A stretch of DNA of 43,416 bases from Pseudomonadota bacterium (GTDB lineage Bacteria; Desulfobacterota; WTBG01; CAIYCZ01; CAIRTM01), in assembly GCA_024640785.1 (NCBI GenBank), contig JAHEEI010000002.1, positions 1 to 43,416 on the forward strand. The letters are read 5' to 3'. Positions 1-43,416 of this stretch are shown here, piece after piece. The notes under the pieces are model-generated. The model saw only the letters and a list, made by a program, of their open reading frames with translations. It did no database searches and was not told the DNA's origin. How positions within the stretch are numbered: the first letter of the stretch is position 1; the number at the start of each line of letters is the position of its first letter. A program made the position numbers and the translations under genes.

Positions 1-468
1 ATTTACAATCGACTGTTTGCCACCATGAAAGTCAGCCGCCATTTAAAGGAGGCTACAAGACAATATGAGCCCGGGCAAAAAGTAGAGGCTGTTATCTATA
101 AATTTGGGCCGTTGGGAGCATTTTGTTTTGTTGACCAGATCTTTCAGGGGCTACTCTATCAGTCTGAAATTTTTAAAGATTTGTCTTTAGGTCAGCATGT
201 AATGACATATGTAACTCAGCTCCGCGAGGACGGAAAACTGGATCTCTCCCTGCGTCAGACAGGTAAAGCCCAAAATGAGAACGATCAACTCGTACTCTTA
301 GAAGCGCTGAAGAAAAACCAAGGGTTTTTGCCTTATCATGACAAAACCGACCCTGAAATTATTCGGGACCGGTTCAGTATGAGCAAAAAAGCCTTTAAGC
401 GTGCTGTCGGAACTCTTTATAAAGCAAAGAAAATAATTATTGAGCCGGAAGGAATTCGTCTCATCTAG
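1..468 (+). CDS. S1-domain RNA-binding protein, CvfB/YitL-like; 5' end truncated by the window edge
   Basis: Frame 1 has no stop from nt 1 (IYNRLFAT precedes the first Met). An S1-like segment (GQKVEAVIYKFGPLGAFCFV) is followed by a C-terminal winged-helix-like tail (GFLPYHDKTDPEIIRDRFSMSKKAFKRAVGTLYKAKKIIIEPEGIRLI) that I recognise from CvfB/YitL proteins. Confidence 0.65.
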   Translation: MYNRLFATMKVSRHLKEATRQYEPGQKVEAVIYKFGPLGAFCFVDQIFQGLLYQSEIFKDLSLGQHVMTYVTQLREDGKLDLSLRQTGKAQNENDQLVLLEALKKNQGFLPYHDKTDPEIIRDRFSMSKKAFKRAVGTLYKAKKIIIEPEGIRLI

Positions 469-492
469 CTTGTTTCCCTTCCGATTTCTGTC

Positions 493-3400
493 TCAGCTGC
501 AACCTGTGGTTGAACCGCAACTGACACATTTTAAGCAAGAGCCATTTCTTACAAGGGTGAACTGCTGACAATCTAAACACGCATCACCTTCAAATCCTTT
601 TGACCTTGCTTCCCGGACAGCAGACAGGCTAATCGGCAGTCCAAGTCTGGCGGATCCGCAGGCAGCCGCAATTTTGGGTTCAGAAAAAGCAGCCTCTTCT
701 TTTTTGTCTTCTTCTATTTCCTTTTCCTCTTTTTTAACAGCCACAGCATCGCTCTCGGTACCAATAGCATCACTGCGCAAGTCTTCATCTTTGATACCGT
801 GACCCAGGTCATTCCTTCCCAGATAGGATATGGCAAGCTCGCGAAAAAGATAATCAATCACCGAGGTTGACATCTTAATGTGGTCATTTCCGGTAACCAT
901 TCCATTCGGCTCAAAACGGCTGAAAACAAAAGCATCGACATATTCCTCCAAAGGAACACCATACTGCAGACCCAGGCTGATGGCAATGGCAAAACTGTTC
1001 ATCAAGCTTCTAAATGCCGCACCTTCCTTGTGCATGTCGACAAATATTTCCCCAAGTCTTCCGTCGGGATATTCTCCTGTGCGCAAATAAATCTTATGAC
1101 CGCCTACAGCCGCTTTCTGAGTATAGCCTTTTCTACGGCCGGGCAACTTCTCACGTTGAGCAGCTATTACTTTTTGGGCGATAACTTTTGCAGCACGCTG
1201 AACTTTCACAGCCGGTGGTTCATCCTCCAGGTCACCGAGATCATCAAACAAACCCAGTGCAGCCGCCAGTGGCTGACTGAGTTTTGAACCGTCACGATAA
1301 AGCGCTATTGATTTTAGCCCGGATTTCCAGCTTAGCATATATGCGTTTTTAATATCGTCCAGAGTTGCCTGAGCCGGCATGTTAATGGTTTTTGAGATTG
1401 CTCCGGAAATAAAGGGCTGTACCGCTGCCATCATCTTAATATGTGCTTCATAGGAAATGAAACGCTTCCCGGTTTTTCCACACTTGCCGGCACAATCAAA
1501 AACACTATAATGTTCTTTTTTTAAGTGCGGAGCGCCTTCCACGGTCATCATGCCGCAGGCATACTGGTTAGCTGCTTCAATTTCTTCCTGGCTGAATCCG
1601 ATCTCCTTAAGCAGCAGGGTCTCGGGGTTCATCATTTTTTCTTCGGAAAACTTCAACGTATTTTTAACAAAATCAAGTCCCAGAATCCAAGGGCTAAAGG
1701 GATTGTTGATATCAAAAGCCGAGGGCAGTGCATCCTCAACTTTCTTAATAATTGCAGGAGTAAATCCTTTTTCCCGCAGGCTTTTTTCATTAATACCTGG
1801 AGCTCCAAGCAGCGTTCCGTGTCCCTGTGCATAATGTACGATCTCTTTTATTTCAGAATCTTCGTAATTTAGTTTTTGTAAAGCCAGCGGAACTGACTGA
1901 TTAATTATCTTTAGAACGCCTCCACCGGCAAGAGTTTTAAATTTCACCAAAGAAAAATCAGGTTCAATCCCAGTTGTGTCGCAGTCCATTACCAAACCTA
2001 TGGTCCCGGTGGGTGCAACAACTGAAACCTGAGCGTTCCTGAAGCCGTGTGCCTCCCCCTGTTCTAAAACCTCACTCCATAGACCTTTGGCAACGGTTAA
2101 CAGTTCCACGGAACAGACATCCGGATCTATGGCCTTTGGAGTTGTTGCCAGATTTTCATAACTGTCAAAAGCTTCGGCAAAAACGGCCCTGCGGTGATTA
2201 CGGATAACTCTCAACATGGTTTCACGGTTCTTATCAAAACGCTTAAAAGGCCCTTTCTCTTTGGCAAGTTCAGCGCTAGTCCGGTAACACTCCCCGGTCA
2301 TTAAAGAAGACAGCACCGCAGCCAAATTACGTCCTTTATTGCTGTCATAGGACATGCCAAAAATCATCAGCAATGCACCCAGGTTGGCATAACCCAGGCC
2401 CAGAGGGCGATAATTATAACTGTTCTGCGCTATTTCCCTGCTGGGGAACTGTGCCATCAGTACGCTAATTTCCAGAGTAAGCGTCCATAGCCTTACAGCA
2501 TGAAGATAGGCATCTACATTCATCTTTTCCTGGGAAGCATGGACAAACTTTGTTAGGTTCAGACTGGCCAGATTGCAGGCCGTGTCGTCCAGAAACATAT
2601 ACTCGGAACAGGGATTTGAAGCGTTAATACGTCCGTCTGCCCCACAGGTATGCCATTCATTAATTGTTGTGTCGAATTGTATACCCGGGTCTGAGCACTG
2701 CCATGCAGCATTGGCAATCCGATCCCAAAGATCCCGGGCCTTGATTGTTTTTGAAACAGCTCCGTCAACCCGGTTAATTAAGTGCCAGTCAGCTGCGTTT
2801 TGAACAGATTCCATAAACTTATTGTCAACCCGGACTGAATTGTTGGAGTTCTGACCGCTGACAGTTTGATATGCCTCAGAATCCCAGTTAGTATTATAGG
2901 TTTCAAAAACAAGCTTTTCATAACCCTGTCTGGCAAACTGTATAACCCTATAAATATAATTATCCGGAATAGCATTCTGGCGCGCATCGCGCACCGCAAA
3001 AGCTAAGGCGGGATTTTTCTCTAGATCAAACCGGTCATCTCCGGAATTCATACCTTTCTGGCAGGCTCCCATAATTTTGTTGAGATGGCGTTCACAGGAA
3101 ATACTTCCTGCTACTAAAGCAACAACTTTCTGTTCTTCAAGAGACTTCCAGCTGATAAATTCTTCAATGTCTGGATGGTCGGCATTTAAAATAACCATTT
3201 TAGCAGCCCGTCGGGTAGTGCCCCCGCTTTTTATAGCGCCGGCTGCGCGGTCACCAATTTTTAAGAAGCTCATTAGACCGCTGGACTGGCCGCCGCCGGA
3301 AAGCGCTTCTCCAGCTGCACGCATGGCAGAAAAATTGGTTCCGGTTCCAGAGCCGAACTTAAAAAGCCTGGCTTCGCGCACCCATAGGTCCATGATACCA

Positions 3401-4035
3401 CCCTTGTTGGCCAGATTGTCTTTAATCCCCTGGATAAAACAGGCATGGGGTTGAGGGTGTTCATAGGCACTTCCCGAGGAACTGGCCTGACCTGTTTTGG
3501 GATCGACATAATAATGCCCCTGTGAAGGCCCATCAATACCGTAAGCCCAAAAAAGTCCTGTGTTGAACCACTGGGGTGAATTTGGCGCAGCCATTTGATG
3601 TACCAGCATATATGCCATTTCATCGTGATAAGCATGTGCGTCTTCTTCTGAATCAAAATAATCGTATTTCCACCCCCAGTAGGTCCAGCAGCCCGCCATC
3701 CGGTCAAAAACCTCACGGGCATCTTCCTCTCCGCGAAAACGATCTTCTGGAATCAGCTTTTCAAGGGCTCCCTCGTCGGGAACGCTGCACCGCAACCATA
3801 CAGGCACGCCTTTTTCCTGTTTGCGTTTAACTGAAACAGGCACCCCGGCTTTGCGGAAATATTTCTGTGCTAAAATATCGGTTGCCACCTGGCTCCAAAA
3901 AGAAGGGACAACTACTTTTTTAATAGTATGCACTTTGGAACCGTCAATTTTCTTGATTTCACTAGTGCGGGTTTCAAAATCGATACCATCATAGGGCGTT
4001 TGTTTGTCTCTGGTATAAAAACGCTTTATATTCAT
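493..4035 (-). CDS. nrdJ: Adenosylcobalamin-dependent class II ribonucleotide reductase, long form with Cys-rich C-terminal tail
   Basis: 1180-aa ORF with RNR core strings ([50 protein letters not shown]). The C-terminal tail is Cys-rich (CLDCQQ...[14 protein letters not shown]). No intein-like insertion is visible. Confidence 0.93.
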
Positions 4036-4076
4036 AATGAAAGGTCCTTGGAATGTATTTTTTTGCGAGTGAATGG

Positions 4077-4105
4077 ATAGTACATTAATATTTTTAAGCT
4101 GTCAA
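4077..4105 (-). promoter_or_regulatory. Putative sigma70 promoter of nrdJ (TTGACA-17 nt-TACTAT)
   Basis: The minus strand reads TTGACA gcttaaaaatattaatg TACTAT. The -10 element ends about 40 nt upstream of the nrdJ ATG. Confidence 0.45.
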
Positions 4106-4115
4106 TATGTTGTGT
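4100..4115. promoter_or_regulatory. Possible NrdR box overlapping the nrdJ -35 element
   Basis: The minus strand ACACAACATATTGACA matches about 12/16 positions of the NrdR-box palindrome as I remember it (acaCwAtATaTwgtgt). A weaker second match (TAAGAATATCTAGTGG, 4175-4190) lies at atypical spacing. Confidence 0.3.
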
Positions 4116-4329
4116 TAAAAGATATAATAAATACCAAATAAGCGATTTCTTTGCTACTTTTTAATTATGGAAAACCACTAGATATTCTTATTTTTATTTA
4201 TTGCCATTGAAAAAGCGATTATAAATTGTAGAAATATTCGTTTCAGAATATTGTCATTATATCAAACAAAAATGTGCCCTGAGTATTATGAATAGAATTG
4301 ATAATAGCTTATGAAAAAATGGAGGATGA

Positions 4330-4893
4330 GTGAATACCTTGGATTCGCCTGATTGCAGCTCAACTTATTCCCATGCACTGTTTACAGATGTTAGCCTTGA
4401 CACTGGACACAAATGCGGTATAGGCGCGTATCTATTTATACCTGTTTCATTTCTTAGAGAGAAAAACCAGAACATTAGCAGAGAAAATATTGCCGCAAGA
4501 CTTAAAATCCACAGATTTAAAAACACTTCCGCAACAAGGCTTGAAGTCCAAACCGTTTTGTGGGCACTTGATGAAATAGAAAGAACCGTTCCAAAGATCC
4601 GACCGATGATATTACATATCTATACTGATTCACAGTGTGTTGCAGGACTGCAAGGAAGACGGTCAAGACTAAGTGCATGTAATTTTATATCACAAAATAC
4701 CGGACGGCCCCTTAAGAACGCGGATCTATACCGGACGTTTTATGAACTTAATGACAAAATGGGATTTTCCGTTACCAAAGTTTCTGGGCATACTCCTGTT
4801 TCATCACGGGATACGGCTCATCATATTTTTGCCTGTGTTGATCAGGAAGCGCGCAAAGCTTTAAAACGCTGGAGGAAAAACCAAAAACAATAA
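4330..4893 (+). CDS. RNase H (type 1) fold protein, stand-alone
   Basis: GTG start 5 nt after GGAGG. The order of acidic and His residues is typical of RNase HI: FTDVS (Asp), TRLEVQTVLWAL (Glu), IYTDSQ (Asp), VSGH (His), ACVDQEAR (Asp). Confidence 0.7.
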   Translation: MNTLDSPDCSSTYSHALFTDVSLDTGHKCGIGAYLFIPVSFLREKNQNISRENIAARLKIHRFKNTSATRLEVQTVLWALDEIERTVPKIRPMILHIYTDSQCVAGLQGRRSRLSACNFISQNTGRPLKNADLYRTFYELNDKMGFSVTKVSGHTPVSSRDTAHHIFACVDQEARKALKRWRKNQKQ

Positions 4894-4933
4894 GAAAACA
4901 TATACGCCCAAATGTCCTTCAGTAGTTTTTACC

Positions 4934-4962
4934 TTGACATAGATTGTTAAAATTTCTATACT
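4934..4962 (+). promoter_or_regulatory. Near-consensus sigma70 promoter (TTGACA-17 nt-TATACT) for the 5055 gene
   Basis: Read directly: TTGACA at 4934-4939, a 17-nt spacer, TATACT at 4957-4962. It lies about 90 nt upstream of the ATG at 5055. Confidence 0.5.
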
Positions 4963-5054
4963 TTAATTTTATTCAAACAAATTCTTTTAAAAAATAATAG
5001 TTGCTATGTTGAGCCCAATCTGAGTTCGCGGCACCTATCAAAAAAGCGGTAGAT

Positions 5055-6053
5055 ATGAAGAAAAACTTTATCATCGGATTTGCTATAAGCTTTCTTTTTA
5101 TCTATCTCAGTTTAAGGGGCATTGATTTTTCAGAGCTTAAAACAAGCCTTAAGTCTGCAAATTATGTTTATCTCTTTCCTGCTTTACTTTTGGTGCTTTT
5201 GCTTTTGCTGATAAGGTCTTACAGATGGGGCGTTATGCTCAGCCCACTTATAAAATATGACCAGAAAACCCTTTTTGTTATTACGTCTATCGGATTTATG
5301 GTAGGAAGTATTATTCCGGCAAGGATCGGGGAAATTGCCAGACCCTATCTTGTTAAACAGAAAAACGGCATAAAAATGTCTACTACCATAGCAACAGTTG
5401 TTGTTGAGAGAGTATTTGATCTGCTGGCTATGATGTCTATTCTTTTTGTTGTTATTTTGGCAATCCCTCTTCCCGCAACTCTGTTTAATTCCGGAATAAC
5501 TATCCTTATAGTTTCAATTATTGTTTTTATGTTCTTGATATTTTTAGCGGTAAAAAAAGACTTTTCACTTAACAAGGCAGATATTATTTTTGAAAAGATG
5601 CCAAATAAACTAGCTTCATTTCTAAAGCGGATTTTACATTCTTTTGTTGAAGGCCTGCAGATACTTCCGGACATAAAGAAGACTCTTTATTTGTTTTTTC
5701 TTTCAGTCCTGGTATGGGTGCTTAACAGTGGAACATTTTATATTATGTTTTATGCCTTTGGATTTCAACTTGGTTTTATAGATGCATGCGCCCTTATGGT
5801 AGTCGCAGCAATAAGTGTTATCCTTCCTGCGCCCGGATTTGTGGGAACTTTTCACTATGCCTGTATTCTGGGGCTGTCATATTTTGGTATCCAAAAAGCA
5901 GAAGCTGCTTCCTATGCTGTTTTGACACACTTTCTACAGATTGTGCCGATAATTGTACTGGGTTTTGTTTTTCTACCCTTTCAGAGACTATCTCTGCCAG
6001 GATTTCTTAAAAAAGAAGCGGAAGAAATTAAGTCAGAACACTTGGATGGCTGA
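5055..6053 (+). CDS. Flippase-like / lysylphosphatidylglycerol-synthase transmembrane-domain family membrane protein
   Basis: Polytopic 332-aa protein. The N-terminal pattern (LRGIDFSELKTSL...LLLIRSYRWGVML) is characteristic of the UPF0104 / LPG-synthase TM-domain family. Confidence 0.72.
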   Translation: MKKNFIIGFAISFLFIYLSLRGIDFSELKTSLKSANYVYLFPALLLVLLLLLIRSYRWGVMLSPLIKYDQKTLFVITSIGFMVGSIIPARIGEIARPYLVKQKNGIKMSTTIATVVVERVFDLLAMMSILFVVILAIPLPATLFNSGITILIVSIIVFMFLIFLAVKKDFSLNKADIIFEKMPNKLASFLKRILHSFVEGLQILPDIKKTLYLFFLSVLVWVLNSGTFYIMFYAFGFQLGFIDACALMVVAAISVILPAPGFVGTFHYACILGLSYFGIQKAEAASYAVLTHFLQIVPIIVLGFVFLPFQRLSLPGFLKKEAEEIKSEHLDG

Positions 6054-6100
6054 TAGTTGTAATTTCAGTTTTTTTATAACTTTATTAAATTAATTATGAA

Positions 6101-6131
6101 AAAAAAGCTCCTTTCTAAATAGGGGCTTTTT
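6101..6131 (+). terminator. Rho-independent terminator after the 5055 gene
   Basis: A-run, then stem AGCUCC (6106-6111) / GGGGCU (6122-6127, one G-U pair), a 10-nt loop, then a U-tract through 6131. Confidence 0.6.
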
Positions 6132-6261
6132 ATCTTGTATTGTATACAAACTACAATATCATACTCTTAAACACGGTAAAACTTTTCACAGTAAAACTAT
6201 TTATGCACAGTGAATATAATTAACGGTTTCCAGCTTCAACCCAGCATGTAAAATATTACAA

Positions 6262-6942
6262 ATGTTCAGATTTATAAAAATTTTTTTCTTTATCATTTCC
6301 CCTCTTGGCATCTTTGTCTTTGGACTTCAAATATATCAGTCTCTGAACTCTAATTCTTTTATATCAACAGAATATACCATGGCCGCTTACGGATTTTTTG
6401 CCGGATCCATACTGTGGCTTTTTTTGGGAAGGTTTCTGCAGTTTTTTCATGTGCTTGAACACGAACTCACACATCTCCTCTTTGGAATTCTTTTTTTTAG
6501 AAAACCAAAAGCTATCTCCGCATCAGACCAGGGCGGCCGAACAGAACTTTATGGCGGGAATTTTATCATAACGCTCGCACCCTATTTTTTCCCCACCCTT
6601 TCTTTTCTAATGCTTATTTTTTTCCCGTTTCTTGATGAAAAATTTTATAATTATTTCTTTATAGCTTTGGGATGTTTTACCGGATATCATTTTATTTCAA
6701 ATTTTCAGGAATTTAAGTTCAGCCAGCCTGACATCCGGGAAGCAGGAATAATTTTTTCTCCGATCTTTTGTCTGTTTGGAAGTATCGTTACCCTGGGCTT
6801 TATTCTTGGTTTTTTAGATGACGGTTTTAAAGGAGGCGGTGATTTTTTTGTGAAGGGGTTTAATCAATCAACCAATACAGTTGTTTATCTTTATGAACAG
6901 GCAAGGGCTCTGAGCGGTAAATTGCAATGGCTGATGAAATAA
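6262..6942 (+). CDS. Polytopic membrane protein with HExxH motif (putative M50B-like / zincin-like metallopeptidase)
   Basis: 226 aa with about 6 hydrophobic segments. HELTH at residues 67-71 (nt 6460-6474) sits at the edge of a TM segment. No Shine-Dalgarno sequence is seen. Confidence 0.5.
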   Translation: MFRFIKIFFFIISPLGIFVFGLQIYQSLNSNSFISTEYTMAAYGFFAGSILWLFLGRFLQFFHVLEHELTHLLFGILFFRKPKAISASDQGGRTELYGGNFIITLAPYFFPTLSFLMLIFFPFLDEKFYNYFFIALGCFTGYHFISNFQEFKFSQPDIREAGIIFSPIFCLFGSIVTLGFILGFLDDGFKGGGDFFVKGFNQSTNTVVYLYEQARALSGKLQWLMK

Positions 6943-6982
6943 ACAGTCTATAAAAAACCAGATAGAACTACTTAAAAACAGA

Positions 6983-7807
6983 TTATCCAAGCTGTCGTTC
7001 AATCTCTTTTGTCAGACAATACGGTCCCTGAAGCTCCTTATTTCCTTCAAATATCTTTCTGTTTTCAAGATGAATACGTCTCTCTGCAAAAACCTTTACT
7101 GTTTCTATAACAAGCGGTAGTTCTCTTGTTGCTCCAGCCTGTCTTATCTTTTTAAAAAGGGGATTATCCTCCCCTTCTTCACTTGCTATTTGTTCAAGAG
7201 ATTTTTTTTTCAGCAGCTGCTCAATTTCCTGCCACAAAGGATCAAACCCTTCACCGAAAATTGGAAACGTCACGTATGTAATAGGCGCGCCCTTATCCAG
7301 CTCTTCTGTTACAAGATGCATCATGTTGCCGCTTTTTTCAGCTCTTTCCTTGATCAGCCGCCAAATTACTTCTTGCCAGGTTCCCGCCGGGCCATCGGGA
7401 GCTGCAGGGTGGAGATTTACCATATCAAATCTCTTACACATCACATCTCCTACGACAAGCATATATCCTGCCAGTACAGTTATATCCGCATGAAAAGGTT
7501 CAAGCCTTTTCATTATCTTAGCATCATATTTGTTTCGCCACCGGCTTAAAGCATCAGGGTCTGTTTTTCCTTTCTTTCTAAGATCCGGCATGAAACTTTT
7601 TGAAGAAAAACAAACAAGATTCAGTCCGTAATCTTTTGCTTGCTCAATAAACCTGTCGCTTCCTTCAGCGTCACCCTTTTCTCTGTTGCAAAATACAAAT
7701 GAAATCTCAGCCTTTACAGTTTTATCATTTATGGCTTTCACTATTGAATTGAGAAGGTTCAATGAACCCTGTCCACGTCCGGTTGAAAACCATCCGATCT
7801 TATACAT
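6983..7807 (-). CDS. Formyltransferase-family protein (PurN-like, with C-terminal extension)
   Basis: The N-terminal Rossmann-like segment plus VLAGYM...NLHPA...GP...G and a later LD.G motif resemble the PurN/Fmt formyltransferase core. GGAGG lies 6 nt upstream of the ATG. The gene starts 32 nt downstream of the ychF stop on the same strand. Confidence 0.7.
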   Translation of the reverse strand: MYKIGWFSTGRGQGSLNLLNSIVKAINDKTVKAEISFVFCNREKGDAEGSDRFIEQAKDYGLNLVCFSSKSFMPDLRKKGKTDPDALSRWRNKYDAKIMKRLEPFHADITVLAGYMLVVGDVMCKRFDMVNLHPAAPDGPAGTWQEVIWRLIKERAEKSGNMMHLVTEELDKGAPITYVTFPIFGEGFDPLWQEIEQLLKKKSLEQIASEEGEDNPLFKKIRQAGATRELPLVIETVKVFAERRIHLENRKIFEGNKELQGPYCLTKEIERQLG

Positions 7808-7839
7808 TTAAGACCTCCGGTATCTTTATCAATGAAAAA

Positions 7840-8910
7840 TTATACATTAAATCTTATATTTAAAATATCGCCGTTTTCAACAATATAGTCTTTGCCCTTA
7901 AGGTATGCTTTTCCTGCCCTCTTCAGGCCGGATTCATCTTTATGTTCAATCAGCTCATCATACTTCATGACTTCAGCCCGGATAAATCCTTTCTGGAGAT
8001 CCGAATGAATAACTCCCGCAGCTTCGGGAGCTGGCGAACCTTTTTTTACAAGCCACTCCCTTACCTCATCTGTACCTACAGTAAAAAAAGGAATAAGCCC
8101 AAGGACTTTTAGACACAGGCGGGTAAGCGTTTCAAGGGCGGGTTCTTTTATGCCAAGGTCATCAAGAAATTCTTTCTTTTCCTCCTCAGAATCAAGCGCC
8201 GCAATTTCCGCTTCAACTTTTGCAGATATCTGCATAATTTCAATGTGGTTTTCTTCACAAATCTTTTCAAGGTTACTTACGAACTCGTTGTTACCGATAT
8301 TATTTTCTGATACATTTATAGCCAGAATCAACTGTTTTAAGGTAATAAAGGGATAGCTTGAGATAAGAGATGTTTCTTTATCTTCTATTTCCATTAATCT
8401 TAAAGGTTTTTCGTTTTCAAGCTGCGTTCTCATTTTCTGCATAAGCAGAAGTTCTGTTTCTTGTTTCTTGTCTTTCAATTTTTTCAGACTGTTCTCTATT
8501 CTCTCTATTCTTTTTTCAACAAACAATAGATCATGAAGGATAAGTTCAGAATTTACCATTTCAATATCACGGACAGGATCTACAGACCCGTCCACATGAT
8601 AAACCGCCTCATCTTCAAACGCTCTTACAACATGACATATTGCATCCATCTCAACAATATCTTTAAATATATCCCCTTTTACAATAGTCTCCTTTTCCAT
8701 TTTTGGGAGAAGTGCGATATCAACCCTTGCGCGCACTTCTTTTTTCGGAGAATACATGTTGACCAGAGTGTCAAAACGCGAATCCTGAATATCAGCTGTT
8801 CCGATTAACAGTTTATGGGTGTCAGTCTGTTCAGAATGTCTTGTTCCGGTTAATATCTGGTAAAGCGTTTTTTTACCTGTCTGTGGCAGACCGATTATGC
8901 CAACTTTCAT
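7840..8910 (-). CDS. ychF: Ribosome-binding ATPase YchF (Obg-like GTPase superfamily)
   Basis: P-loop GLPQTGKKT at the N-terminus, a central coiled-coil insert, and a C-terminal TGS-like/DUF933 string (FFTVGTDEVREW...IHSDLQKGFIRAEV). AAGAGG serves as the Shine-Dalgarno sequence. Confidence 0.9.
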   Translation of the reverse strand: MKVGIIGLPQTGKKTLYQILTGTRHSEQTDTHKLLIGTADIQDSRFDTLVNMYSPKKEVRARVDIALLPKMEKETIVKGDIFKDIVEMDAICHVVRAFEDEAVYHVDGSVDPVRDIEMVNSELILHDLLFVEKRIERIENSLKKLKDKKQETELLLMQKMRTQLENEKPLRLMEIEDKETSLISSYPFITLKQLILAINVSENNIGNNEFVSNLEKICEENHIEIMQISAKVEAEIAALDSEEEKKEFLDDLGIKEPALETLTRLCLKVLGLIPFFTVGTDEVREWLVKKGSPAPEAAGVIHSDLQKGFIRAEVMKYDELIEHKDESGLKRAGKAYLKGKDYIVENGDILNIRFNV

Positions 8911-9100
8911 TCTGGCCTCTTAAGTAATAGATTTGTTTAAGCAGTAAATAATAGCACTCTTTAAAAAGAGGGTCAAAAGATATATAATTACAGCTCATGG
9001 TTAACGGTAAATTGTGCACAACTTGAAAGTCTGACAGCGAACTCAAAAAACTCGTTTATCTAATTTAAACGCTAAAGCCAAAAACTTAAAATATTTTCGC

Positions 9101-10117
9101 CTACTTTTTTTTGCGTTGGTCGTTCAGAAATTTATGGATTTGCTGTAAGGCAAGATCCCTGATGCTGTCTTTTTCCATAAAAATTTCATGTTTTGAGTCT
9201 TTAAAGGATAATTTTTCACAGGCTGTTTTTTCACAGAAAATATCTATTTCTTCCGATTTTACAACAGGGTCATTTTCTGCCTTCAGGACAAGAACAGGTG
9301 CTTTAATCTTGTGGCTGTTGTTAAGCGCTTTTCTGTATGCCTTGATGCTTTCACTGATCCACCTGTTAGTTGCTCCGCCTGAGATAATCTCTGGATATTC
9401 AGAAAGAATCTTATTTTCCCACAAGTCCCACCTTTTTTTACTGGAGGTAAGCTTATTATTTTTAAATTTTCGAGGTTTTCTTTTTCCCTGAGTAATACAG
9501 TAACTCTTTCCTCTGCCCAAAAATATTAACAGGTTAGTCATTAAATCGACTGCTTTTTCAGGAAATATTCCAGTGTTTAATTTCATCATCGGAGCAGCAA
9601 AAACCGCTCCATCAAAATCATCAGGAAAAGATTCAAGGTAGAGCGCTGCAATTGTGCCCCCCGTTGAATGACTGATCAGGAAAAGTTTTTTGTATTTTTT
9701 CCGGGTCACAACCGTGTCTATAAATTTTTTTAAATCGATTACATAATTGTCAAAACTCTTAATAAAAACCTTATCCCTGTCATGGTCAAGAATCCTCTCC
9801 GAAAAACCCATACCTCTGTGATCCATGAGATAAAAAGACAGGCCCGGACCCTTTAGGTCATAAATCAGTTCAGCATATTTTATATATGACTCTGATTTTC
9901 CAGGTAGAAGGATAATAGCAGTATCTTTTCTTTTCGTCTCATGTTTAAGATAGTTTATTCTTTTATTTTCAGAACCTAAAAAGAACCCTTGTTCACAACT
10001 TTTGTAAAAGGGAAGCACTTTTTTATTGTATTGGTCAAAAAAATCTTTTTCACTTATGGCAAAAACCGATGAAGCAAAACAAAATAAAATTAATAACTGA
10101 AAAATATATTTATACAT
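9101..10117 (-). CDS. Secreted alpha/beta-hydrolase (lysophospholipase/monoacylglycerol-lipase-like)
   Basis: Signal peptide MYKYIFQLLILFCFASSVFA. Nucleophile elbow SHSTGG and an LPG...HRG oxyanion region are present. I place the start at the internal ATG (10117) because AAGGAG lies 6 nt upstream. The longest ORF reaches 10153. Confidence 0.8.
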   Translation of the reverse strand: MYKYIFQLLILFCFASSVFAISEKDFFDQYNKKVLPFYKSCEQGFFLGSENKRINYLKHETKRKDTAIILLPGKSESYIKYAELIYDLKGPGLSFYLMDHRGMGFSERILDHDRDKVFIKSFDNYVIDLKKFIDTVVTRKKYKKLFLISHSTGGTIAALYLESFPDDFDGAVFAAPMMKLNTGIFPEKAVDLMTNLLIFLGRGKSYCITQGKRKPRKFKNNKLTSSKKRWDLWENKILSEYPEIISGGATNRWISESIKAYRKALNNSHKIKAPVLVLKAENDPVVKSEEIDIFCEKTACEKLSFKDSKHEIFMEKDSIRDLALQQIHKFLNDQRKKK

Positions 10118-10359
10118 TCGTATCTCCTTAATTCTTGAATGCCGCATACACATACCAATAACCCGTTAGATTAACAAAAATATTCAGGAAATCGCCATAT
10201 CCGTTAAACTGTAAACCAAATTTTTAAAACTTTAACCAGAATATAAAATATACTCAAGTGCCTAAAAAATCAAACGAAGGGTTAACCGTATCTTTTGACA
10301 CAAAAACCTTTTTTTCATATACTCGCTTAACAGCAAAAGCTTAAATCCTGGAAACGACA

Positions 10360-11634
10360 ATGAAGGAAAAGGTAAGATTTACCCTGACATCAAAAATTCT
10401 GCTGGCTATGATAACAGGCATAGCTGCCGGCTTTACTGCAAAGTATGTCTTTTCTGGTTCAGAATTCGTCCATATATATATTATTGAAGGGCTTTTTTTT
10501 GTTGTGGGCAAAATCTTTATTAACAGCCTTAAGCTAATAGTTGTACCGCTTGTTTTTGTGTCTCTTGTGTGCGGAACCTGTTCGCTTGGTGATGCGGGCA
10601 AGCTTGGGCGTCTGGGAGTAAAGTGTCTCGGTTTATACCTTTCTACCACAGCAATTGCTGTTTCTGTTGCACTTTTTTTTGCCGTTATAATCGGACCCGG
10701 AAAAGGCACAAATATTCAGCCGGTTTCATATTTGGTAAATGAAGCTCCTGCGATAAAAGATGTCATCATAAACATGCTTCCCTCAAATCCTGTTAAAGCA
10801 ATGGCAGAGGGAAACATGCTTCAAATAATAGTTTTTTCAATCCTTTTCGGAGCGGCTGTGGCCTTTTCCGGAAACACCGGAAAAAGAATTGCTGACATCT
10901 TTAATGATCTGAACACAGTTGTTTTGAAACTTGTTGTTATTTTAATAAGTCTTGCTCCATACGGTGTTTTCTGTCTAATGGCAAAACTTTTTGCAACAGT
11001 CGGATTTGAAACCATAAAAAGCCTTCTCAGCTATTTTCTGCTGGTCTTGTTTGTGCTTCTGATACATACCGGATTGACCTACCCTGTTTTGTTAAAACTG
11101 TTTGCAGGACTTAGCCCTGCTACCTTTTTTAAGAAAATGCGACAACCTGTTCTGGTAGCATTCAGCACCGCAAGCAGCACCGCAACCCTTCCAGTAACTA
11201 TGGAAACAGCTACCGAGCGTCTTGGAATAAGAAACAGTATTGCTTCTTTCACTCTTCCGCTGGGAGCTACCATAAACATGGATGGAACAGCTATTATGCA
11301 GGGAATCGCAACTGTTTTTATAGCGCAGGTCTATAATATTGACCTGTCTTTCAGCCAGTACCTGACTGTAGTACTGACCGCAACCCTGGCTTCCATAGGT
11401 ACTGCAGCTGTTCCAAGTGCAGGTCTTATTATGCTTGCCATGGTTTTACAGCAGGTGGGTCTTCCTGTCGAAGGAATTGCCCTTATTATTGGCGTTGACA
11501 GGCTTCTTGATATGACCCGCACAGCAGTAAATGTTATCGGAGACTGTACGGTCTCCTGTATTGTGGCAAAAAGCGAAAATGAATTTGACAGGTCAATTTT
11601 TTATAACTTGGAATCCGCACAAACAAAAAACTAG
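10360..11634 (+). CDS. Dicarboxylate/amino acid:cation symporter (DAACS family, GltP/SstT-like)
   Basis: Polytopic 424-aa protein with family strings AFSTASSTATLPVTME and GATINMDGTA. Confidence 0.9.
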   Translation: MKEKVRFTLTSKILLAMITGIAAGFTAKYVFSGSEFVHIYIIEGLFFVVGKIFINSLKLIVVPLVFVSLVCGTCSLGDAGKLGRLGVKCLGLYLSTTAIAVSVALFFAVIIGPGKGTNIQPVSYLVNEAPAIKDVIINMLPSNPVKAMAEGNMLQIIVFSILFGAAVAFSGNTGKRIADIFNDLNTVVLKLVVILISLAPYGVFCLMAKLFATVGFETIKSLLSYFLLVLFVLLIHTGLTYPVLLKLFAGLSPATFFKKMRQPVLVAFSTASSTATLPVTMETATERLGIRNSIASFTLPLGATINMDGTAIMQGIATVFIAQVYNIDLSFSQYLTVVLTATLASIGTAAVPSAGLIMLAMVLQQVGLPVEGIALIIGVDRLLDMTRTAVNVIGDCTVSCIVAKSENEFDRSIFYNLESAQTKN

Positions 11635-11772
11635 TCTTAAATTATATTTTAATTTTATGACATTAAAGGTCTAACTCTATTAAATATAATATTTTGTTAA
11701 ATAATATAAATATGTTGTTTTTAAAAGGGTTATTTATTATATTGATTAATAAAAAATAGATTTTAACAGTAT

Positions 11773-14349
11773 ATGCTGGAAAACCCCGGACAAAAGCAGA
11801 AGACTTCTGATGACTTCGAAAAACCGTCCTTAAGAGAAAAGCTTGAAAAGGACGGGACTCTCCGTGCTAGTGCAGTACTTCTTTCCGTTTTACTCTATAT
11901 TATTATTTACTTTTTAATCTATTATTATACTGGTTTGTCAATGGCAATTACCGGAATAATACCGGCTGTTACGGTTGGAGGGGTCTTTGGGCTTCTGCCT
12001 GGAATTTTTGTTGGAATTTTTGCCTTCCCGGTACTTTTTATTTCACACTTTATGCTTGAGGGTGAACTCTGGAACAGTGGTTTTACCATAGGCAGTGCTA
12101 TTTCAGGCACTGGAGCCGTAATCCTTAGCGCGGGTATTGTTGGAAGAATTCGTGACCTTGACATTCGTTTTAGAAAAAGTCTCGGAGAACGAAAACTTGC
12201 CGACGTGGTGCTTTTAGAAAATTTACAAATCCTCAGCCGACAGAAGGCAAAACTTCAGGAGATCAACAAAGGCCTTGAAAACGCCCGTGCGGAAAGAAAA
12301 AGATCTGTTTTAGTCCTTCAGGAAACAGAAAACAGGCTTGAAAAATTGATCGAAATATCTACGGACCCAATTGTTATCTGTGACAGTCAGGGAAAAGCCG
12401 AGAAGCCAAACCAGGCATTTTGTCAAATGGTTGGGTTAGCTGAAAAAGATATGATTGGTAAATCACTACATTCTTTTTCTCTCAATTCACCGGGGAAATA
12501 TCTCCTAGAATCAGGAGAAGAAATTTGCATAGATGAAGACCATTTAAATAATACCAGAAAAAAATTTGATGATTTATTTAATAAAGGCACAATGTTTAAC
12601 TGGGAAGCCTATCTTATTAATTTCAACAAAAAAATCATCTTCACCCGGAACAACGCGGTATGTCTTTATGATGAAAAAAATGAACTTACCAACATCTTTT
12701 TTGTCTTGCGTGATATAACAGAGCAGAGAAAAGCTGAGAAGGCTTTGAGAGCTTCAAAAGAGGAGGCGGAAACAGCCAACCTGTCAAAAAATTTATTCCT
12801 GACCAATATGAGCCATGAAATAAGAACCCCAATGAATGGGGTTATCGGTTTCACAGACATTCTGCTTAACAGCGGTCTTGATTCAACTCAGACAGAGTAT
12901 GCTCTTACCATCAAAAGAAGCGGGGAAGCCCTCCTTTCTCTCATTGACGATATCCTTGATTTTTCAAAAATAGAATCAGGAAAAATTTCGGTTAAGAAAA
13001 TTGATTTTGATGCTGAGCTTCTTGTTCATGATGTGTGCGAATTGATACGCCCTAAGCTTAGCGATAAAAACATAGAAATCCTTTGTCAAATTGAAGAGGA
13101 TGTGCCTTCCCAGATAAACTGCGATCCATACCGGTTCAGGCAGGTTCTGGTTAATTTAATGGGAAATGCGGCAAAGTTTACCAAAGAGGGAGAAATTGAA
13201 CTTTCTGTTGCTGTGGAAGACAAAACAGAAAACAAAATAAAACTGCACACCAGGGTTAGAGATACCGGCATCGGCATTCCAAAAGACAAAATCAACAGCA
13301 TCTTTGAAGGATTTAACCAGGCGGACAATTCAACCACAAGAAAGTATGGAGGGACAGGACTTGGACTTTCTATCAGTAAAAAAATAGCCGCTATTATGGG
13401 GGGCAATGTCTGGGCAGAAAGTGAACCTGGAAAAGGAAGTGTTTTTCATTTTACAGCATGGGTAGAAAAGGCAGTGATTAAACATAAAAAGAGACACGAA
13501 AAGAAAAATTTCAAAAACAAAAAAGTTCTTATTTATGATTCAAACAGGGCAAGCCTTAAAATTTTGAGCAAGCGTCTTAAATCCATCGAAATGGTAGTAA
13601 CAAAAACAGATCGGGCAGAAAGTGTTATAGAAGCCATTGAGTCTGATGCTAAGGCGAACAAACCCTATGATATCTGTATTCTTGATATATCAGACTCTGA
13701 TGAAACAGGCTTTGAAACTGCCCGAAAAATCCGTTCTTCCGAAAGCAGTAACATACCTATAGTTGCATTGTCTTCTTCGGTTGATATAAGCGCTAAGAGG
13801 TGTAAAGAATATGGATTTAACGGATTTCTACCAAAGCCTGTCAGCAGTAACAAGCTTTACAAAATGATTGAATGGCTTTTCTGTGAATCAGAAAAAAAAC
13901 CATTGCTAGAAGACGCTGTAAACACTGAAATCATTACCCAATACTCAATACGTGAAGACATAAAGCACTCGGTCTCAATACTTCTGGCTGAAGACAATTT
14001 GATCAATCAAAAACTTGCGGAAAAGCTTTTTACACAAGCGGGGTATATTGTTGATACCGTAAATAACGGTGAAGAAGCCGTTAACATGTTTTTATCAAAC
14101 CAGAACAAATACGATATTATATTTATGGATGTCCAGATGCCGGTGCTTAACGGACACGAGGCGACTAAAAGGCTTCGGGGAAAAGGTTTTAAGGACATCC
14201 CAATTGTTGCAGTAACCGCGAACGTAGTAAAGGGCTCCAGGGAAGAATGTCTTGAGGCGGGCATGAACGACTATATAACAAAACCCATAAAAAGAGAGAT
14301 TATTTTTCAGATAATAAATAAATGGGTAATTGAAAAGGAAACAACATAA
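11773..14349 (+). CDS. Hybrid sensor histidine kinase (TM sensor, coiled coil, PAS, HisKA, HATPase_c, degenerate REC, REC)
   Basis: H-box MSHEIRTPMNG (His348, nt 12814-12816). N/G boxes are NLMGNAAKFT and DTGIGIP...GGTGLGLSI. The C-terminal receiver has DVQMPVLNG (Asp786, nt 14128-14130) and KP. The middle receiver-like domain keeps an Asp (D638) in an atypical context (ILDISDSDETG). Confidence 0.9.
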   Translation: MLENPGQKQKTSDDFEKPSLREKLEKDGTLRASAVLLSVLLYIIIYFLIYYYTGLSMAITGIIPAVTVGGVFGLLPGIFVGIFAFPVLFISHFMLEGELWNSGFTIGSAISGTGAVILSAGIVGRIRDLDIRFRKSLGERKLADVVLLENLQILSRQKAKLQEINKGLENARAERKRSVLVLQETENRLEKLIEISTDPIVICDSQGKAEKPNQAFCQMVGLAEKDMIGKSLHSFSLNSPGKYLLESGEEICIDEDHLNNTRKKFDDLFNKGTMFNWEAYLINFNKKIIFTRNNAVCLYDEKNELTNIFFVLRDITEQRKAEKALRASKEEAETANLSKNLFLTNMSHEIRTPMNGVIGFTDILLNSGLDSTQTEYALTIKRSGEALLSLIDDILDFSKIESGKISVKKIDFDAELLVHDVCELIRPKLSDKNIEILCQIEEDVPSQINCDPYRFRQVLVNLMGNAAKFTKEGEIELSVAVEDKTENKIKLHTRVRDTGIGIPKDKINSIFEGFNQADNSTTRKYGGTGLGLSISKKIAAIMGGNVWAESEPGKGSVFHFTAWVEKAVIKHKKRHEKKNFKNKKVLIYDSNRASLKILSKRLKSIEMVVTKTDRAESVIEAIESDAKANKPYDICILDISDSDETGFETARKIRSSESSNIPIVALSSSVDISAKRCKEYGFNGFLPKPVSSNKLYKMIEWLFCESEKKPLLEDAVNTEIITQYSIREDIKHSVSILLAEDNLINQKLAEKLFTQAGYIVDTVNNGEEAVNMFLSNQNKYDIIFMDVQMPVLNGHEATKRLRGKGFKDIPIVAVTANVVKGSREECLEAGMNDYITKPIKREIIFQIINKWVIEKETT

Positions 14350-14374
14350 CCGGGCATTTTTTATATTGTAGACC

Positions 14375-16942
14375 ATGACAGACAAAGAAAATAAAAAAAA
14401 TACTCCAGGAAAGATAAAAGCACCGGAAATCCATTCGCAGAAAAGTTCTGCCCGCATTAGAATGGCCTGCCTGCTTTCTGTGCTTTGTTATTTTCTGCTT
14501 TTTACTTTCTTTGCTAAAAATACAGGGTCAGGAATGGCGATAACAGTCATTCTTCCGGTTATAACTTTTTCATGGTTTTACGGTAAAAATATTGGAATAG
14601 CTGCTGGGCTTCTAAGCTTGCCGACAAACTTTATGATGGCTATAATTTTCGGCCTGCCATGGTGGGATAAAGTTTTTATGCGTGGCGCAGGCATAGTAGG
14701 AACCCTCGGTTGTGTTTCTATGGGGCTACTTGTAGGGTATCTGCGCGATTTGTCTCTAAAAGCCAGCTTCGAAATCTCGACCCGAAAACAGGCAGAAAAT
14801 AGGGTCAAAAGACATCAGAACCAGCTAAACGAACAGTCCTTTATGCTCCAGAGGAAGAACAAAAAACTTAAGGAAGAGATTTTCCAAATAGAACAGCTGG
14901 CAATAAACGCCAATAAAATAAAAGAGTATCTCGAACGATTTGTAAGCCTTTCCCCAGACCCTATTGTTATTGCAGATATAGAGGGAAACATTATAACCCC
15001 GAATAATGCTTTTCTTGATATGATTGGATGTTCTGCTGAAGAGGTTTTAGGCCGGCCTACTTATCATTTTGTAGTTAATCGCAAAGGTATTTTTGAGACT
15101 ACTTACAATGGAAAAGTTGATTTACAGGAAGATTATCTTCAAAGAACAAAAGAGGATATAAACAGATTCTTTAAAGAAGGAAAGATATCAAACCGTGAAA
15201 TTTATTTTCAGCGTAAAGACGGCAAAGTCGTTCCTGTTAACCAGAGTATTGTGATGCTTAAAGGTGAACAGGTTATGCGCTCTGCTATCTTTTCCATAAT
15301 GCAGGATTTAACAGAACAAAAAAAAGTTGAAATAGAGCTGATAGAAGCAAGACGAGCAGCCAATGATGCAAACCGTTCCAAAAGTACATTTCTGGCAAAT
15401 ATGAGCCATGAAATAAGAACACCTATGAACGGGGTAATCGGGTTCGCTGATATACTGGTGGGGACAGGTCTTAACCCTGATCAAAAAGACTATGCCTTAA
15501 CCATAAAACGAAGCGCTGAGACACTCCTTTCACTGATCAATGACATCCTTGATTTTTCTAAGATAGATGCTGGGAAAATGGAAATGGAGGAGATTGACTT
15601 TGATGTAGAATTGCTTGTCTACAATGCCTGCGAATTTATAGAGACAAGAATAGATAAAAACAGGGTGGAGCTTCTCTGCCAGATTGAGGACAATTTGCCT
15701 GCGGAAGTAATGGGTGATCCGCAAAAGTTCAGACAGGTTCTTGTAAACTTACTGGGGAATGCTGCAAAGTTTACTGAAGGGGGAAAAATAGAATTGGCAC
15801 TTAAGGTTGAAGAAGAACAGGACGAATGCATTAAACTGCATACAAGCGTTAAAGATACCGGAATAGGAATTCCTTCTGAAAAGCTTGAAAGCATTTTCAA
15901 CCTGTTCCATCAGGCAGACAACTCTCAAAACAGAAAATATGGCGGGGCAGGCCTGGGGCTTTCTATCTCCCGAAAAACAGCGGTTCTCCTGGGTGGAGAT
16001 GTCTGGGCTGAAAGCAATCCCGGAAAAGGCAGTATCTTTCATTTTACCGCATGGGTTAAAAAAACAAAAATGAAAAACGCACATAGGCTTGTGCCAGCTT
16101 CTCTTTTCGGGAAGAAAGCCTTGATCGCTGATGACAGTAAATTAAATCTTGAGATTCTCACCCATATTTTAAAATCTGCGGGCATGAATGTCTTCGTATC
16201 TTCCAGCGAAACAAACATACTTAAAACTTTAAAGGAGGCCTGCAAAAAAAAGGCTCCCGTTGATATCTGTATTTTAAATATAGTAATGCCGAGCATGAAC
16301 GGTTATGATGTGGCAAAAAAGATCCGGGCAGAACATGGTGCTTCAATTCCTCTGATTGCTTTTTCCTCTTCAATAGAAGATAGTATGGAAAAATGCCAGA
16401 ATGCAGGTTATAATGGTTTCCTGCCAAAACCGATTAACAAAATCAAGCTATACAATATGATGGGGAGGCTTCTTGGTAAGCCTGAAGACAAAGATGAACA
16501 GCAACAAAAAGTTAAAAAAGATACAAAAATAGATACACAGTATTCTATTCATGAAGTTGTTAAGCATTCAATTTCTATTCTTCTTGCTGAAGATAACGCT
16601 GTTAATCAGAAGCTGGCAACAAAACTTCTGACAAAGGAAGGTTACCGTGTTGAAATAGCAAATAACGGCAAAGAGGCTCTGGATATATACCTGAGTTCTC
16701 CAGAAAAGTATGATATAATTCTGATGGATATTCAGATGCCCGAGCTTAACGGCCTTGAGACTACAAGAATTTTAAGAAGCAAAGGTTTCGAACAAATTCC
16801 GATAATTGCCATGACAGCAAACACAATGGATGGTGACCGTAAAAAGTGTTTTGAAGTCGGGATGAACGACTATATCTCCAAGCCGATAAGAAGAGAAATA
16901 GTATTCCAGGTCTTAAAGAAATGGGTATGTGTAAAAGCTTAG
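14375..16942 (+). CDS. Hybrid sensor histidine kinase, tandem paralogue of the upstream gene
   Basis: Same architecture. H-box MSHEIRTPMNG (His345, nt 15407-15409). The C-terminal receiver has Asp785 (nt 16727-16729). The middle receiver-like domain has Asn where the phospho-acceptor Asp is expected (ILNIVMPSMNG, Asn635, nt 16277-16279). The gene starts 25 nt after the upstream stop. Confidence 0.9.
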   Translation: MTDKENKKNTPGKIKAPEIHSQKSSARIRMACLLSVLCYFLLFTFFAKNTGSGMAITVILPVITFSWFYGKNIGIAAGLLSLPTNFMMAIIFGLPWWDKVFMRGAGIVGTLGCVSMGLLVGYLRDLSLKASFEISTRKQAENRVKRHQNQLNEQSFMLQRKNKKLKEEIFQIEQLAINANKIKEYLERFVSLSPDPIVIADIEGNIITPNNAFLDMIGCSAEEVLGRPTYHFVVNRKGIFETTYNGKVDLQEDYLQRTKEDINRFFKEGKISNREIYFQRKDGKVVPVNQSIVMLKGEQVMRSAIFSIMQDLTEQKKVEIELIEARRAANDANRSKSTFLANMSHEIRTPMNGVIGFADILVGTGLNPDQKDYALTIKRSAETLLSLINDILDFSKIDAGKMEMEEIDFDVELLVYNACEFIETRIDKNRVELLCQIEDNLPAEVMGDPQKFRQVLVNLLGNAAKFTEGGKIELALKVEEEQDECIKLHTSVKDTGIGIPSEKLESIFNLFHQADNSQNRKYGGAGLGLSISRKTAVLLGGDVWAESNPGKGSIFHFTAWVKKTKMKNAHRLVPASLFGKKALIADDSKLNLEILTHILKSAGMNVFVSSSETNILKTLKEACKKKAPVDICILNIVMPSMNGYDVAKKIRAEHGASIPLIAFSSSIEDSMEKCQNAGYNGFLPKPINKIKLYNMMGRLLGKPEDKDEQQQKVKKDTKIDTQYSIHEVVKHSISILLAEDNAVNQKLATKLLTKEGYRVEIANNGKEALDIYLSSPEKYDIILMDIQMPELNGLETTRILRSKGFEQIPIIAMTANTMDGDRKKCFEVGMNDYISKPIRREIVFQVLKKWVCVKA

Positions 16943-16975
16943 CCCAATAAATTTCAAAATCTTTTAATTTAAAAA

Positions 16976-17734
16976 ATGAAACTTAAAAAAATCACAGATT
17001 ACCTTAATAAATATCTGGAAATAGAGACTTTCAGTGATGCTTCCGCAAACGGCTTACAGGTCGAAAATAGCGGAAAGGTTAAAAAAATTGGGTTAGCGGT
17101 AGATGCAAGTCTGGAAATAATAAAAAAAGCGGCTGCTGAAAAATGTGGGCTTCTTATTGTGCACCACGGTCTTTTCTGGGGGAAGCAGAACCTTATCACA
17201 GACAATCATTACAAACGTGTTAAGGCGCTTATCTCTGGTGATATAGCACTCTATTCGGCTCACCTTCCTTTGGATGCTCATCCGAAAACAGGAAATAATG
17301 CTCAGATCGCAAAAAAAATAGGCCTTCATAATATTGAACCTTTTGCCCTATACAATGGAAAAAACATTGGGATGATGGGAAAGTTTAAGAAAAATAAATC
17401 CCTTAAAGAAACAATAACAAAAATTCAAAAACAGATCGGAATGTGCAAGAATATCCTTAAATTCGGCCCGAAAGAAATTTCTTCAGTTGGTGTTGTCTCC
17501 GGCTCAGCAACAGATATAGACCTTTTTAAAGAGGTTAAGAGCTTGGGAATTGATATTCTGATAAGTGGCGAGCCAAAGTATGAGGCCTATTATCTTGCAC
17601 AGGAGATCGGTCTTAATATTTTTTATGGCGGACACTACATGACGGAAACATTTGGAATCAAAGCACTTGGCAAAGTTTTGCAGGAAAAGATGGATCTTCA
17701 TACGGTTTTTTTTGATATTAAATGTACTTTGTAA
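16976..17734 (+). CDS. Nif3-like dinuclear metal centre protein (YbgI / GTP cyclohydrolase I type 2 family)
   Basis: The N-terminal pattern ...DASANGLQVENSGKVKKIGLAVDAS...LLIVHHGLFW and a length of 252 aa are typical of Nif3/YbgI. Confidence 0.85.
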   Translation: MKLKKITDYLNKYLEIETFSDASANGLQVENSGKVKKIGLAVDASLEIIKKAAAEKCGLLIVHHGLFWGKQNLITDNHYKRVKALISGDIALYSAHLPLDAHPKTGNNAQIAKKIGLHNIEPFALYNGKNIGMMGKFKKNKSLKETITKIQKQIGMCKNILKFGPKEISSVGVVSGSATDIDLFKEVKSLGIDILISGEPKYEAYYLAQEIGLNIFYGGHYMTETFGIKALGKVLQEKMDLHTVFFDIKCTL

Positions 17735-17778
17735 AATTTAAAACTTACTAACAAGAAAAAGAGGTAAAGGAGATTCCC

Positions 17779-18774
17779 ATGGTACAGTTTGAACAGACAT
17801 TTGAAAATTTCATAATGAGACATCAGGAAAACTATAACAGATCCTATCATTTCTTGATTCTTATGGATGCTATTATAACAGCAGCTACAAGAATTGAACT
17901 TTATTACCGTACCGGTGCACTAAAGGATAATTTGGGAGCGTCCGGCAGCACCAATGTTCATGGTGAAAAGGTTTTGCAGATGGATGAGATTGCTCATAAT
18001 ATAGTTGTTCACTACTTGAATTCTTCTGAAAGGATTATTCAGGCTGTAAGTGAGGAATCTGAAGAAATTATTACCATGAACATGGATGGCGGAAGATATT
18101 TTATCTATTTCGATCCCCTTGACGGATCATCAAACGTGGCTCATGGGCTTCCTGTTGGTTTTATGTTTGGTATTGCCAAGAGAAACTTTGAGGGAAACAT
18201 TCAGGGGCCCGAAGATTTTCATCTGAGAGCCGGAAATGAGTTCATCGCTTCGGGTATGTTTGTAATCCCAACGGGAATGTTTACTCTGGCGCTTCGTGAC
18301 GCAGGCTGCTGGAGATTTCATGCAGATGAAACAAACACCTATGTGAAACCGACACGCATAATACTTCCCAAAGACACTGAGAAATGGGAACTGTCCTTTA
18401 ATTCTGCAAACACCTATACCTTTGGAGAGAATGTTCAGGAGTGGATCCGGGAAAATGAAAAGAAGTTTACTTTTAGATATCTTGGTGCCTTGGCCGGAGA
18501 TTTTCACCGGCTTCTTTCCAATGGAGGAATGTTCATGTATCCTGCAATACTAAATCATCCGGATTCAAAAAAGAACCGTCCACAAGGAAAGCTTCGTTTG
18601 ATGTATGAGGCAAATGTTGTTGCCATGATGTGCAATGAAGCAGGCGGGGCAGCCGTAAATGAAGCGGGAGATTCCATTCTTGATATTAAACCGGAAACAC
18701 ACCACCAGAGAACGACCCTTTATGTCGGTTCAAAACCGATGATTGAGGAGATTACAAAAATACTTAAGAAATAA
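17779..18774 (+). CDS. fbp: Fructose-1,6-bisphosphatase, class 1
   Basis: Metal-site motif FDPLDGSSN, a LRLMYEANVVAMM-type C-terminal region, and a length of 331 aa. AAGGAG lies 6 nt upstream of the ATG. Confidence 0.9.
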   Translation: MVQFEQTFENFIMRHQENYNRSYHFLILMDAIITAATRIELYYRTGALKDNLGASGSTNVHGEKVLQMDEIAHNIVVHYLNSSERIIQAVSEESEEIITMNMDGGRYFIYFDPLDGSSNVAHGLPVGFMFGIAKRNFEGNIQGPEDFHLRAGNEFIASGMFVIPTGMFTLALRDAGCWRFHADETNTYVKPTRIILPKDTEKWELSFNSANTYTFGENVQEWIRENEKKFTFRYLGALAGDFHRLLSNGGMFMYPAILNHPDSKKNRPQGKLRLMYEANVVAMMCNEAGGAAVNEAGDSILDIKPETHHQRTTLYVGSKPMIEEITKILKK

Positions 18775-18791
18775 CGATTATTAAAAACCTT

Positions 18792-18829
18792 AAAGGCAGG
18801 TCTCTGCTACTCTTGCGGTCTGCCTTTTT
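18792..18829 (+). terminator. Possible intrinsic terminator after fbp
   Basis: Stem AAAGGCAG (18792-18799) / CUGCCUUU (18820-18827) runs into a U-tract. The 20-nt loop is large, so this is only moderate. Confidence 0.4.
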
Positions 18830-18855
18830 CATTTTAATTAAACAACCTAAATATT

Positions 18856-19320
18856 GTGATGGCAACCAGCTCAAGAATAATAGCACAGAACAAGAAAGCG
18901 CGTCATGACTATCATATCCTTGATACCTTTGAGGCGGGGATAGTTCTGGTCGGAAGCGAAGTAAAATCATGCCGACAGGGAGGCGCAAGCCTCAGGGACT
19001 GTTATGCAAGGATTGATAACAATGAAGTCTTTCTCGTTAATGCTCATATCAGTCCCTATAAGTTTGCCAACAGGTTTAACCATGAGCCTTTACGCAAAAG
19101 AAAACTCCTGTTCCACCGTCTTGAAATAAAAAAGTTTCATGGCAAACTGAGGGAAAAAGGTCAGTCGCTCATTCCCCTTAAAATTTACTTCAACAGCAGA
19201 GGTAAAGTAAAAGTCGAACTTGCGTTGGCAAAAGGAAAGAAAAATTATGACCGCCGCGAGGATATAAAGAAGAGAGATATGAAGCGTGACGCTGAAAAAG
19301 AACTTAAGCAACGTCATTGA
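18856..19320 (+). CDS. smpB: SsrA-binding protein SmpB
   Basis: Canonical N-terminus ([30 protein letters not shown]) and a basic C-terminal tail. The start is GTG at 18856 or ATG at 18859. Confidence 0.93.
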
Positions 19321-19432
19321 TTCACCCAAAACCAAAAGAAAACAGGCTGCCAAGTGCCGGCAATCCTCGATGCAAAATAAAAAAATAAAGCTGTGATAAA
19401 TTTTTATGTAAACACCTTGAAAAAAGGATGCG

Positions 19433-20410
19433 ATGAAAAAAAAACTCGACTTTAATATCCTTTTTACCAGCGTGGGAAGACGCGTCTCGCTGATAAGACA
19501 TTTCAAAAAAACAGTTGCCGATCTCGGCCTTAAAGGAAATATTTCAGGTGTTGATATTAGTGATAGTGCTCCCGCCTTCCATGTAATTGAGAAGGCATAC
19601 AAAATCTGCCGGATTGATGATCCCGGCTATATCGATGAGTTAATTAAATTATGCAAGGAGGATAAGGTAAACCTTGTTTTCCCCCTTATTGACACGGATC
19701 TCCTGAAGCTTTCAGAAGCAAGAGAAAGGTTTTTAGAGGTGGGAACAAATGTTGTTATATCTGATCCTGAACTTATAAAAACATCCCTCGACAAGAAAAA
19801 AACCCATGATTTTTTTGTCTCTGAAGATGTTGGCACACCGGAACTAATTGATCTCAAGACAACCTCTGAAGCTGACCTTGCCTATCCTTTATTTATTAAG
19901 CCTGTTGACGGTAATGCAAGCAAAGAAATTTTTAAAGTGAGAAACCAAAAAGAACTGTTGTTTTTTAAAGACTATGTAAAAAGGCCCATCCTTCAGGAAC
20001 ATCTTGAGGGCACTGAATACACGCTTGATCTTTTGTTTGATTTTAATAGTGAGCTGCGCTGTGTTGTTCCTAGAAAGAGAATTGAAGTAAGATCCGGAGA
20101 AGTAAGCAAGGGAAGGGTTGATTGTGAGGAAATAGTTTTAGATGCCGGATGGAAACTAGGCAAAAAAATGAAAGGGGCACGGGGCTGTTTAAATGCCCAG
20201 TGTTTTTTAACTAATGATGGAGCTGTAAAGTTTGTAGAAATAAACCCGAGGTTTGGAGGAGGCGCGCCCCTGTCAATATATGCAGGAGCGGATTTTCCCA
20301 GATGGATTATAGAAATGACTCTCGGTAATGATCCCGGGGATATAAGCCGTGCCTTCAAAAATAATGTCTTAATGCTTCGTTATGATGACGCAGTCTTTAT
20401 TGATGGTTAA
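19433..20410 (+). CDS. ATP-grasp domain protein (carbamoyl-phosphate-synthase-like ligase of unknown substrate)
   Basis: N-terminal ILFTSVGRRVSLIRHFK and later ...FIKPVDGNASKEIF..., ...QEHLEGTEYTLD..., ...EINPRFGGG fit the ATP-grasp fold. AAGGA serves as the Shine-Dalgarno sequence. Confidence 0.75.
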   Translation: MKKKLDFNILFTSVGRRVSLIRHFKKTVADLGLKGNISGVDISDSAPAFHVIEKAYKICRIDDPGYIDELIKLCKEDKVNLVFPLIDTDLLKLSEARERFLEVGTNVVISDPELIKTSLDKKKTHDFFVSEDVGTPELIDLKTTSEADLAYPLFIKPVDGNASKEIFKVRNQKELLFFKDYVKRPILQEHLEGTEYTLDLLFDFNSELRCVVPRKRIEVRSGEVSKGRVDCEEIVLDAGWKLGKKMKGARGCLNAQCFLTNDGAVKFVEINPRFGGGAPLSIYAGADFPRWIIEMTLGNDPGDISRAFKNNVLMLRYDDAVFIDG

Positions 20411-20452
20411 GGTGTTTCATTCAACAATCTTTTTCTCACTTATATTATTAAT

Positions 20453-21127
20453 ATGTTTTTAGATGACATCAAAGCAGTTATTATTGATCTCGACGATACA
20501 TTGTACCCAGAAGAAGAGTTTGTCTTCAGCGGATTTAAGGCCGTCAGTACACACCTTAAACAGAAAGGTTTTGTTGAAAAGGATCTCTTTGGCCTTATGC
20601 TTAAGAATTTCAAAAACGGCAATAGGGCAGAAATTTTTAATGAGACATTAAAATCAGAAAACATTGAGCCTAAAGAAAAACTGGTAAATTCTCTTGTTGA
20701 GGTGTACAGATCACACAAGCCTGACATTTCGCTTTTTACAGATGCAGCTTCTTTCCTTGACAGAATACACGGCAAGAAAAAACTTGGTCTGTTAACTGAC
20801 GGATATTTAAATGTGCAGAAAAACAAGGTTGCTGCGCTTGGAATAGAACATTTTTTTGATATCATTGTCTATACCGATGAAATGGGAAGAGATTTCTGGA
20901 AGCCCCACCAAGCGGGCTATAAAAAAATCATGAATACACTTGGCTTAAATGGAGACGAATGTGTTTATATAGGAGACAACCCTACTAAGGATTTTTTCAG
21001 TGCAAATAAGCTTGGCTGGAAAACTGTCAGAATTAAAAGACCGGAAGGCGTTTACAGCAGCAAGGAAGCTCACAATGAGGAGTTTGCCGCAAATAGAGTT
21101 TTGGAAGACCTTAGTCTTTTATTTTGA
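20453..21127 (+). CDS. HAD-superfamily hydrolase (subfamily IA-like)
   Basis: Motif I is IIDLDDTLY. Later motifs are LLTDG and YIGDNPTKDF. Confidence 0.8.
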   Translation: MFLDDIKAVIIDLDDTLYPEEEFVFSGFKAVSTHLKQKGFVEKDLFGLMLKNFKNGNRAEIFNETLKSENIEPKEKLVNSLVEVYRSHKPDISLFTDAASFLDRIHGKKKLGLLTDGYLNVQKNKVAALGIEHFFDIIVYTDEMGRDFWKPHQAGYKKIMNTLGLNGDECVYIGDNPTKDFFSANKLGWKTVRIKRPEGVYSSKEAHNEEFAANRVLEDLSLLF

Positions 21128-21256
21128 TGCCCTACTCGCGTACTGACAATATATATTTAAGGTTTCAAAAAAGACAAACATAAAAGCTCGATGTTTAATT
21201 CTCGTCACTTGATCTGACAAAACAGCGCCTGCAAGACTGTCCTGATAATAAATAAA

Positions 21257-21463
21257 ATGTTTCAGACCGGGTTTGTCACAGATTTTAATTGGTTTTCCGC
21301 CTTAACTATCAAGCTTATAGTTCTTATTACGGGCCTTTGCGTTTTACTTCATTTGAACAGTGTATATGTCTATTTAAATAAAGGCTCTAAATTGATACTC
21401 ATTTTCCCTTCAGTTATACTTTATGCCCTCTATGCTAACAATCTGAAAATTGGATTCATTTAA
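21257..21463 (+). CDS. Possible small hydrophobic protein / upstream ORF abutting the ABC-F gene
   Basis: 68 codons with two hydrophobic segments. Its stop (TAA at 21461-21463) lies 2 nt before the ABC-F ATG. It has no Shine-Dalgarno sequence of its own and no recognisable family. Confidence 0.25.
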   Translation: MFQTGFVTDFNWFSALTIKLIVLITGLCVLLHLNSVYVYLNKGSKLILIFPSVILYALYANNLKIGFI

Positions 21464-21465
21464 AA

Positions 21466-23325
21466 ATGATTAGTGCTGACAACCTGACAAAAAGTTTTTC
21501 CGGCCAGAGCTTGTTTGAAGAAGCAAGCTTTAAAATCAACCCTAAAGAACGTGTGGGGCTGGTGGGAAGGAATGGACACGGCAAGACTACTCTTTTCCGG
21601 CTTATAACGGGAGAGGAAAGACCTGATTCAGGAACTATAATCATACCAAAACACTACCGCGTGGGGTATGTCAGGCAGCACCTTGACTTTACCGAAGATA
21701 CAATCTTAAAAGAAGGAATAAAAGGCCTGTCTTCAAAAGAAGAACATCACCACTGGAAAGCTGAAAAGATCCTTTCAGGACTGGGGTTCTCTCCCGCTGA
21801 CATGCAGAGACATCCTGCTGAATTTTCCGGTGGGTACCAGGTACGGTTAAACCTTGCCAAAATTCTGGTTTCAGAACCGGACATGCTGCTTCTCGATGAA
21901 CCCACAAACTATCTTGACATCACATCCATAAGGTGGATCGAACAGTTCCTGCTTTCCTGGCAACACGAACTTATGCTGATAACCCATGACAGGTCTTTCA
22001 TGGACAGAATTGTTACCCATACCCTGGGCATCCACAGAAAAAAAATAAGGAAGATTCCAGGCAACACAGAAAAATATTACGCCCAGATAGCACAGGATGA
22101 AGAAATCCATGAGAAAACAAGGGTAAATGATGAACGCAAGCAAAAGGATATTGAGCTTTTCATAAGCAGGTTCAGAGCAAAAGCAAGGCTTGCAAATATG
22201 GTACAGTCCCGGGTAAAAACCCTAGAAAAAATGGATAAAAATTTAAAACTTGAAAAGATAAAGGCTCTTGAATTTTCCTTTCAGGAAAAACCGTTCAACT
22301 CCAAATATTTGCTTAACGCAAGCAATCTCTCTTTTTCATACACTCAGGGAAACCCGCTGATTAATAATCTTGACATCAGTATTGCCAAAAGCGACAGGGT
22401 ATGCGTCATTGGAAAAAACGGAAAAGGGAAAACAACGCTTCTTAAACTGTTAGCAGGGGCCCTTACCCCTGGAAGAGGAACAATTACCTACAACCCTAAA
22501 ACTGAAAAAAGTTTTTTTGAACAGACAAATATAAAAAACCTGGTGGACACCAGAACAGTTGAAGAAGAAATTTTACATTCCCACAAACATGTTGACAGCC
22601 AGCTTGCCAGAAACATATCAGGCGCAATGATGTTTCAGGGAGACCATGCTCTAAAAAAAATAGCTGTTCTTTCCGGCGGTGAAAAAAGCAGAGTCATGCT
22701 GGGGAAAATTCTTGTAACGCCGGTCAATCTCCTGCTCCTTGATGAACCCACCAACCATCTCGACATGGAATCATGCGACGCTCTCCTTGCAGCGCTCGAC
22801 AACTTTGACGGCGCTGTTGTGATGGTCACCCATAATGAAATGTTTCTCCATGCTCTGGCCGAGAGGCTGATCATCTTCCAGAAAGACGGGATCACGGTTT
22901 TTGAAGACACTTATCAGAATTTTCTGGACAAAGTTGGCTGGGAAGAGGAAGACCTTGGGCCTAGATCAACACAGAAGCGTCCTGCAATTGAAAAATTATC
23001 AAAAAAGGAGCTTCGCAAAAAACGCTCTAAAATAATATTCGAACGCAGCACAATCTTAAAACCACTTGAAAAACGAATTAAGGTAATTGAGGAAGAAATA
23101 CAAAAAAACGAAGACACTTTAAATAGGACAACTTCAAGGATGCAGGAAGAAACTCAAAAAGGCAACGGAGAAAAAATAGCCGAACTCTCAACTATTATCC
23201 ACAAGTCACAATCTTCTATTGAGACTCTTTTTGAAGAGCTTGAAGACTTAACTGAAAAGATTGAGATTAAAAAAAGTGAACTTGACAGTAAGCTTGAAGA
23301 GCTTAATGAAATTGTAAAAAACTGA
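21466..23325 (+). CDS. ABC-F family ATPase (Uup/YheS-like, two ABC domains plus C-terminal coiled coil)
   Basis: Two Walker A sites (GRNGHGKTT, GKNGKGKTT), two signature motifs (FSGGYQ, LSGGEK), no TM domain, and a Lys/Glu-rich C-terminal coiled coil. Confidence 0.9.
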   Translation: MISADNLTKSFSGQSLFEEASFKINPKERVGLVGRNGHGKTTLFRLITGEERPDSGTIIIPKHYRVGYVRQHLDFTEDTILKEGIKGLSSKEEHHHWKAEKILSGLGFSPADMQRHPAEFSGGYQVRLNLAKILVSEPDMLLLDEPTNYLDITSIRWIEQFLLSWQHELMLITHDRSFMDRIVTHTLGIHRKKIRKIPGNTEKYYAQIAQDEEIHEKTRVNDERKQKDIELFISRFRAKARLANMVQSRVKTLEKMDKNLKLEKIKALEFSFQEKPFNSKYLLNASNLSFSYTQGNPLINNLDISIAKSDRVCVIGKNGKGKTTLLKLLAGALTPGRGTITYNPKTEKSFFEQTNIKNLVDTRTVEEEILHSHKHVDSQLARNISGAMMFQGDHALKKIAVLSGGEKSRVMLGKILVTPVNLLLLDEPTNHLDMESCDALLAALDNFDGAVVMVTHNEMFLHALAERLIIFQKDGITVFEDTYQNFLDKVGWEEEDLGPRSTQKRPAIEKLSKKELRKKRSKIIFERSTILKPLEKRIKVIEEEIQKNEDTLNRTTSRMQEETQKGNGEKIAELSTIIHKSQSSIETLFEELEDLTEKIEIKKSELDSKLEELNEIVKN

Positions 23326-23880
23326 ACCTGCCCTTACTATAATCAAACTCTATTTTTGACTTACCCTGACAGAAGCCTCTTATTAAAAGCACCCACTAGT
23401 CAAAAAATTACCTTTTCATATAACTAAAAGTAATTATATGCTTTTTCCAATTCTGTAATAATTAAAGATATTATCGCTAATAGTTAACTTATGACTGTTT
23501 TAATATTCCTCCTAACCCCCCCAGACTCATATAGGTGTTATAAGTGGGATTTGATTGGCACAACCTTCTGCCATATCTCCCGCTTTTTATAGAATTGATA
23601 TAATAAAGAAAATAGTTATTGACTTATTATCTCTTCCTAATACAGAATATTAAAATACAAAAACATCAAACAGGGTTGTCGTAGAATAGTTTAACGTGCA
23701 GAAAGCGGATTTAAAAATTCTAAGCAGGAATCTCTTTGATCCTAAATCAGGGGCTTTATCATTGCTCAGAATTTTATTCGCGTCCGTTATCAATCAGGCA
23801 GAAAGGACGGACTCGGACTATTATGAATTTTAGAAAAAAAGCATGTTAAAAGACAGGGTTTACTTAACTTATCGGGGCGC

Positions 23881-24609
23881 ATGATTATGTTTAAAAGTCA
23901 AAACTGTGTTTCTGTTATAGCTGTTCTTATAATCCTGGGAGCGTCTTTAAATTGTCGATCCGAAGAACAGGCTATCCCGGCAGCTCTGGAATCTTTAAAT
24001 AGAGCTTCCCTTCCCGATTACGCATCCAACAAGCTGGATGAAATATCAAATAGTCTGAAAACGATTGCAGATGGATCAATCGAGACAAGAGACGAAGATG
24101 AATCCATGCATGAACTTATTCGCATTCTTAAAACGACGCGCTCAAAATATCAGGCGCTTAACCATTATATATTTGGCTGGAATACCACCATGGAGTATCA
24201 ATATCGTGCCAATGTTGAGGCCGTTAAAAGAGGCGTTGAAGTTTCAAGAACATTTATTATTTCTGACGATATTTTTATGAGTTCTGAAAAACTAAATAAT
24301 CTTCTGAAGATATTTGAAACACAGAAAAAAGACGGAATAAAGGTCTTTTACGGTTTGCAAAGGGAACTGAAAAATGATTTTGATTATCATAAATACACGC
24401 TACTGGATGCTGGGCTCAGCGATGAGGCCGTATTTGCAACGGTTACGGCGTTTAGTATAAGGGGACCCCAGCCGGCGCATGTTAAAATCATCTGGGATAA
24501 GAATAAAATTAAAAAACAAAATCCTTTTCCATTCCTTGAGAAATCTCTCCATATTAAGCCATTTGATGAAAACTCTAAAAAGGAACTGGTTGGCATGATG
24601 AAAAAGTAA
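23881..24609 (+). CDS. Hypothetical exported protein
   Basis: 242-aa ORF with an N-terminal hydrophobic signal-like segment (VSVIAVLIILGASLNC). I recognise no family. Confidence 0.55.
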   Translation: MIMFKSQNCVSVIAVLIILGASLNCRSEEQAIPAALESLNRASLPDYASNKLDEISNSLKTIADGSIETRDEDESMHELIRILKTTRSKYQALNHYIFGWNTTMEYQYRANVEAVKRGVEVSRTFIISDDIFMSSEKLNNLLKIFETQKKDGIKVFYGLQRELKNDFDYHKYTLLDAGLSDEAVFATVTAFSIRGPQPAHVKIIWDKNKIKKQNPFPFLEKSLHIKPFDENSKKELVGMMKK

Positions 24610-25015
24610 GGCCGATTTTTGTTCTGGGTGTGCGGCATGAACACAAAATTCAAACCAGGACAGGCGTTCTCTGAGCAGTTTAACCGTATACTTTTTAATG
24701 CAAAGACAGAGTTTCGTCCTACCTTTTAACATAATCCTTCTTAACCTTAGCAAAGCCTAAGGTCAACATTGCGTGCCATTTAGTTAAATAAGGCAGATGT
24801 TAATGTTCCTTGTGGGTATAAGAAATTTTTTGCAATTTAATTTTATGGATTGCTTCACAGAATAATTAATTGATCTCAGGGGAGGTCTGAGCTTGGCTGA
24901 AAGGGCTGTCAGAGCAAGTCCAAGCTTTCACAAATTTTTTGAATAGACCTGTTTCGCCCTCCCCTTCTTTTTCACAAAAACCCGCCTCAAACATACCCAA
25001 ATTTTAGAAATTGAA

Positions 25016-25639
25016 TTATTCTGGTTTATTTGACGTCTCAAAACAAGGAACACAGAATTCTTTGCCGTTAAAGTTTTCCAGCTTTGTTGCCATCGTCATC
25101 TCCCCACACTTTTCACAGGCTTTTGAAGAAGCAATCTCTGCATATTCCGGCATCACAAACGCAGTCTCTTTTGTTTCAAATATATCTATAAAAGGTTTTG
25201 CCAGCAAATCCATTGATTTTAAAAATTTCTGGCGCTTTTTCTGCTCTTTGGTTGCCATTCCTGAAGCAACCGCTTGTTCCAAGACATCAAACTCTTCTTT
25301 TTCTTTTCCCAGATAACGGTAAAAACTCTTTCTGGAAAAACGGTATGCTTTATTCTGATTTCTGCTGATTACGGTATATGCATTTTTGCCGTAGTTTTTT
25401 ATAATAAGGTTTCCCTTGCCGGAGGTGGTTCCCAAAACTATTTGCAAGGCGTCAACAGAGCAGGAATCGTTTTCACAAACCGCGACAACTTCTTCATCTC
25501 CTGACCGGTTCAACTTAAGAATGCGCATGGCTTCTTTAGAAACCCGATATCCGTAAATAATACCCGGACAAAGGTGCCCATGAAAACGAATGCATTCTTT
25601 AAGGTCTTCTGGAACTTCTGTGTTATTTAAAACATCCAT
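25016..25639 (-). CDS. FmdE-family protein with C-terminal zinc ribbon
   Basis: N-terminal FHGHLCPG...G motif typical of the FmdE domain, plus a C-terminal CEKCGE...CVPC zinc-ribbon. The ATG directly abuts the yggS stop (TAAATG), and AGGAAG lies 6 nt upstream. Confidence 0.8.
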   Translation of the reverse strand: MDVLNNTEVPEDLKECIRFHGHLCPGIIYGYRVSKEAMRILKLNRSGDEEVVAVCENDSCSVDALQIVLGTTSGKGNLIIKNYGKNAYTVISRNQNKAYRFSRKSFYRYLGKEKEEFDVLEQAVASGMATKEQKKRQKFLKSMDLLAKPFIDIFETKETAFVMPEYAEIASSKACEKCGEMTMATKLENFNGKEFCVPCFETSNKPE

Positions 25640-26314
25640 TTAATACTTCCTATCGCCGAAAACCACTCTGCCTAATCGGATCATGTTCGAGCCCTCTTCG
25701 ATAGCAACCTGATAGGACTCGGACATTCCCATTGAAAGCGTTTTCAGGTTAACACCAGGCAGATCAAGCTCCTTTATATTATCAAAAAATTTTTTTGCTT
25801 TTCTAAAATAGGGTCTGCTGTCTTCCGGATCGCTGGTCATGGGCCCCATTGTCATCAAACCCTCTACAGACATATGTTCGAGCCGGGTCATACTGATAAC
25901 AAGATCTTCAACTTTTTCAAAATCGGGATCAACGCCTTTTTTAGATACTTCCTGTCCGGTGTTTATTTCAACAAATACAGGCATTATTTTTCCGTCGGCA
26001 GATGCCCTATAGTTCAGGGCTTCTGCTTGATTAAAAGATGAAAGGGTCTGCACCAGGTCAAACACTTTTAACGCACGTTTCATCTTATTTTTCTGAAGAT
26101 CTCCAATCATGTGCCATCTGACTTTTTTGGCGCTCTCTCCAAGCATCGCTACCATTTTCTCTGCTTCCTGCAAGTAGTTCTCGCCAACATCTGTTGCACC
26201 GGCATTAATAACCTCTTTTACCTCTTCAGGTGTTCTTGTCTTTGCCGCCAGAACAATGGTCACATATTCTGGAATTTCGTTTCTTATTTTTTGATATTGT
26301 TCAGTAATTCCCAT
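25640..26314 (-). CDS. yggS: YggS-family pyridoxal-phosphate homeostasis protein
   Basis: Strings LAAKTRTPEEV...GATDVGENYLQE, HMIGDLQKNK and LSMGMSESY...GSNMIRLGRVVFG match YggS/PROSC. I prefer the ATG at 26314. The longest ORF starts at a TTG at 26326. Confidence 0.85.
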   Translation of the reverse strand: MGITEQYQKIRNEIPEYVTIVLAAKTRTPEEVKEVINAGATDVGENYLQEAEKMVAMLGESAKKVRWHMIGDLQKNKMKRALKVFDLVQTLSSFNQAEALNYRASADGKIMPVFVEINTGQEVSKKGVDPDFEKVEDLVISMTRLEHMSVEGLMTMGPMTSDPEDSRPYFRKAKKFFDNIKELDLPGVNLKTLSMGMSESYQVAIEEGSNMIRLGRVVFGDRKY

Positions 26315-26990
26315 AGTTTTTCTCAAAAAATCACAAGGAACAGTGCTGCGTCATGTAAAGAAGAGTCAAAAGGAAAGTTTCGTTCTTTGACTGAAAGACT
26401 ATACCGGCTTTACGCGCTTCTTCTGCAATCAGAAGGTTAACCACATCCCGCCTCTAAAATATTTGACGCTTCTAAAAGGTGACCTTTACTTCTAAATATA
26501 TCTCAAGGAAGAACTCTTTGTCAAGAATGACCCCTCGGAACAACCCATCAACATAACTATCTATTACAACTTTTTTTCTTATCTGCAACAGCCCGGTTTC
26601 CAGACCCGGTCTTTGCCCCGGTAATTTCCGAGAACATCTCAATATATCTGGGAAAGTTAACCAGTAGAATATTCGAACCGAACTCGCTAACGCTTGATCC
26701 TGTAAAGTGTACAAGTATCTCACGCGAGGAGGTGGTGGGGTTGATTCTTGCCGGGTATTTTTTATGTACCCCCCTTCCTGATCTATCTGCAGAAGAAGGG
26801 TTGTTTTCGGTCAGTTGTCCTGTTTTTCTTTCATTAGGAACTTAAGAAGCCTTTAAAACTTTCATCCAATAAAAACTAACCTTATCATGTTTTTTAACCA
26901 TTTATAATTACTCAAGGTTTGATCCCAAACATCAAAATCAAGATACACATTCTAAATTTGAAGTAATTTAATTTTATTAGCAAAACAGCA

Positions 26991-27821
26991 TTACTCCCGA
27001 AAAATAACGGTCCCGGCATTTTCTCCCTTAAGAGCCCGGGTAATATTACCCGGTTCCATTCCATTAATAATATAAATTTTTTCGATAACCTCACTGTTTT
27101 GCAGTATTTCCAGGCAAGGACGTTCAATAACAAGATCGTCCAGATCCTTTTCTAATAAAGCCTTTGCACCAATTTCCGAGATAAACTCAGCATCCGGATC
27201 TTTTTTAGGATCATCTGTATACAAACCCTTTTCATCTTTAATAAAAATACAGCTTCTAGCACCGGTCAGGTCAGCTAAAAGAACTGTGCCAACGTCAGTA
27301 CGATGACTTGGGATGCGGCCCCTTGCCGGGGGAATGGCAAAATAATCATAGGGTGGCATACCATGTGTAACCGGTATACAGCCCTGGGAATAGTAGTTGG
27401 GCAATTTTACAAGGTCATCGTGTGCAATTTGCACTCCTCCCCAAGGGCCGAGTAGGGTAGATACCAGCAGAGAATTCTGTTCTGAAATGGTTGTTCCAAA
27501 ACGAGCAATAATACCCGTAGGCATACCAAGTTCAAGACCTATAGAGTAAATGTGTCTACTACGGGTACCGCCTCCCGCAGTAAGAAGCATTTTATATTCT
27601 GACTTATTTTCAACAATCTCCTCAATAATTCTCGGCAGAGCCTTAGCTCCCCGGTCACATATGGATTGCCCACCGATCTTTAAGATATTAAGATCAGGAA
27701 ACATCCTCCTTTGCGGCACCAGCTGCATTTCATCTATGAGTGATTTACTGACCAGACTTTCTCCCATCAGCTTACTTTTAACATGCAAACGCTTGCCGTC
27801 TTTTTCACGTATCAATGCCAT
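26991..27821 (-). CDS. Amino-acid-kinase-fold protein resembling molybdenum storage protein subunits (MosA/MosB-like)
   Basis: Strings KIGGQS, TAGGGTRSRH, GMPPY, RTDVG, FIKDEKGLYTDDPKK and INGMEPGNITRALKGENAGTVI parallel my recollection of Azotobacter vinelandii MosB/MosA. They do not fit UMP kinase. AAGGAAG serves as the Shine-Dalgarno sequence. Confidence 0.7.
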   Translation of the reverse strand: MALIREKDGKRLHVKSKLMGESLVSKSLIDEMQLVPQRRMFPDLNILKIGGQSICDRGAKALPRIIEEIVENKSEYKMLLTAGGGTRSRHIYSIGLELGMPTGIIARFGTTISEQNSLLVSTLLGPWGGVQIAHDDLVKLPNYYSQGCIPVTHGMPPYDYFAIPPARGRIPSHRTDVGTVLLADLTGARSCIFIKDEKGLYTDDPKKDPDAEFISEIGAKALLEKDLDDLVIERPCLEILQNSEVIEKIYIINGMEPGNITRALKGENAGTVIFRE

Positions 27822-27985
27822 AAGACTTCCTTATTTAAAGACCTGTTACGGCTTCAAATATACTAATACACTTCAGCCGTCAGCCTGTGTAATGCTCAAT
27901 TAACCTTTGTTGAAAATACCGTTGTCCAAGATCCATTTCTTAATGGATATTTTAAAGGGAAAGTTACAATTTCATTGGGTCCGAG

Positions 27986-28216
27986 CTATACTTCTACATC
28001 ATCCTGACTTTTGCCCTTCTTTTTATCCACCTCAAGAAAAACAAGATCAGCACCTAATGTTTTGGCAATCTGGTCCAGCTCCTGTTTTCGAAGGTGTTTC
28101 GCATAGACCTTCATGTCAATTCCGGCAATAGCTACGAGTTTGTAACGAGGAGACTTCTTGCCCGATCCGATTTTTGTACGTTCACGATAGAAAATTTTTG
28201 CTTTTTTTGCTGGCAT
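27986..28216 (-). CDS. Small basic hypothetical protein (76 aa; 81 aa if the upstream ATG at 28231 is used)
   Basis: GGAGG lies 8 nt upstream of the ATG at 28216. The protein is Lys/Arg-rich (PAKKAKIFYRERTKIGSGKK...) with an acidic C-terminus. It lies 164 nt upstream of the MosB-like gene on the same strand. No family recognised. Confidence 0.5.
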   Translation of the reverse strand: MPAKKAKIFYRERTKIGSGKKSPRYKLVAIAGIDMKVYAKHLRKQELDQIAKTLGADLVFLEVDKKKGKSQDDVEV

Positions 28217-28675
28217 CAGGTTTCCCTCCATTAATTAGAATTAGCAGAATTTTTAAACGGAACTTCTGTTGAAAATTTAACAGCACTTTCTAAGTGTGTA
28301 TAACGATAATGCAAGATTGTCAAATATAATAAGTTTATGGTTAAAATCTTTAAATTTATTGATTTTATTTAATAATTTTGATCAGGAAGAGGGAATTTGA
28401 ATCCCCTTTCTATGATTTTTTCATAAATTTAAATCAACTAGTTACAAGATTTAAAATTATTATTTTTTCCGTCACTAATTCATTTTTTGAATTTGGAAGA
28501 AAAATATCAATTAAGTTATTATTATACCTTAACCTGTTGCTCTCCCATTCGAACAGAACTCACATAGTATCCGGACGCACCTCCATCTGCATCCGTTCCG
28601 ATAATGGGCCTGAGTCAATATGGCTAAATAAATAATCGCTCTATAACTAATATTGGTGCAACTATGTGGAGCAGG

Positions 28676-29488
28676 TCATTTTGGAATTGCTACTGCTTTA
28701 AAACCATATTCTCTAAGAATTTTTTGGCCTTTAGGAGATAAAATATACAGCGCCAGCCGCCATGCTTCTTTAGAAGCTCCATCTCTAACTAAAAGGCCAT
28801 AATCGGCCCCTACAGAAAGCTCTTCAGGTATTCTGATAATTTTAAGGGTTTGAACTTCTTTTTGAGCTAAAACAGCATTGGTGCAATAAGTCAGGAACAC
28901 GTCAGCCTTCTTTTCACTCATTACCCATCCATATGGGTTGCGTCCATCAGGGGCCTTCTCACTATTTGGCCCGCCAGTCAGTTGAAGAGCTTTATTGGAA
29001 AGCTCTGTAAAGCTCCCGTCTTTTATCGTTTCTGCATTATGAAAAAGTTCCCACGCATAGTCTCCGCTTGGATCAGCTTTTGGGGTTGATGTGCCCACTT
29101 TAATATTCTTATCCATAAGAGTATTTAGTAAATTATCTGTAGTTAAATTTACATAAGGCTGCGCCAAGGCGCAAAGCTGATTACGGGCAAACAGAACAAC
29201 TGGACTTCCCCAACCTCCCGATACGAGTTTTTCGGGGTGTGCCATATTTGCAGAAGCAAAAACATCTGGCTTTTCACCTTGTTCAATTGCTTTTCTTAAA
29301 AGGCCACTTGGTCCGAACTTTGTAGTTACTTTTGTTTTATAGGCCTTTTCATAGGAAGCTACTGCATCTCCTAGCGCTGTTTTCAAGCTTCCTGCTGCAT
29401 AGAGCGTTAAAGAATCAGCTGATGCAGATAAAGGAATTAAAAAACAAACAAGAGTAACTAAGGCTGCTATATTTTGATATCTTCTCAT
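28676..29488 (-). CDS. modA: Periplasmic molybdate/tungstate-binding protein, ModA-like
   Basis: Signal peptide (MRRYQNIAALVTLVCFLIPLSASA), then LTLYAAGSLKTALGDAV...FGPSG.L...I.QG...DVFASAN, which is typical of ModA. GGAG lies 6 nt upstream of the ATG at 29488 (the longest ORF reaches 29500). A Moco-like riboswitch precedes the gene. Confidence 0.75.
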   Translation of the reverse strand: MRRYQNIAALVTLVCFLIPLSASADSLTLYAAGSLKTALGDAVASYEKAYKTKVTTKFGPSGLLRKAIEQGEKPDVFASANMAHPEKLVSGGWGSPVVLFARNQLCALAQPYVNLTTDNLLNTLMDKNIKVGTSTPKADPSGDYAWELFHNAETIKDGSFTELSNKALQLTGGPNSEKAPDGRNPYGWVMSEKKADVFLTYCTNAVLAQKEVQTLKIIRIPEELSVGADYGLLVRDGASKEAWRLALYILSPKGQKILREYGFKAVAIPK

Positions 29489-29617
29489 AATAGTCTCCAT
29501 TTTATTTTAGACACAACTTATATATTGGATGGATCTTGTTTTTAAATGTATGTTAATATTGCCAAGCAAAGCTAGTACAATATTTATAACCTTTTAATAA
29601 TCCGTATTTAATTTCAT

Positions 29618-29653
29618 AAAAAAGCCAGTTCCCGTGTTTAGATAGGAACCGGC
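29618..29653 (-). terminator. Intrinsic terminator (expression platform of riboswitch copy A)
   Basis: Minus-strand RNA: GCCGGUUCC - 12-nt loop - GGAACUGGC (9 bp including one G-U), followed by UUUUUU. Confidence 0.65.
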
Positions 29654-29670
29654 CTCTTTGCTAGCAATTT

Positions 29671-29768
29671 TCTCCTTTTCAAATACGGGAGGCATGACCC
29701 TTTCGTTTCAAACCCTTAGGCCTTACGTCATAGGTTTTTCACCCTTAGACAAATAAGGCTCGGAGACA
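29671..29768 (-). promoter_or_regulatory. Moco/Tuco-riboswitch-like aptamer, copy A
   Basis: Minus-strand RNA: GUCUCCGAGCCUUAUUUGUCUAAGGGUGAAAAACCUAUGACGUAAGGCCUAAGGGUUUGAAACGAAAGGGUCAUGCCUCCCGUAUUUGAAAAGGAGA. It carries the CUCCGAGCC and GCCUCCC strings I associate with the Moco RNA motif. It has a closing stem UCUCC/GGAGA, an inner GGGU/ACCU hairpin and a UAUGAC/GUCAUG stem. It sits upstream of a Mo/W binding protein. Confidence 0.6.
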
Positions 29769-29825
29769 ATATTTAATTTTAAGTTATGTTTATAATTTTT
29801 TTTTACCTGCCTTGTATCCAATCCT

Positions 29826-31130
29826 TTAGAATTTAAAGATAAGATCAAGGGCCACATCGGTCTTATCATCTTCCGGACCGCGCACACTGTCCGTTATCCA
29901 GGTGGTTGCCGCAAACACTATCTGTGGATGAAACTTGTACTGGAGTGAAAACTTACTTCCACGACGGTTTGCCCCGCCAAAATTTGCATCAGCAAAATAA
30001 CCCACAACAGCATCGGGCTCTATCCGTGCATACTTGTACCCAAAGGCCCAGTCACCCTTTTCTTTAATCTTGCCGATTGAAAACCCAAGAGCATATGCAT
30101 AGTCGTTATCGTCACTGTCAGTATTTTTGGCGTAATCACCGTAAAGCTGAACCGGGATTCCGCAAAGCTTTGTATCCCAGAAGGAGGTTACATCAAAAAC
30201 CTTAAATCCGCCTTCGCCGCTGTTACCTTTATTTTTACTGCTTTTCCACTCAGTAAGAGTGTCCCAGTCTATGTTAGAAAAATCATAAAGCGTTGCTGCC
30301 AGAGTCCACTGGCTTTTTGCAAGATCCCAGGTATACCCCGTCTGATATCCATAAAGAGCGGCGTCATCAGACTCGGGGCTATAGCCTTCGTCATTGTTAT
30401 TGTTCTCGTCAATAACGAACTGTGCAAGGGTAATAAAGGGTTTGAATGTATCCGTCAGGTTAAAGACATATTTTTCATAAACGCCTTCGGGATTAAGATC
30501 AGCGTCCCAGACAATGTCCGTATGAACAAACGGATTCGGGACCTTTCCGCCTGCAAGCTCCAGACCTTTAAGCCAGTTGGGCCTGTAAAGTGCATAAGCA
30601 CGGTCGATCCAGATATCTTTTTCTGAAAAGGAATCATTAAAGGACTGATTTGTCGAAGTGCCAACGTTGCTATCTCCGGTGGCCAGACGCAGGACCACAT
30701 CCAGCTCATCACAGAGCTTCTTTGCAAAATTAAGCCTCAGCCTGAACCTGCCCCGGTGTTGGTCAGCCTTGTTGGTTCTGTTTACGATAGCTTCATATCT
30801 CAACCGGAAATCACCGCCGAACTTAATTCCCTTTAACCATTCGGGAACGGGCATGGTTTCTTCATTCACAAGCTCTGCCACAATACTCTTTATCTGCTCA
30901 CGATTCGCCGGCGAAACAACGTCAGCCGTCGGAGTTGCTGCCGAAGCCTTGTTCTGCAGGCTGTCAATGACCCGGTTCTGCTCTTGTATTTGCTTCTGCT
31001 GCTCTTGAATCATCTTCTCCATTTCAGCAAATTTTTTCATCAGTTCCGCATCTGACATAGAAAATCCCGGTCCACTGCAGACCAGAACATAGGAAAGTGC
31101 AAATATCATGATTTGTATACCTTTTTTCAC
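29826..31130 (-). CDS. Outer-membrane porin-like beta-barrel protein with N-terminal coiled coil
   Basis: GTG start 6 nt after GAGGAG. Signal peptide, then a Gln/Glu-rich coiled-coil segment (MKKFAEMEKMIQEQQKQIQEQNRVIDSLQ). Alternating aromatic/polar beta-strand patterns follow, and the C-terminus ends in Phe (...LDLIFKF). The gene starts 59 nt downstream of the tupA-like stop. Confidence 0.65.
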   Translation of the reverse strand: MKKGIQIMIFALSYVLVCSGPGFSMSDAELMKKFAEMEKMIQEQQKQIQEQNRVIDSLQNKASAATPTADVVSPANREQIKSIVAELVNEETMPVPEWLKGIKFGGDFRLRYEAIVNRTNKADQHRGRFRLRLNFAKKLCDELDVVLRLATGDSNVGTSTNQSFNDSFSEKDIWIDRAYALYRPNWLKGLELAGGKVPNPFVHTDIVWDADLNPEGVYEKYVFNLTDTFKPFITLAQFVIDENNNNDEGYSPESDDAALYGYQTGYTWDLAKSQWTLAATLYDFSNIDWDTLTEWKSSKNKGNSGEGGFKVFDVTSFWDTKLCGIPVQLYGDYAKNTDSDDNDYAYALGFSIGKIKEKGDWAFGYKYARIEPDAVVGYFADANFGGANRRGSKFSLQYKFHPQIVFAATTWITDSVRGPEDDKTDVALDLIFKF

Positions 31131-31189
31131 TCTGCTCTCCTCTTCTTATTAATGGTTTATATTATATTTTAAATTATATATTTAAATGC

Positions 31190-32002
31190 CTATTTAATAG
31201 ACATCGGAACAAATAGCGGCTGGTTGAATTTTTCCTTGCCGAACTCACGGATTATTTCCTGTCCCTGAATTGAGGTGATCCACCCGATAAGAGCCATTGC
31301 ATGAATATACTTTACATGGGCATGTTTTGCAGGATTAACCGCGATTATACCATATGGATTATACAGCTCCGGATCACCCTCACACAAGACCGGAAGGCTT
31401 ATCTTCTTTGAAAAAGCCAGAAAAGTGCCCCGGTCTGCCAGGGTGTAGGCTTTTTTTTCATCTGCAATCGTTAAGACCAAGCCCATGCCCTGACCCGCCT
31501 CCTGGTACCACTGGCCTTTGGCGGATATACCCGCTTTTTCCCAGATCCTTTTCTCTTTTTTATGGGTCCCTGAATCATCTCCCCGTGAAATAAAAGGCGC
31601 CTTGGCTTCGGCAATCTTTTTAAATGCCAGGGCGGCATCTTTCATACCTTTTATCCCTGCAGGATCATCTTCAGGCCCGACAATCACAAAGTCGTTATAC
31701 ATGACATCTCTGCGGTTAACTCCAAACCCTGCGTCTACAAATTTGTCTTCTGCCTCTCTGGCATGGACAAAAACAATATCCACATCACCGTTTTCACCAA
31801 GTTTTAATGCTTTGCCCGTTCCCACAGCAATAACATCAACTTTTATATCAAACATTTTTTCAAATGGCGGAATAAGGGCCTCCAGAAGACCTGAATTGTC
31901 CGTGCTGGTGGTTGTCGACATCTTCAGTCTCTGTTCAGCATTTAAAATTCCTGAACAAAAAACAAGGATCAAAACAGTAAATGTTAATGCTTTCTTCTTC
32001 AT
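31190..32002 (-). CDS. tupA: Periplasmic tungstate-binding protein, TupA-like
   Basis: Signal peptide, then the MSTTTSTDNSGLLEALIPPFEK and VFVHA...MYNDFVIVGP..DPAGI patterns typical of TupA-type binding proteins. GGAGGAG lies 5 nt upstream of the ATG. Confidence 0.75.
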   Translation of the reverse strand: MKKKALTFTVLILVFCSGILNAEQRLKMSTTTSTDNSGLLEALIPPFEKMFDIKVDVIAVGTGKALKLGENGDVDIVFVHAREAEDKFVDAGFGVNRRDVMYNDFVIVGPEDDPAGIKGMKDAALAFKKIAEAKAPFISRGDDSGTHKKEKRIWEKAGISAKGQWYQEAGQGMGLVLTIADEKKAYTLADRGTFLAFSKKISLPVLCEGDPELYNPYGIIAVNPAKHAHVKYIHAMALIGWITSIQGQEIIREFGKEKFNQPLFVPMSIK

Positions 32003-32157
32003 ACTCTCTCCTCCATATAGGTTATTATGTTTTCATGTAAAAATTTTTTTAAAATAGTCTGCCAGTTAAAACGTGCGATTTTAAAAATGATGCCCATTGT
32101 GCATTACAGAAGGTTAAAATCCTCTAGTCCTCGCCCTTTGGATCTTTTTAAAAGCTT

Positions 32158-32200
32158 AAAAAAACAAAAAAACCGGTACCCAAAGCAAAGGATACCGGTT
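32158..32200 (-). terminator. Intrinsic terminator (expression platform of riboswitch copy B)
   Basis: Minus-strand RNA: AACCGGUAUCC - UUUGCUUU - GGGUACCGGUU (11 bp including one G-U), followed by UUUUUGUUUUUUU. Confidence 0.7.
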
Positions 32201-32218
32201 ATAAAATATTCCAGTCTT

Positions 32219-32318
32219 TTTCCCTTGTCCGAATACGGGAGATATGATCTTTTCAAATCATACCCTTACGGCCACTTCTCATAGCCTTTAAAGGCCTTAG
32301 ATACACGGCTTTAGGAAA
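32219..32318 (-). promoter_or_regulatory. Moco/Tuco-riboswitch-like aptamer, copy B (divergent core)
   Basis: Minus-strand RNA: UUUCCUAAAGCCGUGUAUCUAAGGCCUUUAAAGGCUAUGAGAAGUGGCCGUAAGGGUAUGAUUUGAAAAGAUCAUAUCUCCCGUAUUCGGACAAGGGAAA. It has the same order of elements as copy A (AGCC, UCUAAGG, hairpin, UAUGA, GGCC, UAAGGGU, CUCCCGUAUU). Base pairs are compensatory in the closing stem (UUUCC/GGAAA against UCUCC/GGAGA) and in the first hairpin (GGCC/GGCU against GGGU/ACCU). Confidence 0.5.
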
Positions 32319-32338
32319 TTATTTTGTATGTAATGAAA

Positions 32339-32367
32339 ACAATATATATACAAAGCGCTTTTGTCAA
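32339..32367 (-). promoter_or_regulatory. Putative sigma70 promoter driving riboswitch B and the tupA-like operon
   Basis: The minus strand has TTGACA (32367-32362), a 17-nt spacer, then TATTGT inside a TATATATATT run. It ends about 20 nt upstream of the aptamer. Confidence 0.4.
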
Positions 32368-32563
32368 TAGAAAATTTATCCTCAAGCTCAAAAAACAGGA
32401 ATTTAATAAAAATCCTTCTTGCAAATATTTTTTAATTCCAATAATATTTGAACACAACGCAATAATTTAGTACAATTTGCACAGGCACTAAATAAAAAAA
32501 GCTGGTATAGCCTTCAAATACCAAACCAAGCCCATATAAAACTTCACAAGAAGCAAAATCATC

Positions 32564-32923
32564 ATGAGCCAGAATATGAGAGCCAATGAAAGAGCCAGCG
32601 TGCATATGGAGGTTGTTTATAAAGAATCCGGTTCTTTTATTAAGTCCTACATATTGAATGTCAATGATGGGGGGCTTTTTATAAAAACCGAAACACCGCT
32701 TCCCCTTGACTCAAAAGTCACGCTAAGCCTTACCCTCCCCGGAGATACTGAAATAATGGAGATGGAAGGTATTGTCGTATGGACAAACCCAAGGGGCGGT
32801 AAAAACTCGTTTCCTAAGGGAATGGGCGTAAAGTTTTTAAACTTAAAAAGCGAACATGCCAAAAAAATAAACAGCTTGGTTAAAGAACATAAAAAAGAGA
32901 TAGAAAACTTTTCAATTATCTAA
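32564..32923 (+). CDS. PilZ-domain protein (putative c-di-GMP receptor)
   Basis: 119 aa. RxxxR (RANER, residues 6-10), then an N.N..G.F element (NVNDGGLFI) about 20 residues later. The beta-barrel-like remainder includes GMGVKF. Confidence 0.75.
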   Translation: MSQNMRANERASVHMEVVYKESGSFIKSYILNVNDGGLFIKTETPLPLDSKVTLSLTLPGDTEIMEMEGIVVWTNPRGGKNSFPKGMGVKFLNLKSEHAKKINSLVKEHKKEIENFSII

Positions 32924-32945
32924 ACTTCCTGCAAACGCATTCCTG

Positions 32946-33491
32946 CTAAGAAAGCCTTAAAGAGTTTAAACCAAAAGAGCTTCTCAAGCTGTTAACAGCA
33001 TTGAAAATATCCTTATCAGAGCTAATAACTTTGTTCAGTTTTCCAGTTGAGGAGTTAAGCCTTTTGGAGGCCTCGCTAAGTTTTCCTTTTGAAGTATAAA
33101 TGGAATCAAGAAGTACCGCACAATAAAGGGGATAAAGTCTGTTTTTAGAATTAATTTTTTTTATACCCTCTTTTAAAAAGAGCGCGGCTGCCTCCGGGTG
33201 GACTTTAAATCCGGTTGAAGAAAAATCTTTTCTCACCTGAAGTGCGATTTTCTTTTTTAGACGTTTTAATGCTTTTTCTTTGTTGTCAGACTGGGATCTG
33301 CTTTCCTCTGCTACTGTTGAAATAGTTGTTCTTTTATGCGTTGCTCTGACAGCACTGTATGTCCTGTTTTTTTTCTGCCCTCCCGGACCTGAAGCCATAT
33401 AAAACTCCAACCTGCAGGAACACTCAAACGCTTTATCTTCTAAAGTAATAAACGGATATGCTCCATCATAAAAAACTGAAACTTCTTTCAT
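32946..33491 (-). CDS. GGQ-motif peptide-chain-release-factor-like protein (ArfB/RF-1-domain-like) with C-terminal extension
   Basis: ASGPGGQKKNRTYSAVR contains the GGQ motif at nt 33375-33383. A basic helix (KALKRLKKKIALQVRK) follows, then about 80 further residues. AGGAGA lies 7 nt upstream of the ATG. Confidence 0.7.
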   Translation of the reverse strand: MKEVSVFYDGAYPFITLEDKAFECSCRLEFYMASGPGGQKKNRTYSAVRATHKRTTISTVAEESRSQSDNKEKALKRLKKKIALQVRKDFSSTGFKVHPEAAALFLKEGIKKINSKNRLYPLYCAVLLDSIYTSKGKLSEASKRLNSSTGKLNKVISSDKDIFNAVNSLRSSFGLNSLRLS

Positions 33492-33684
33492 TCACTATTC
33501 TCCTGTGTAAAGAAGATCTCTTTAACTTTTAATCAAGGTAACTAAACTTCAAAGACATGTCAATTTTCATATAAAAGATAACATATCAAAAAAATCTTCA
33601 GAATTAATTTTTTTAAAATGACAGTATGATTGTTTTCTGCTAGTAATATTCACTGACACCTTTTCTTTGATAAGGAGATTGTAA

Positions 33685-34998
33685 GTGCAAAGAATAGCTC
33701 AAAAAATAAAATCAAAAAAAACCGTAATCGGAATAATCGGCCTTGGATACGTGGGACTTCCTGTCGTAATTCGTTTTGCCGAAGAAGGCTTTAAGGTTTT
33801 AGGCTTTGATATTGACCTTAAAAAAGTAAAAAACATAAACATGGGAAAAAGCTATATCAAACATATTCAAGGTAATAGCTTCAAAAGCCTGGTAAAAGAA
33901 AAACAGATTGAAGCAACCAATGATTTTAAAAAAATTAAAAATGTTGACGCTGTTATAATCTGCGTTCCCACACCGTTAAATGAAATGCGCGAACCGGACC
34001 TTCAGTATGTAGAAGAAACCGCTAAAGCAGTCGCCCAAAACCTTCGAAAAGGACATATCATCTGCCTTGAAAGCACAACCTATCCCGGCACTACAGATGA
34101 GATCCTCCTGCCCCTTTTTGAAAAAAGCAGGCTTAAGGTGGGAAGAGATTTTTTCCTAGTATATTCACCTGAAAGAGAAGATCCCGGCAACACTGAATTT
34201 ACAACAAAAACAATACCCAAGATCGTTGGCGGAATCACACCGGCTTGCCGTAAAGTTGGCAAGATCCTTTATGAACAAATAATTGAAAAAGTAGTGGAAG
34301 TCTCCTCTACCCGAACCGCAGAACTCACAAAGCTTCTTGAAAATATATATCGTTGCGTAAACATCGCACTGGTTAACGAAATGAAAATCCTGGCTGACAA
34401 GATGGATATTAATATATGGGAGGTAATTGATGCCTCGGCCACAAAACCTTTTGGCTTTTCTCCCTTCTATCCCGGCCCCGGCCTTGGTGGGCATTGCATC
34501 CCCATTGATCCTTTTTATCTTTCCTGGAAAGCAAGAGAATATGATTTTACCACAAGGTTTATTGAGCTTGCCGGAGAGATCAACACCTCCATGCCTTCTT
34601 ACGTAATAAATAAAGTGATGGAAGCCTTAAACACAAAGGAACAAAGCTTAAAGGGAGCAAAGATACTTGTTCTGGGTATCGCTTATAAAAAAGATATTGA
34701 TGATGACAGAGAATCACCCTCTCTTAAAATTATTGACATGTTAAAACAAAAAGGTGCCGAAGTAAGCTACAACGATCCGTTTATTCCAAAGCTTAAAAAA
34801 TACAGAAAATATGATTTCAATTTGTCTTCTAAAAAGATCACAAAGACACTGCTTAAGAACACAGACCTGGTTTTAATCGCAACGAACCATAGTGAGTATG
34901 ACTATGGCTGGTTGGCTGAAAACGCAAACCTTATTGTTGACACAAGAAATGCGGTTAAAAAAAAGAAAAAATACATCGGCAAAATATTTGCCGCATAA
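33685..34998 (+). CDS. UDP-N-acetyl-hexosamine (ManNAc/GlcNAc) dehydrogenase-family nucleotide-sugar dehydrogenase
   Basis: GTG start 7 nt after AAGGAG. N-terminal Rossmann motif GIIGLGYVGLP. The catalytic-Cys region is GPGLGGHCIPIDP. Length is 437 aa. Confidence 0.88.
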   Translation: MQRIAQKIKSKKTVIGIIGLGYVGLPVVIRFAEEGFKVLGFDIDLKKVKNINMGKSYIKHIQGNSFKSLVKEKQIEATNDFKKIKNVDAVIICVPTPLNEMREPDLQYVEETAKAVAQNLRKGHIICLESTTYPGTTDEILLPLFEKSRLKVGRDFFLVYSPEREDPGNTEFTTKTIPKIVGGITPACRKVGKILYEQIIEKVVEVSSTRTAELTKLLENIYRCVNIALVNEMKILADKMDINIWEVIDASATKPFGFSPFYPGPGLGGHCIPIDPFYLSWKAREYDFTTRFIELAGEINTSMPSYVINKVMEALNTKEQSLKGAKILVLGIAYKKDIDDDRESPSLKIIDMLKQKGAEVSYNDPFIPKLKKYRKYDFNLSSKKITKTLLKNTDLVLIATNHSEYDYGWLAENANLIVDTRNAVKKKKKYIGKIFAA

Positions 34999-35010
34999 CA
35001 ATAACTGAAA

Positions 35011-35718
35011 ATGCAGACAAAGCTAAGAATCCTGACCTACCACCGGATAGGCTTCCCCTCAAAGGGGAAAAAATATGAGACTCTGACTGTTCTTCCCCAA
35101 CGTTTCCGGGCACAGTTAAAACTGCTGCAGCTTATGAATTTTACCCATAGAAGCCTCGATGATGTTGCCGAAAATTTTAAAAACAAAGAAAAATTTCTCA
35201 AAAAACAGATCGTACTTAGCTTTGATGATGGTTTTGATGATCTATACGAACATGCTTTTCCTTCCCTGGTGAAAATGGCAATACCTGCGATCATCTATCT
35301 GGTTACGGACCGTACCGAAAATACCTGGGATAGAAAGACTGCTTTAAGACCATTAAAGCTTTTAAGCCTAGACAGAATATCTGAAATGTCCAGACATGGT
35401 ATTATCTTTGGTAGCCATACCCGAACCCATGAAAACCTCACTCAGTGCACAGACGACCAGCTTTTAAATGAAGTGGTTAACTCAAAAAAAATTATTGAAG
35501 ACATGCTGGGTCTTGAGGTCAAACATTTTTGTTATCCCTTCGGAGCGGTAAATCAGCGTGTCGCCGATACGGTAAAACAGGCTGGTTATCAAACAGCCTG
35601 TACCACAAAAAAAGGTTCTGTTTATCTAAACAACAATCCCTTTATGCTGCCCCGGCTTACAATCGGCAAACGAATGAATCTTTTAAAATTTTTACTGCGA
35701 ATTACGGTAAGAGATTAA
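35011..35718 (+). CDS. Polysaccharide deacetylase (NodB-homology domain)
   Basis: LSFDDGFDDLYEHAFP (Asp-Asp metal/catalytic motif), GSHTRTH, and FCYPFG. Confidence 0.85.
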   Translation: MQTKLRILTYHRIGFPSKGKKYETLTVLPQRFRAQLKLLQLMNFTHRSLDDVAENFKNKEKFLKKQIVLSFDDGFDDLYEHAFPSLVKMAIPAIIYLVTDRTENTWDRKTALRPLKLLSLDRISEMSRHGIIFGSHTRTHENLTQCTDDQLLNEVVNSKKIIEDMLGLEVKHFCYPFGAVNQRVADTVKQAGYQTACTTKKGSVYLNNNPFMLPRLTIGKRMNLLKFLLRITVRD

Positions 35719-35720
35719 TC

Positions 35721-36800
35721 ATGAGAATCGTTCAAATCGAGAAACAGAGAGGCTGGGGAGGACAGGTCCAGCAGGTTTTTCTAATCGTCAAAGGTCTCCA
35801 TCAGCGAGGGCACAAGGTTCTGATGGTTTGTCAGCCCGACAGCAACATCGGAAAAAATGCTGCTGCTATTGGTGTAGAGGTTTTGTATCTACCTATGAAT
35901 AATTGGCGTCTTTTTACCTCCGCAGTTAAACTGGGCCTGTATTTAAAAAAAGAAAAAGATGTTATCCTTCACGCACATGGCTCCCGTGATCATTTGTTAA
36001 TAATACTTGCCCGGCTCATCTTACGCAAGGGTCGGGTTCTCCGCACCAAGCATAACGTCAATCCGGTTAAAAACGGGCTTTTACAATATCATTATTTAAC
36101 CCATAAACTGAGCGGCGTTTCAAAAGCGGCCTGTGCCACACTGGAAAAGGCCGGCGTCCCCCAAGATAAAATCAGCCTTATATACAATGCTTTTGATATC
36201 TCCTGCTATTTTCTGCAGGAACCGCCTGCAGCGATTTTAAAGGAATTTAATTTAGGCAAAAATGATTTTGTAATCGGCTGCCTCGGACGCTTAATCAGCC
36301 CAACCAAAGGGATTGAAACATTACTACATGGCGCAGCTCTGATTTTAAAAAAAATGCCGAATGCCTGCTTTTTAATCGCCGGACAGTCGAGCAAAGACCA
36401 TCTTCAGCTCGTAAAAGATCTTGGCATTGCTGACCGGGTTATCTTTCCCGGTTTTCGAAATGATGTCCCTCAAATACTATCCTGCATAGATATATATGTA
36501 CAACCCAGCCTTAAAGAAGCGCTTTGCTCCTCAATTATTCAAGCCATGGCAATGGGAAAGCCAGTCGTGGCATCTAATGTCGGCGGAATTCCCGAGCTTG
36601 TAAAGGACAACGAAACGGGACTTCTTTTTGAGCCAAAAAATCCTGAAGCCCTGGTCCAGGCAGTATTAAGCTTGGCTGAGGATGAGACGAGACGTCAAAA
36701 AATGGGCAGGCTGGGAAGGAGAAGAGCCTTGGAGGGGTTTACTCTTGACAGGATGATAGATAAAATTGAAAGCTGGTATCAGGCTGCCCTAAATGAATAA
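35721..36800 (+). CDS. Glycosyltransferase, family 4 (GT-B fold)
   Basis: C-terminal E-x7-E-type region (PSLKEALCSSIIQAMAMGKPVVASNVGGIPELV.DNETGLLF). I place the start at the ATG at 35721, 2 nt after the deacetylase stop. The longer ORF from 35529 overlaps the upstream gene and its N-terminus looks non-protein-like. Confidence 0.85.
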   Translation: MRIVQIEKQRGWGGQVQQVFLIVKGLHQRGHKVLMVCQPDSNIGKNAAAIGVEVLYLPMNNWRLFTSAVKLGLYLKKEKDVILHAHGSRDHLLIILARLILRKGRVLRTKHNVNPVKNGLLQYHYLTHKLSGVSKAACATLEKAGVPQDKISLIYNAFDISCYFLQEPPAAILKEFNLGKNDFVIGCLGRLISPTKGIETLLHGAALILKKMPNACFLIAGQSSKDHLQLVKDLGIADRVIFPGFRNDVPQILSCIDIYVQPSLKEALCSSIIQAMAMGKPVVASNVGGIPELVKDNETGLLFEPKNPEALVQAVLSLAEDETRRQKMGRLGRRRALEGFTLDRMIDKIESWYQAALNE

Positions 36801-37300
36801 TTTTTTCTTAATTATTAGATAACACTGCTGCAGGTTCTCAGAAAAACCATAAGCCTTTTCATCCGGAGCTTACTTCCCAGAAAAACTCTCACTGAATTCA
36901 GCATGCCATCTGCTTCCCTCGCGGAAAGTCAACCGTACTATACCTTGTTATTTCTCATTCATGAATATCAGAATTAAATTAATATAGGCATGCTTGTTAC
37001 AAAACGTCTATTTATCTATGCAGCCTGGCTAAAACATCCACTGGCAAACCATAAACAATGTAAAAATAAAGCGGTCTGAAATGAAAAAAATATTTTTTCA
37101 AGAAAAACATATTAAACAAAAGGAGAGAACGTCAGGGAGAATAATATGATGATGCGTTTGGAAAAGACTAAGACGAAAAAGCTGCAAAGGACTTATTGCG
37201 GGATTCACGGCTCTTTTTTTGAACCAAAAAATTATTCCAAATACCGATAAAATTTACCCATCAAGATAATGGCTATACGACATATTGTTTTTATATAAAT

Positions 37301-39202
37301 TTAGTCAAGCCCCAGTTTTTTCAGGGTTTCTTTTTCGGGCAGGCCGGTCTCAAGATTCCAGCCTCGCAGCGCATAATATTCATCCATCATCTTTTCAAAC
37401 GCTTTTTTATCAACAGCCTTTCCTTTTCTGGAGGTTACTTCCGCACCCTTGCCTGGAAGAAAAAGCTCGGGATTATACATGCCAAAAACATCCGCAATCA
37501 TCTCTTCACGTTCAATAAACATAAAATCCGGCAACACATCACTTTTGCGGCCTTTTCTTCCTTCACGAACAAGGATCAGCCTGTTCAGGGTAAACAGACG
37601 GTTTCCAGTAAGATCATACTCCTCCTCACCAAATACCTTCCCCGTAACTGCGGAAAATATCTGGGCCTCTAAGGTCGGGTCGCCCACATGGTCTGCACTG
37701 TCGGCAACATCATAAACAGGCCAGGCAAAATCACACAAATTTAAAGACTCCTTCAAATACTGCCTGTTTTGAACCTTAAACGCTGCAAGGGCCTTGCCTT
37801 CATAAGTTGAAAAATCAACTGCATGCTCACTGCCCCAGAATGCTTTAGCAATATTTTTCAAGACCTCTGTGGATACATAGCTCTTTTCACCCTTGGACAG
37901 ATACCACAGAGCCCACTTGGTCAGAGGTTCGCATATTTCATGCAGTTCGGTAATAAAAGGCCTTGGCTCTGTGGCATAAATAACCGCGGACATGGTGAAC
38001 ACCTTGGGCCCGTAGGCAATTGCACGTCCGCTTTCTGTAAGCATGTTAGCTGTAATGCTTGCTGACTTCTCGCCAAAGATTTTTGATGCGCGAAGCACTC
38101 CCTGAGAAAGAATTTCCCCAAAACCATCCCTGATGCAAATTTTCTTAAGCACTTCCTCCAGGAAATCCCTGCTCCCCATCTGTGAAAAGTCTAAACCCGT
38201 TTCTTTTTGATTAATTATTCCCTGCTGTACGCACTGATCAACCCACATCAGCAGAAAGACCATATCTAGAGCACACACCCCAAAATCATTTGCCAGCATT
38301 GGAGCGTCAAAGCTTGCCTCAGTGAATTTGCCGTGCAGTTTTTTATCCCACATCATGTAAAAATTTCCAATTTGGCATTTCCGGATATCCTCTGTTCCGA
38401 CAGGACTTCTGTGTAGAGACCGCCAGCATCCTTGGGGACAGCCACTGCAGTGAACCCGTTTCACCACTTCAGAACCGGGAAGTATAATCGGGTTATTAAA
38501 GAGATGAAAATAACCCTTACCCATCATTGCTTTAAGCCGGGTCCTGATAGCTTTTATTTTCTCATCATCAGCTGCAACAACCTTTCCTGTTCCATGCACT
38601 GTAATCGCTTTTAATTTTTTTGATCCCATAATCGCGCCAAACCCCATAGATGCGGTACTGCCTTCATCAGAAAATAAAATCGCAAAACGGATCAGACCTT
38701 CTCCGGCTGGCCCAATAGACAGAATACTGTGTTTATTGCTGGTTTCACCGTGAAGGAGCTCACGGGTTTTAAAGTTACCCAGACCCCACAAATGCCTGGC
38801 ATCTCTTATTTCCACATTCTCGTTCTCAATGCTTAAATAAACAGGATTTTCTGCCCGGCCTTTAATAATTATACCGTCATATCCAGACTTTTTAAGGACC
38901 ACCGCAATATGACCACCCATATTGGCACTTACAAAGGTTTCAGGATAGACACAGGGTGATTTTCCACAGGCCAGCAGCCTGGGAGCGGATGGGGCTTTGG
39001 TTCCAGCCAAAGGTCCTGTCATTAATATCAGGGGGTTCTCAGGGTCTAATGCGTCAGCCTTCCCCGAAGCCATATCCCAGTACAGTTTTTGCCCAATTCC
39101 AAGCCCGCCAATATAGGTATCTGAGTAGTCTTTGGTATCCAGAAACTCAATATTACCCGAAGTAAGGTCAACTGAGATTATCTTTCCTGCCCAACCAAGC
39201 AT
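37301..39202 (-). CDS. Aldehyde:ferredoxin oxidoreductase-family enzyme (tungsten/molybdopterin-dependent)
   Basis: N-terminal GWAGKIISVDLTSG, the AOR family [4Fe-4S] motif CSGCPQGC, and a length of 633 aa. AAGGAG lies 7 nt upstream of the ATG. Confidence 0.88.
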   Translation of the reverse strand: MLGWAGKIISVDLTSGNIEFLDTKDYSDTYIGGLGIGQKLYWDMASGKADALDPENPLILMTGPLAGTKAPSAPRLLACGKSPCVYPETFVSANMGGHIAVVLKKSGYDGIIIKGRAENPVYLSIENENVEIRDARHLWGLGNFKTRELLHGETSNKHSILSIGPAGEGLIRFAILFSDEGSTASMGFGAIMGSKKLKAITVHGTGKVVAADDEKIKAIRTRLKAMMGKGYFHLFNNPIILPGSEVVKRVHCSGCPQGCWRSLHRSPVGTEDIRKCQIGNFYMMWDKKLHGKFTEASFDAPMLANDFGVCALDMVFLLMWVDQCVQQGIINQKETGLDFSQMGSRDFLEEVLKKICIRDGFGEILSQGVLRASKIFGEKSASITANMLTESGRAIAYGPKVFTMSAVIYATEPRPFITELHEICEPLTKWALWYLSKGEKSYVSTEVLKNIAKAFWGSEHAVDFSTYEGKALAAFKVQNRQYLKESLNLCDFAWPVYDVADSADHVGDPTLEAQIFSAVTGKVFGEEEYDLTGNRLFTLNRLILVREGRKGRKSDVLPDFMFIEREEMIADVFGMYNPELFLPGKGAEVTSRKGKAVDKKAFEKMMDEYYALRGWNLETGLPEKETLKKLGLD

Positions 39203-39288
39203 TTAAATCTCCTTGTTAAGGGGGTGTTCTTTTTTTTATCAATAATATTACGATATCAGGATTTAAGAGTAAATATAATTAATGTTTG

Positions 39289-39317
39289 TTGACACAAAAC
39301 AGACTATCACTTATACT
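39289..39317 (+). promoter_or_regulatory. Near-consensus sigma70 promoter (TTGACA-17 nt-TATACT) for typA
   Basis: Read directly: TTGACA at 39289-39294, a 17-nt spacer, TATACT at 39312-39317. This implies a 5' UTR of about 105 nt. Confidence 0.5.
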
Positions 39318-39427
39318 ATAAAGTTAAACTGCGAGCCTTACTGAAAACCAACAGACTAGCCAAAGTATCAGCCAAAAACCTCCGGTCCTAATCGCAAAAA
39401 CATATAGAATAGGTAGTTGAAAACATA

Positions 39428-41266
39428 ATGATGAAAACGCTTGTACCTAATAAAAAAATTAGAAATATCGCAATAATTGCTCACGTTGACCACGGCAAAA
39501 CCACCCTGGTAGATTCCATGTTCAAACAGAGCGGTCTCTTCCGAAAAAATCAGGAAGTTAACGAACGAATCATGGACAGCATGGATTTAGAACGTGAAAG
39601 GGGCATTACCATTTCAGCAAAAAACTGCTCTGTTAACTGGAAAGATGTAAAAATTAATATTATAGATACCCCGGGTCATGCCGACTTCGGAGGAGAAGTT
39701 GAACGGGCACTTTCAATGGCAGACGGCGCAATCCTTCTGGTGGACGCATCAGAAGGGCCCTTGCCCCAGACCCGTTTTGTCCTTAGGAAAACCTTTGAAG
39801 CCGGCCTTCATGTAATTGTAGTTATTAACAAGATTGACCGTAAAGATGCCAGACCCTATGAGGTCCTGGATGAAATATATGACCTGTTCATAGACCTTGA
39901 TGCAACAGAAGATCAGCTCGACTTCCCGGTTCTGTATGCAAACGGTCGCGAAGGGTTTGTGATGGAGAAACTTGAAGATAAAACAGACAACCTCCACTTA
40001 CTTTTAGACACCATTCTTGAGGAAGTTCCTCCGCCAACCTACGACCCGAATGCTCCGCTTCAGATGCTGGTGTCGGATCTGGGGTATTCAGATTACCTGG
40101 GCCGTCTAGCTATTGGCCGCATCTTTAACGGTACGGCAAAGTTTAATGATCAGCTGATCTGTATCGATGATCAAAATGAAGCGCACCCGCTTAAAGTCTC
40201 AAAACTCCAGACCTATGACGGAATGAAATTTAAGAATGTGGAAAAGGCTGAGCCGGGAGAGATAATTATTTTATCCGGTATTGATGATATTACCATCGGC
40301 GATACGATCTGCAAAAAAGACTATCCAAAGCCTTTAAAACGGATCACAGTTGACGAACCCACTGTTTCCATGCGCTTTACCATTAACAATTCCCCCTACT
40401 GTGGAAAAGAGGGAACCATTGTTCAGTCTAGCAAAATCAGAGAAAGACTCGCTAAGGAAACCCTGCTTAATGTAGCCATCAAGGTCGAGGAAACACCGGA
40501 ACGCGAAAGCTTCATTGTAAAGGGCCGCGGTGAATTTCAGCTGGCCATCCTGATAGAAACCATGCGTCGCGAAGGGTTTGAATTCAGCGTAGGCAGACCG
40601 GAAGTAATATTTAAATATAAAAAAGACAAAAAACAGGAGCCCATTGAACACCTCTTCATTGACTGTGAAGAAAGTTTTCTCGGGGTCGTCACTGAAAAAC
40701 TGTCTGTTAAGAAGGGCAGAATGATCAACCTTGCAAACCATGGTAAGGGCCGGGTCAGCATCGAGTTTAGCGTACCTTCCCGTTCTTTAATCGGATACCG
40801 GGACGAATTTCTGACCGACACCAAAGGCACCGGTATTATCAATTCCAGCTTTTTAGGTTATGAAGACTTCAGGGGGGATTTTCCCGTGCGTTTTAACGGA
40901 TCCATCGTGGCTGACCGAACCGGCAATGCTGTTCCTTACGCACTTTTCAACCTGGAACCCAGGGGCCAGCTCTTTGTCATGCCGGGAGACCCTGTTTATG
41001 AGGGAATGATCGTGGGTGAGCACAATCGTGACACGGACATCAATGTCAACCCGTGCAAAACCAAGGCCCTGACCAATATGCGCGCTGCCGGAAAAGACGA
41101 AAGCATTATCCTTGCACCCATAACTCGCAAAACTCTTGAACGGGCCATAAATTTTATCAGGGAAGATGAAATGGTTGAGGTTACGCCAAAATCAATCCGG
41201 ATGCGAAAGACCATTCTTCCTGCGATTGATCGAAAATCTACTTTGACAATGAAACCGAAAGGTTAG
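39428..41266 (+). CDS. typA: Translational GTPase TypA/BipA
   Basis: G1 [10 protein letters not shown]3 DTPGHADF, G4 NKID. The EF-G-like domain order and the 612-aa length are typical of BipA. Confidence 0.93.
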
Positions 41267-41609
41267 TAGTTTTATTCCTTGCAGCACACTAAAAAAGAGA
41301 TAACGAATGTTTTAAAAGGAAATGATTATGGATTATTTTAAGGGTGCCAGAGATTATGTAATCTCTCTCAAACTGCAGAACAGCGTCAATGTCTCCACTG
41401 CTCTTGATAAAAAACTTTTATCTGAAAAATCAAACCAAGCACCAAAGCGCGTGAGGGCCTTTACGTTCTTTAAGGCATTAATTATTTTTTAAAAGAAACA
41501 AAAAAGTCAATCAGGGATTTTAGTTGGAACAATGAGGGGAAATAATATAATTTTAAGTTCGTGGATAATATTTGGACCTCCTGAACAAAACCAGGTGAAA
41601 CCTCAAGGC

Positions 41610-43416
41610 CTAATCCAGCTGAAATTCATCACGCCAGTTATTTTTCTCTTTCCACTGAGGCTGCTCTTCTTTTTTGAACAGGTAGTCGCCCATAACCAGA
41701 TAATCCATTTCTGTTCGCATAAAACAGCGATAAGCATCATCTGGAGTACAGACAATGGGCTCTCCTCTGACATTAAAGCTGGTGTTAACAATCAGTCCAT
41801 AGCCTGTTTTTTGCTTAAAAGCATTGATTACCTGCCAAAAGCGTAGATTTGTATTTTTGCTCACACTTTGTATCCTGGCCGAGTAATCAATATGCGTAAT
41901 CGCAGGGACGTCTGACCTTTGCCAGTACAGCCGATCATACATTTTTAATTTGTCATAATTCTCAGGATAAGGTTTTCTTCTTTTTTCCAGAACCGGCGCA
42001 ACCAGCAGCATATAGGGGGAGGAGCAGTCAAGATCAAAATAGTCTCTGATATCCTCTTCAAGAACAGCCGGGGCGAAAGGGCGAAACCCTTCACGGTACT
42101 TGATTTTTAAATTTAGTTTTTTTTGAGTATCCGGCTTGCAGGGATTACCGAGAATACTTCTGTTACCCAGAGCCCTCGGACCATATTCCATTCTCCCCTG
42201 AAACCAACCCACTACCAATCCCTGGTCGATAAGTTTTGCCACATTCTCACATAAACTGCCAAAATCTGGGAAGGTCTTATAAGGCGCAGTCAGTTTTTTT
42301 GCTGTCCTCTCTATCTCAAGCGAACCATATTCCGGGCCCAGATATGATCCAGACATTGCGTCCGGGAGCGGAGGTTTCTTGCGCGCTTTTCCTTTTTCAA
42401 TGTGCCAGGCCGAAAAAGCCGCACCAACCGCACCTCCCGCATCACCGGCAGCTGGCTGAATCCAAATATTCTTAAAAGGACCTTTTCGTAATAGTTTACC
42501 ATTAGCAACGCAATTAAGGGCCACACCGCCTGCCATAACCAGATTTTCACTTCCCGTAAGTTTTCGAGCAGTATCTGCAAGCATAAATATAATATCCTCG
42601 GTTACCTGCTGGGCAGCCAGTGCAAGATTCATATATGGCTGTGTCAGGTCTGATTCTTGTGCGCGTTTTTGTATGCCAAAGAGTTGTTCCCACTTTTTAT
42701 CGCGACACATGGTCAAACCGGCTGCATAATTAAAATAATCCATGTTAAGAAGTAAAGACCCGTCCTCACGGACATCAACCAGTTCGTCAAGTATTTTGGT
42801 CTTAAACTCTTTGGTTTCATCTGCGTCAATCAGACCGTAAGGCGCCAGTCCCATCAGTTTATACTCACCGCTGTTGACCTTAAATCCGCAATAATAGGTA
42901 AAAGCAGAATATAACAGTCCCAGAGAATGAGGAAAATCAAGCTCTCTCAGGATTTCAATCTGGTTGCTGCTGCCACGCCCAATGGTTGTTGTTGCCCATT
43001 CGCCCACACCGTCTATGGTAAGAATTGCGGCATTTTCAAAAGGAGAGGGATAGAAAGCACTGGCTGCGTGAGAAAGGTGATGCTCTGGAAATAATATCCT
43101 GATATTTCCGCCACCGATTTTTGCCAGCTCATCACGGAGCATTTTTCGCATAAAAAGTTTTTCTTTTATCCATACCGGTATGGCAGACAGAAAACTTTTA
43201 AGACCCTTTGGAGAAAAGCCATGATAGGTTTCCAGCAAACGCTCAAATTTCAAGTAGGGTTTATCATAAAAAGCGATTGCGTCCAGCTGGTCTAATTGCA
43301 GCCCAGCTTCTTCAAGAACGTATCTGGCCGCATGTAAAGGGAAATCACTATCATGCTTTTTTCGCGTAAACCGTTCTTCATGAGCTGCTGCGATAATTTC
43401 ACCATCTTTTAGAAGC
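41610..43416 (-). CDS. Carbamoyltransferase (NodU/CmcH family); 5' end beyond the right window edge
   Basis: The reading frame stays open to nt 43416. The reverse-complement translation continues upstream of the first Met as ...LLKDGEIIAAAHEERFTRKKHDSDFPLHAARYVLEEAGL...AFYDKPYLKFERLL, a typical NodU/CmcH N-terminal region. The HHLSHAASAFY and GGVALN motifs are present. Confidence 0.88.
   Translation of the reverse strand, partial: LLKDGEIIAAAHEERFTRKKHDSDFPLHAARYVLEEAGLQLDQLDAIAFYDKPYLKFERLLETYHGFSPKGLKSFLSAIPVWIKEKLFMRKMLRDELAKIGGGNIRILFPEHHLSHAASAFYPSPFENAAILTIDGVGEWATTTIGRGSSNQIEILRELDFPHSLGLLYSAFTYYCGFKVNSGEYKLMGLAPYGLIDADETKEFKTKILDELVDVREDGSLLLNMDYFNYAAGLTMCRDKKWEQLFGIQKRAQESDLTQPYMNLALAAQQVTEDIIFMLADTARKLTGSENLVMAGGVALNCVANGKLLRKGPFKNIWIQPAAGDAGGAVGAAFSAWHIEKGKARKKPPLPDAMSGSYLGPEYGSLEIERTAKKLTAPYKTFPDFGSLCENVAKLIDQGLVVGWFQGRMEYGPRALGNRSILGNPCKPDTQKKLNLKIKYREGFRPFAPAVLEEDIRDYFDLDCSSPYMLLVAPVLEKRRKPYPENYDKLKMYDRLYWQRSDVPAITHIDYSARIQSVSKNTNLRFWQVINAFKQKTGYGLIVNTSFNVRGEPIVCTPDDAYRCFMRTEMDYLVMGDYLFKKEEQPQWKEKNNWRDEFQLD

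Follow-up and report, generated by a model that had tools for sequence, protein, structure and literature searches.

MosL, a single-gene relative of the molybdenum-storage protein with a conserved small partner in a tungsten-leaning gene context

MosL, our own label for a single-subunit branch of the molybdenum-storage protein (MoSto) family, belongs to this family and not to the UMP kinases. It is encoded by one gene within the 43,416-nucleotide stretch of bacterial DNA analysed here (the window), is preceded by a conserved gene for a small basic protein, and lies in a molybdenum/tungsten gene context that leans to tungsten. The best explanation, to which we give about even chances, is that MosL represents a distinct and conserved branch of MoSto that acts, together with its small partner, as a homomeric, ATP-driven complex for the handling or storage of tungstate or molybdate. 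The relevant features of the window are compiled in Table 1.

Table 1. Features of the window around the mosL cassette
Feature	Positions	Strand	Basis or remark
MosL, MoSto-like (MosB-like) amino-acid-kinase-fold protein, 276 aa, single copy	26991..27821	-	ORF, phmmer, AlphaFold/Foldseek
Small basic partner protein, 76 aa, pI 9.9	27986..28216 (ATG at 28216; mechanical ORF to 28231)	-	Conserved upstream gene
Region upstream of the small-ORF/MosL cassette, conserved (5' leader or promoter)	28232..28337	-	DNA similarity to L001
ModA-type molybdate/tungstate periplasmic binding protein	28676..29500	-	Pfam SBP_bac_11 2.5e-45; NCBIfam NF002917 382 bits (cut-off 264)
Moco/Tuco riboswitch aptamer without P3 stem, upstream of modA	29656..29777	-	RF01055 77.9 bits
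Porin_5-type outer-membrane porin, encoded between modA and the tupA-like gene	29826..31130	-	Pfam PF16930 3.7e-50
TupA-like tungstate-binding protein	31190..32002	-	Pfam PBP_like_2 2.6e-48
Second Moco/Tuco riboswitch aptamer without P3, upstream of the tupA-like gene	32206..32328	-	RF01055 60.9 bits
YggS-family PLP protein, downstream on the same strand, candidate system member	25640..26326	-	
FmdE-like protein with C4 zinc finger, downstream on the same strand, candidate system member	25016..25639	-	
Aldehyde:ferredoxin oxidoreductase (AOR) family protein	37301..39202	-	Pfam AFOR_N 5.2e-63, AFOR_C 1.1e-47

Family membership and fold

An ATG-to-stop open reading frame spans exactly the mosL interval, and its start codon is preceded by an AAGGAAG Shine-Dalgarno sequence at a spacing of 6 nt. 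The original prediction had described the product as an amino-acid-kinase-fold protein tracking MosB and MosA, the two MoSto subunits of Azotobacter, and had suggested a comparison with these subunits and with UMP kinase; both the description and the comparison turned out in favour of MoSto. All motif strings quoted at the time (KIGGQS, GGGTRSRH, GMPPY, RTD, FIKDEKGLYTDDPK and NGMEPGNITRALKGENAGT) are found in the translation, and the Pfam AA_kinase model matches at 4.4e-21. In phmmer searches of the PDB, MosB (E 8.8e-61, 209 bits, residues 16-273; 40% identity) and MosA (E 6e-42, 147 bits; 34% identity) were far ahead of the best UMP kinase (9e-9), whose alignment was restricted to the C-terminal lobe (residues ~162-273). 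With the AlphaFold model of MosL (pLDDT 81) as the query, Foldseek placed MoSto chains at ranks 1-15 among PDB structures (TM 0.68-0.75), followed by UMP kinase at 3e-14. In full-length sequence and in fold alike, MosL is thus more similar to MosA/MosB than to other amino-acid-kinase families.

The same data bear on the idea that MosL might be a metabolic kinase without any role in metal handling, for instance a paralogue of UMP kinase, an isopentenyl phosphate kinase, or a carrier-protein-dependent LysZ/LysW-type kinase whose carrier would be the small protein. Its fold is that of the AA_kinase superfamily, and some members of its clade have been named uridine or uridylate kinase by NCBI pipelines. 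Yet the enzyme-family models all scored far below their curated cut-offs, namely pyrH_arch (55.8 bits, cut-off 158) and pyrH_bact (35.5, cut-off 243.9) among the NCBIfam equivalogs, IPPK (41 vs 120), proB (23 vs 186) and aspartate kinase (19 vs 209). Besides, UMP kinase alignments cover merely the C-terminal ATP lobe, and in MosL the nucleotide-site region is replaced by a MoSto-specific GMPPY...HRTD insertion common to MosA and MosB. Given the sub-threshold scores and the confined alignment, we rejected a generic UMP kinase. As for the LysW type, many homologues of the small partner protein carry an acidic C-terminal tail (..EVEV, ..VEVKD) with a loose resemblance to LysW, whereas this tail is missing in many others (..KKSKSRK, ..GEKKMK); the cassette is not accompanied by LysX/Y/J/K-type genes, and its neighbours are molybdenum/tungsten genes. 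A LysW-like carrier role of the small protein was likewise dismissed, because its C-terminus is variable and often basic and no LysX-type or pathway genes recur in the 80 related loci. All in all, we regard a metabolic kinase as improbable.

A single gene and its small partner

At E<=1e-10, 3396 database proteins match MosL. The best 120 of these 3396 are all 275-283 residues long (nearly all 275-276) and 75-89% identical to it. Members of the MosL clade share 69-90% identity across Syntrophus, Syntrophorhabdus, Smithella, Desulfonema and others, with 90 of the 276 residues being invariant among 81 members, including two clade-specific cysteines (C55 and C236). The hosts are mostly Thermodesulfobacteriota, comprising syntrophs and sulfate reducers, which are strict anaerobes.

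That mosL occurs as a single copy had been anticipated, and this holds: a tblastn search with the protein query yielded no second copy in the 43-kb window, and none of the 80 related loci harboured a paralogue within ±10 kb. Other MoSto-like clades (P0244, P0248, P0254) have an adjacent AA_kinase paralogue in each sampled locus, and paralogue adjacency is also seen for the read-through fragments P0353 and P0261.

MosL could, in principle, be the beta subunit of a canonical heteromeric MoSto whose alpha partner is encoded outside the 43-kb window. It is indeed closer to MosB than to MosA in both bit score and identity, and the paralogue search covered the window and the ±10 kb flanks of the related loci. 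However, the paired genes lie side by side both in Azotobacter and in each of the three loci sampled from the other clades, as opposed to 0/80 loci here, and the constant neighbour of mosL is the small protein instead of a paralogue. Moreover, the MosL clade mixes alpha-like (N-terminal arm residues H13/S16, H134) with beta-like features. A separately encoded alpha partner therefore appears very improbable to us. In a neighbour-joining tree (200 bootstraps), a clade of the window protein with P0241 and P0243 was supported at 88%, while deep nodes reached only 2-37%. The MosL clade might be either a pre-duplication form or the outcome of subunit loss.

Directly upstream of mosL, a small basic protein had been pointed out before and termed unrelated. 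The gene is there, but the qualifier did not stand: it immediately precedes mosL in the same orientation in 78 of the 80 related loci and is its most conserved neighbour, often at a distance of only 4-40 nt. The family comprises basic proteins of ~70 residues starting with MAGKIFYRER..., has 2138 homologues (all annotated as 'hypothetical') and is tandemly duplicated in seven loci. In the window, a GGAGG Shine-Dalgarno sequence precedes the second ATG of the open reading frame. The protein has a charge of ~ +8.6, and F9, R11, R13, P23, H41, R43 and E46 are invariant. Neither Pfam nor NCBIfam models matched it, the best PDB match (E 0.87) was spurious, and the AlphaFold monomer was poor (pLDDT 56). 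No homologue of the small protein was found in the paired-clade loci L082-L084 or in L081. Three apparent fusions with MosL (P0272, P0353, P0261) proved to be frameshifted or read-through fragments and not true fusions. Compared with the closest relative, L001, DNA similarity extends ~106 bp upstream of the small open reading frame and then ends; this leader contains promoter-like hexamers and matched no Rfam family.

Metal genes in the window and in relatives

The ModA-like and TupA-like genes, the two Moco/Tuco riboswitches, the FmdE-like gene and the AOR gene, which the original prediction had listed as neighbours, are all real. For the TupA-like protein, tung_bind_TupA was the sole NCBIfam match (245.7 bits, under the equivalog cut-off of 400), and the AOR-family protein scored 282 bits against the NCBIfam AOR model, likewise below its cut-off. 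As a member of a tungstoenzyme family, the latter is a likely user of the metal. In the alignments of both riboswitches the P3 positions are deleted, and the class of Moco/Tuco riboswitches without P3 correlates with tungsten cofactor metabolism (PMC2408646). The immediate neighbour of the cassette in the window is, however, the ModA-type gene and not tupA, which counts against our best explanation. A 444-bp gap separates this gene from the cassette, so the riboswitch need not co-regulate the latter. The gaps of 444, 164 and 664 bp at the cassette contained no known RNA family.

The context in relatives also leans to tungsten. At least eight loci (L025, L026, L029, L034, L043, L074, L012, L006), among them that of S. 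buswellii, share the gene order [HTH_17+PBP_like regulator]-tupA-tupA-tupB-tupC-P245-small-MosL, with the regulator not being present in all of them, and the binding proteins in this arrangement match only the TupA model. In S. buswellii, tupA-tupA-tupB-tupC lie directly upstream of the cassette and an AOR-family gene follows mosL. More broadly, TupA-like genes occur within 10 kb in 20 of the 80 related loci and FmdE-like genes in six, and of the 53 loci that span 12 kb or more, 33 contain a gene recognisable as coding for an Mo/W transporter, regulator or enzyme. Riboswitches were detected near the cassette in only one (L002) of seven scanned loci and in none of the seven directly upstream of the small open reading frame, so that direct control of the cassette by a Moco riboswitch in relatives was discarded.

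A third conserved gene had escaped the original prediction. P245 encodes a protein of ~245 residues present in 61 of the 80 relatives; it is absent from this window, and the composition of the MosL system thus varies, with P245 missing in about a quarter of the loci. It has weak similarity to the N-terminal kinase domain of TiaS (E 0.01 in the PDB, 1.3e-4 in NCBIfam).

Proposed function and comparison with known systems

By alignment, MosL keeps the beta-type ATP/molybdate site of MoSto. K48 corresponds to K-beta42, the residue mutated in PDB entry 6ris ('Kb42S variant'), and the methionine of the GMPPY string, M155, to M-beta149, reportedly a gate residue in MoSto. The K195-D196-E197-G-L-Y stretch aligns with the KDEDGLY..DP ATP motif of the beta subunit, its KDE being common to MosB and absent from MosA; K48, M155 and the whole K195-D196-E197-G-L-Y stretch are invariant across the 81 clade members. 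The alpha-subunit residues E-alpha129, H-alpha140 and H-alpha156, which are said to bind polyoxomolybdate clusters either covalently or on the threefold axis (a PDB title, '6h6w ... H156A', partly backs this for H-alpha156), align to A133, Y143 and D159 in MosL. MoSto clusters are covalently bonded to His and Glu side chains (PMC6294228); since the alpha-subunit ligands are not conserved, MoSto-like cluster chemistry is not implied for MosL. The N-terminal arm (RLHVKSKL) is alpha-like and highly conserved, yet residues 1-25 are predicted to be disordered in the monomer model (pLDDT <50), as expected of an arm that becomes ordered on assembly.

A beta-type ATP site in a protein that lacks the alpha-type covalent cluster ligands would also suit an enzyme that activates or delivers the oxyanion and does not store it, with ATP being used to phosphorylate or otherwise activate tungstate, in the manner of the 'molybdate kinase' half-reaction proposed for MosB, and the metal being handed to cofactor-insertion enzymes or the small protein instead of ending up as polyoxometalate clusters in a cage. 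In that case, P245 would contribute another ATP-consuming step in most genomes. The coupling of mosL to the small basic protein and P245 resembles a pathway, and the location of the cassette fits as well, with tupABC often immediately preceding it and, in S. buswellii, an AOR-family gene following it. On the other hand, the only characterised relatives of MosL are storage cages, and the similarity of P245 is weak, with the gene missing in the window and in about a quarter of the loci. Nor does Moco/Tuco biosynthesis, to our knowledge, include or call for an activated oxyanion, the substrates of MoeA being adenylylated MPT and free molybdate. We deem an activating or delivery enzyme somewhat unlikely.

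For the homomeric tungstate/molybdate complex that we favour, we infer how MosL assembles, that it binds metal and depends on ATP, and what its partner contributes. MoSto, an (alpha-beta)3 hexamer, has its fold in common with the UMP kinases, which assemble as homohexamers; by analogy, MosL most likely forms a homohexamer too, and each subunit would then fill both roles, having a beta-type ATP site as well as an alpha-like N-terminal arm. Its putative ATP site would comprise K48, the KDE-G-LY-DP adenine/ribose motif and G154-M155, the counterpart of the M-beta149 gate. The corresponding site of Azotobacter has been suggested to phosphorylate molybdate and force it through the cage wall. MosL may similarly capture tungstate (molybdate also being possible) in an ATP-dependent manner once it has been imported by Tup or Mod transporters, and the metal could then be sequestered or passed on for enzymes with a tungsten cofactor, for example AOR, BamB-type reductases and formate dehydrogenases. 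The invariant arginine and histidine residues of the small protein might bind the slightly acidic MosL or oxo-metal anions, and the protein might nucleate, cap or release the metal in place of the alpha subunit that is missing from the clade. Put in its most specific form, which we offer as a tentative proposal with less than even prospects, this would be a widespread module for tungsten homeostasis in anaerobic Thermodesulfobacteriota that consists of a homohexameric, ATP-driven MosL cage reserved for tungstate and, in lieu of the alpha subunit, a basic protein on which the polyoxotungstate deposit would nucleate or by which it would be gated, joined in most genomes by P245 as a putative ATPase resembling the TiaS kinase domain. 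If true, it would be the first tungsten-dedicated cluster store and may also mirror the ancestral, pre-duplication MoSto.

The family is large, with about 3400 sequences of near-uniform length and some 70-90% identity between orders, an architecture different from that of MoSto and a partner named in no database. Its hosts are known for their strong dependence on tungsten enzymes, among them AOR, W-formate dehydrogenase and BamB-type benzoyl-CoA reductase. Should MosL store or channel tungsten, this would account for the supply of a scarce metal in syntrophs and sulfate reducers, assign a function to two orphan families (the small protein and P245), and suggest a mode of action for a homomeric forerunner of the MoSto cage, the last remark being limited because the tree does not resolve whether the clade is ancestral.

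In the literature, MoSto figures as a peculiarity of a handful of nitrogen-fixing aerobes, and we found no publication on MoSto homologues in anaerobes or on a MoSto-type tungsten store. Compared with A. vinelandii MoSto (PDB 2OGX, 4F6T, 6GU5, 6RKD), MosL has the same fold and family (TM ~0.75) and shares the GMPPY...HRTD insertion and the N-terminal extension, has counterparts of K-beta42 and M-beta149 as well as the ATP motifs, and is likewise encoded among Mo/W uptake genes. Unlike MoSto, which is encoded by an adjacent alpha/beta pair, MosL stems from one gene, is just 34-40% identical to the MoSto subunits, has not kept the alpha ligands E129, H140 and H156, and possesses the invariant C55 and C236. 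It is accompanied by the small basic partner gene and usually P245, both of which canonical mosAB loci lack. While MoSto belongs to an aerobic diazotroph and a nitrogenase context, MosL is found mostly in Thermodesulfobacteriota anaerobes, in a context of TupABC and AOR-family genes that points to tungsten. MoSto itself also stores tungsten (PMC6448029), as the PDB titles of 2OGX and 7ZSE indicate.

UMP kinase (PyrH) belongs to the same superfamily and has the ATP-binding C-terminal lobe in common with MosL, and its homohexameric trimer of dimers is a likely template for a single-subunit assembly; its N-terminal substrate lobe is too dissimilar to be aligned by phmmer, and MosL has an extra N-terminal arm and loop insertion. 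Finally, Tub/Mop molbindins such as Eubacterium limosum Tub, which are encoded near Tup/Mod genes, have been proposed to buffer tungstate for tungstoenzymes in anaerobes, and Tub, a TOBE protein, is the sole physiologically defined tungsten store so far (PMC11980592). Pfam and NCBIfam searches detected no TOBE domain in MosL or the small protein. Tub has a fold unrelated to that of MosL, does not use ATP and binds 8 oxyanions per hexamer, as compared with ~100 atoms held as clusters in MoSto.

MosL as a member of the MoSto family

The ORF of MosL, the 276-aa protein resembling the Azotobacter molybdenum storage protein MoSto, was found as described in the original prediction, with every quoted motif string present in its translation and a Shine-Dalgarno sequence (AAGGAAG) 6 nt 5' of the start. 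Its only Pfam domain is AA_kinase (4.4e-21). Among all PDB sequences, the best match was the beta subunit of A. vinelandii MoSto (MosB; 8.8e-61 and 209 bits over residues 16-273), ahead of its alpha subunit (MosA; 6e-42, 147 bits); the top UMP kinase reached only 9e-9, over an alignment limited to residues 162-273. None of the NCBI curated enzyme models came near its cut-off, with pyrH_arch (55.8 against 158), pyrH_bact (35.5 against 243.9) and IPPK (41 against 120) all far below. Besides, the AlphaFold2 model of MosL (pLDDT 81, pTM 0.81) retrieved MoSto chains at ranks 1-15 of its PDB structure matches (E 6e-26 to 4e-21, TM 0.68-0.75), followed by UMP kinases (3e-14, TM 0.59). The sequence, curated-model and structure matches therefore make the predicted assignment to MoSto solid, and we rejected MosL as a generic kinase. 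That it is a kinase unrelated to metal, as the "uridine/uridylate kinase" label (NCBI) on some of its database matches would have it, strikes us as very improbable; many matches are labelled "molybdenum storage protein" (JGI), so the homology had already been tagged by annotation pipelines.

MosL is 40% identical to MosB and 34% to MosA, which share 44% with each other. Several clade-invariant residues are common to MosL and MosB, not MosA, namely G154-M155 of the GMPPY motif (aligned to beta148-149), K195-D196-E197, Q52-S53 and T175. K48, likewise invariant, corresponds to K-beta42, is common to both subunits and is the position altered in PDB 6ris ("Kb42S variant", entry title). Two residues of the N-terminal arm, H13 and S16, as well as H134 (alpha130), are common to MosL and MosA, not MosB. 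Residues 1-25 of MosL are highly conserved, yet predicted to be disordered in the monomer model, and resemble the arm of the MoSto alpha subunit, which Brunle reportedly saw, in 2019, becoming ordered over the beta ATP site. Beta-type catalytic features and an alpha-like arm in one protein thus fit a homomer with every subunit active. Of the 27 invariant residues specific to the clade (including Y143, K139 and K207), C55 and C236 occur in 81/81 members and are absent from MosA and MosB; C55 sits in the ATP loop (KIGGQSICDRG), and the two might make up a thiol, metal or redox site peculiar to the clade.

The alpha-subunit residues E129, H140 and H156, which we take to be cluster ligands, align to A133, Y143 and D159 of MosL. 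In MoSto, His and Glu bind octamolybdate covalently (PMC6294228), and an H156A variant has been deposited (PDB 6h6w). It is conceivable, if rather unlikely, that MosL is an oxyanion-activating or delivery enzyme that stores no cluster.

A conserved clade with a single MosL gene

In total, 3396 database proteins match MosL at E<=1e-10, the best 120 of them being 275-283 aa long (nearly all 275-276) and 75-89% identical. Among GTDB contigs (one genome per species), 282 stretches carry a relative; the best 80 (69-90% identity) come almost throughout from Thermodesulfobacteriota, such as Syntrophus buswellii, Syntrophorhabdus aromaticivorans, Smithella, Desulfonema magnum, Desulfosarcina and Desulfocapsaceae, and a few are placed in other groups, e.g. 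NC10 and Vecturithrix. Clustered at 50%, the MoSto-like superfamily is small (61 clusters below 1e-30), and the MosL clade, with 90/276 invariant positions, essentially occupies two of these, P0241 and P0243. Another superfamily representative, P0253 (732 aa), bears a MoSto-like domain, 39% identical to MosL, at the C-terminus of a hydrophobic, glycine-rich region of ~450 aa, probably a membrane domain; it may represent a family variant anchored to the membrane.

As anticipated, MosL is a single copy: tblastn found no second one in the 43-kb window, which makes up the whole contig, nor was any present within +-10 kb in the 80 related loci. Representatives of three other clades (P0244/L082, P0248/L083, P0254/L084) have an AA_kinase paralogue immediately adjoining the MoSto-like gene, as is the case in Azotobacter and in the read-through fragments P0353 and P0261. 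Within +-10 kb, the single-gene architecture is therefore a trait of the MosL clade. A canonical heteromer whose alpha subunit is encoded unlinked, elsewhere in the genome, is in our judgement highly unlikely. In a neighbour-joining tree of full-length cluster representatives with UMP kinase as outgroup, the only supported groupings were the window clade (88%), MosA with P0270 (100%) and MosB with P0249 (98%). Deep branching of this tree had no support, and the MosL clade may be ancestral or may have lost a subunit secondarily.

A small basic protein and P245 upstream of MosL

The small ORF preceding MosL had been regarded as unrelated, a view that we revise: it is the most constant neighbour of MosL, with a homologue upstream on the same strand in 78/80 loci, as a rule 4-150 nt before MosL begins. 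DNA similarity to L001, the nearest relative of the window, is limited to MosL, the small ORF and ~106 bp upstream of the latter; what is conserved is a cassette of two genes with a leader of its own. The small protein of the window truly starts at the second ATG (28216, preceded by GGAGG), giving 76 aa with a pI of 9.9 and a charge of +8.6. Its consensus is MAGKIFYRERxKVxEGEKKPRFKLVAVAGVDLKVYGKHLRKSELEQIAxAVGAELVLL before a variable charged tail, with F9, R11, R13, P23, H41, R43 and E46 invariant. The family (2138 members, every one "hypothetical") has no match in Pfam, NCBIfam or PDB. Its poor monomer model (pLDDT 56) might suit a protein that folds on its partner. In seven loci (L011, L014, L019, L023, L024, L027, L032), two small-protein genes stand in tandem 5' of MosL, one coding for 66-69 aa (MAGTIFYRERRKV...HLVAS...GGEKKMK) and the other for the usual ~70 aa, which hints at a heteromeric partner pair in some lineages.

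When the ORFs from the 80 loci were clustered, a third recurring gene emerged, the uncharacterised P245 (~245 aa; M..YIGFDDTD..YTSHNSSAC..DPGLC..HGGT.DGIIGAAAAVGL), directly upstream of the small ORF in 61/80 loci (e.g. L025:8991-9743 in S. buswellii) and absent from the window and L001. This family of ~3060 members has no Pfam entry; P245 shows a weak likeness to the kinase domain at the N-terminus of TiaS (PDB 3au7/4rvz; E 0.01, residues 1-160), and in NCBIfam matches methanogenesis marker 11 (5e-5) and TiaS (1.3e-4). No small-ORF homologue was found in the paired-clade loci L082-L084 or in L081, from the sister clade P0243 (56% identical). In L081, a P245 homologue (2-343) precedes the MoSto-like gene by 16 bp without any small ORF in the gap, so the small partner may be specific to the inner clade.

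Molybdenum and tungsten gene context, and a proposed role

The predicted TupA/ModA-like, FmdE-like and AOR genes and Moco-like leaders were all located in the window, in the minus-strand order riboswitch, TupA-like, porin, riboswitch, ModA-like, 444-bp gap, small ORF, MosL, 664-bp gap, YggS and FmdE-like, with the AOR gene 9.5 kb off.

Features of the window around MosL
Feature	Position	Strand	Remarks
MosL ORF	26991..27821	minus	ATG start, 276 aa
Moco-motif riboswitch, P3 stem missing	29656-29777	minus	precedes ModA-like gene
Moco-motif riboswitch, P3 stem missing	32206-32328	minus	precedes TupA-like and porin genes
Porin_5 outer-membrane porin	29826-31130 (29826-32002 with the TupA-like gene)	minus	between TupA-like and ModA-like genes, under Tuco-type riboswitch
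FmdE-domain protein	25016-25639	minus	C-terminal DksA/TraR-type C4 zinc finger; abuts YggS-family PLP gene
RF-1-domain protein	32946-33491	minus	181 aa; sole domain RF-1 (peptidyl-tRNA hydrolase, GGQ); PrfH-/ArfB-like sub-threshold matches

The porin may serve specifically to admit tungstate/molybdate through the outer membrane; the window holds no permease or ATPase gene for either binding protein. Six other loci also have an FmdE-like gene less than 10 kb from MosL. The RF-1-domain protein is probably a ribosome-rescue factor with no relation to MosL.

In relatives, the recurrent order is [HTH_17+PBP_like regulator]-tupA-tupA-tupB-tupC-P245-small-MosL; tup-P245-small-MosL is found in L025, L026, L029, L034, L043, L074, L012 and L006, the regulator not in all. 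In S. buswellii, both binding proteins match the TupA model only and the permease matches TupB, and MosL is directly followed (L025:11401-13918) by a 658-aa AOR-family protein (MRYAETGYNLEIDL...) and a ferredoxin-like protein, presumably resembling BamB/BamC of the tungsten-dependent class II benzoyl-CoA reductase. In Desulfocapsaceae loci, an MFS_MOT1 molybdate transporter adjoins MosL instead. At least one recognisable Mo/W gene accompanies MosL in 33/53 loci of at least 12 kb. The P3-less riboswitch class correlates almost perfectly with tungsten-cofactor metabolism (Regulski et al., PMC2408646) and has been proposed as a tungsten-cofactor sensor. The overall context leans towards tungsten, possibly alongside molybdate, which we keep as a candidate because of the ModA and MOT1 neighbours.

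We give even chances to the model with the best support, in which MosL forms a homohexameric, ATP-dependent MoSto-like complex for tungstate and possibly molybdate, with a cationic small partner. Tup or Mod systems would deliver the oxyanion, which the homohexamer would take up with ATP and either sequester or channel to tungstoenzymes; the strongly cationic small protein could bind either the metal-oxo anions or MosL itself, which is slightly acidic (pI 6.0).

We found no paper on MoSto homologues of anaerobes, a single-subunit form or the small partner, and a 2019 study stated that MoSto is without known homologues. The MosL family, whose function we infer throughout, is large, highly conserved, genomically coherent and directly testable. 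The sole characterised tungsten store, the TOBE protein Tub, is unrelated (PMC11980592).

Follow-up and report, generated by a model that had tools for sequence, protein, structure and literature searches.

The window (the whole stretch of 43,416 bases that was analyzed) comes from an uncultivated sulfate-reducer-type bacterium of the Desulfobacterales. It contains two putative W/Mo acquisition units, arranged in tandem on the minus strand in the order promoter-like site, riboswitch B with its terminator, tupA-like gene, 59-nt gap, Porin_5 gene, 48-nt spacer, riboswitch A with its terminator, and modA-like gene. This order had been proposed in an earlier sequence-only reading, and every element is found at, or a few bases from, the position assigned there. 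The extent of the module is different, because the earlier limit at 28676 left out a gene for a homologue of the molybdenum storage protein (MoSto), which belongs to the same inserted block as the modA-like gene. Also, the parts do not form one designed module but a composite of a conserved unit and an inserted unit. The junction between the porin gene and riboswitch A is not misassembled, as window positions 31189..29558 are matched at 99.94% identity by a separately assembled sequence (L004). The window also has a gene of the AFOR (tungstoenzyme) family at 37301-39202.

The two riboswitches

The aptamers of riboswitch B (32206..32328; 60.9 bits, E 2.4e-12) and riboswitch A (29656..29777; 77.9 bits, E 2.5e-17) both exceed the gathering threshold (36 bits) of the Rfam covariance model RF01055 (Moco/Tuco motif), and model positions 1-135 are covered in each. 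P3 is missing in both, model positions from about 61 to 75 being replaced by 1-2 nt, and it is likewise absent in the riboswitches upstream of tupA in the related sequences L001, L085, and L086. The P1/P2/P4/P5 architecture is kept, as shown by an RNAalifold consensus of five sequences with 31 pairs, four of which have compensatory changes, and in which the GAAA tetraloop is retained; the aptamer of riboswitch A is also reproduced by a single-sequence fold. The intrinsic terminator of riboswitch B (32161..32200, with the hairpin at 32200..32171 preceding the U tract) has a stem of 11 bp, six of them GC pairs, ahead of TTTTTGTTTT, and the fold shows that its 3' strand can pair alternatively with the 5' strand of P2. 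In the minimum-free-energy fold, the terminator of riboswitch A (29612..29659, hairpin 29659..29618 plus U tract) is a 16-bp hairpin followed by UUUUUU. The two leaders, described previously as riboswitch-like, are genuine Moco-family riboswitches, each with a terminator, when judged by the RF01055 scores and these folds. The only expression platforms seen are of the terminator type, through which Moco or Tuco may repress expression. Just upstream of riboswitch B, a sigma-70-like promoter (TTGACA-17-TATTGT, 32339..32367, minus strand) is predicted by the consensus scan, with 10/12 matches.

The P3-less variant has been linked to the tungsten cofactor by Regulski et al. 2008 (PMC2408646), a correlation rather than a biochemical result. 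Because both riboswitches lack P3, the locus is better read as tungsten-oriented, and the sensed cofactor is probably the tungsten form. The tupABC and modABC operons described in that study share with this locus the RNA family, the terminator-type platform, and the position upstream of a tungstate/molybdate-binding protein gene, as well as the occurrence of the P3-less variant in an organism with tungsten-enzyme genes. They differ in that permease and ATPase genes are absent here and the position behind tupA, where tupBC would be, is taken by a porin gene; porins do not feature in that study.

A conserved tupA-porin pair

The tupA-like gene (31190..32002, minus strand) encodes a periplasmic tungstate-binding protein of 270 aa with a signal peptide (PBP_like_2, 165 bits). 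Its score with the NCBIfam TupA equivalog NF041772 (245.7 bits) is below the 400-bit cut-off; despite this shortfall, homology to the solved TupAs is very strong when judged by sequence comparison, with E-values of 1e-94 for the TupA of G. sulfurreducens (GsTupA; Protein Data Bank [PDB] entry: 3lr1) and 5.5e-65 for that of D. alaskensis (PDB entry: 5my5). All residues of the TupA signature listed in PMC5517513 (TTTS, His59, Arg118, Thr124, and Asp170) are kept in the alignment to GsTupA, Arg118 being in an SRGD motif, and the segments STTTST, VFVHA, SRGDDSGTH, and LADRGT align with GsTupA. Both binding proteins of the locus fall in W/Mo oxyanion families.

The tupA-like gene is followed, exactly 59 nt further on and without an intervening terminator, by the gene of a Porin_5 outer-membrane porin of 434 aa (29826..31130, minus strand; PF16930, 171 bits, cut-off 22), which has a signal peptide, an N-terminal coiled-coil helix, and a 16-strand barrel. 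The AF2 model has 16 strands (pLDDT 79), and its Foldseek matches are OmpM1, MOMP, and OmpF/C, with E-values down to 9e-16 and with trimeric porins at a probability of 1.00, such that the porin-like β-barrel suggested from the sequence is modeled as a real 16-strand barrel. The top matches are general porins (OmpM1, MOMP, and OmpF), and OprP is not among the best 50 matches listed. The barrel wall is conserved and arginine-rich, with the family-invariant residues R109, R111, R126, R128, R130, R132, and K171, and invariant Arg/Lys residues are on strands 1-2. The residues specific to the subclade follow no clear charge logic. The conserved Arg/Lys residues and the gene neighborhoods are indirect support for a channel that may be selective for anions or oxyanions.

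Three related sequences (L001, L085, and L086) have the riboswitch-tupA-porin arrangement in the same syntenic position, again without permease or ATPase genes, and tupA is directly upstream of the porin gene, with gaps of 35-76 nt, in L001-3, L085, L086, and L087; in L087, the pair is kept and no riboswitch is detectable. It is the riboswitch-tupA-porin unit that is conserved and ancestral in this lineage. Alternatively, the porin might not be specific for W/Mo but an anion porin of general or phosphate type located downstream of tupA by chance, in which case the linkage would be functionally meaningless for oxyanion uptake. This would agree with the fold being closest to general porins and with the absence of an upstream tupA in L133 (47% identity) and L089 (43-44%). 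It would also agree with the neighborhoods of the more distant family members, where tupA or modA is found within 10 kb in 0/80 loci, and where the Porin_5 genes often follow PhoU (6/72), histidine kinases (17/72), or anion symporters (5/72). The 0/80 count can equally be taken as a sign that the pairing is specific, and the PhoU, kinase, and symporter neighbors are also in line with the favored explanation. A chance association is unlikely, as the short-gap adjacency outlasts porin divergence to 47% identity across differing downstream contexts, and a housekeeping porin placed behind a cofactor-repressed terminator would be off whenever the cofactor is plentiful. Furthermore, orphan modA-like and tupA genes at other loci adjoin genes of Porin_O_P and TonB-dependent receptors. 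No paper was found in the literature that describes a tupA- or modA-type binding-protein gene partnered with a porin, and this partnership appears to be undescribed, the parts themselves being known.

The inserted block and probable serial control

Riboswitch A, the modA-like gene, orf81, and the mosB-like gene form a lineage-specific insertion of 3.04 kb, which has truncated and destroyed a PNP_UDP_1 gene still intact in related sequences. On the left side, homology with the relatives stops at about position 29771, 3-4 nt before P1 of riboswitch A, the first element of the block. The right-hand scar is a 157-nt remnant of the 5' part of the PNP_UDP_1 gene (26570..26726, minus strand), having 82% identity (blastn) to L001 11437-11593 and L085 4556-4711, which are both inside intact PNP_UDP_1 genes. 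When the tupA-porin-modA order with both leaders is compared among the relatives, the riboswitch-tupA-porin part is thus shared, and the riboswitch A/modA part is not.

The modA-like gene (28676..29488, minus strand) encodes a predicted periplasmic molybdate/tungstate-binding protein of 270 aa when read from the ATG at 29488, the ORF opening at 29500. Its scores exceed the cut-offs of NF002917 (382/264 bits), TIGR01256 (78/62.5), and PF13531 (SBP_bac_11; 155/25), its similarity to solved ModAs is weak (7tav, E 1e-13), and thousands of homologues, mostly of 270 aa, have 74-82% identity. Members of this subfamily are found inside tupA-tupB-tupC operons (L096-98, L119, and L120), next to Porin_O_P (L091 and L123) and a TonB-dependent receptor (L123), and together with mosB-like and orf81 genes (L101 and L114). 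The tupABC context suggests W/Mo as the likely ligand. A riboswitch is found in 0 of 22 other modA-like loci scanned.

Between the modA-like gene and orf81 lies a noncoding AT-rich spacer of 444 nt (28232..28675, about 29% GC), which has no Rfam match at the gathering score and in which the consensus scan places promoter-like sites at 28510..28482 and 28354..28326. The orf81 gene (27986..28231, minus strand) encodes a small conserved protein without a Pfam or NCBIfam match, whose tblastn homologues (50-55% identity) adjoin the mosB-like gene in L101 and L114, and which thus travels with it. The MosB-like protein (26991..27821, minus strand; AA_kinase fold) aligns almost over its full length with the β-subunit of the A. 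vinelandii MoSto (MosA/MosB; 2ogx_B, E 8.8e-61, residues 16-273 on 10-267) and less closely with the α-subunit (E 6e-42). A second mos-like gene, as in the α/β pair, is not found in the window, and tblastn gives one mos-like gene each in L101 and L114. The Mo/W uptake context is also comparable with that of MoSto, whereas the single gene, the accompanying conserved protein of 76-81 aa, the PadR regulator at other loci, and the host, an anaerobic member of the Desulfobacterales rather than an aerobic diazotroph, are different; storage of a metal cluster by the MosB-like protein is putative.

The porin stop and riboswitch A are 48 nt apart, and this spacer (29778..29825, minus strand) is homologous to the spacer in L085 and L086, where it runs without a terminator straight into the downstream ORF. 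Neither a terminator nor a minus-strand promoter is predicted in this spacer, in agreement with the sequence-only reading, nor between riboswitch A and modA. As no promoter is recognizable in the insertion ahead of riboswitch A and the porin gene lacks a terminator, modA is most likely reached by read-through, and read-through from the porin gene into the leader of riboswitch A is plausible. A different possibility is that the two riboswitch units are transcribed independently, riboswitch A and modA having their own promoter in the 3' end of the porin gene or in the spacer, for example with the good -10-like hexamer TAAAAT (29781..29776), 5-10 nt before the riboswitch A aptamer, and that there is no serial gating. 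Weak promoters are frequent in AT-rich DNA, the promoter scan yields no more sites than expected from background, and a promoter in the porin 3' end that is missed by the scan could drive riboswitch A independently. Independent transcription is considered the less likely case, because no minus-strand -35/-10 pair passes the scan between 29500 and 31130, the porin gene is not followed by a terminator, the homologous spacer of L085 and L086 is an intraoperon spacer, and the insertion boundary, 3-4 nt before P1, implies that no promoter came in with the block. The arrangement of two riboswitches in series is probably functional, yet it is an evolutionary accident, because riboswitch A came with the insertion. 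Tandem Moco RNAs with separate terminators have been described (PMC2408646); in the present case, the second riboswitch lies between genes, after two ORFs, instead of sharing a leader with the first. The scan also gives a weak promoter-like site between riboswitch B and tupA (32053..32024), which could bypass riboswitch B.

Proposed uptake route and related systems

Across the 43,416 bases, neither an ABC permease nor an importer ATPase is found by Pfam annotation of all window ORFs of at least 100 aa or by a motif/TM screen, the sole ABC protein being of the ABC-F type (21466-23325). No tupB/tupC or modB/modC is found beside the cassette in up to 10 kb of flank of L001 and L085, nor in L086 and L087, which are short contigs. 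In L096 and L119, the homologues do have permease and ATPase genes beside them. The lack of transporter genes noted previously holds for the window only. In the earlier reading, a dedicated capture stage was suggested; taken as transporter-free, the porin and the two binding proteins would concentrate or buffer W/Mo in the periplasm without a dedicated ABC importer, in which case uptake would proceed by a non-ABC carrier or the proteins would be a pure periplasmic reservoir or selectivity filter. Besides the missing genes in the window and in the four related loci, the many orphan modA-like homologues (such as in L092 and L093) and the nearby inner-membrane carrier of L101, which is an MFS_MOT1 molybdate transporter and not an ABC system, are consistent with this proposal. 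It is nevertheless quite improbable: TupA keeps all residues of the ABC-coupled TupAs, its match to GsTupA (E 1e-94) being to an operon-encoded protein, the modA-like subfamily shares operons with tupB and tupC at several loci, and split ABC systems are common, as with modA1, which is apart from modB1C1 in G. bemidjiensis (PMC2996986). As the modA-like subfamily occurs inside tupA-tupB-tupC operons elsewhere, one unlinked TupBC serving both binding proteins is probably the inner-membrane partner.

The explanation that is favored, and considered reasonably probable, is that a riboswitch-gated tupA-porin unit and an inserted riboswitch-modA-mosB unit serve W/Mo acquisition with an unlinked TupBC. 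Features that speak against it are the lack of a detectable riboswitch in L087 and in the 22 other modA-like loci, and the resemblance of the porin to general porins. The first unit consists of the predicted promoter, the P3-less riboswitch with its terminator, tupA, and the Porin_5 gene. With ample pterin cofactor, the aptamer would fold and the terminator would halt transcription; when it is scarce, a high-affinity periplasmic tungstate binder and an outer-membrane channel would be made together, the channel admitting the oxyanion and TupA trapping it. The inner-membrane step would be carried out by an ABC permease/ATPase encoded elsewhere, probably one TupBC. The second unit comprises the other P3-less riboswitch with its terminator and the modA-like gene, followed by orf81 and the gene of the single-subunit MoSto-like protein, these last two probably having their own promoter. 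As modA would pass two cofactor checkpoints in series, its response may be steeper than that of tupA and the porin gene.

More tentatively, it can be proposed that the Porin_5 subclade is a dedicated tungstate/molybdate outer-membrane channel, made only at cofactor scarcity and paired with the periplasmic TupA. If so, no outer-membrane component would have been assigned to the uptake of W/Mo oxyanions before it, and it would belong, along with the modA-like and homomeric MoSto-like genes of the insertion, to a cofactor-gated "admit, trap and store" tungsten island in an anaerobe. The orphan modA-like and tupA genes beside Porin_O_P and TonB-dependent receptors would then indicate that outer-membrane W/Mo uptake is a general, overlooked step.

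On phosphate starvation in Pseudomonas, the anion porin OprP/OprO is coinduced with the high-affinity periplasmic binder PstS. By analogy, the same logic may apply here, an anion-directed porin and a periplasmic binder being coinduced at nutrient scarcity, and several of the distant Porin_5 genes adjoin phoU. The differences are that the porin is of the Porin_5 and not the Porin_O_P family, that a cofactor riboswitch replaces PhoBR, that the porin and binding-protein genes are in one operon, and that the substrate is presumed to be WO4/MoO4. In Caldithrix abyssi, the btuB-btuF operon is under a B12 riboswitch, and btuC and btuD are located at other sites (PMC5317091). There, as here, a riboswitch jointly gates an outer-membrane uptake protein and a periplasmic binder, the ABC parts of the present system being probably at other loci; BtuB is an energized TonB-dependent transporter and not a diffusion porin, and both the ligand and the class of riboswitch are different. 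That a molybdate-binding protein can have its own outer-membrane partner has a precedent in P. aeruginosa, where, according to the work cited in PMC11734730, ModA exported by the T6SS docks on the outer-membrane protein IcmP from outside; at the present locus, by contrast, each binding protein carries an ordinary signal peptide, and a porin takes the role of the partner.

The tupA–porin pair and its riboswitch

The sequence comparisons indicate that the locus consists of two units of different age. In the first unit, a promoter-like sequence (TTGACA-17-TATTGT, 32367..32339, minus strand) is immediately 5' of riboswitch B (32328..32206), which is followed by an intrinsic terminator (32200..32171, with a U tract), the tupA-like gene (32002..31190; PBP_like_2) and the porin gene (31130..29826; Pfam Porin_5, 171 bits), starting exactly 59 nt after tupA. 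The second unit begins with riboswitch A (29777..29656) and its intrinsic terminator (a 16-bp hairpin at 29659..29618, followed by UUUUUU). Both riboswitches are full-length minus-strand matches of RF01055, the Moco/Tuco riboswitch (60.9 bits, E 2.4e-12 for B; 77.9 bits, E 2.5e-17 for A), and there are no other Rfam matches in the window. The minus-strand gene order, the 59-nt gap and the two leaders with terminators, as described in the sequence-only reading, are in agreement with these Rfam matches and with the Pfam and NCBIfam matches of the genes. Stem P3 is absent from both window riboswitches and from the orthologues of riboswitch B, and P3-less members correlate almost perfectly with tungsten-cofactor metabolism, as found by Regulski et al. 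(PMC2408646). A weak promoter-like sequence (TTTAAA-18-CATAAT, 32024-32053, minus strand, 9/12 matches) is present downstream of the terminator of riboswitch B and ahead of tupA; with an active promoter at this site, tupA would have basal expression independent of the riboswitch.

The closest homologues of the porin, at 76, 72 and 69% identity, are encoded in the related contigs L001-L003, L086 and L085, respectively. Their neighbourhood is that of the window (UDP-glucose dehydrogenase, RF-1-like, PilZ, riboswitch, tupA, porin, PNP_UDP_1, YggS, FmdE and ABC-F), with a P3-less Moco riboswitch upstream of tupA in each. The tupA gene is directly 5' of the porin gene, at gaps of 35-76 nt, in the window, in these relatives and also in contig L087, where the porin is 47% and TupA 74% identical and the surroundings are different; in none of these loci is the pair followed by a permease or ATPase gene. 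No riboswitch is detected upstream of the pair in L087, even at E up to 1, and the pairing is therefore wider than the riboswitch control. In a control, GTDB representative genomes were scanned with the porin alignment, giving 80 loci with porins at 29-41% identity, and homologues of tupA, modA and mosB are absent within 10 kb of all 80. Some porins at 43-47% identity also have no tupA upstream, namely those of L089 and L133 (508 nt upstream in the latter), and in L132 and L088 the porin start is too near the contig end for an upstream gene to be visible. Taken together, the 80 distant loci and L089/L133 show that the link with tupA is a property of one subclade and not of the family. The tupA–porin pair is the conserved and unusual part of the locus.

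The AlphaFold2 model of the porin, built from 27 homologues (pLDDT 79), has a signal peptide, a long N-terminal helix and a 16-strand barrel. When compared with known structures by Foldseek, it matches trimeric porins at probability 1.00, with OmpM1 (E 9e-16) ranked first and then MOMP, OmpF/OmpC and OprB; an OprP-like structure, which was expected, is not supported by this ranking. The residues R109, R111, R126, R128, R130, R132 and K171 are invariant across the porin family and occur at alternating positions of strands 1-2, and these side chains are therefore predicted to point into the lumen. Upstream of 72 distant Porin_5 members there is an enrichment of genes for histidine kinases (17), PhoU (6) and anion symporters of the Na/sulfate type (5), which fits with an anion-directed porin family. 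The 32 positions that distinguish the TupA-linked porins from the other aligned sequences were considered as a clue to selectivity and discarded, as the changes in charge have no common direction (E/D339S and D383N versus R425D). It is the gene context that suggests selectivity for tungstate or molybdate. The crossing of the outer membrane by these oxyanions is usually left to 'general porins'. A porin in one operon with tupA, under repression by a cofactor riboswitch, can be tested as a candidate W/Mo-specific channel, and the tupA-linked porin also gives a clue to the function of the uncharacterised Porin_5 family.

The inserted block with the modA-like and mosB-like genes

The edges of the second unit were set by blastn and by junction alignment against the relatives L001-L003, L085 and L086. 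Homology with these relatives spans the porin gene and the 48-nt spacer behind it and stops at ~29771, 3-4 nt before stem P1 of riboswitch A. It restarts at 26726..26570, the counterpart of the initial 157 nt of the PNP_UDP_1 gene of the relatives (nucleoside phosphorylase family), and again at 26424 with YggS. The break and the restart inside PNP_UDP_1 define the region 29770..26727 (3,044 bases) as an insertion that truncates PNP_UDP_1, the remnant of which (26468-26726) forms the right-hand edge. The inserted region contains riboswitch A with its terminator, the modA-like gene, a 444-nt AT-rich spacer, orf81 and the mosB-like gene at 27821..26991. The opposite event, loss of the modA block from the relatives, was rejected, because only a truncated PNP_UDP_1 gene is left in the window, compared with an intact gene in both L001 and L085. 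Misassembly, also considered in the sequence-only reading, was rejected as well: synteny holds in both flanks, and in an independent assembly (L004) the stretch 31189..29558 is recovered at 99.94% identity, so that the junction between the porin and riboswitch A is not an artefact. The arrangement of the locus is solidly real. The conservation of gene order and leaders asked about in that reading holds for riboswitch, tupA and porin, which are shared with L001-L003, L085 and L086, but not for modA and riboswitch A, which belong to the insertion.

The mosB-like gene (26991-27821, minus strand), two genes downstream of the modA-like gene and beyond the stretch described earlier, encodes a homologue of the molybdenum storage protein of Azotobacter vinelandii (MosB, E 8.8e-61; MosA, E 6e-42). 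Between these two genes is orf81 (27986-28231, minus strand), for a conserved protein of 76-81 aa with no family match. The modA-like gene, the mosB-like gene and orf81 recur together in two unrelated metagenomic contigs, L101 and L114, in both of which a PadR regulator gene adjoins the mosB-like/orf81 pair (4470-5745 in L101, 9346-10704 in L114); the inserted block is thus a recurrent gene set and not a random fragment. No gene for a second (alpha) MoSto subunit is detected in the window, L101 or L114. One experimental MoSto study describes the protein as being without known homologues (PMC6448029), and the window provides a single-gene homologue in an anaerobe. Together with the candidate outer-membrane W/Mo channel, this homologue is the main value of the locus. 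Riboswitch control of tup/mod genes, orphan binding proteins, tandem Moco RNAs and MoSto are of already known kinds, and the findings extend current models and overturn none.

Binding proteins, missing transporter parts and possible serial control

Both binding proteins belong to oxyanion families, in agreement with the sequence-only reading. The TupA-like protein matches the solved TupA structures of Geobacter sulfurreducens (3lr1, E 1e-94) and Desulfovibrio alaskensis (5my5, E 5.5e-65) and has all the oxyanion-binding residues named for the latter (TTTS, H59, R118, T124 and D170; PMC5517513). The modA-like protein scores above the cut-offs of NCBIfam NF002917 and TIGR01256; translation probably begins with the ATG at 29488, preceded by GGAG, and the product then has 270 aa, as in its many homologues. 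The proposed lack of transporter parts is also borne out: annotation of all ORFs of at least 100 aa in the 43,416 bases, combined with a Walker/LSGGQ and transmembrane screen, finds no ABC permease or importer ATPase in the window, the sole ABC protein being of the ABC-F type.

The modA-like subfamily has thousands of members at 74-82% identity, being both very large and tightly conserved. Among the 41 loci surveyed for gene context, the modA-like gene is solitary in L092 and L093, adjoins tupA in L094, L095, L105, L127 and L128, and is inside tupA-tupB-tupC operons in L096-98, L119 and L120, with permease and ATPase confirmed by Pfam in L096 and L119. The simplest reading of these contexts is that the modA-like protein would be a second binding protein for the Tup transporter, in which case a single tupBC at another locus could be shared by the two binding proteins of the window. 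Such separation is well known, as in G. bemidjiensis, where modA1 is apart from modB1C1 (PMC2996986), and in Caldithrix, where btuB-btuF is riboswitch controlled and btuC and btuD are elsewhere (PMC5317091).

As had been proposed, the 48-nt spacer that follows the porin stop has neither a predicted terminator nor a predicted promoter on the minus strand, and the same holds for the interval from riboswitch A to modA. In the relatives L085 and L086 this spacer leads on into an ORF of the same orientation, whereas a terminator is present at this place in L001. As the inserted block came without a promoter of its own, no terminator follows the porin and the spacer runs on in L085/L086, the modA transcripts most likely arise by read-through from the tupA promoter. 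Expression of modA would then need two anti-termination events, with the second switch placed after two ORFs. These observations make the proposed serial riboswitch control plausible; it is also possible that a weak, unrecognised promoter drives modA. With supply by read-through, the inserted unit would be a natural case of riboswitches in series across one operon; serial Moco RNAs with separate terminators have been discussed as a response-sharpening device (PMC2408646). The orf81 and mosB-like genes may be expressed separately, being located behind the AT-rich spacer (28232-28675, ~29% GC), which has promoter-like sites, no Rfam match at gathering score and no convincing ORF. At 22 other modA-like loci no riboswitch precedes the gene at gathering score.

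The ORF behind the porin is at 3879-4382 in L085 (167 aa) and at 2815-2994 in L086 (cut by the contig end), with no terminator between. The L085 protein has only faint CarboxypepD_reg/SdrD_B-like matches. This ORF may be the third gene of the tupA–porin operon, replaced in the window by the modA block.

Outer-membrane neighbours in other lineages and further genes of the window

In contig L091 (6669-8813), a Porin_O_P gene and the modA-like gene have the same orientation, with 43 nt from the end of the former to the start of the latter. Contig L123 (1447-10786) has tupA, a TonB-dependent receptor, an SBP, a di-haem oxidoreductase and the modA-like gene, the last being flanked by two convergent Porin_O_P genes. 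With the porin of the window, three different outer-membrane families are found beside orphan W/Mo binding proteins, which, in these few cases, argues that the porin association in the window is functional. The full-text literature search gave no report of a porin in a tup/mod operon or behind a Moco riboswitch; in the searched literature the only dedicated outer-membrane partner found is P. aeruginosa IcmP, for secreted ModA (cited in PMC11734730). In L091, the modA-like gene is followed by aminotransferase and xanthine-dehydrogenase-family genes. In L129, a 145-kb contig, a chrB-a RNA motif (RF03078, 62.5 bits, 3747-3835) precedes a gene for a modA-like homologue (56% identity) by ~3 kb.

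The window TypA is at most ~75% identical to named sequences, nearly all of them from Desulfobacterales (such as Desulfonema, Desulfobacula and Desulfobacteraceae MAGs), which assigns the window to an uncultivated lineage of this order. An aldehyde:ferredoxin oxidoreductase gene (37301-39202, minus strand; AFOR_N/AFOR_C), of a tungstoenzyme family, is 5 kb from the locus, with no riboswitch before it. The FmdE-like protein at 25016-25639 (minus strand) has a C-terminal zinc finger. FmdE-like zinc-finger proteins are also encoded near W/Mo binding-protein genes in L092 (2253-2864) and L101 (1524-3158), and in L101 the gene immediately 5' of the modA-like gene encodes a fusion of FmdE with a MoCF_biosynth (molybdopterin-binding) domain. 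There are hints here of a role for FmdE in W/Mo cofactor handling. Two adjacent plus-strand genes (11773-14349 and 14375-16942) encode hybrid histidine kinases of 858 and 855 aa, both with PAS, HisKA, HATPase_c and receiver domains, and look like a tandem duplication.

Follow-up and report, generated by a model that had tools for sequence, protein, structure and literature searches.

The window examined here, that is, the whole stretch of 43,416 nucleotides analyzed (contig JAHEEI010000002.1), carries on its minus strand two riboswitches of a known class, designated copy B and copy A. Our results indicate that copy B constitutes the P3-less RF01055 5' leader of a tungstate-uptake transcript, in which tupA is followed by a porin gene, and that it most likely functions as a transcriptional OFF switch; we assign a probability of about 0.8 to this reading. 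Copy A is found 2.4 kb downstream of copy B in the same gene string, approximately 50 nt past the stop codon of the porin gene. Loci of relatives used for comparison are designated with an L followed by a number.

Copy B belongs to the Moco/Tuco riboswitch family

The search of the whole window with Rfam cmscan yielded two matches, both to RF01055 (Moco/Tuco riboswitch) and both on the minus strand, and a permissive scan of positions 27800..32500 retrieved no other Rfam family at E up to 1. Copy B is a genuine member of this known family: its match (32328..32206, minus strand) reached 60.9 bits against a gathering score of 36 bits, which copy A also exceeds, with an E-value of 2.4e-12 (2.6e-13 in a local scan), and helices P1, P2, P4 and P5 were all aligned by cmscan, the core from P1 to P1 spanning 32318..32220. 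According to cmscan and to the sequence, both copies alike display a GAAA tetraloop and a CUAAG/UAUG receptor (UCUAAG...UAUGA); such a tetraloop on P4, together with its receptor in the P2 bulge, is a described feature of the family (PMC2408646).

A preliminary description of this DNA had proposed that both leaders share one fold, which cmscan identifies as the Moco motif. All the strings quoted in that description were located on the minus strand, including those of P1 (UUUCC/GG(G)AAA in copy B vs UCUCC/GGAGA in copy A) and of the P2 hairpin (GGCC/GGCU vs GGGU/ACCU), CCUAAAGCC vs CUCCGAGCC, AUCUCCC vs GCCUCCC, and the P4 hairpin of copy B, AUGAUUUGAAAAGAUCAU. The stretch delimited at that time, 32158..32318, has as its exact limits the first base of P1 (32318) and the last base of the U tract (32158).

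A candidate sigma-70 promoter, whose predicted start lies just ahead of the Rfam match, was identified upstream of the aptamer (Table 1); its TTGACA is unchanged in 7 of 7 aligned orthologous leaders, and this site would drive the transcription of the leader.

The proposed gene context was equally borne out, as copy B lies ahead of a gene for TupA and copy A ahead of a gene for a ModA-like protein. TupA matched the Geobacter tungstate-binding protein (PDB 3LR1, E 1e-94) and 5MY5 (E 5.5e-65), and scored 245.7 bits with NF041772, under its 400-bit equivalog cut-off; the ModA-like protein showed only a distant relationship to ModA proteins of solved structure (7TAV, E 1.2e-13). The window holds neither tupBC nor any other permease or ATPase gene of an ABC transporter for the two binding proteins, an absence that weighs against our reading of copy B. 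An aldehyde:ferredoxin oxidoreductase family gene, a member of a tungsten enzyme family, is located at 37301..39202 (minus strand), 5 kb from copy B, and no RF01055 match was found upstream of it.

Table 1. Positions of the riboswitch elements and associated genes in the window.
Feature	Position	Strand	Details
Candidate sigma-70 promoter of the leader	32339..32367	-	TTGACA, 17 nt, TATTGT; consensus scan 10/12
Copy B aptamer	32206..32328	-	RF01055; P1, P2 with tetraloop receptor, P4 with GAAA loop, P5; P3 absent
Candidate antiterminator of copy B	32186..32227	-	P1 3' strand CAAGGGA and ACUGG would pair with terminator 5' strand UCCUUUG and CCGGU
Intrinsic terminator hairpin of copy B	32171..32200	-	11-bp stem, 8-nt loop; terminator scan
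U5GU7 tract of copy B terminator	32158..32170	-	Read from sequence
tupA, periplasmic tungstate-binding protein; predicted first regulated gene	31190..32002	-	270 aa; Pfam PBP_like_2 2.6e-48
Porin_5 outer-membrane porin gene between the riboswitches	29826..31130	-	Pfam PF16930 3.7e-50; syntenic in L084 and L098
Copy A aptamer	29656..29777	-	RF01055, 77.9 bits; P3 absent; canonical junctions; C-A mismatch in P5
Copy A terminator	29618..29654	-	GGCCGGUUCC...GGGAACUGGC, then U6; 16-bp hairpin
ModA-like solute-binding protein gene, downstream of copy A	28676..29500	-	NF002917 382 bits vs cut-off 264

Conservation of the leader in relatives

Alignment with TupA retrieved 80 loci in a scan of GTDB species genomes, and, because the best relative among them was only 68% identical, close relatives were taken from metagenome look-ups; an exact look-up of the window TupA returned no record. 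With a covariance model built from 11 aptamers (R1), riboswitches were detected at about 12 of these 80 loci and at the loci of every close relative; the syntenic metagenome contigs of the latter have the gene order RF-1, PilZ, leader, tupA, porin, YggS, FmdE. As R1 places P1 of the aptamers of the copy B type (B-type) one base out of register, base pairs were counted on a separate B-type alignment in the Rfam register. Over 10 distinct orthologous leaders, 96.4% of the cells of the B-type aptamer and terminator were paired, vs 32-54% in slid-partner controls, and 4 pairs, distributed in P2a, P4 and the terminator, displayed changes on both sides. Because the divergence within the clade is small, this conservation gives moderate support by itself, in agreement with the family model.

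Both copies lack the P3 stem

Regulski et al. divided 176 Moco RNAs into those with and those without P3, the former being associated with molybdenum cofactor genes and the latter with tungsten-using organisms and genes (PMC2408646), a rule that has been adopted in later work (PMC11725836, PMC10265488). All P3 columns were deleted in copies A and B according to cmscan, with 2 to 3 nt between P2 and P4; copy A displays a single U at the place of P3, and its orthologues (A-type) are also P3-less. The Escherichia coli moaA leader, included as a positive control, scored 103.6 bits with the RF01055 model and retained an intact P3. Given that P3 is the published discriminator and that it is missing from both copies, both are assignable to the Tuco class by this criterion, and do not constitute a P3-plus/P3-minus pair. 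The association of the Tuco subclass with tungsten genes also holds at this locus, with tupA downstream, an aldehyde:ferredoxin oxidoreductase family gene in the window, and all B-type copies preceding tupA. Since direct ligand binding has been shown for no member of the class, including the type member (PMC2408646, PMC10265488), we infer the Tuco ligand from a correlation; our literature search found neither a solved structure of a Moco/Tuco aptamer nor a direct binding assay.

The absence of P3 bears directly on the proposal, made in the preliminary description, that the two copies form a natural specificity pair, in which copy B would sense the tungsten cofactor and control tungstate uptake, copy A would sense the molybdenum cofactor and control molybdate uptake, and the junctions would encode the discrimination. 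The identity of the downstream genes, TupA-like and ModA-like, respectively, is consistent with such a pair, as are the differences in J1/2 and J5/1 between A and B, with the B version being kept in its clade; furthermore, a ModA-like relative (L104) adjoins a gene for a xanthine-dehydrogenase-type molybdoenzyme, so that this protein family may serve molybdenum, and the ligand pocket would be that of a class with no solved structure. Nevertheless, copy A would have to belong to the P3-containing Moco subclass, and the only published Moco/Tuco discriminator is missing in both copies (PMC2408646), while the moaA control keeps it. The junctions of copy A are those of P3-less riboswitches located before tupA in other phyla (L005, L007, L010), and copy A also matches the aptamer that precedes moeA in L003. 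In L086, L093 and L094, the A-type copies lie inside the tupA operon, before porins and not before modA, and ModA-like relatives with 75-80% identity carry no riboswitch. A similar case from Pelobacter carbinolicus, in which an RNA without P3 precedes a predicted molybdate transporter, was taken by Regulski et al. as tungsten-related (PMC2408646). With these findings, the specificity pair finds no support and is unlikely.

Proteins of the ModA/WtpA type, moreover, often bind both oxyanions, which likewise speaks against the pair. Regarding the L104 locus (3669-10217), its ModA-like gene is 80% identical to that of the window, lacks a riboswitch, has a Porin_O_P gene in front, and is followed by an aminotransferase gene and by the gene of the xanthine-dehydrogenase-type (MoCoBD) enzyme, a neighborhood pointing to a possible role of this ModA family in supplying molybdenum enzymes.

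A lineage-specific variant of the aptamer junctions

The junction strings of copies A and B are truly different, as had been noticed in the preliminary description. Those conserved in the family read CCGAGCC (P1/J1/2/P2) and GGAAAGGAG (P5/J5/1/P1), with which copy A agrees apart from a single base of P5, whereas copy B displays UCCUAAAGCC and GGACAAGGG at these places. The J1/2 of copy B is UAAAG vs GAG, or AAA vs GA in the Rfam register, being one to two bases longer; its J5/1 is ACA, and ACA or AUA in the orthologues, vs the consensus AAA; and its P1 in the Rfam register corresponds to UUUCCU/AGGGAA, with U-A as the top pair and with no bulge in P2. Copy B and its orthologues share UUCC-UAAAG and GGA(C/U)AAGGG. 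The aptamers from outside the clade of the window were all canonical, with CUCC followed by GAG, GAA, GAU, AAA or AAG, in addition to GGAAAGGAG. J1/2 is variable in other members as well (GAA, GAU, AAA, and UA in E. coli), and the J5/1 change occurred only in the B clade among about 30 aptamers collected in this work. The junction positions at which copy B deviates from the family consensus hardly vary in other members, and its score was around 17 bits under that of copy A; the RF01055 scores ranged from 48 to 61 bits for B-type aptamers (48-54 for the orthologues) and from 57 to 78 bits for A-type aptamers.

In a metagenome scan, the B-type variant pattern was retrieved from 10 contigs only, and in 10 of 10 it was placed directly upstream of tupA orthologues, 76-90% identical to that of the window. 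The invariance of the junctions in L090-L099 was partly forced by the search pattern, so that independent evidence is provided only by L081, L084 and L086, which were derived from the protein search and carry the same B-type junction strings. As judged from these sequences, the B-type variant appears confined to a narrow uncultured clade of Desulfobacterales, the only place where it was found, and it always lies ahead of tupA. The window itself was assigned to an uncultured lineage of Desulfobacterales through its TypA relatives, with named Desulfobacterales at about 75% identity.

Departures at nearly invariant positions could alternatively reflect a copy B that is decaying or ligand-independent, in which the junction changes have abolished binding, and which would act as a constitutive attenuator or be bound by another factor. 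The lower scores of the B-type aptamers, and the J5/1 substitution that is seen in none of the other aptamers collected here, would fit such a scenario. We regard it as highly improbable, since relatives with a TupA of only 76-90% identity retain the variant junctions and every helix, among them the three loci that were found by protein alone, independently of the pattern; moreover, P2a, P4 and the terminator display compensatory changes, and decay would not keep the GAAA loop, its receptor, P5, and the overlap between P1 and the antiterminator.

It is also conceivable, albeit improbable, that the B-type junction constitutes a true specificity variant inside the P3-less class, defined by its extended J1/2, by the pyrimidine of J5/1 and by U-A as the top pair of P1. 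If this were the case, the two copies, B-type and canonical, would respond to different pterin species within a single operon, for instance the tungsten and molybdenum forms, or the mature cofactor and a precursor, and oxyanion uptake would be gated by two inputs; such a locus would provide a natural minimal pair for mapping W/Mo discrimination by a structurally unsolved riboswitch.

Termination, antitermination and the proposed switch

The terminator after copy B, which had been described as very strong, is composed of AACCGGUAUCC-UUUGCUUU-GGGUACCGGUU followed by U5GU7, with an 11-bp stem and a free energy of -18.0 kcal/mol. Among the orthologues, 99% of its cells are paired, and one A-U to G-C compensatory pair was observed. 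The candidate antiterminator (Table 1) is a two-part helix with a predicted minimum free energy of -10.1 kcal/mol (ViennaRNA, partial transcript from J5/1 to the terminator loop), and 92% of its cells are paired in 10 orthologues, with zero double changes; because no compensatory change was detected, we propose it as a putative element. This helix is incompatible with P1 as well as with the terminator, as is usual for OFF switches that act by termination. When P1 was enforced, the leader folded into the aptamer plus the terminator (-51.0 kcal/mol), and the unconstrained full-length prediction (-52.7 kcal/mol) displayed other long-range pairing, better by 1.7 kcal/mol, a result that weighs against our reading. 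We set this pairing aside as a by-product of the resemblance of the 5' strand of P2 to that of the terminator.

The mechanism that we propose for copy B would operate as follows. With plentiful cofactor, which by the P3 rule would be the tungsten form, Tuco, the aptamer would close P1 (UUUCCU/AGGGAA), and CCGGUAUCC would remain free to form the 11-bp terminator, in such a way that RNA polymerase would halt at U5GU7. With scarce cofactor, the 3' strand of P1 would pair with the 5' strand of the terminator, and this antiterminator would allow the transcription of tupA. Copy A, lying within the same gene string, would probably serve as a second, internal checkpoint ahead of the ModA-like gene, and in relatives it may play the same checkpoint role for porin genes, rather than being the sensor of another metal.

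A spacer of about 155-158 nt (32003..32157) separates the copy B terminator from the tupA start codon. No significant fold was found in this spacer (z +1.18), which is conserved in L081, L084 and several other relatives, and absent in L086, L093 and L094. Since this long spacer holds a weak promoter-like site (32053..32024), part of the tupA expression could bypass the switch.

Copy A and the probable organization of the transcript

The minimum free energy fold of copy A consists of the aptamer plus its 16-bp terminator, a hairpin that is kept in four lineages. tupA is preceded by a B-type aptamer and directly followed by a P3-less A-type aptamer (57-70 bits) in L086/L091/L099, L093 and L094, where the A-type copy is ahead of a Porin_O_P gene and not of modA, and in L086 and L094 this gene is followed by one with a CarboxypepD_reg domain. 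The A-type copy of L086 displays a double compensatory change in P5, from CC/GG to UA/UA. Conversely, no RF01055 element was found at the close ModA-like relatives (75-80% identity; L104, L106 and L107). As the A-type aptamer follows tupA in relatives and ModA-like relatives are devoid of riboswitches, it is tied to the tupA operon and not to ModA, and the arrangement of the window looks like a lineage-specific swap of the downstream cassette. The reading of copy A as a molybdenum sensor does not fit with the position of these sister-lineage copies, after tupA and before porin genes.

As the interval from tupA to copy A is free of terminator-like sites, a single transcript with two checkpoints, B and A, is plausible. 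An alternative is that both copies belong to separate transcription units with promoters of their own, copy A being the ordinary 5' leader of the ModA-like gene. Copy A has a complete terminator of its own, an AT-rich stretch with -10-like strings lies upstream of it, and the genes downstream of A in relatives differ from those of the window, all of which would be expected from separate units. Against this, the terminator scan found no terminator-like site after the stop codon of tupA or that of the porin gene, the distance from the latter to aptamer A is short, the consensus scan reported no promoter-like site on the minus strand in this region, and the sequence upstream of A is not conserved among the A-type loci. 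Hence, we consider separate units a possibility of some weight, though a doubtful one, and co-transcription would be the preferred arrangement.

Other arrangements of RF01055 aptamers were observed among the loci collected. Direct tandems of two P3-less aptamers occur in L005 (4237-4551), L007 (4280-4683) and L101 (746-1108); two of these tandems, from a Schekmanbacteria and a Poribacteria MAG, stand before tupA, and that of L101, where TupA shares 71% identity with the protein of the window, stands before a porin-...-tupA operon. In L003 (7179-10571), a canonical P3-less aptamer precedes two moeA genes, the second of which is fused to a PBP_like domain, and a gene for a regulator with HTH and PBP_like domains adjoins the moeA pair on the opposite strand. 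The region between tupA and the A-type aptamer of L094 (about 3760-3950, minus strand) contains GGAGUG(U/C)GGA-like tandem repeats.

Additional genes at and around the locus

Porin genes are found inside the riboswitch-controlled tupA string in the window (Table 1), in L086 (6074-7504) and in L094 (3525..2104, minus strand), and they are candidates for outer-membrane oxyanion entry. Downstream of the ModA-like gene, a 276-aa ORF of the 'amino acid kinase' type (26991..27821, minus strand) is clearly homologous to the molybdenum storage protein of Azotobacter vinelandii (beta subunit 2OGX_B, E 9e-61; alpha subunit, E 6e-42), with a single subunit gene being present here; no second storage-protein subunit or pseudogene was found in the 854-nt gap at 27822..28675. 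An 81-aa basic ORF located just upstream of this homologue (27986..28231, minus strand) has no Pfam match, and a conserved counterpart adjoins a MosB-like gene in L012, where a tupA homologue lies nearby. Further downstream, positions 25016..26326 (minus strand) encode a YggS-family PLP protein and an FmdE-domain protein with a DksA/TraR zinc finger, which are syntenic with tupA in the close relatives L081, L084, L090 and L095; in these, a PNP_UDP_1 phosphorylase gene stands where the window has the cassette formed by the ModA-like and MosB-like genes. Finally, two adjacent paralogous genes for hybrid histidine kinases of 858 and 855 aa are present at 11773..16942 (plus strand), both with PAS, HisKA and HATPase domains and two receiver domains.

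Significance and comparison with known systems

As it stands, this work provides the annotation of two riboswitches of a known class on tungstate/oxyanion uptake genes, in an uncultured lineage of sulfate reducers; what is slightly unusual is the lineage-specific B-type core variant, paired with a canonical copy downstream. The locus has some value because the class has no ligand-bound structure and its metal discrimination rests on one correlation, the presence or absence of P3, and a conserved clade with two divergent P3-less aptamers bracketing tupA offers compact natural variants for assays on junction nucleotides. In addition, several candidate tungsten-handling genes are gathered under or next to the switches, namely those of TupA, two types of porins, the ModA-like protein, the single-subunit molybdenum storage protein homologue, and the FmdE-like protein.

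The closest known system is the P3-lacking Tuco subclass of RF01055 (PMC2408646), with which copy B shares P1, P2 with the 11-nt receptor, the GAAA loop of P4, P5, and the absence of P3, as well as the location upstream of a tungstate-uptake gene, the use of an intrinsic terminator as expression platform, and the occurrence of serial copies in one gene string. Serial P3-less riboswitches with terminators are already known, and P3-less RNAs are associated with tungsten genes (PMC2408646). Copy B differs from this subclass in its J1/2, (U)AAA instead of GA, in its J5/1, ACA or AUA instead of AAA, and in the U-A pair at the top of P1; besides, unlike the known serial copies, copies A and B are not adjacent, with two genes located between them.

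In Eubacterium limosum, Tuco riboswitches were reported ahead of tupABC, wor1 and iron transporters, with the tupABC copy being P3-less (PMC11725836). These share with the present locus the P3-less RF01055 fold, the association with tungstate uptake, and the presence, in some of them, of terminator hairpins (PMC11725836); however, a translational mechanism with sequestration of the ribosome-binding site was proposed for the tupABC copy (PMC11725836), whereas here a terminator precedes the start codon by 158 nt and no tupBC genes follow. With respect to the genetically validated Moco riboswitch of E. coli moaA, copy B shares its Rfam family and its P1/P2/P4/P5 core, and the J1/2 of moaA (UA) also starts with U. 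In contrast, the moaA element has a P3 stem, a translational platform over the ribosome-binding site and the canonical AAA in J5/1, and it controls molybdopterin synthesis genes, unlike copy B.
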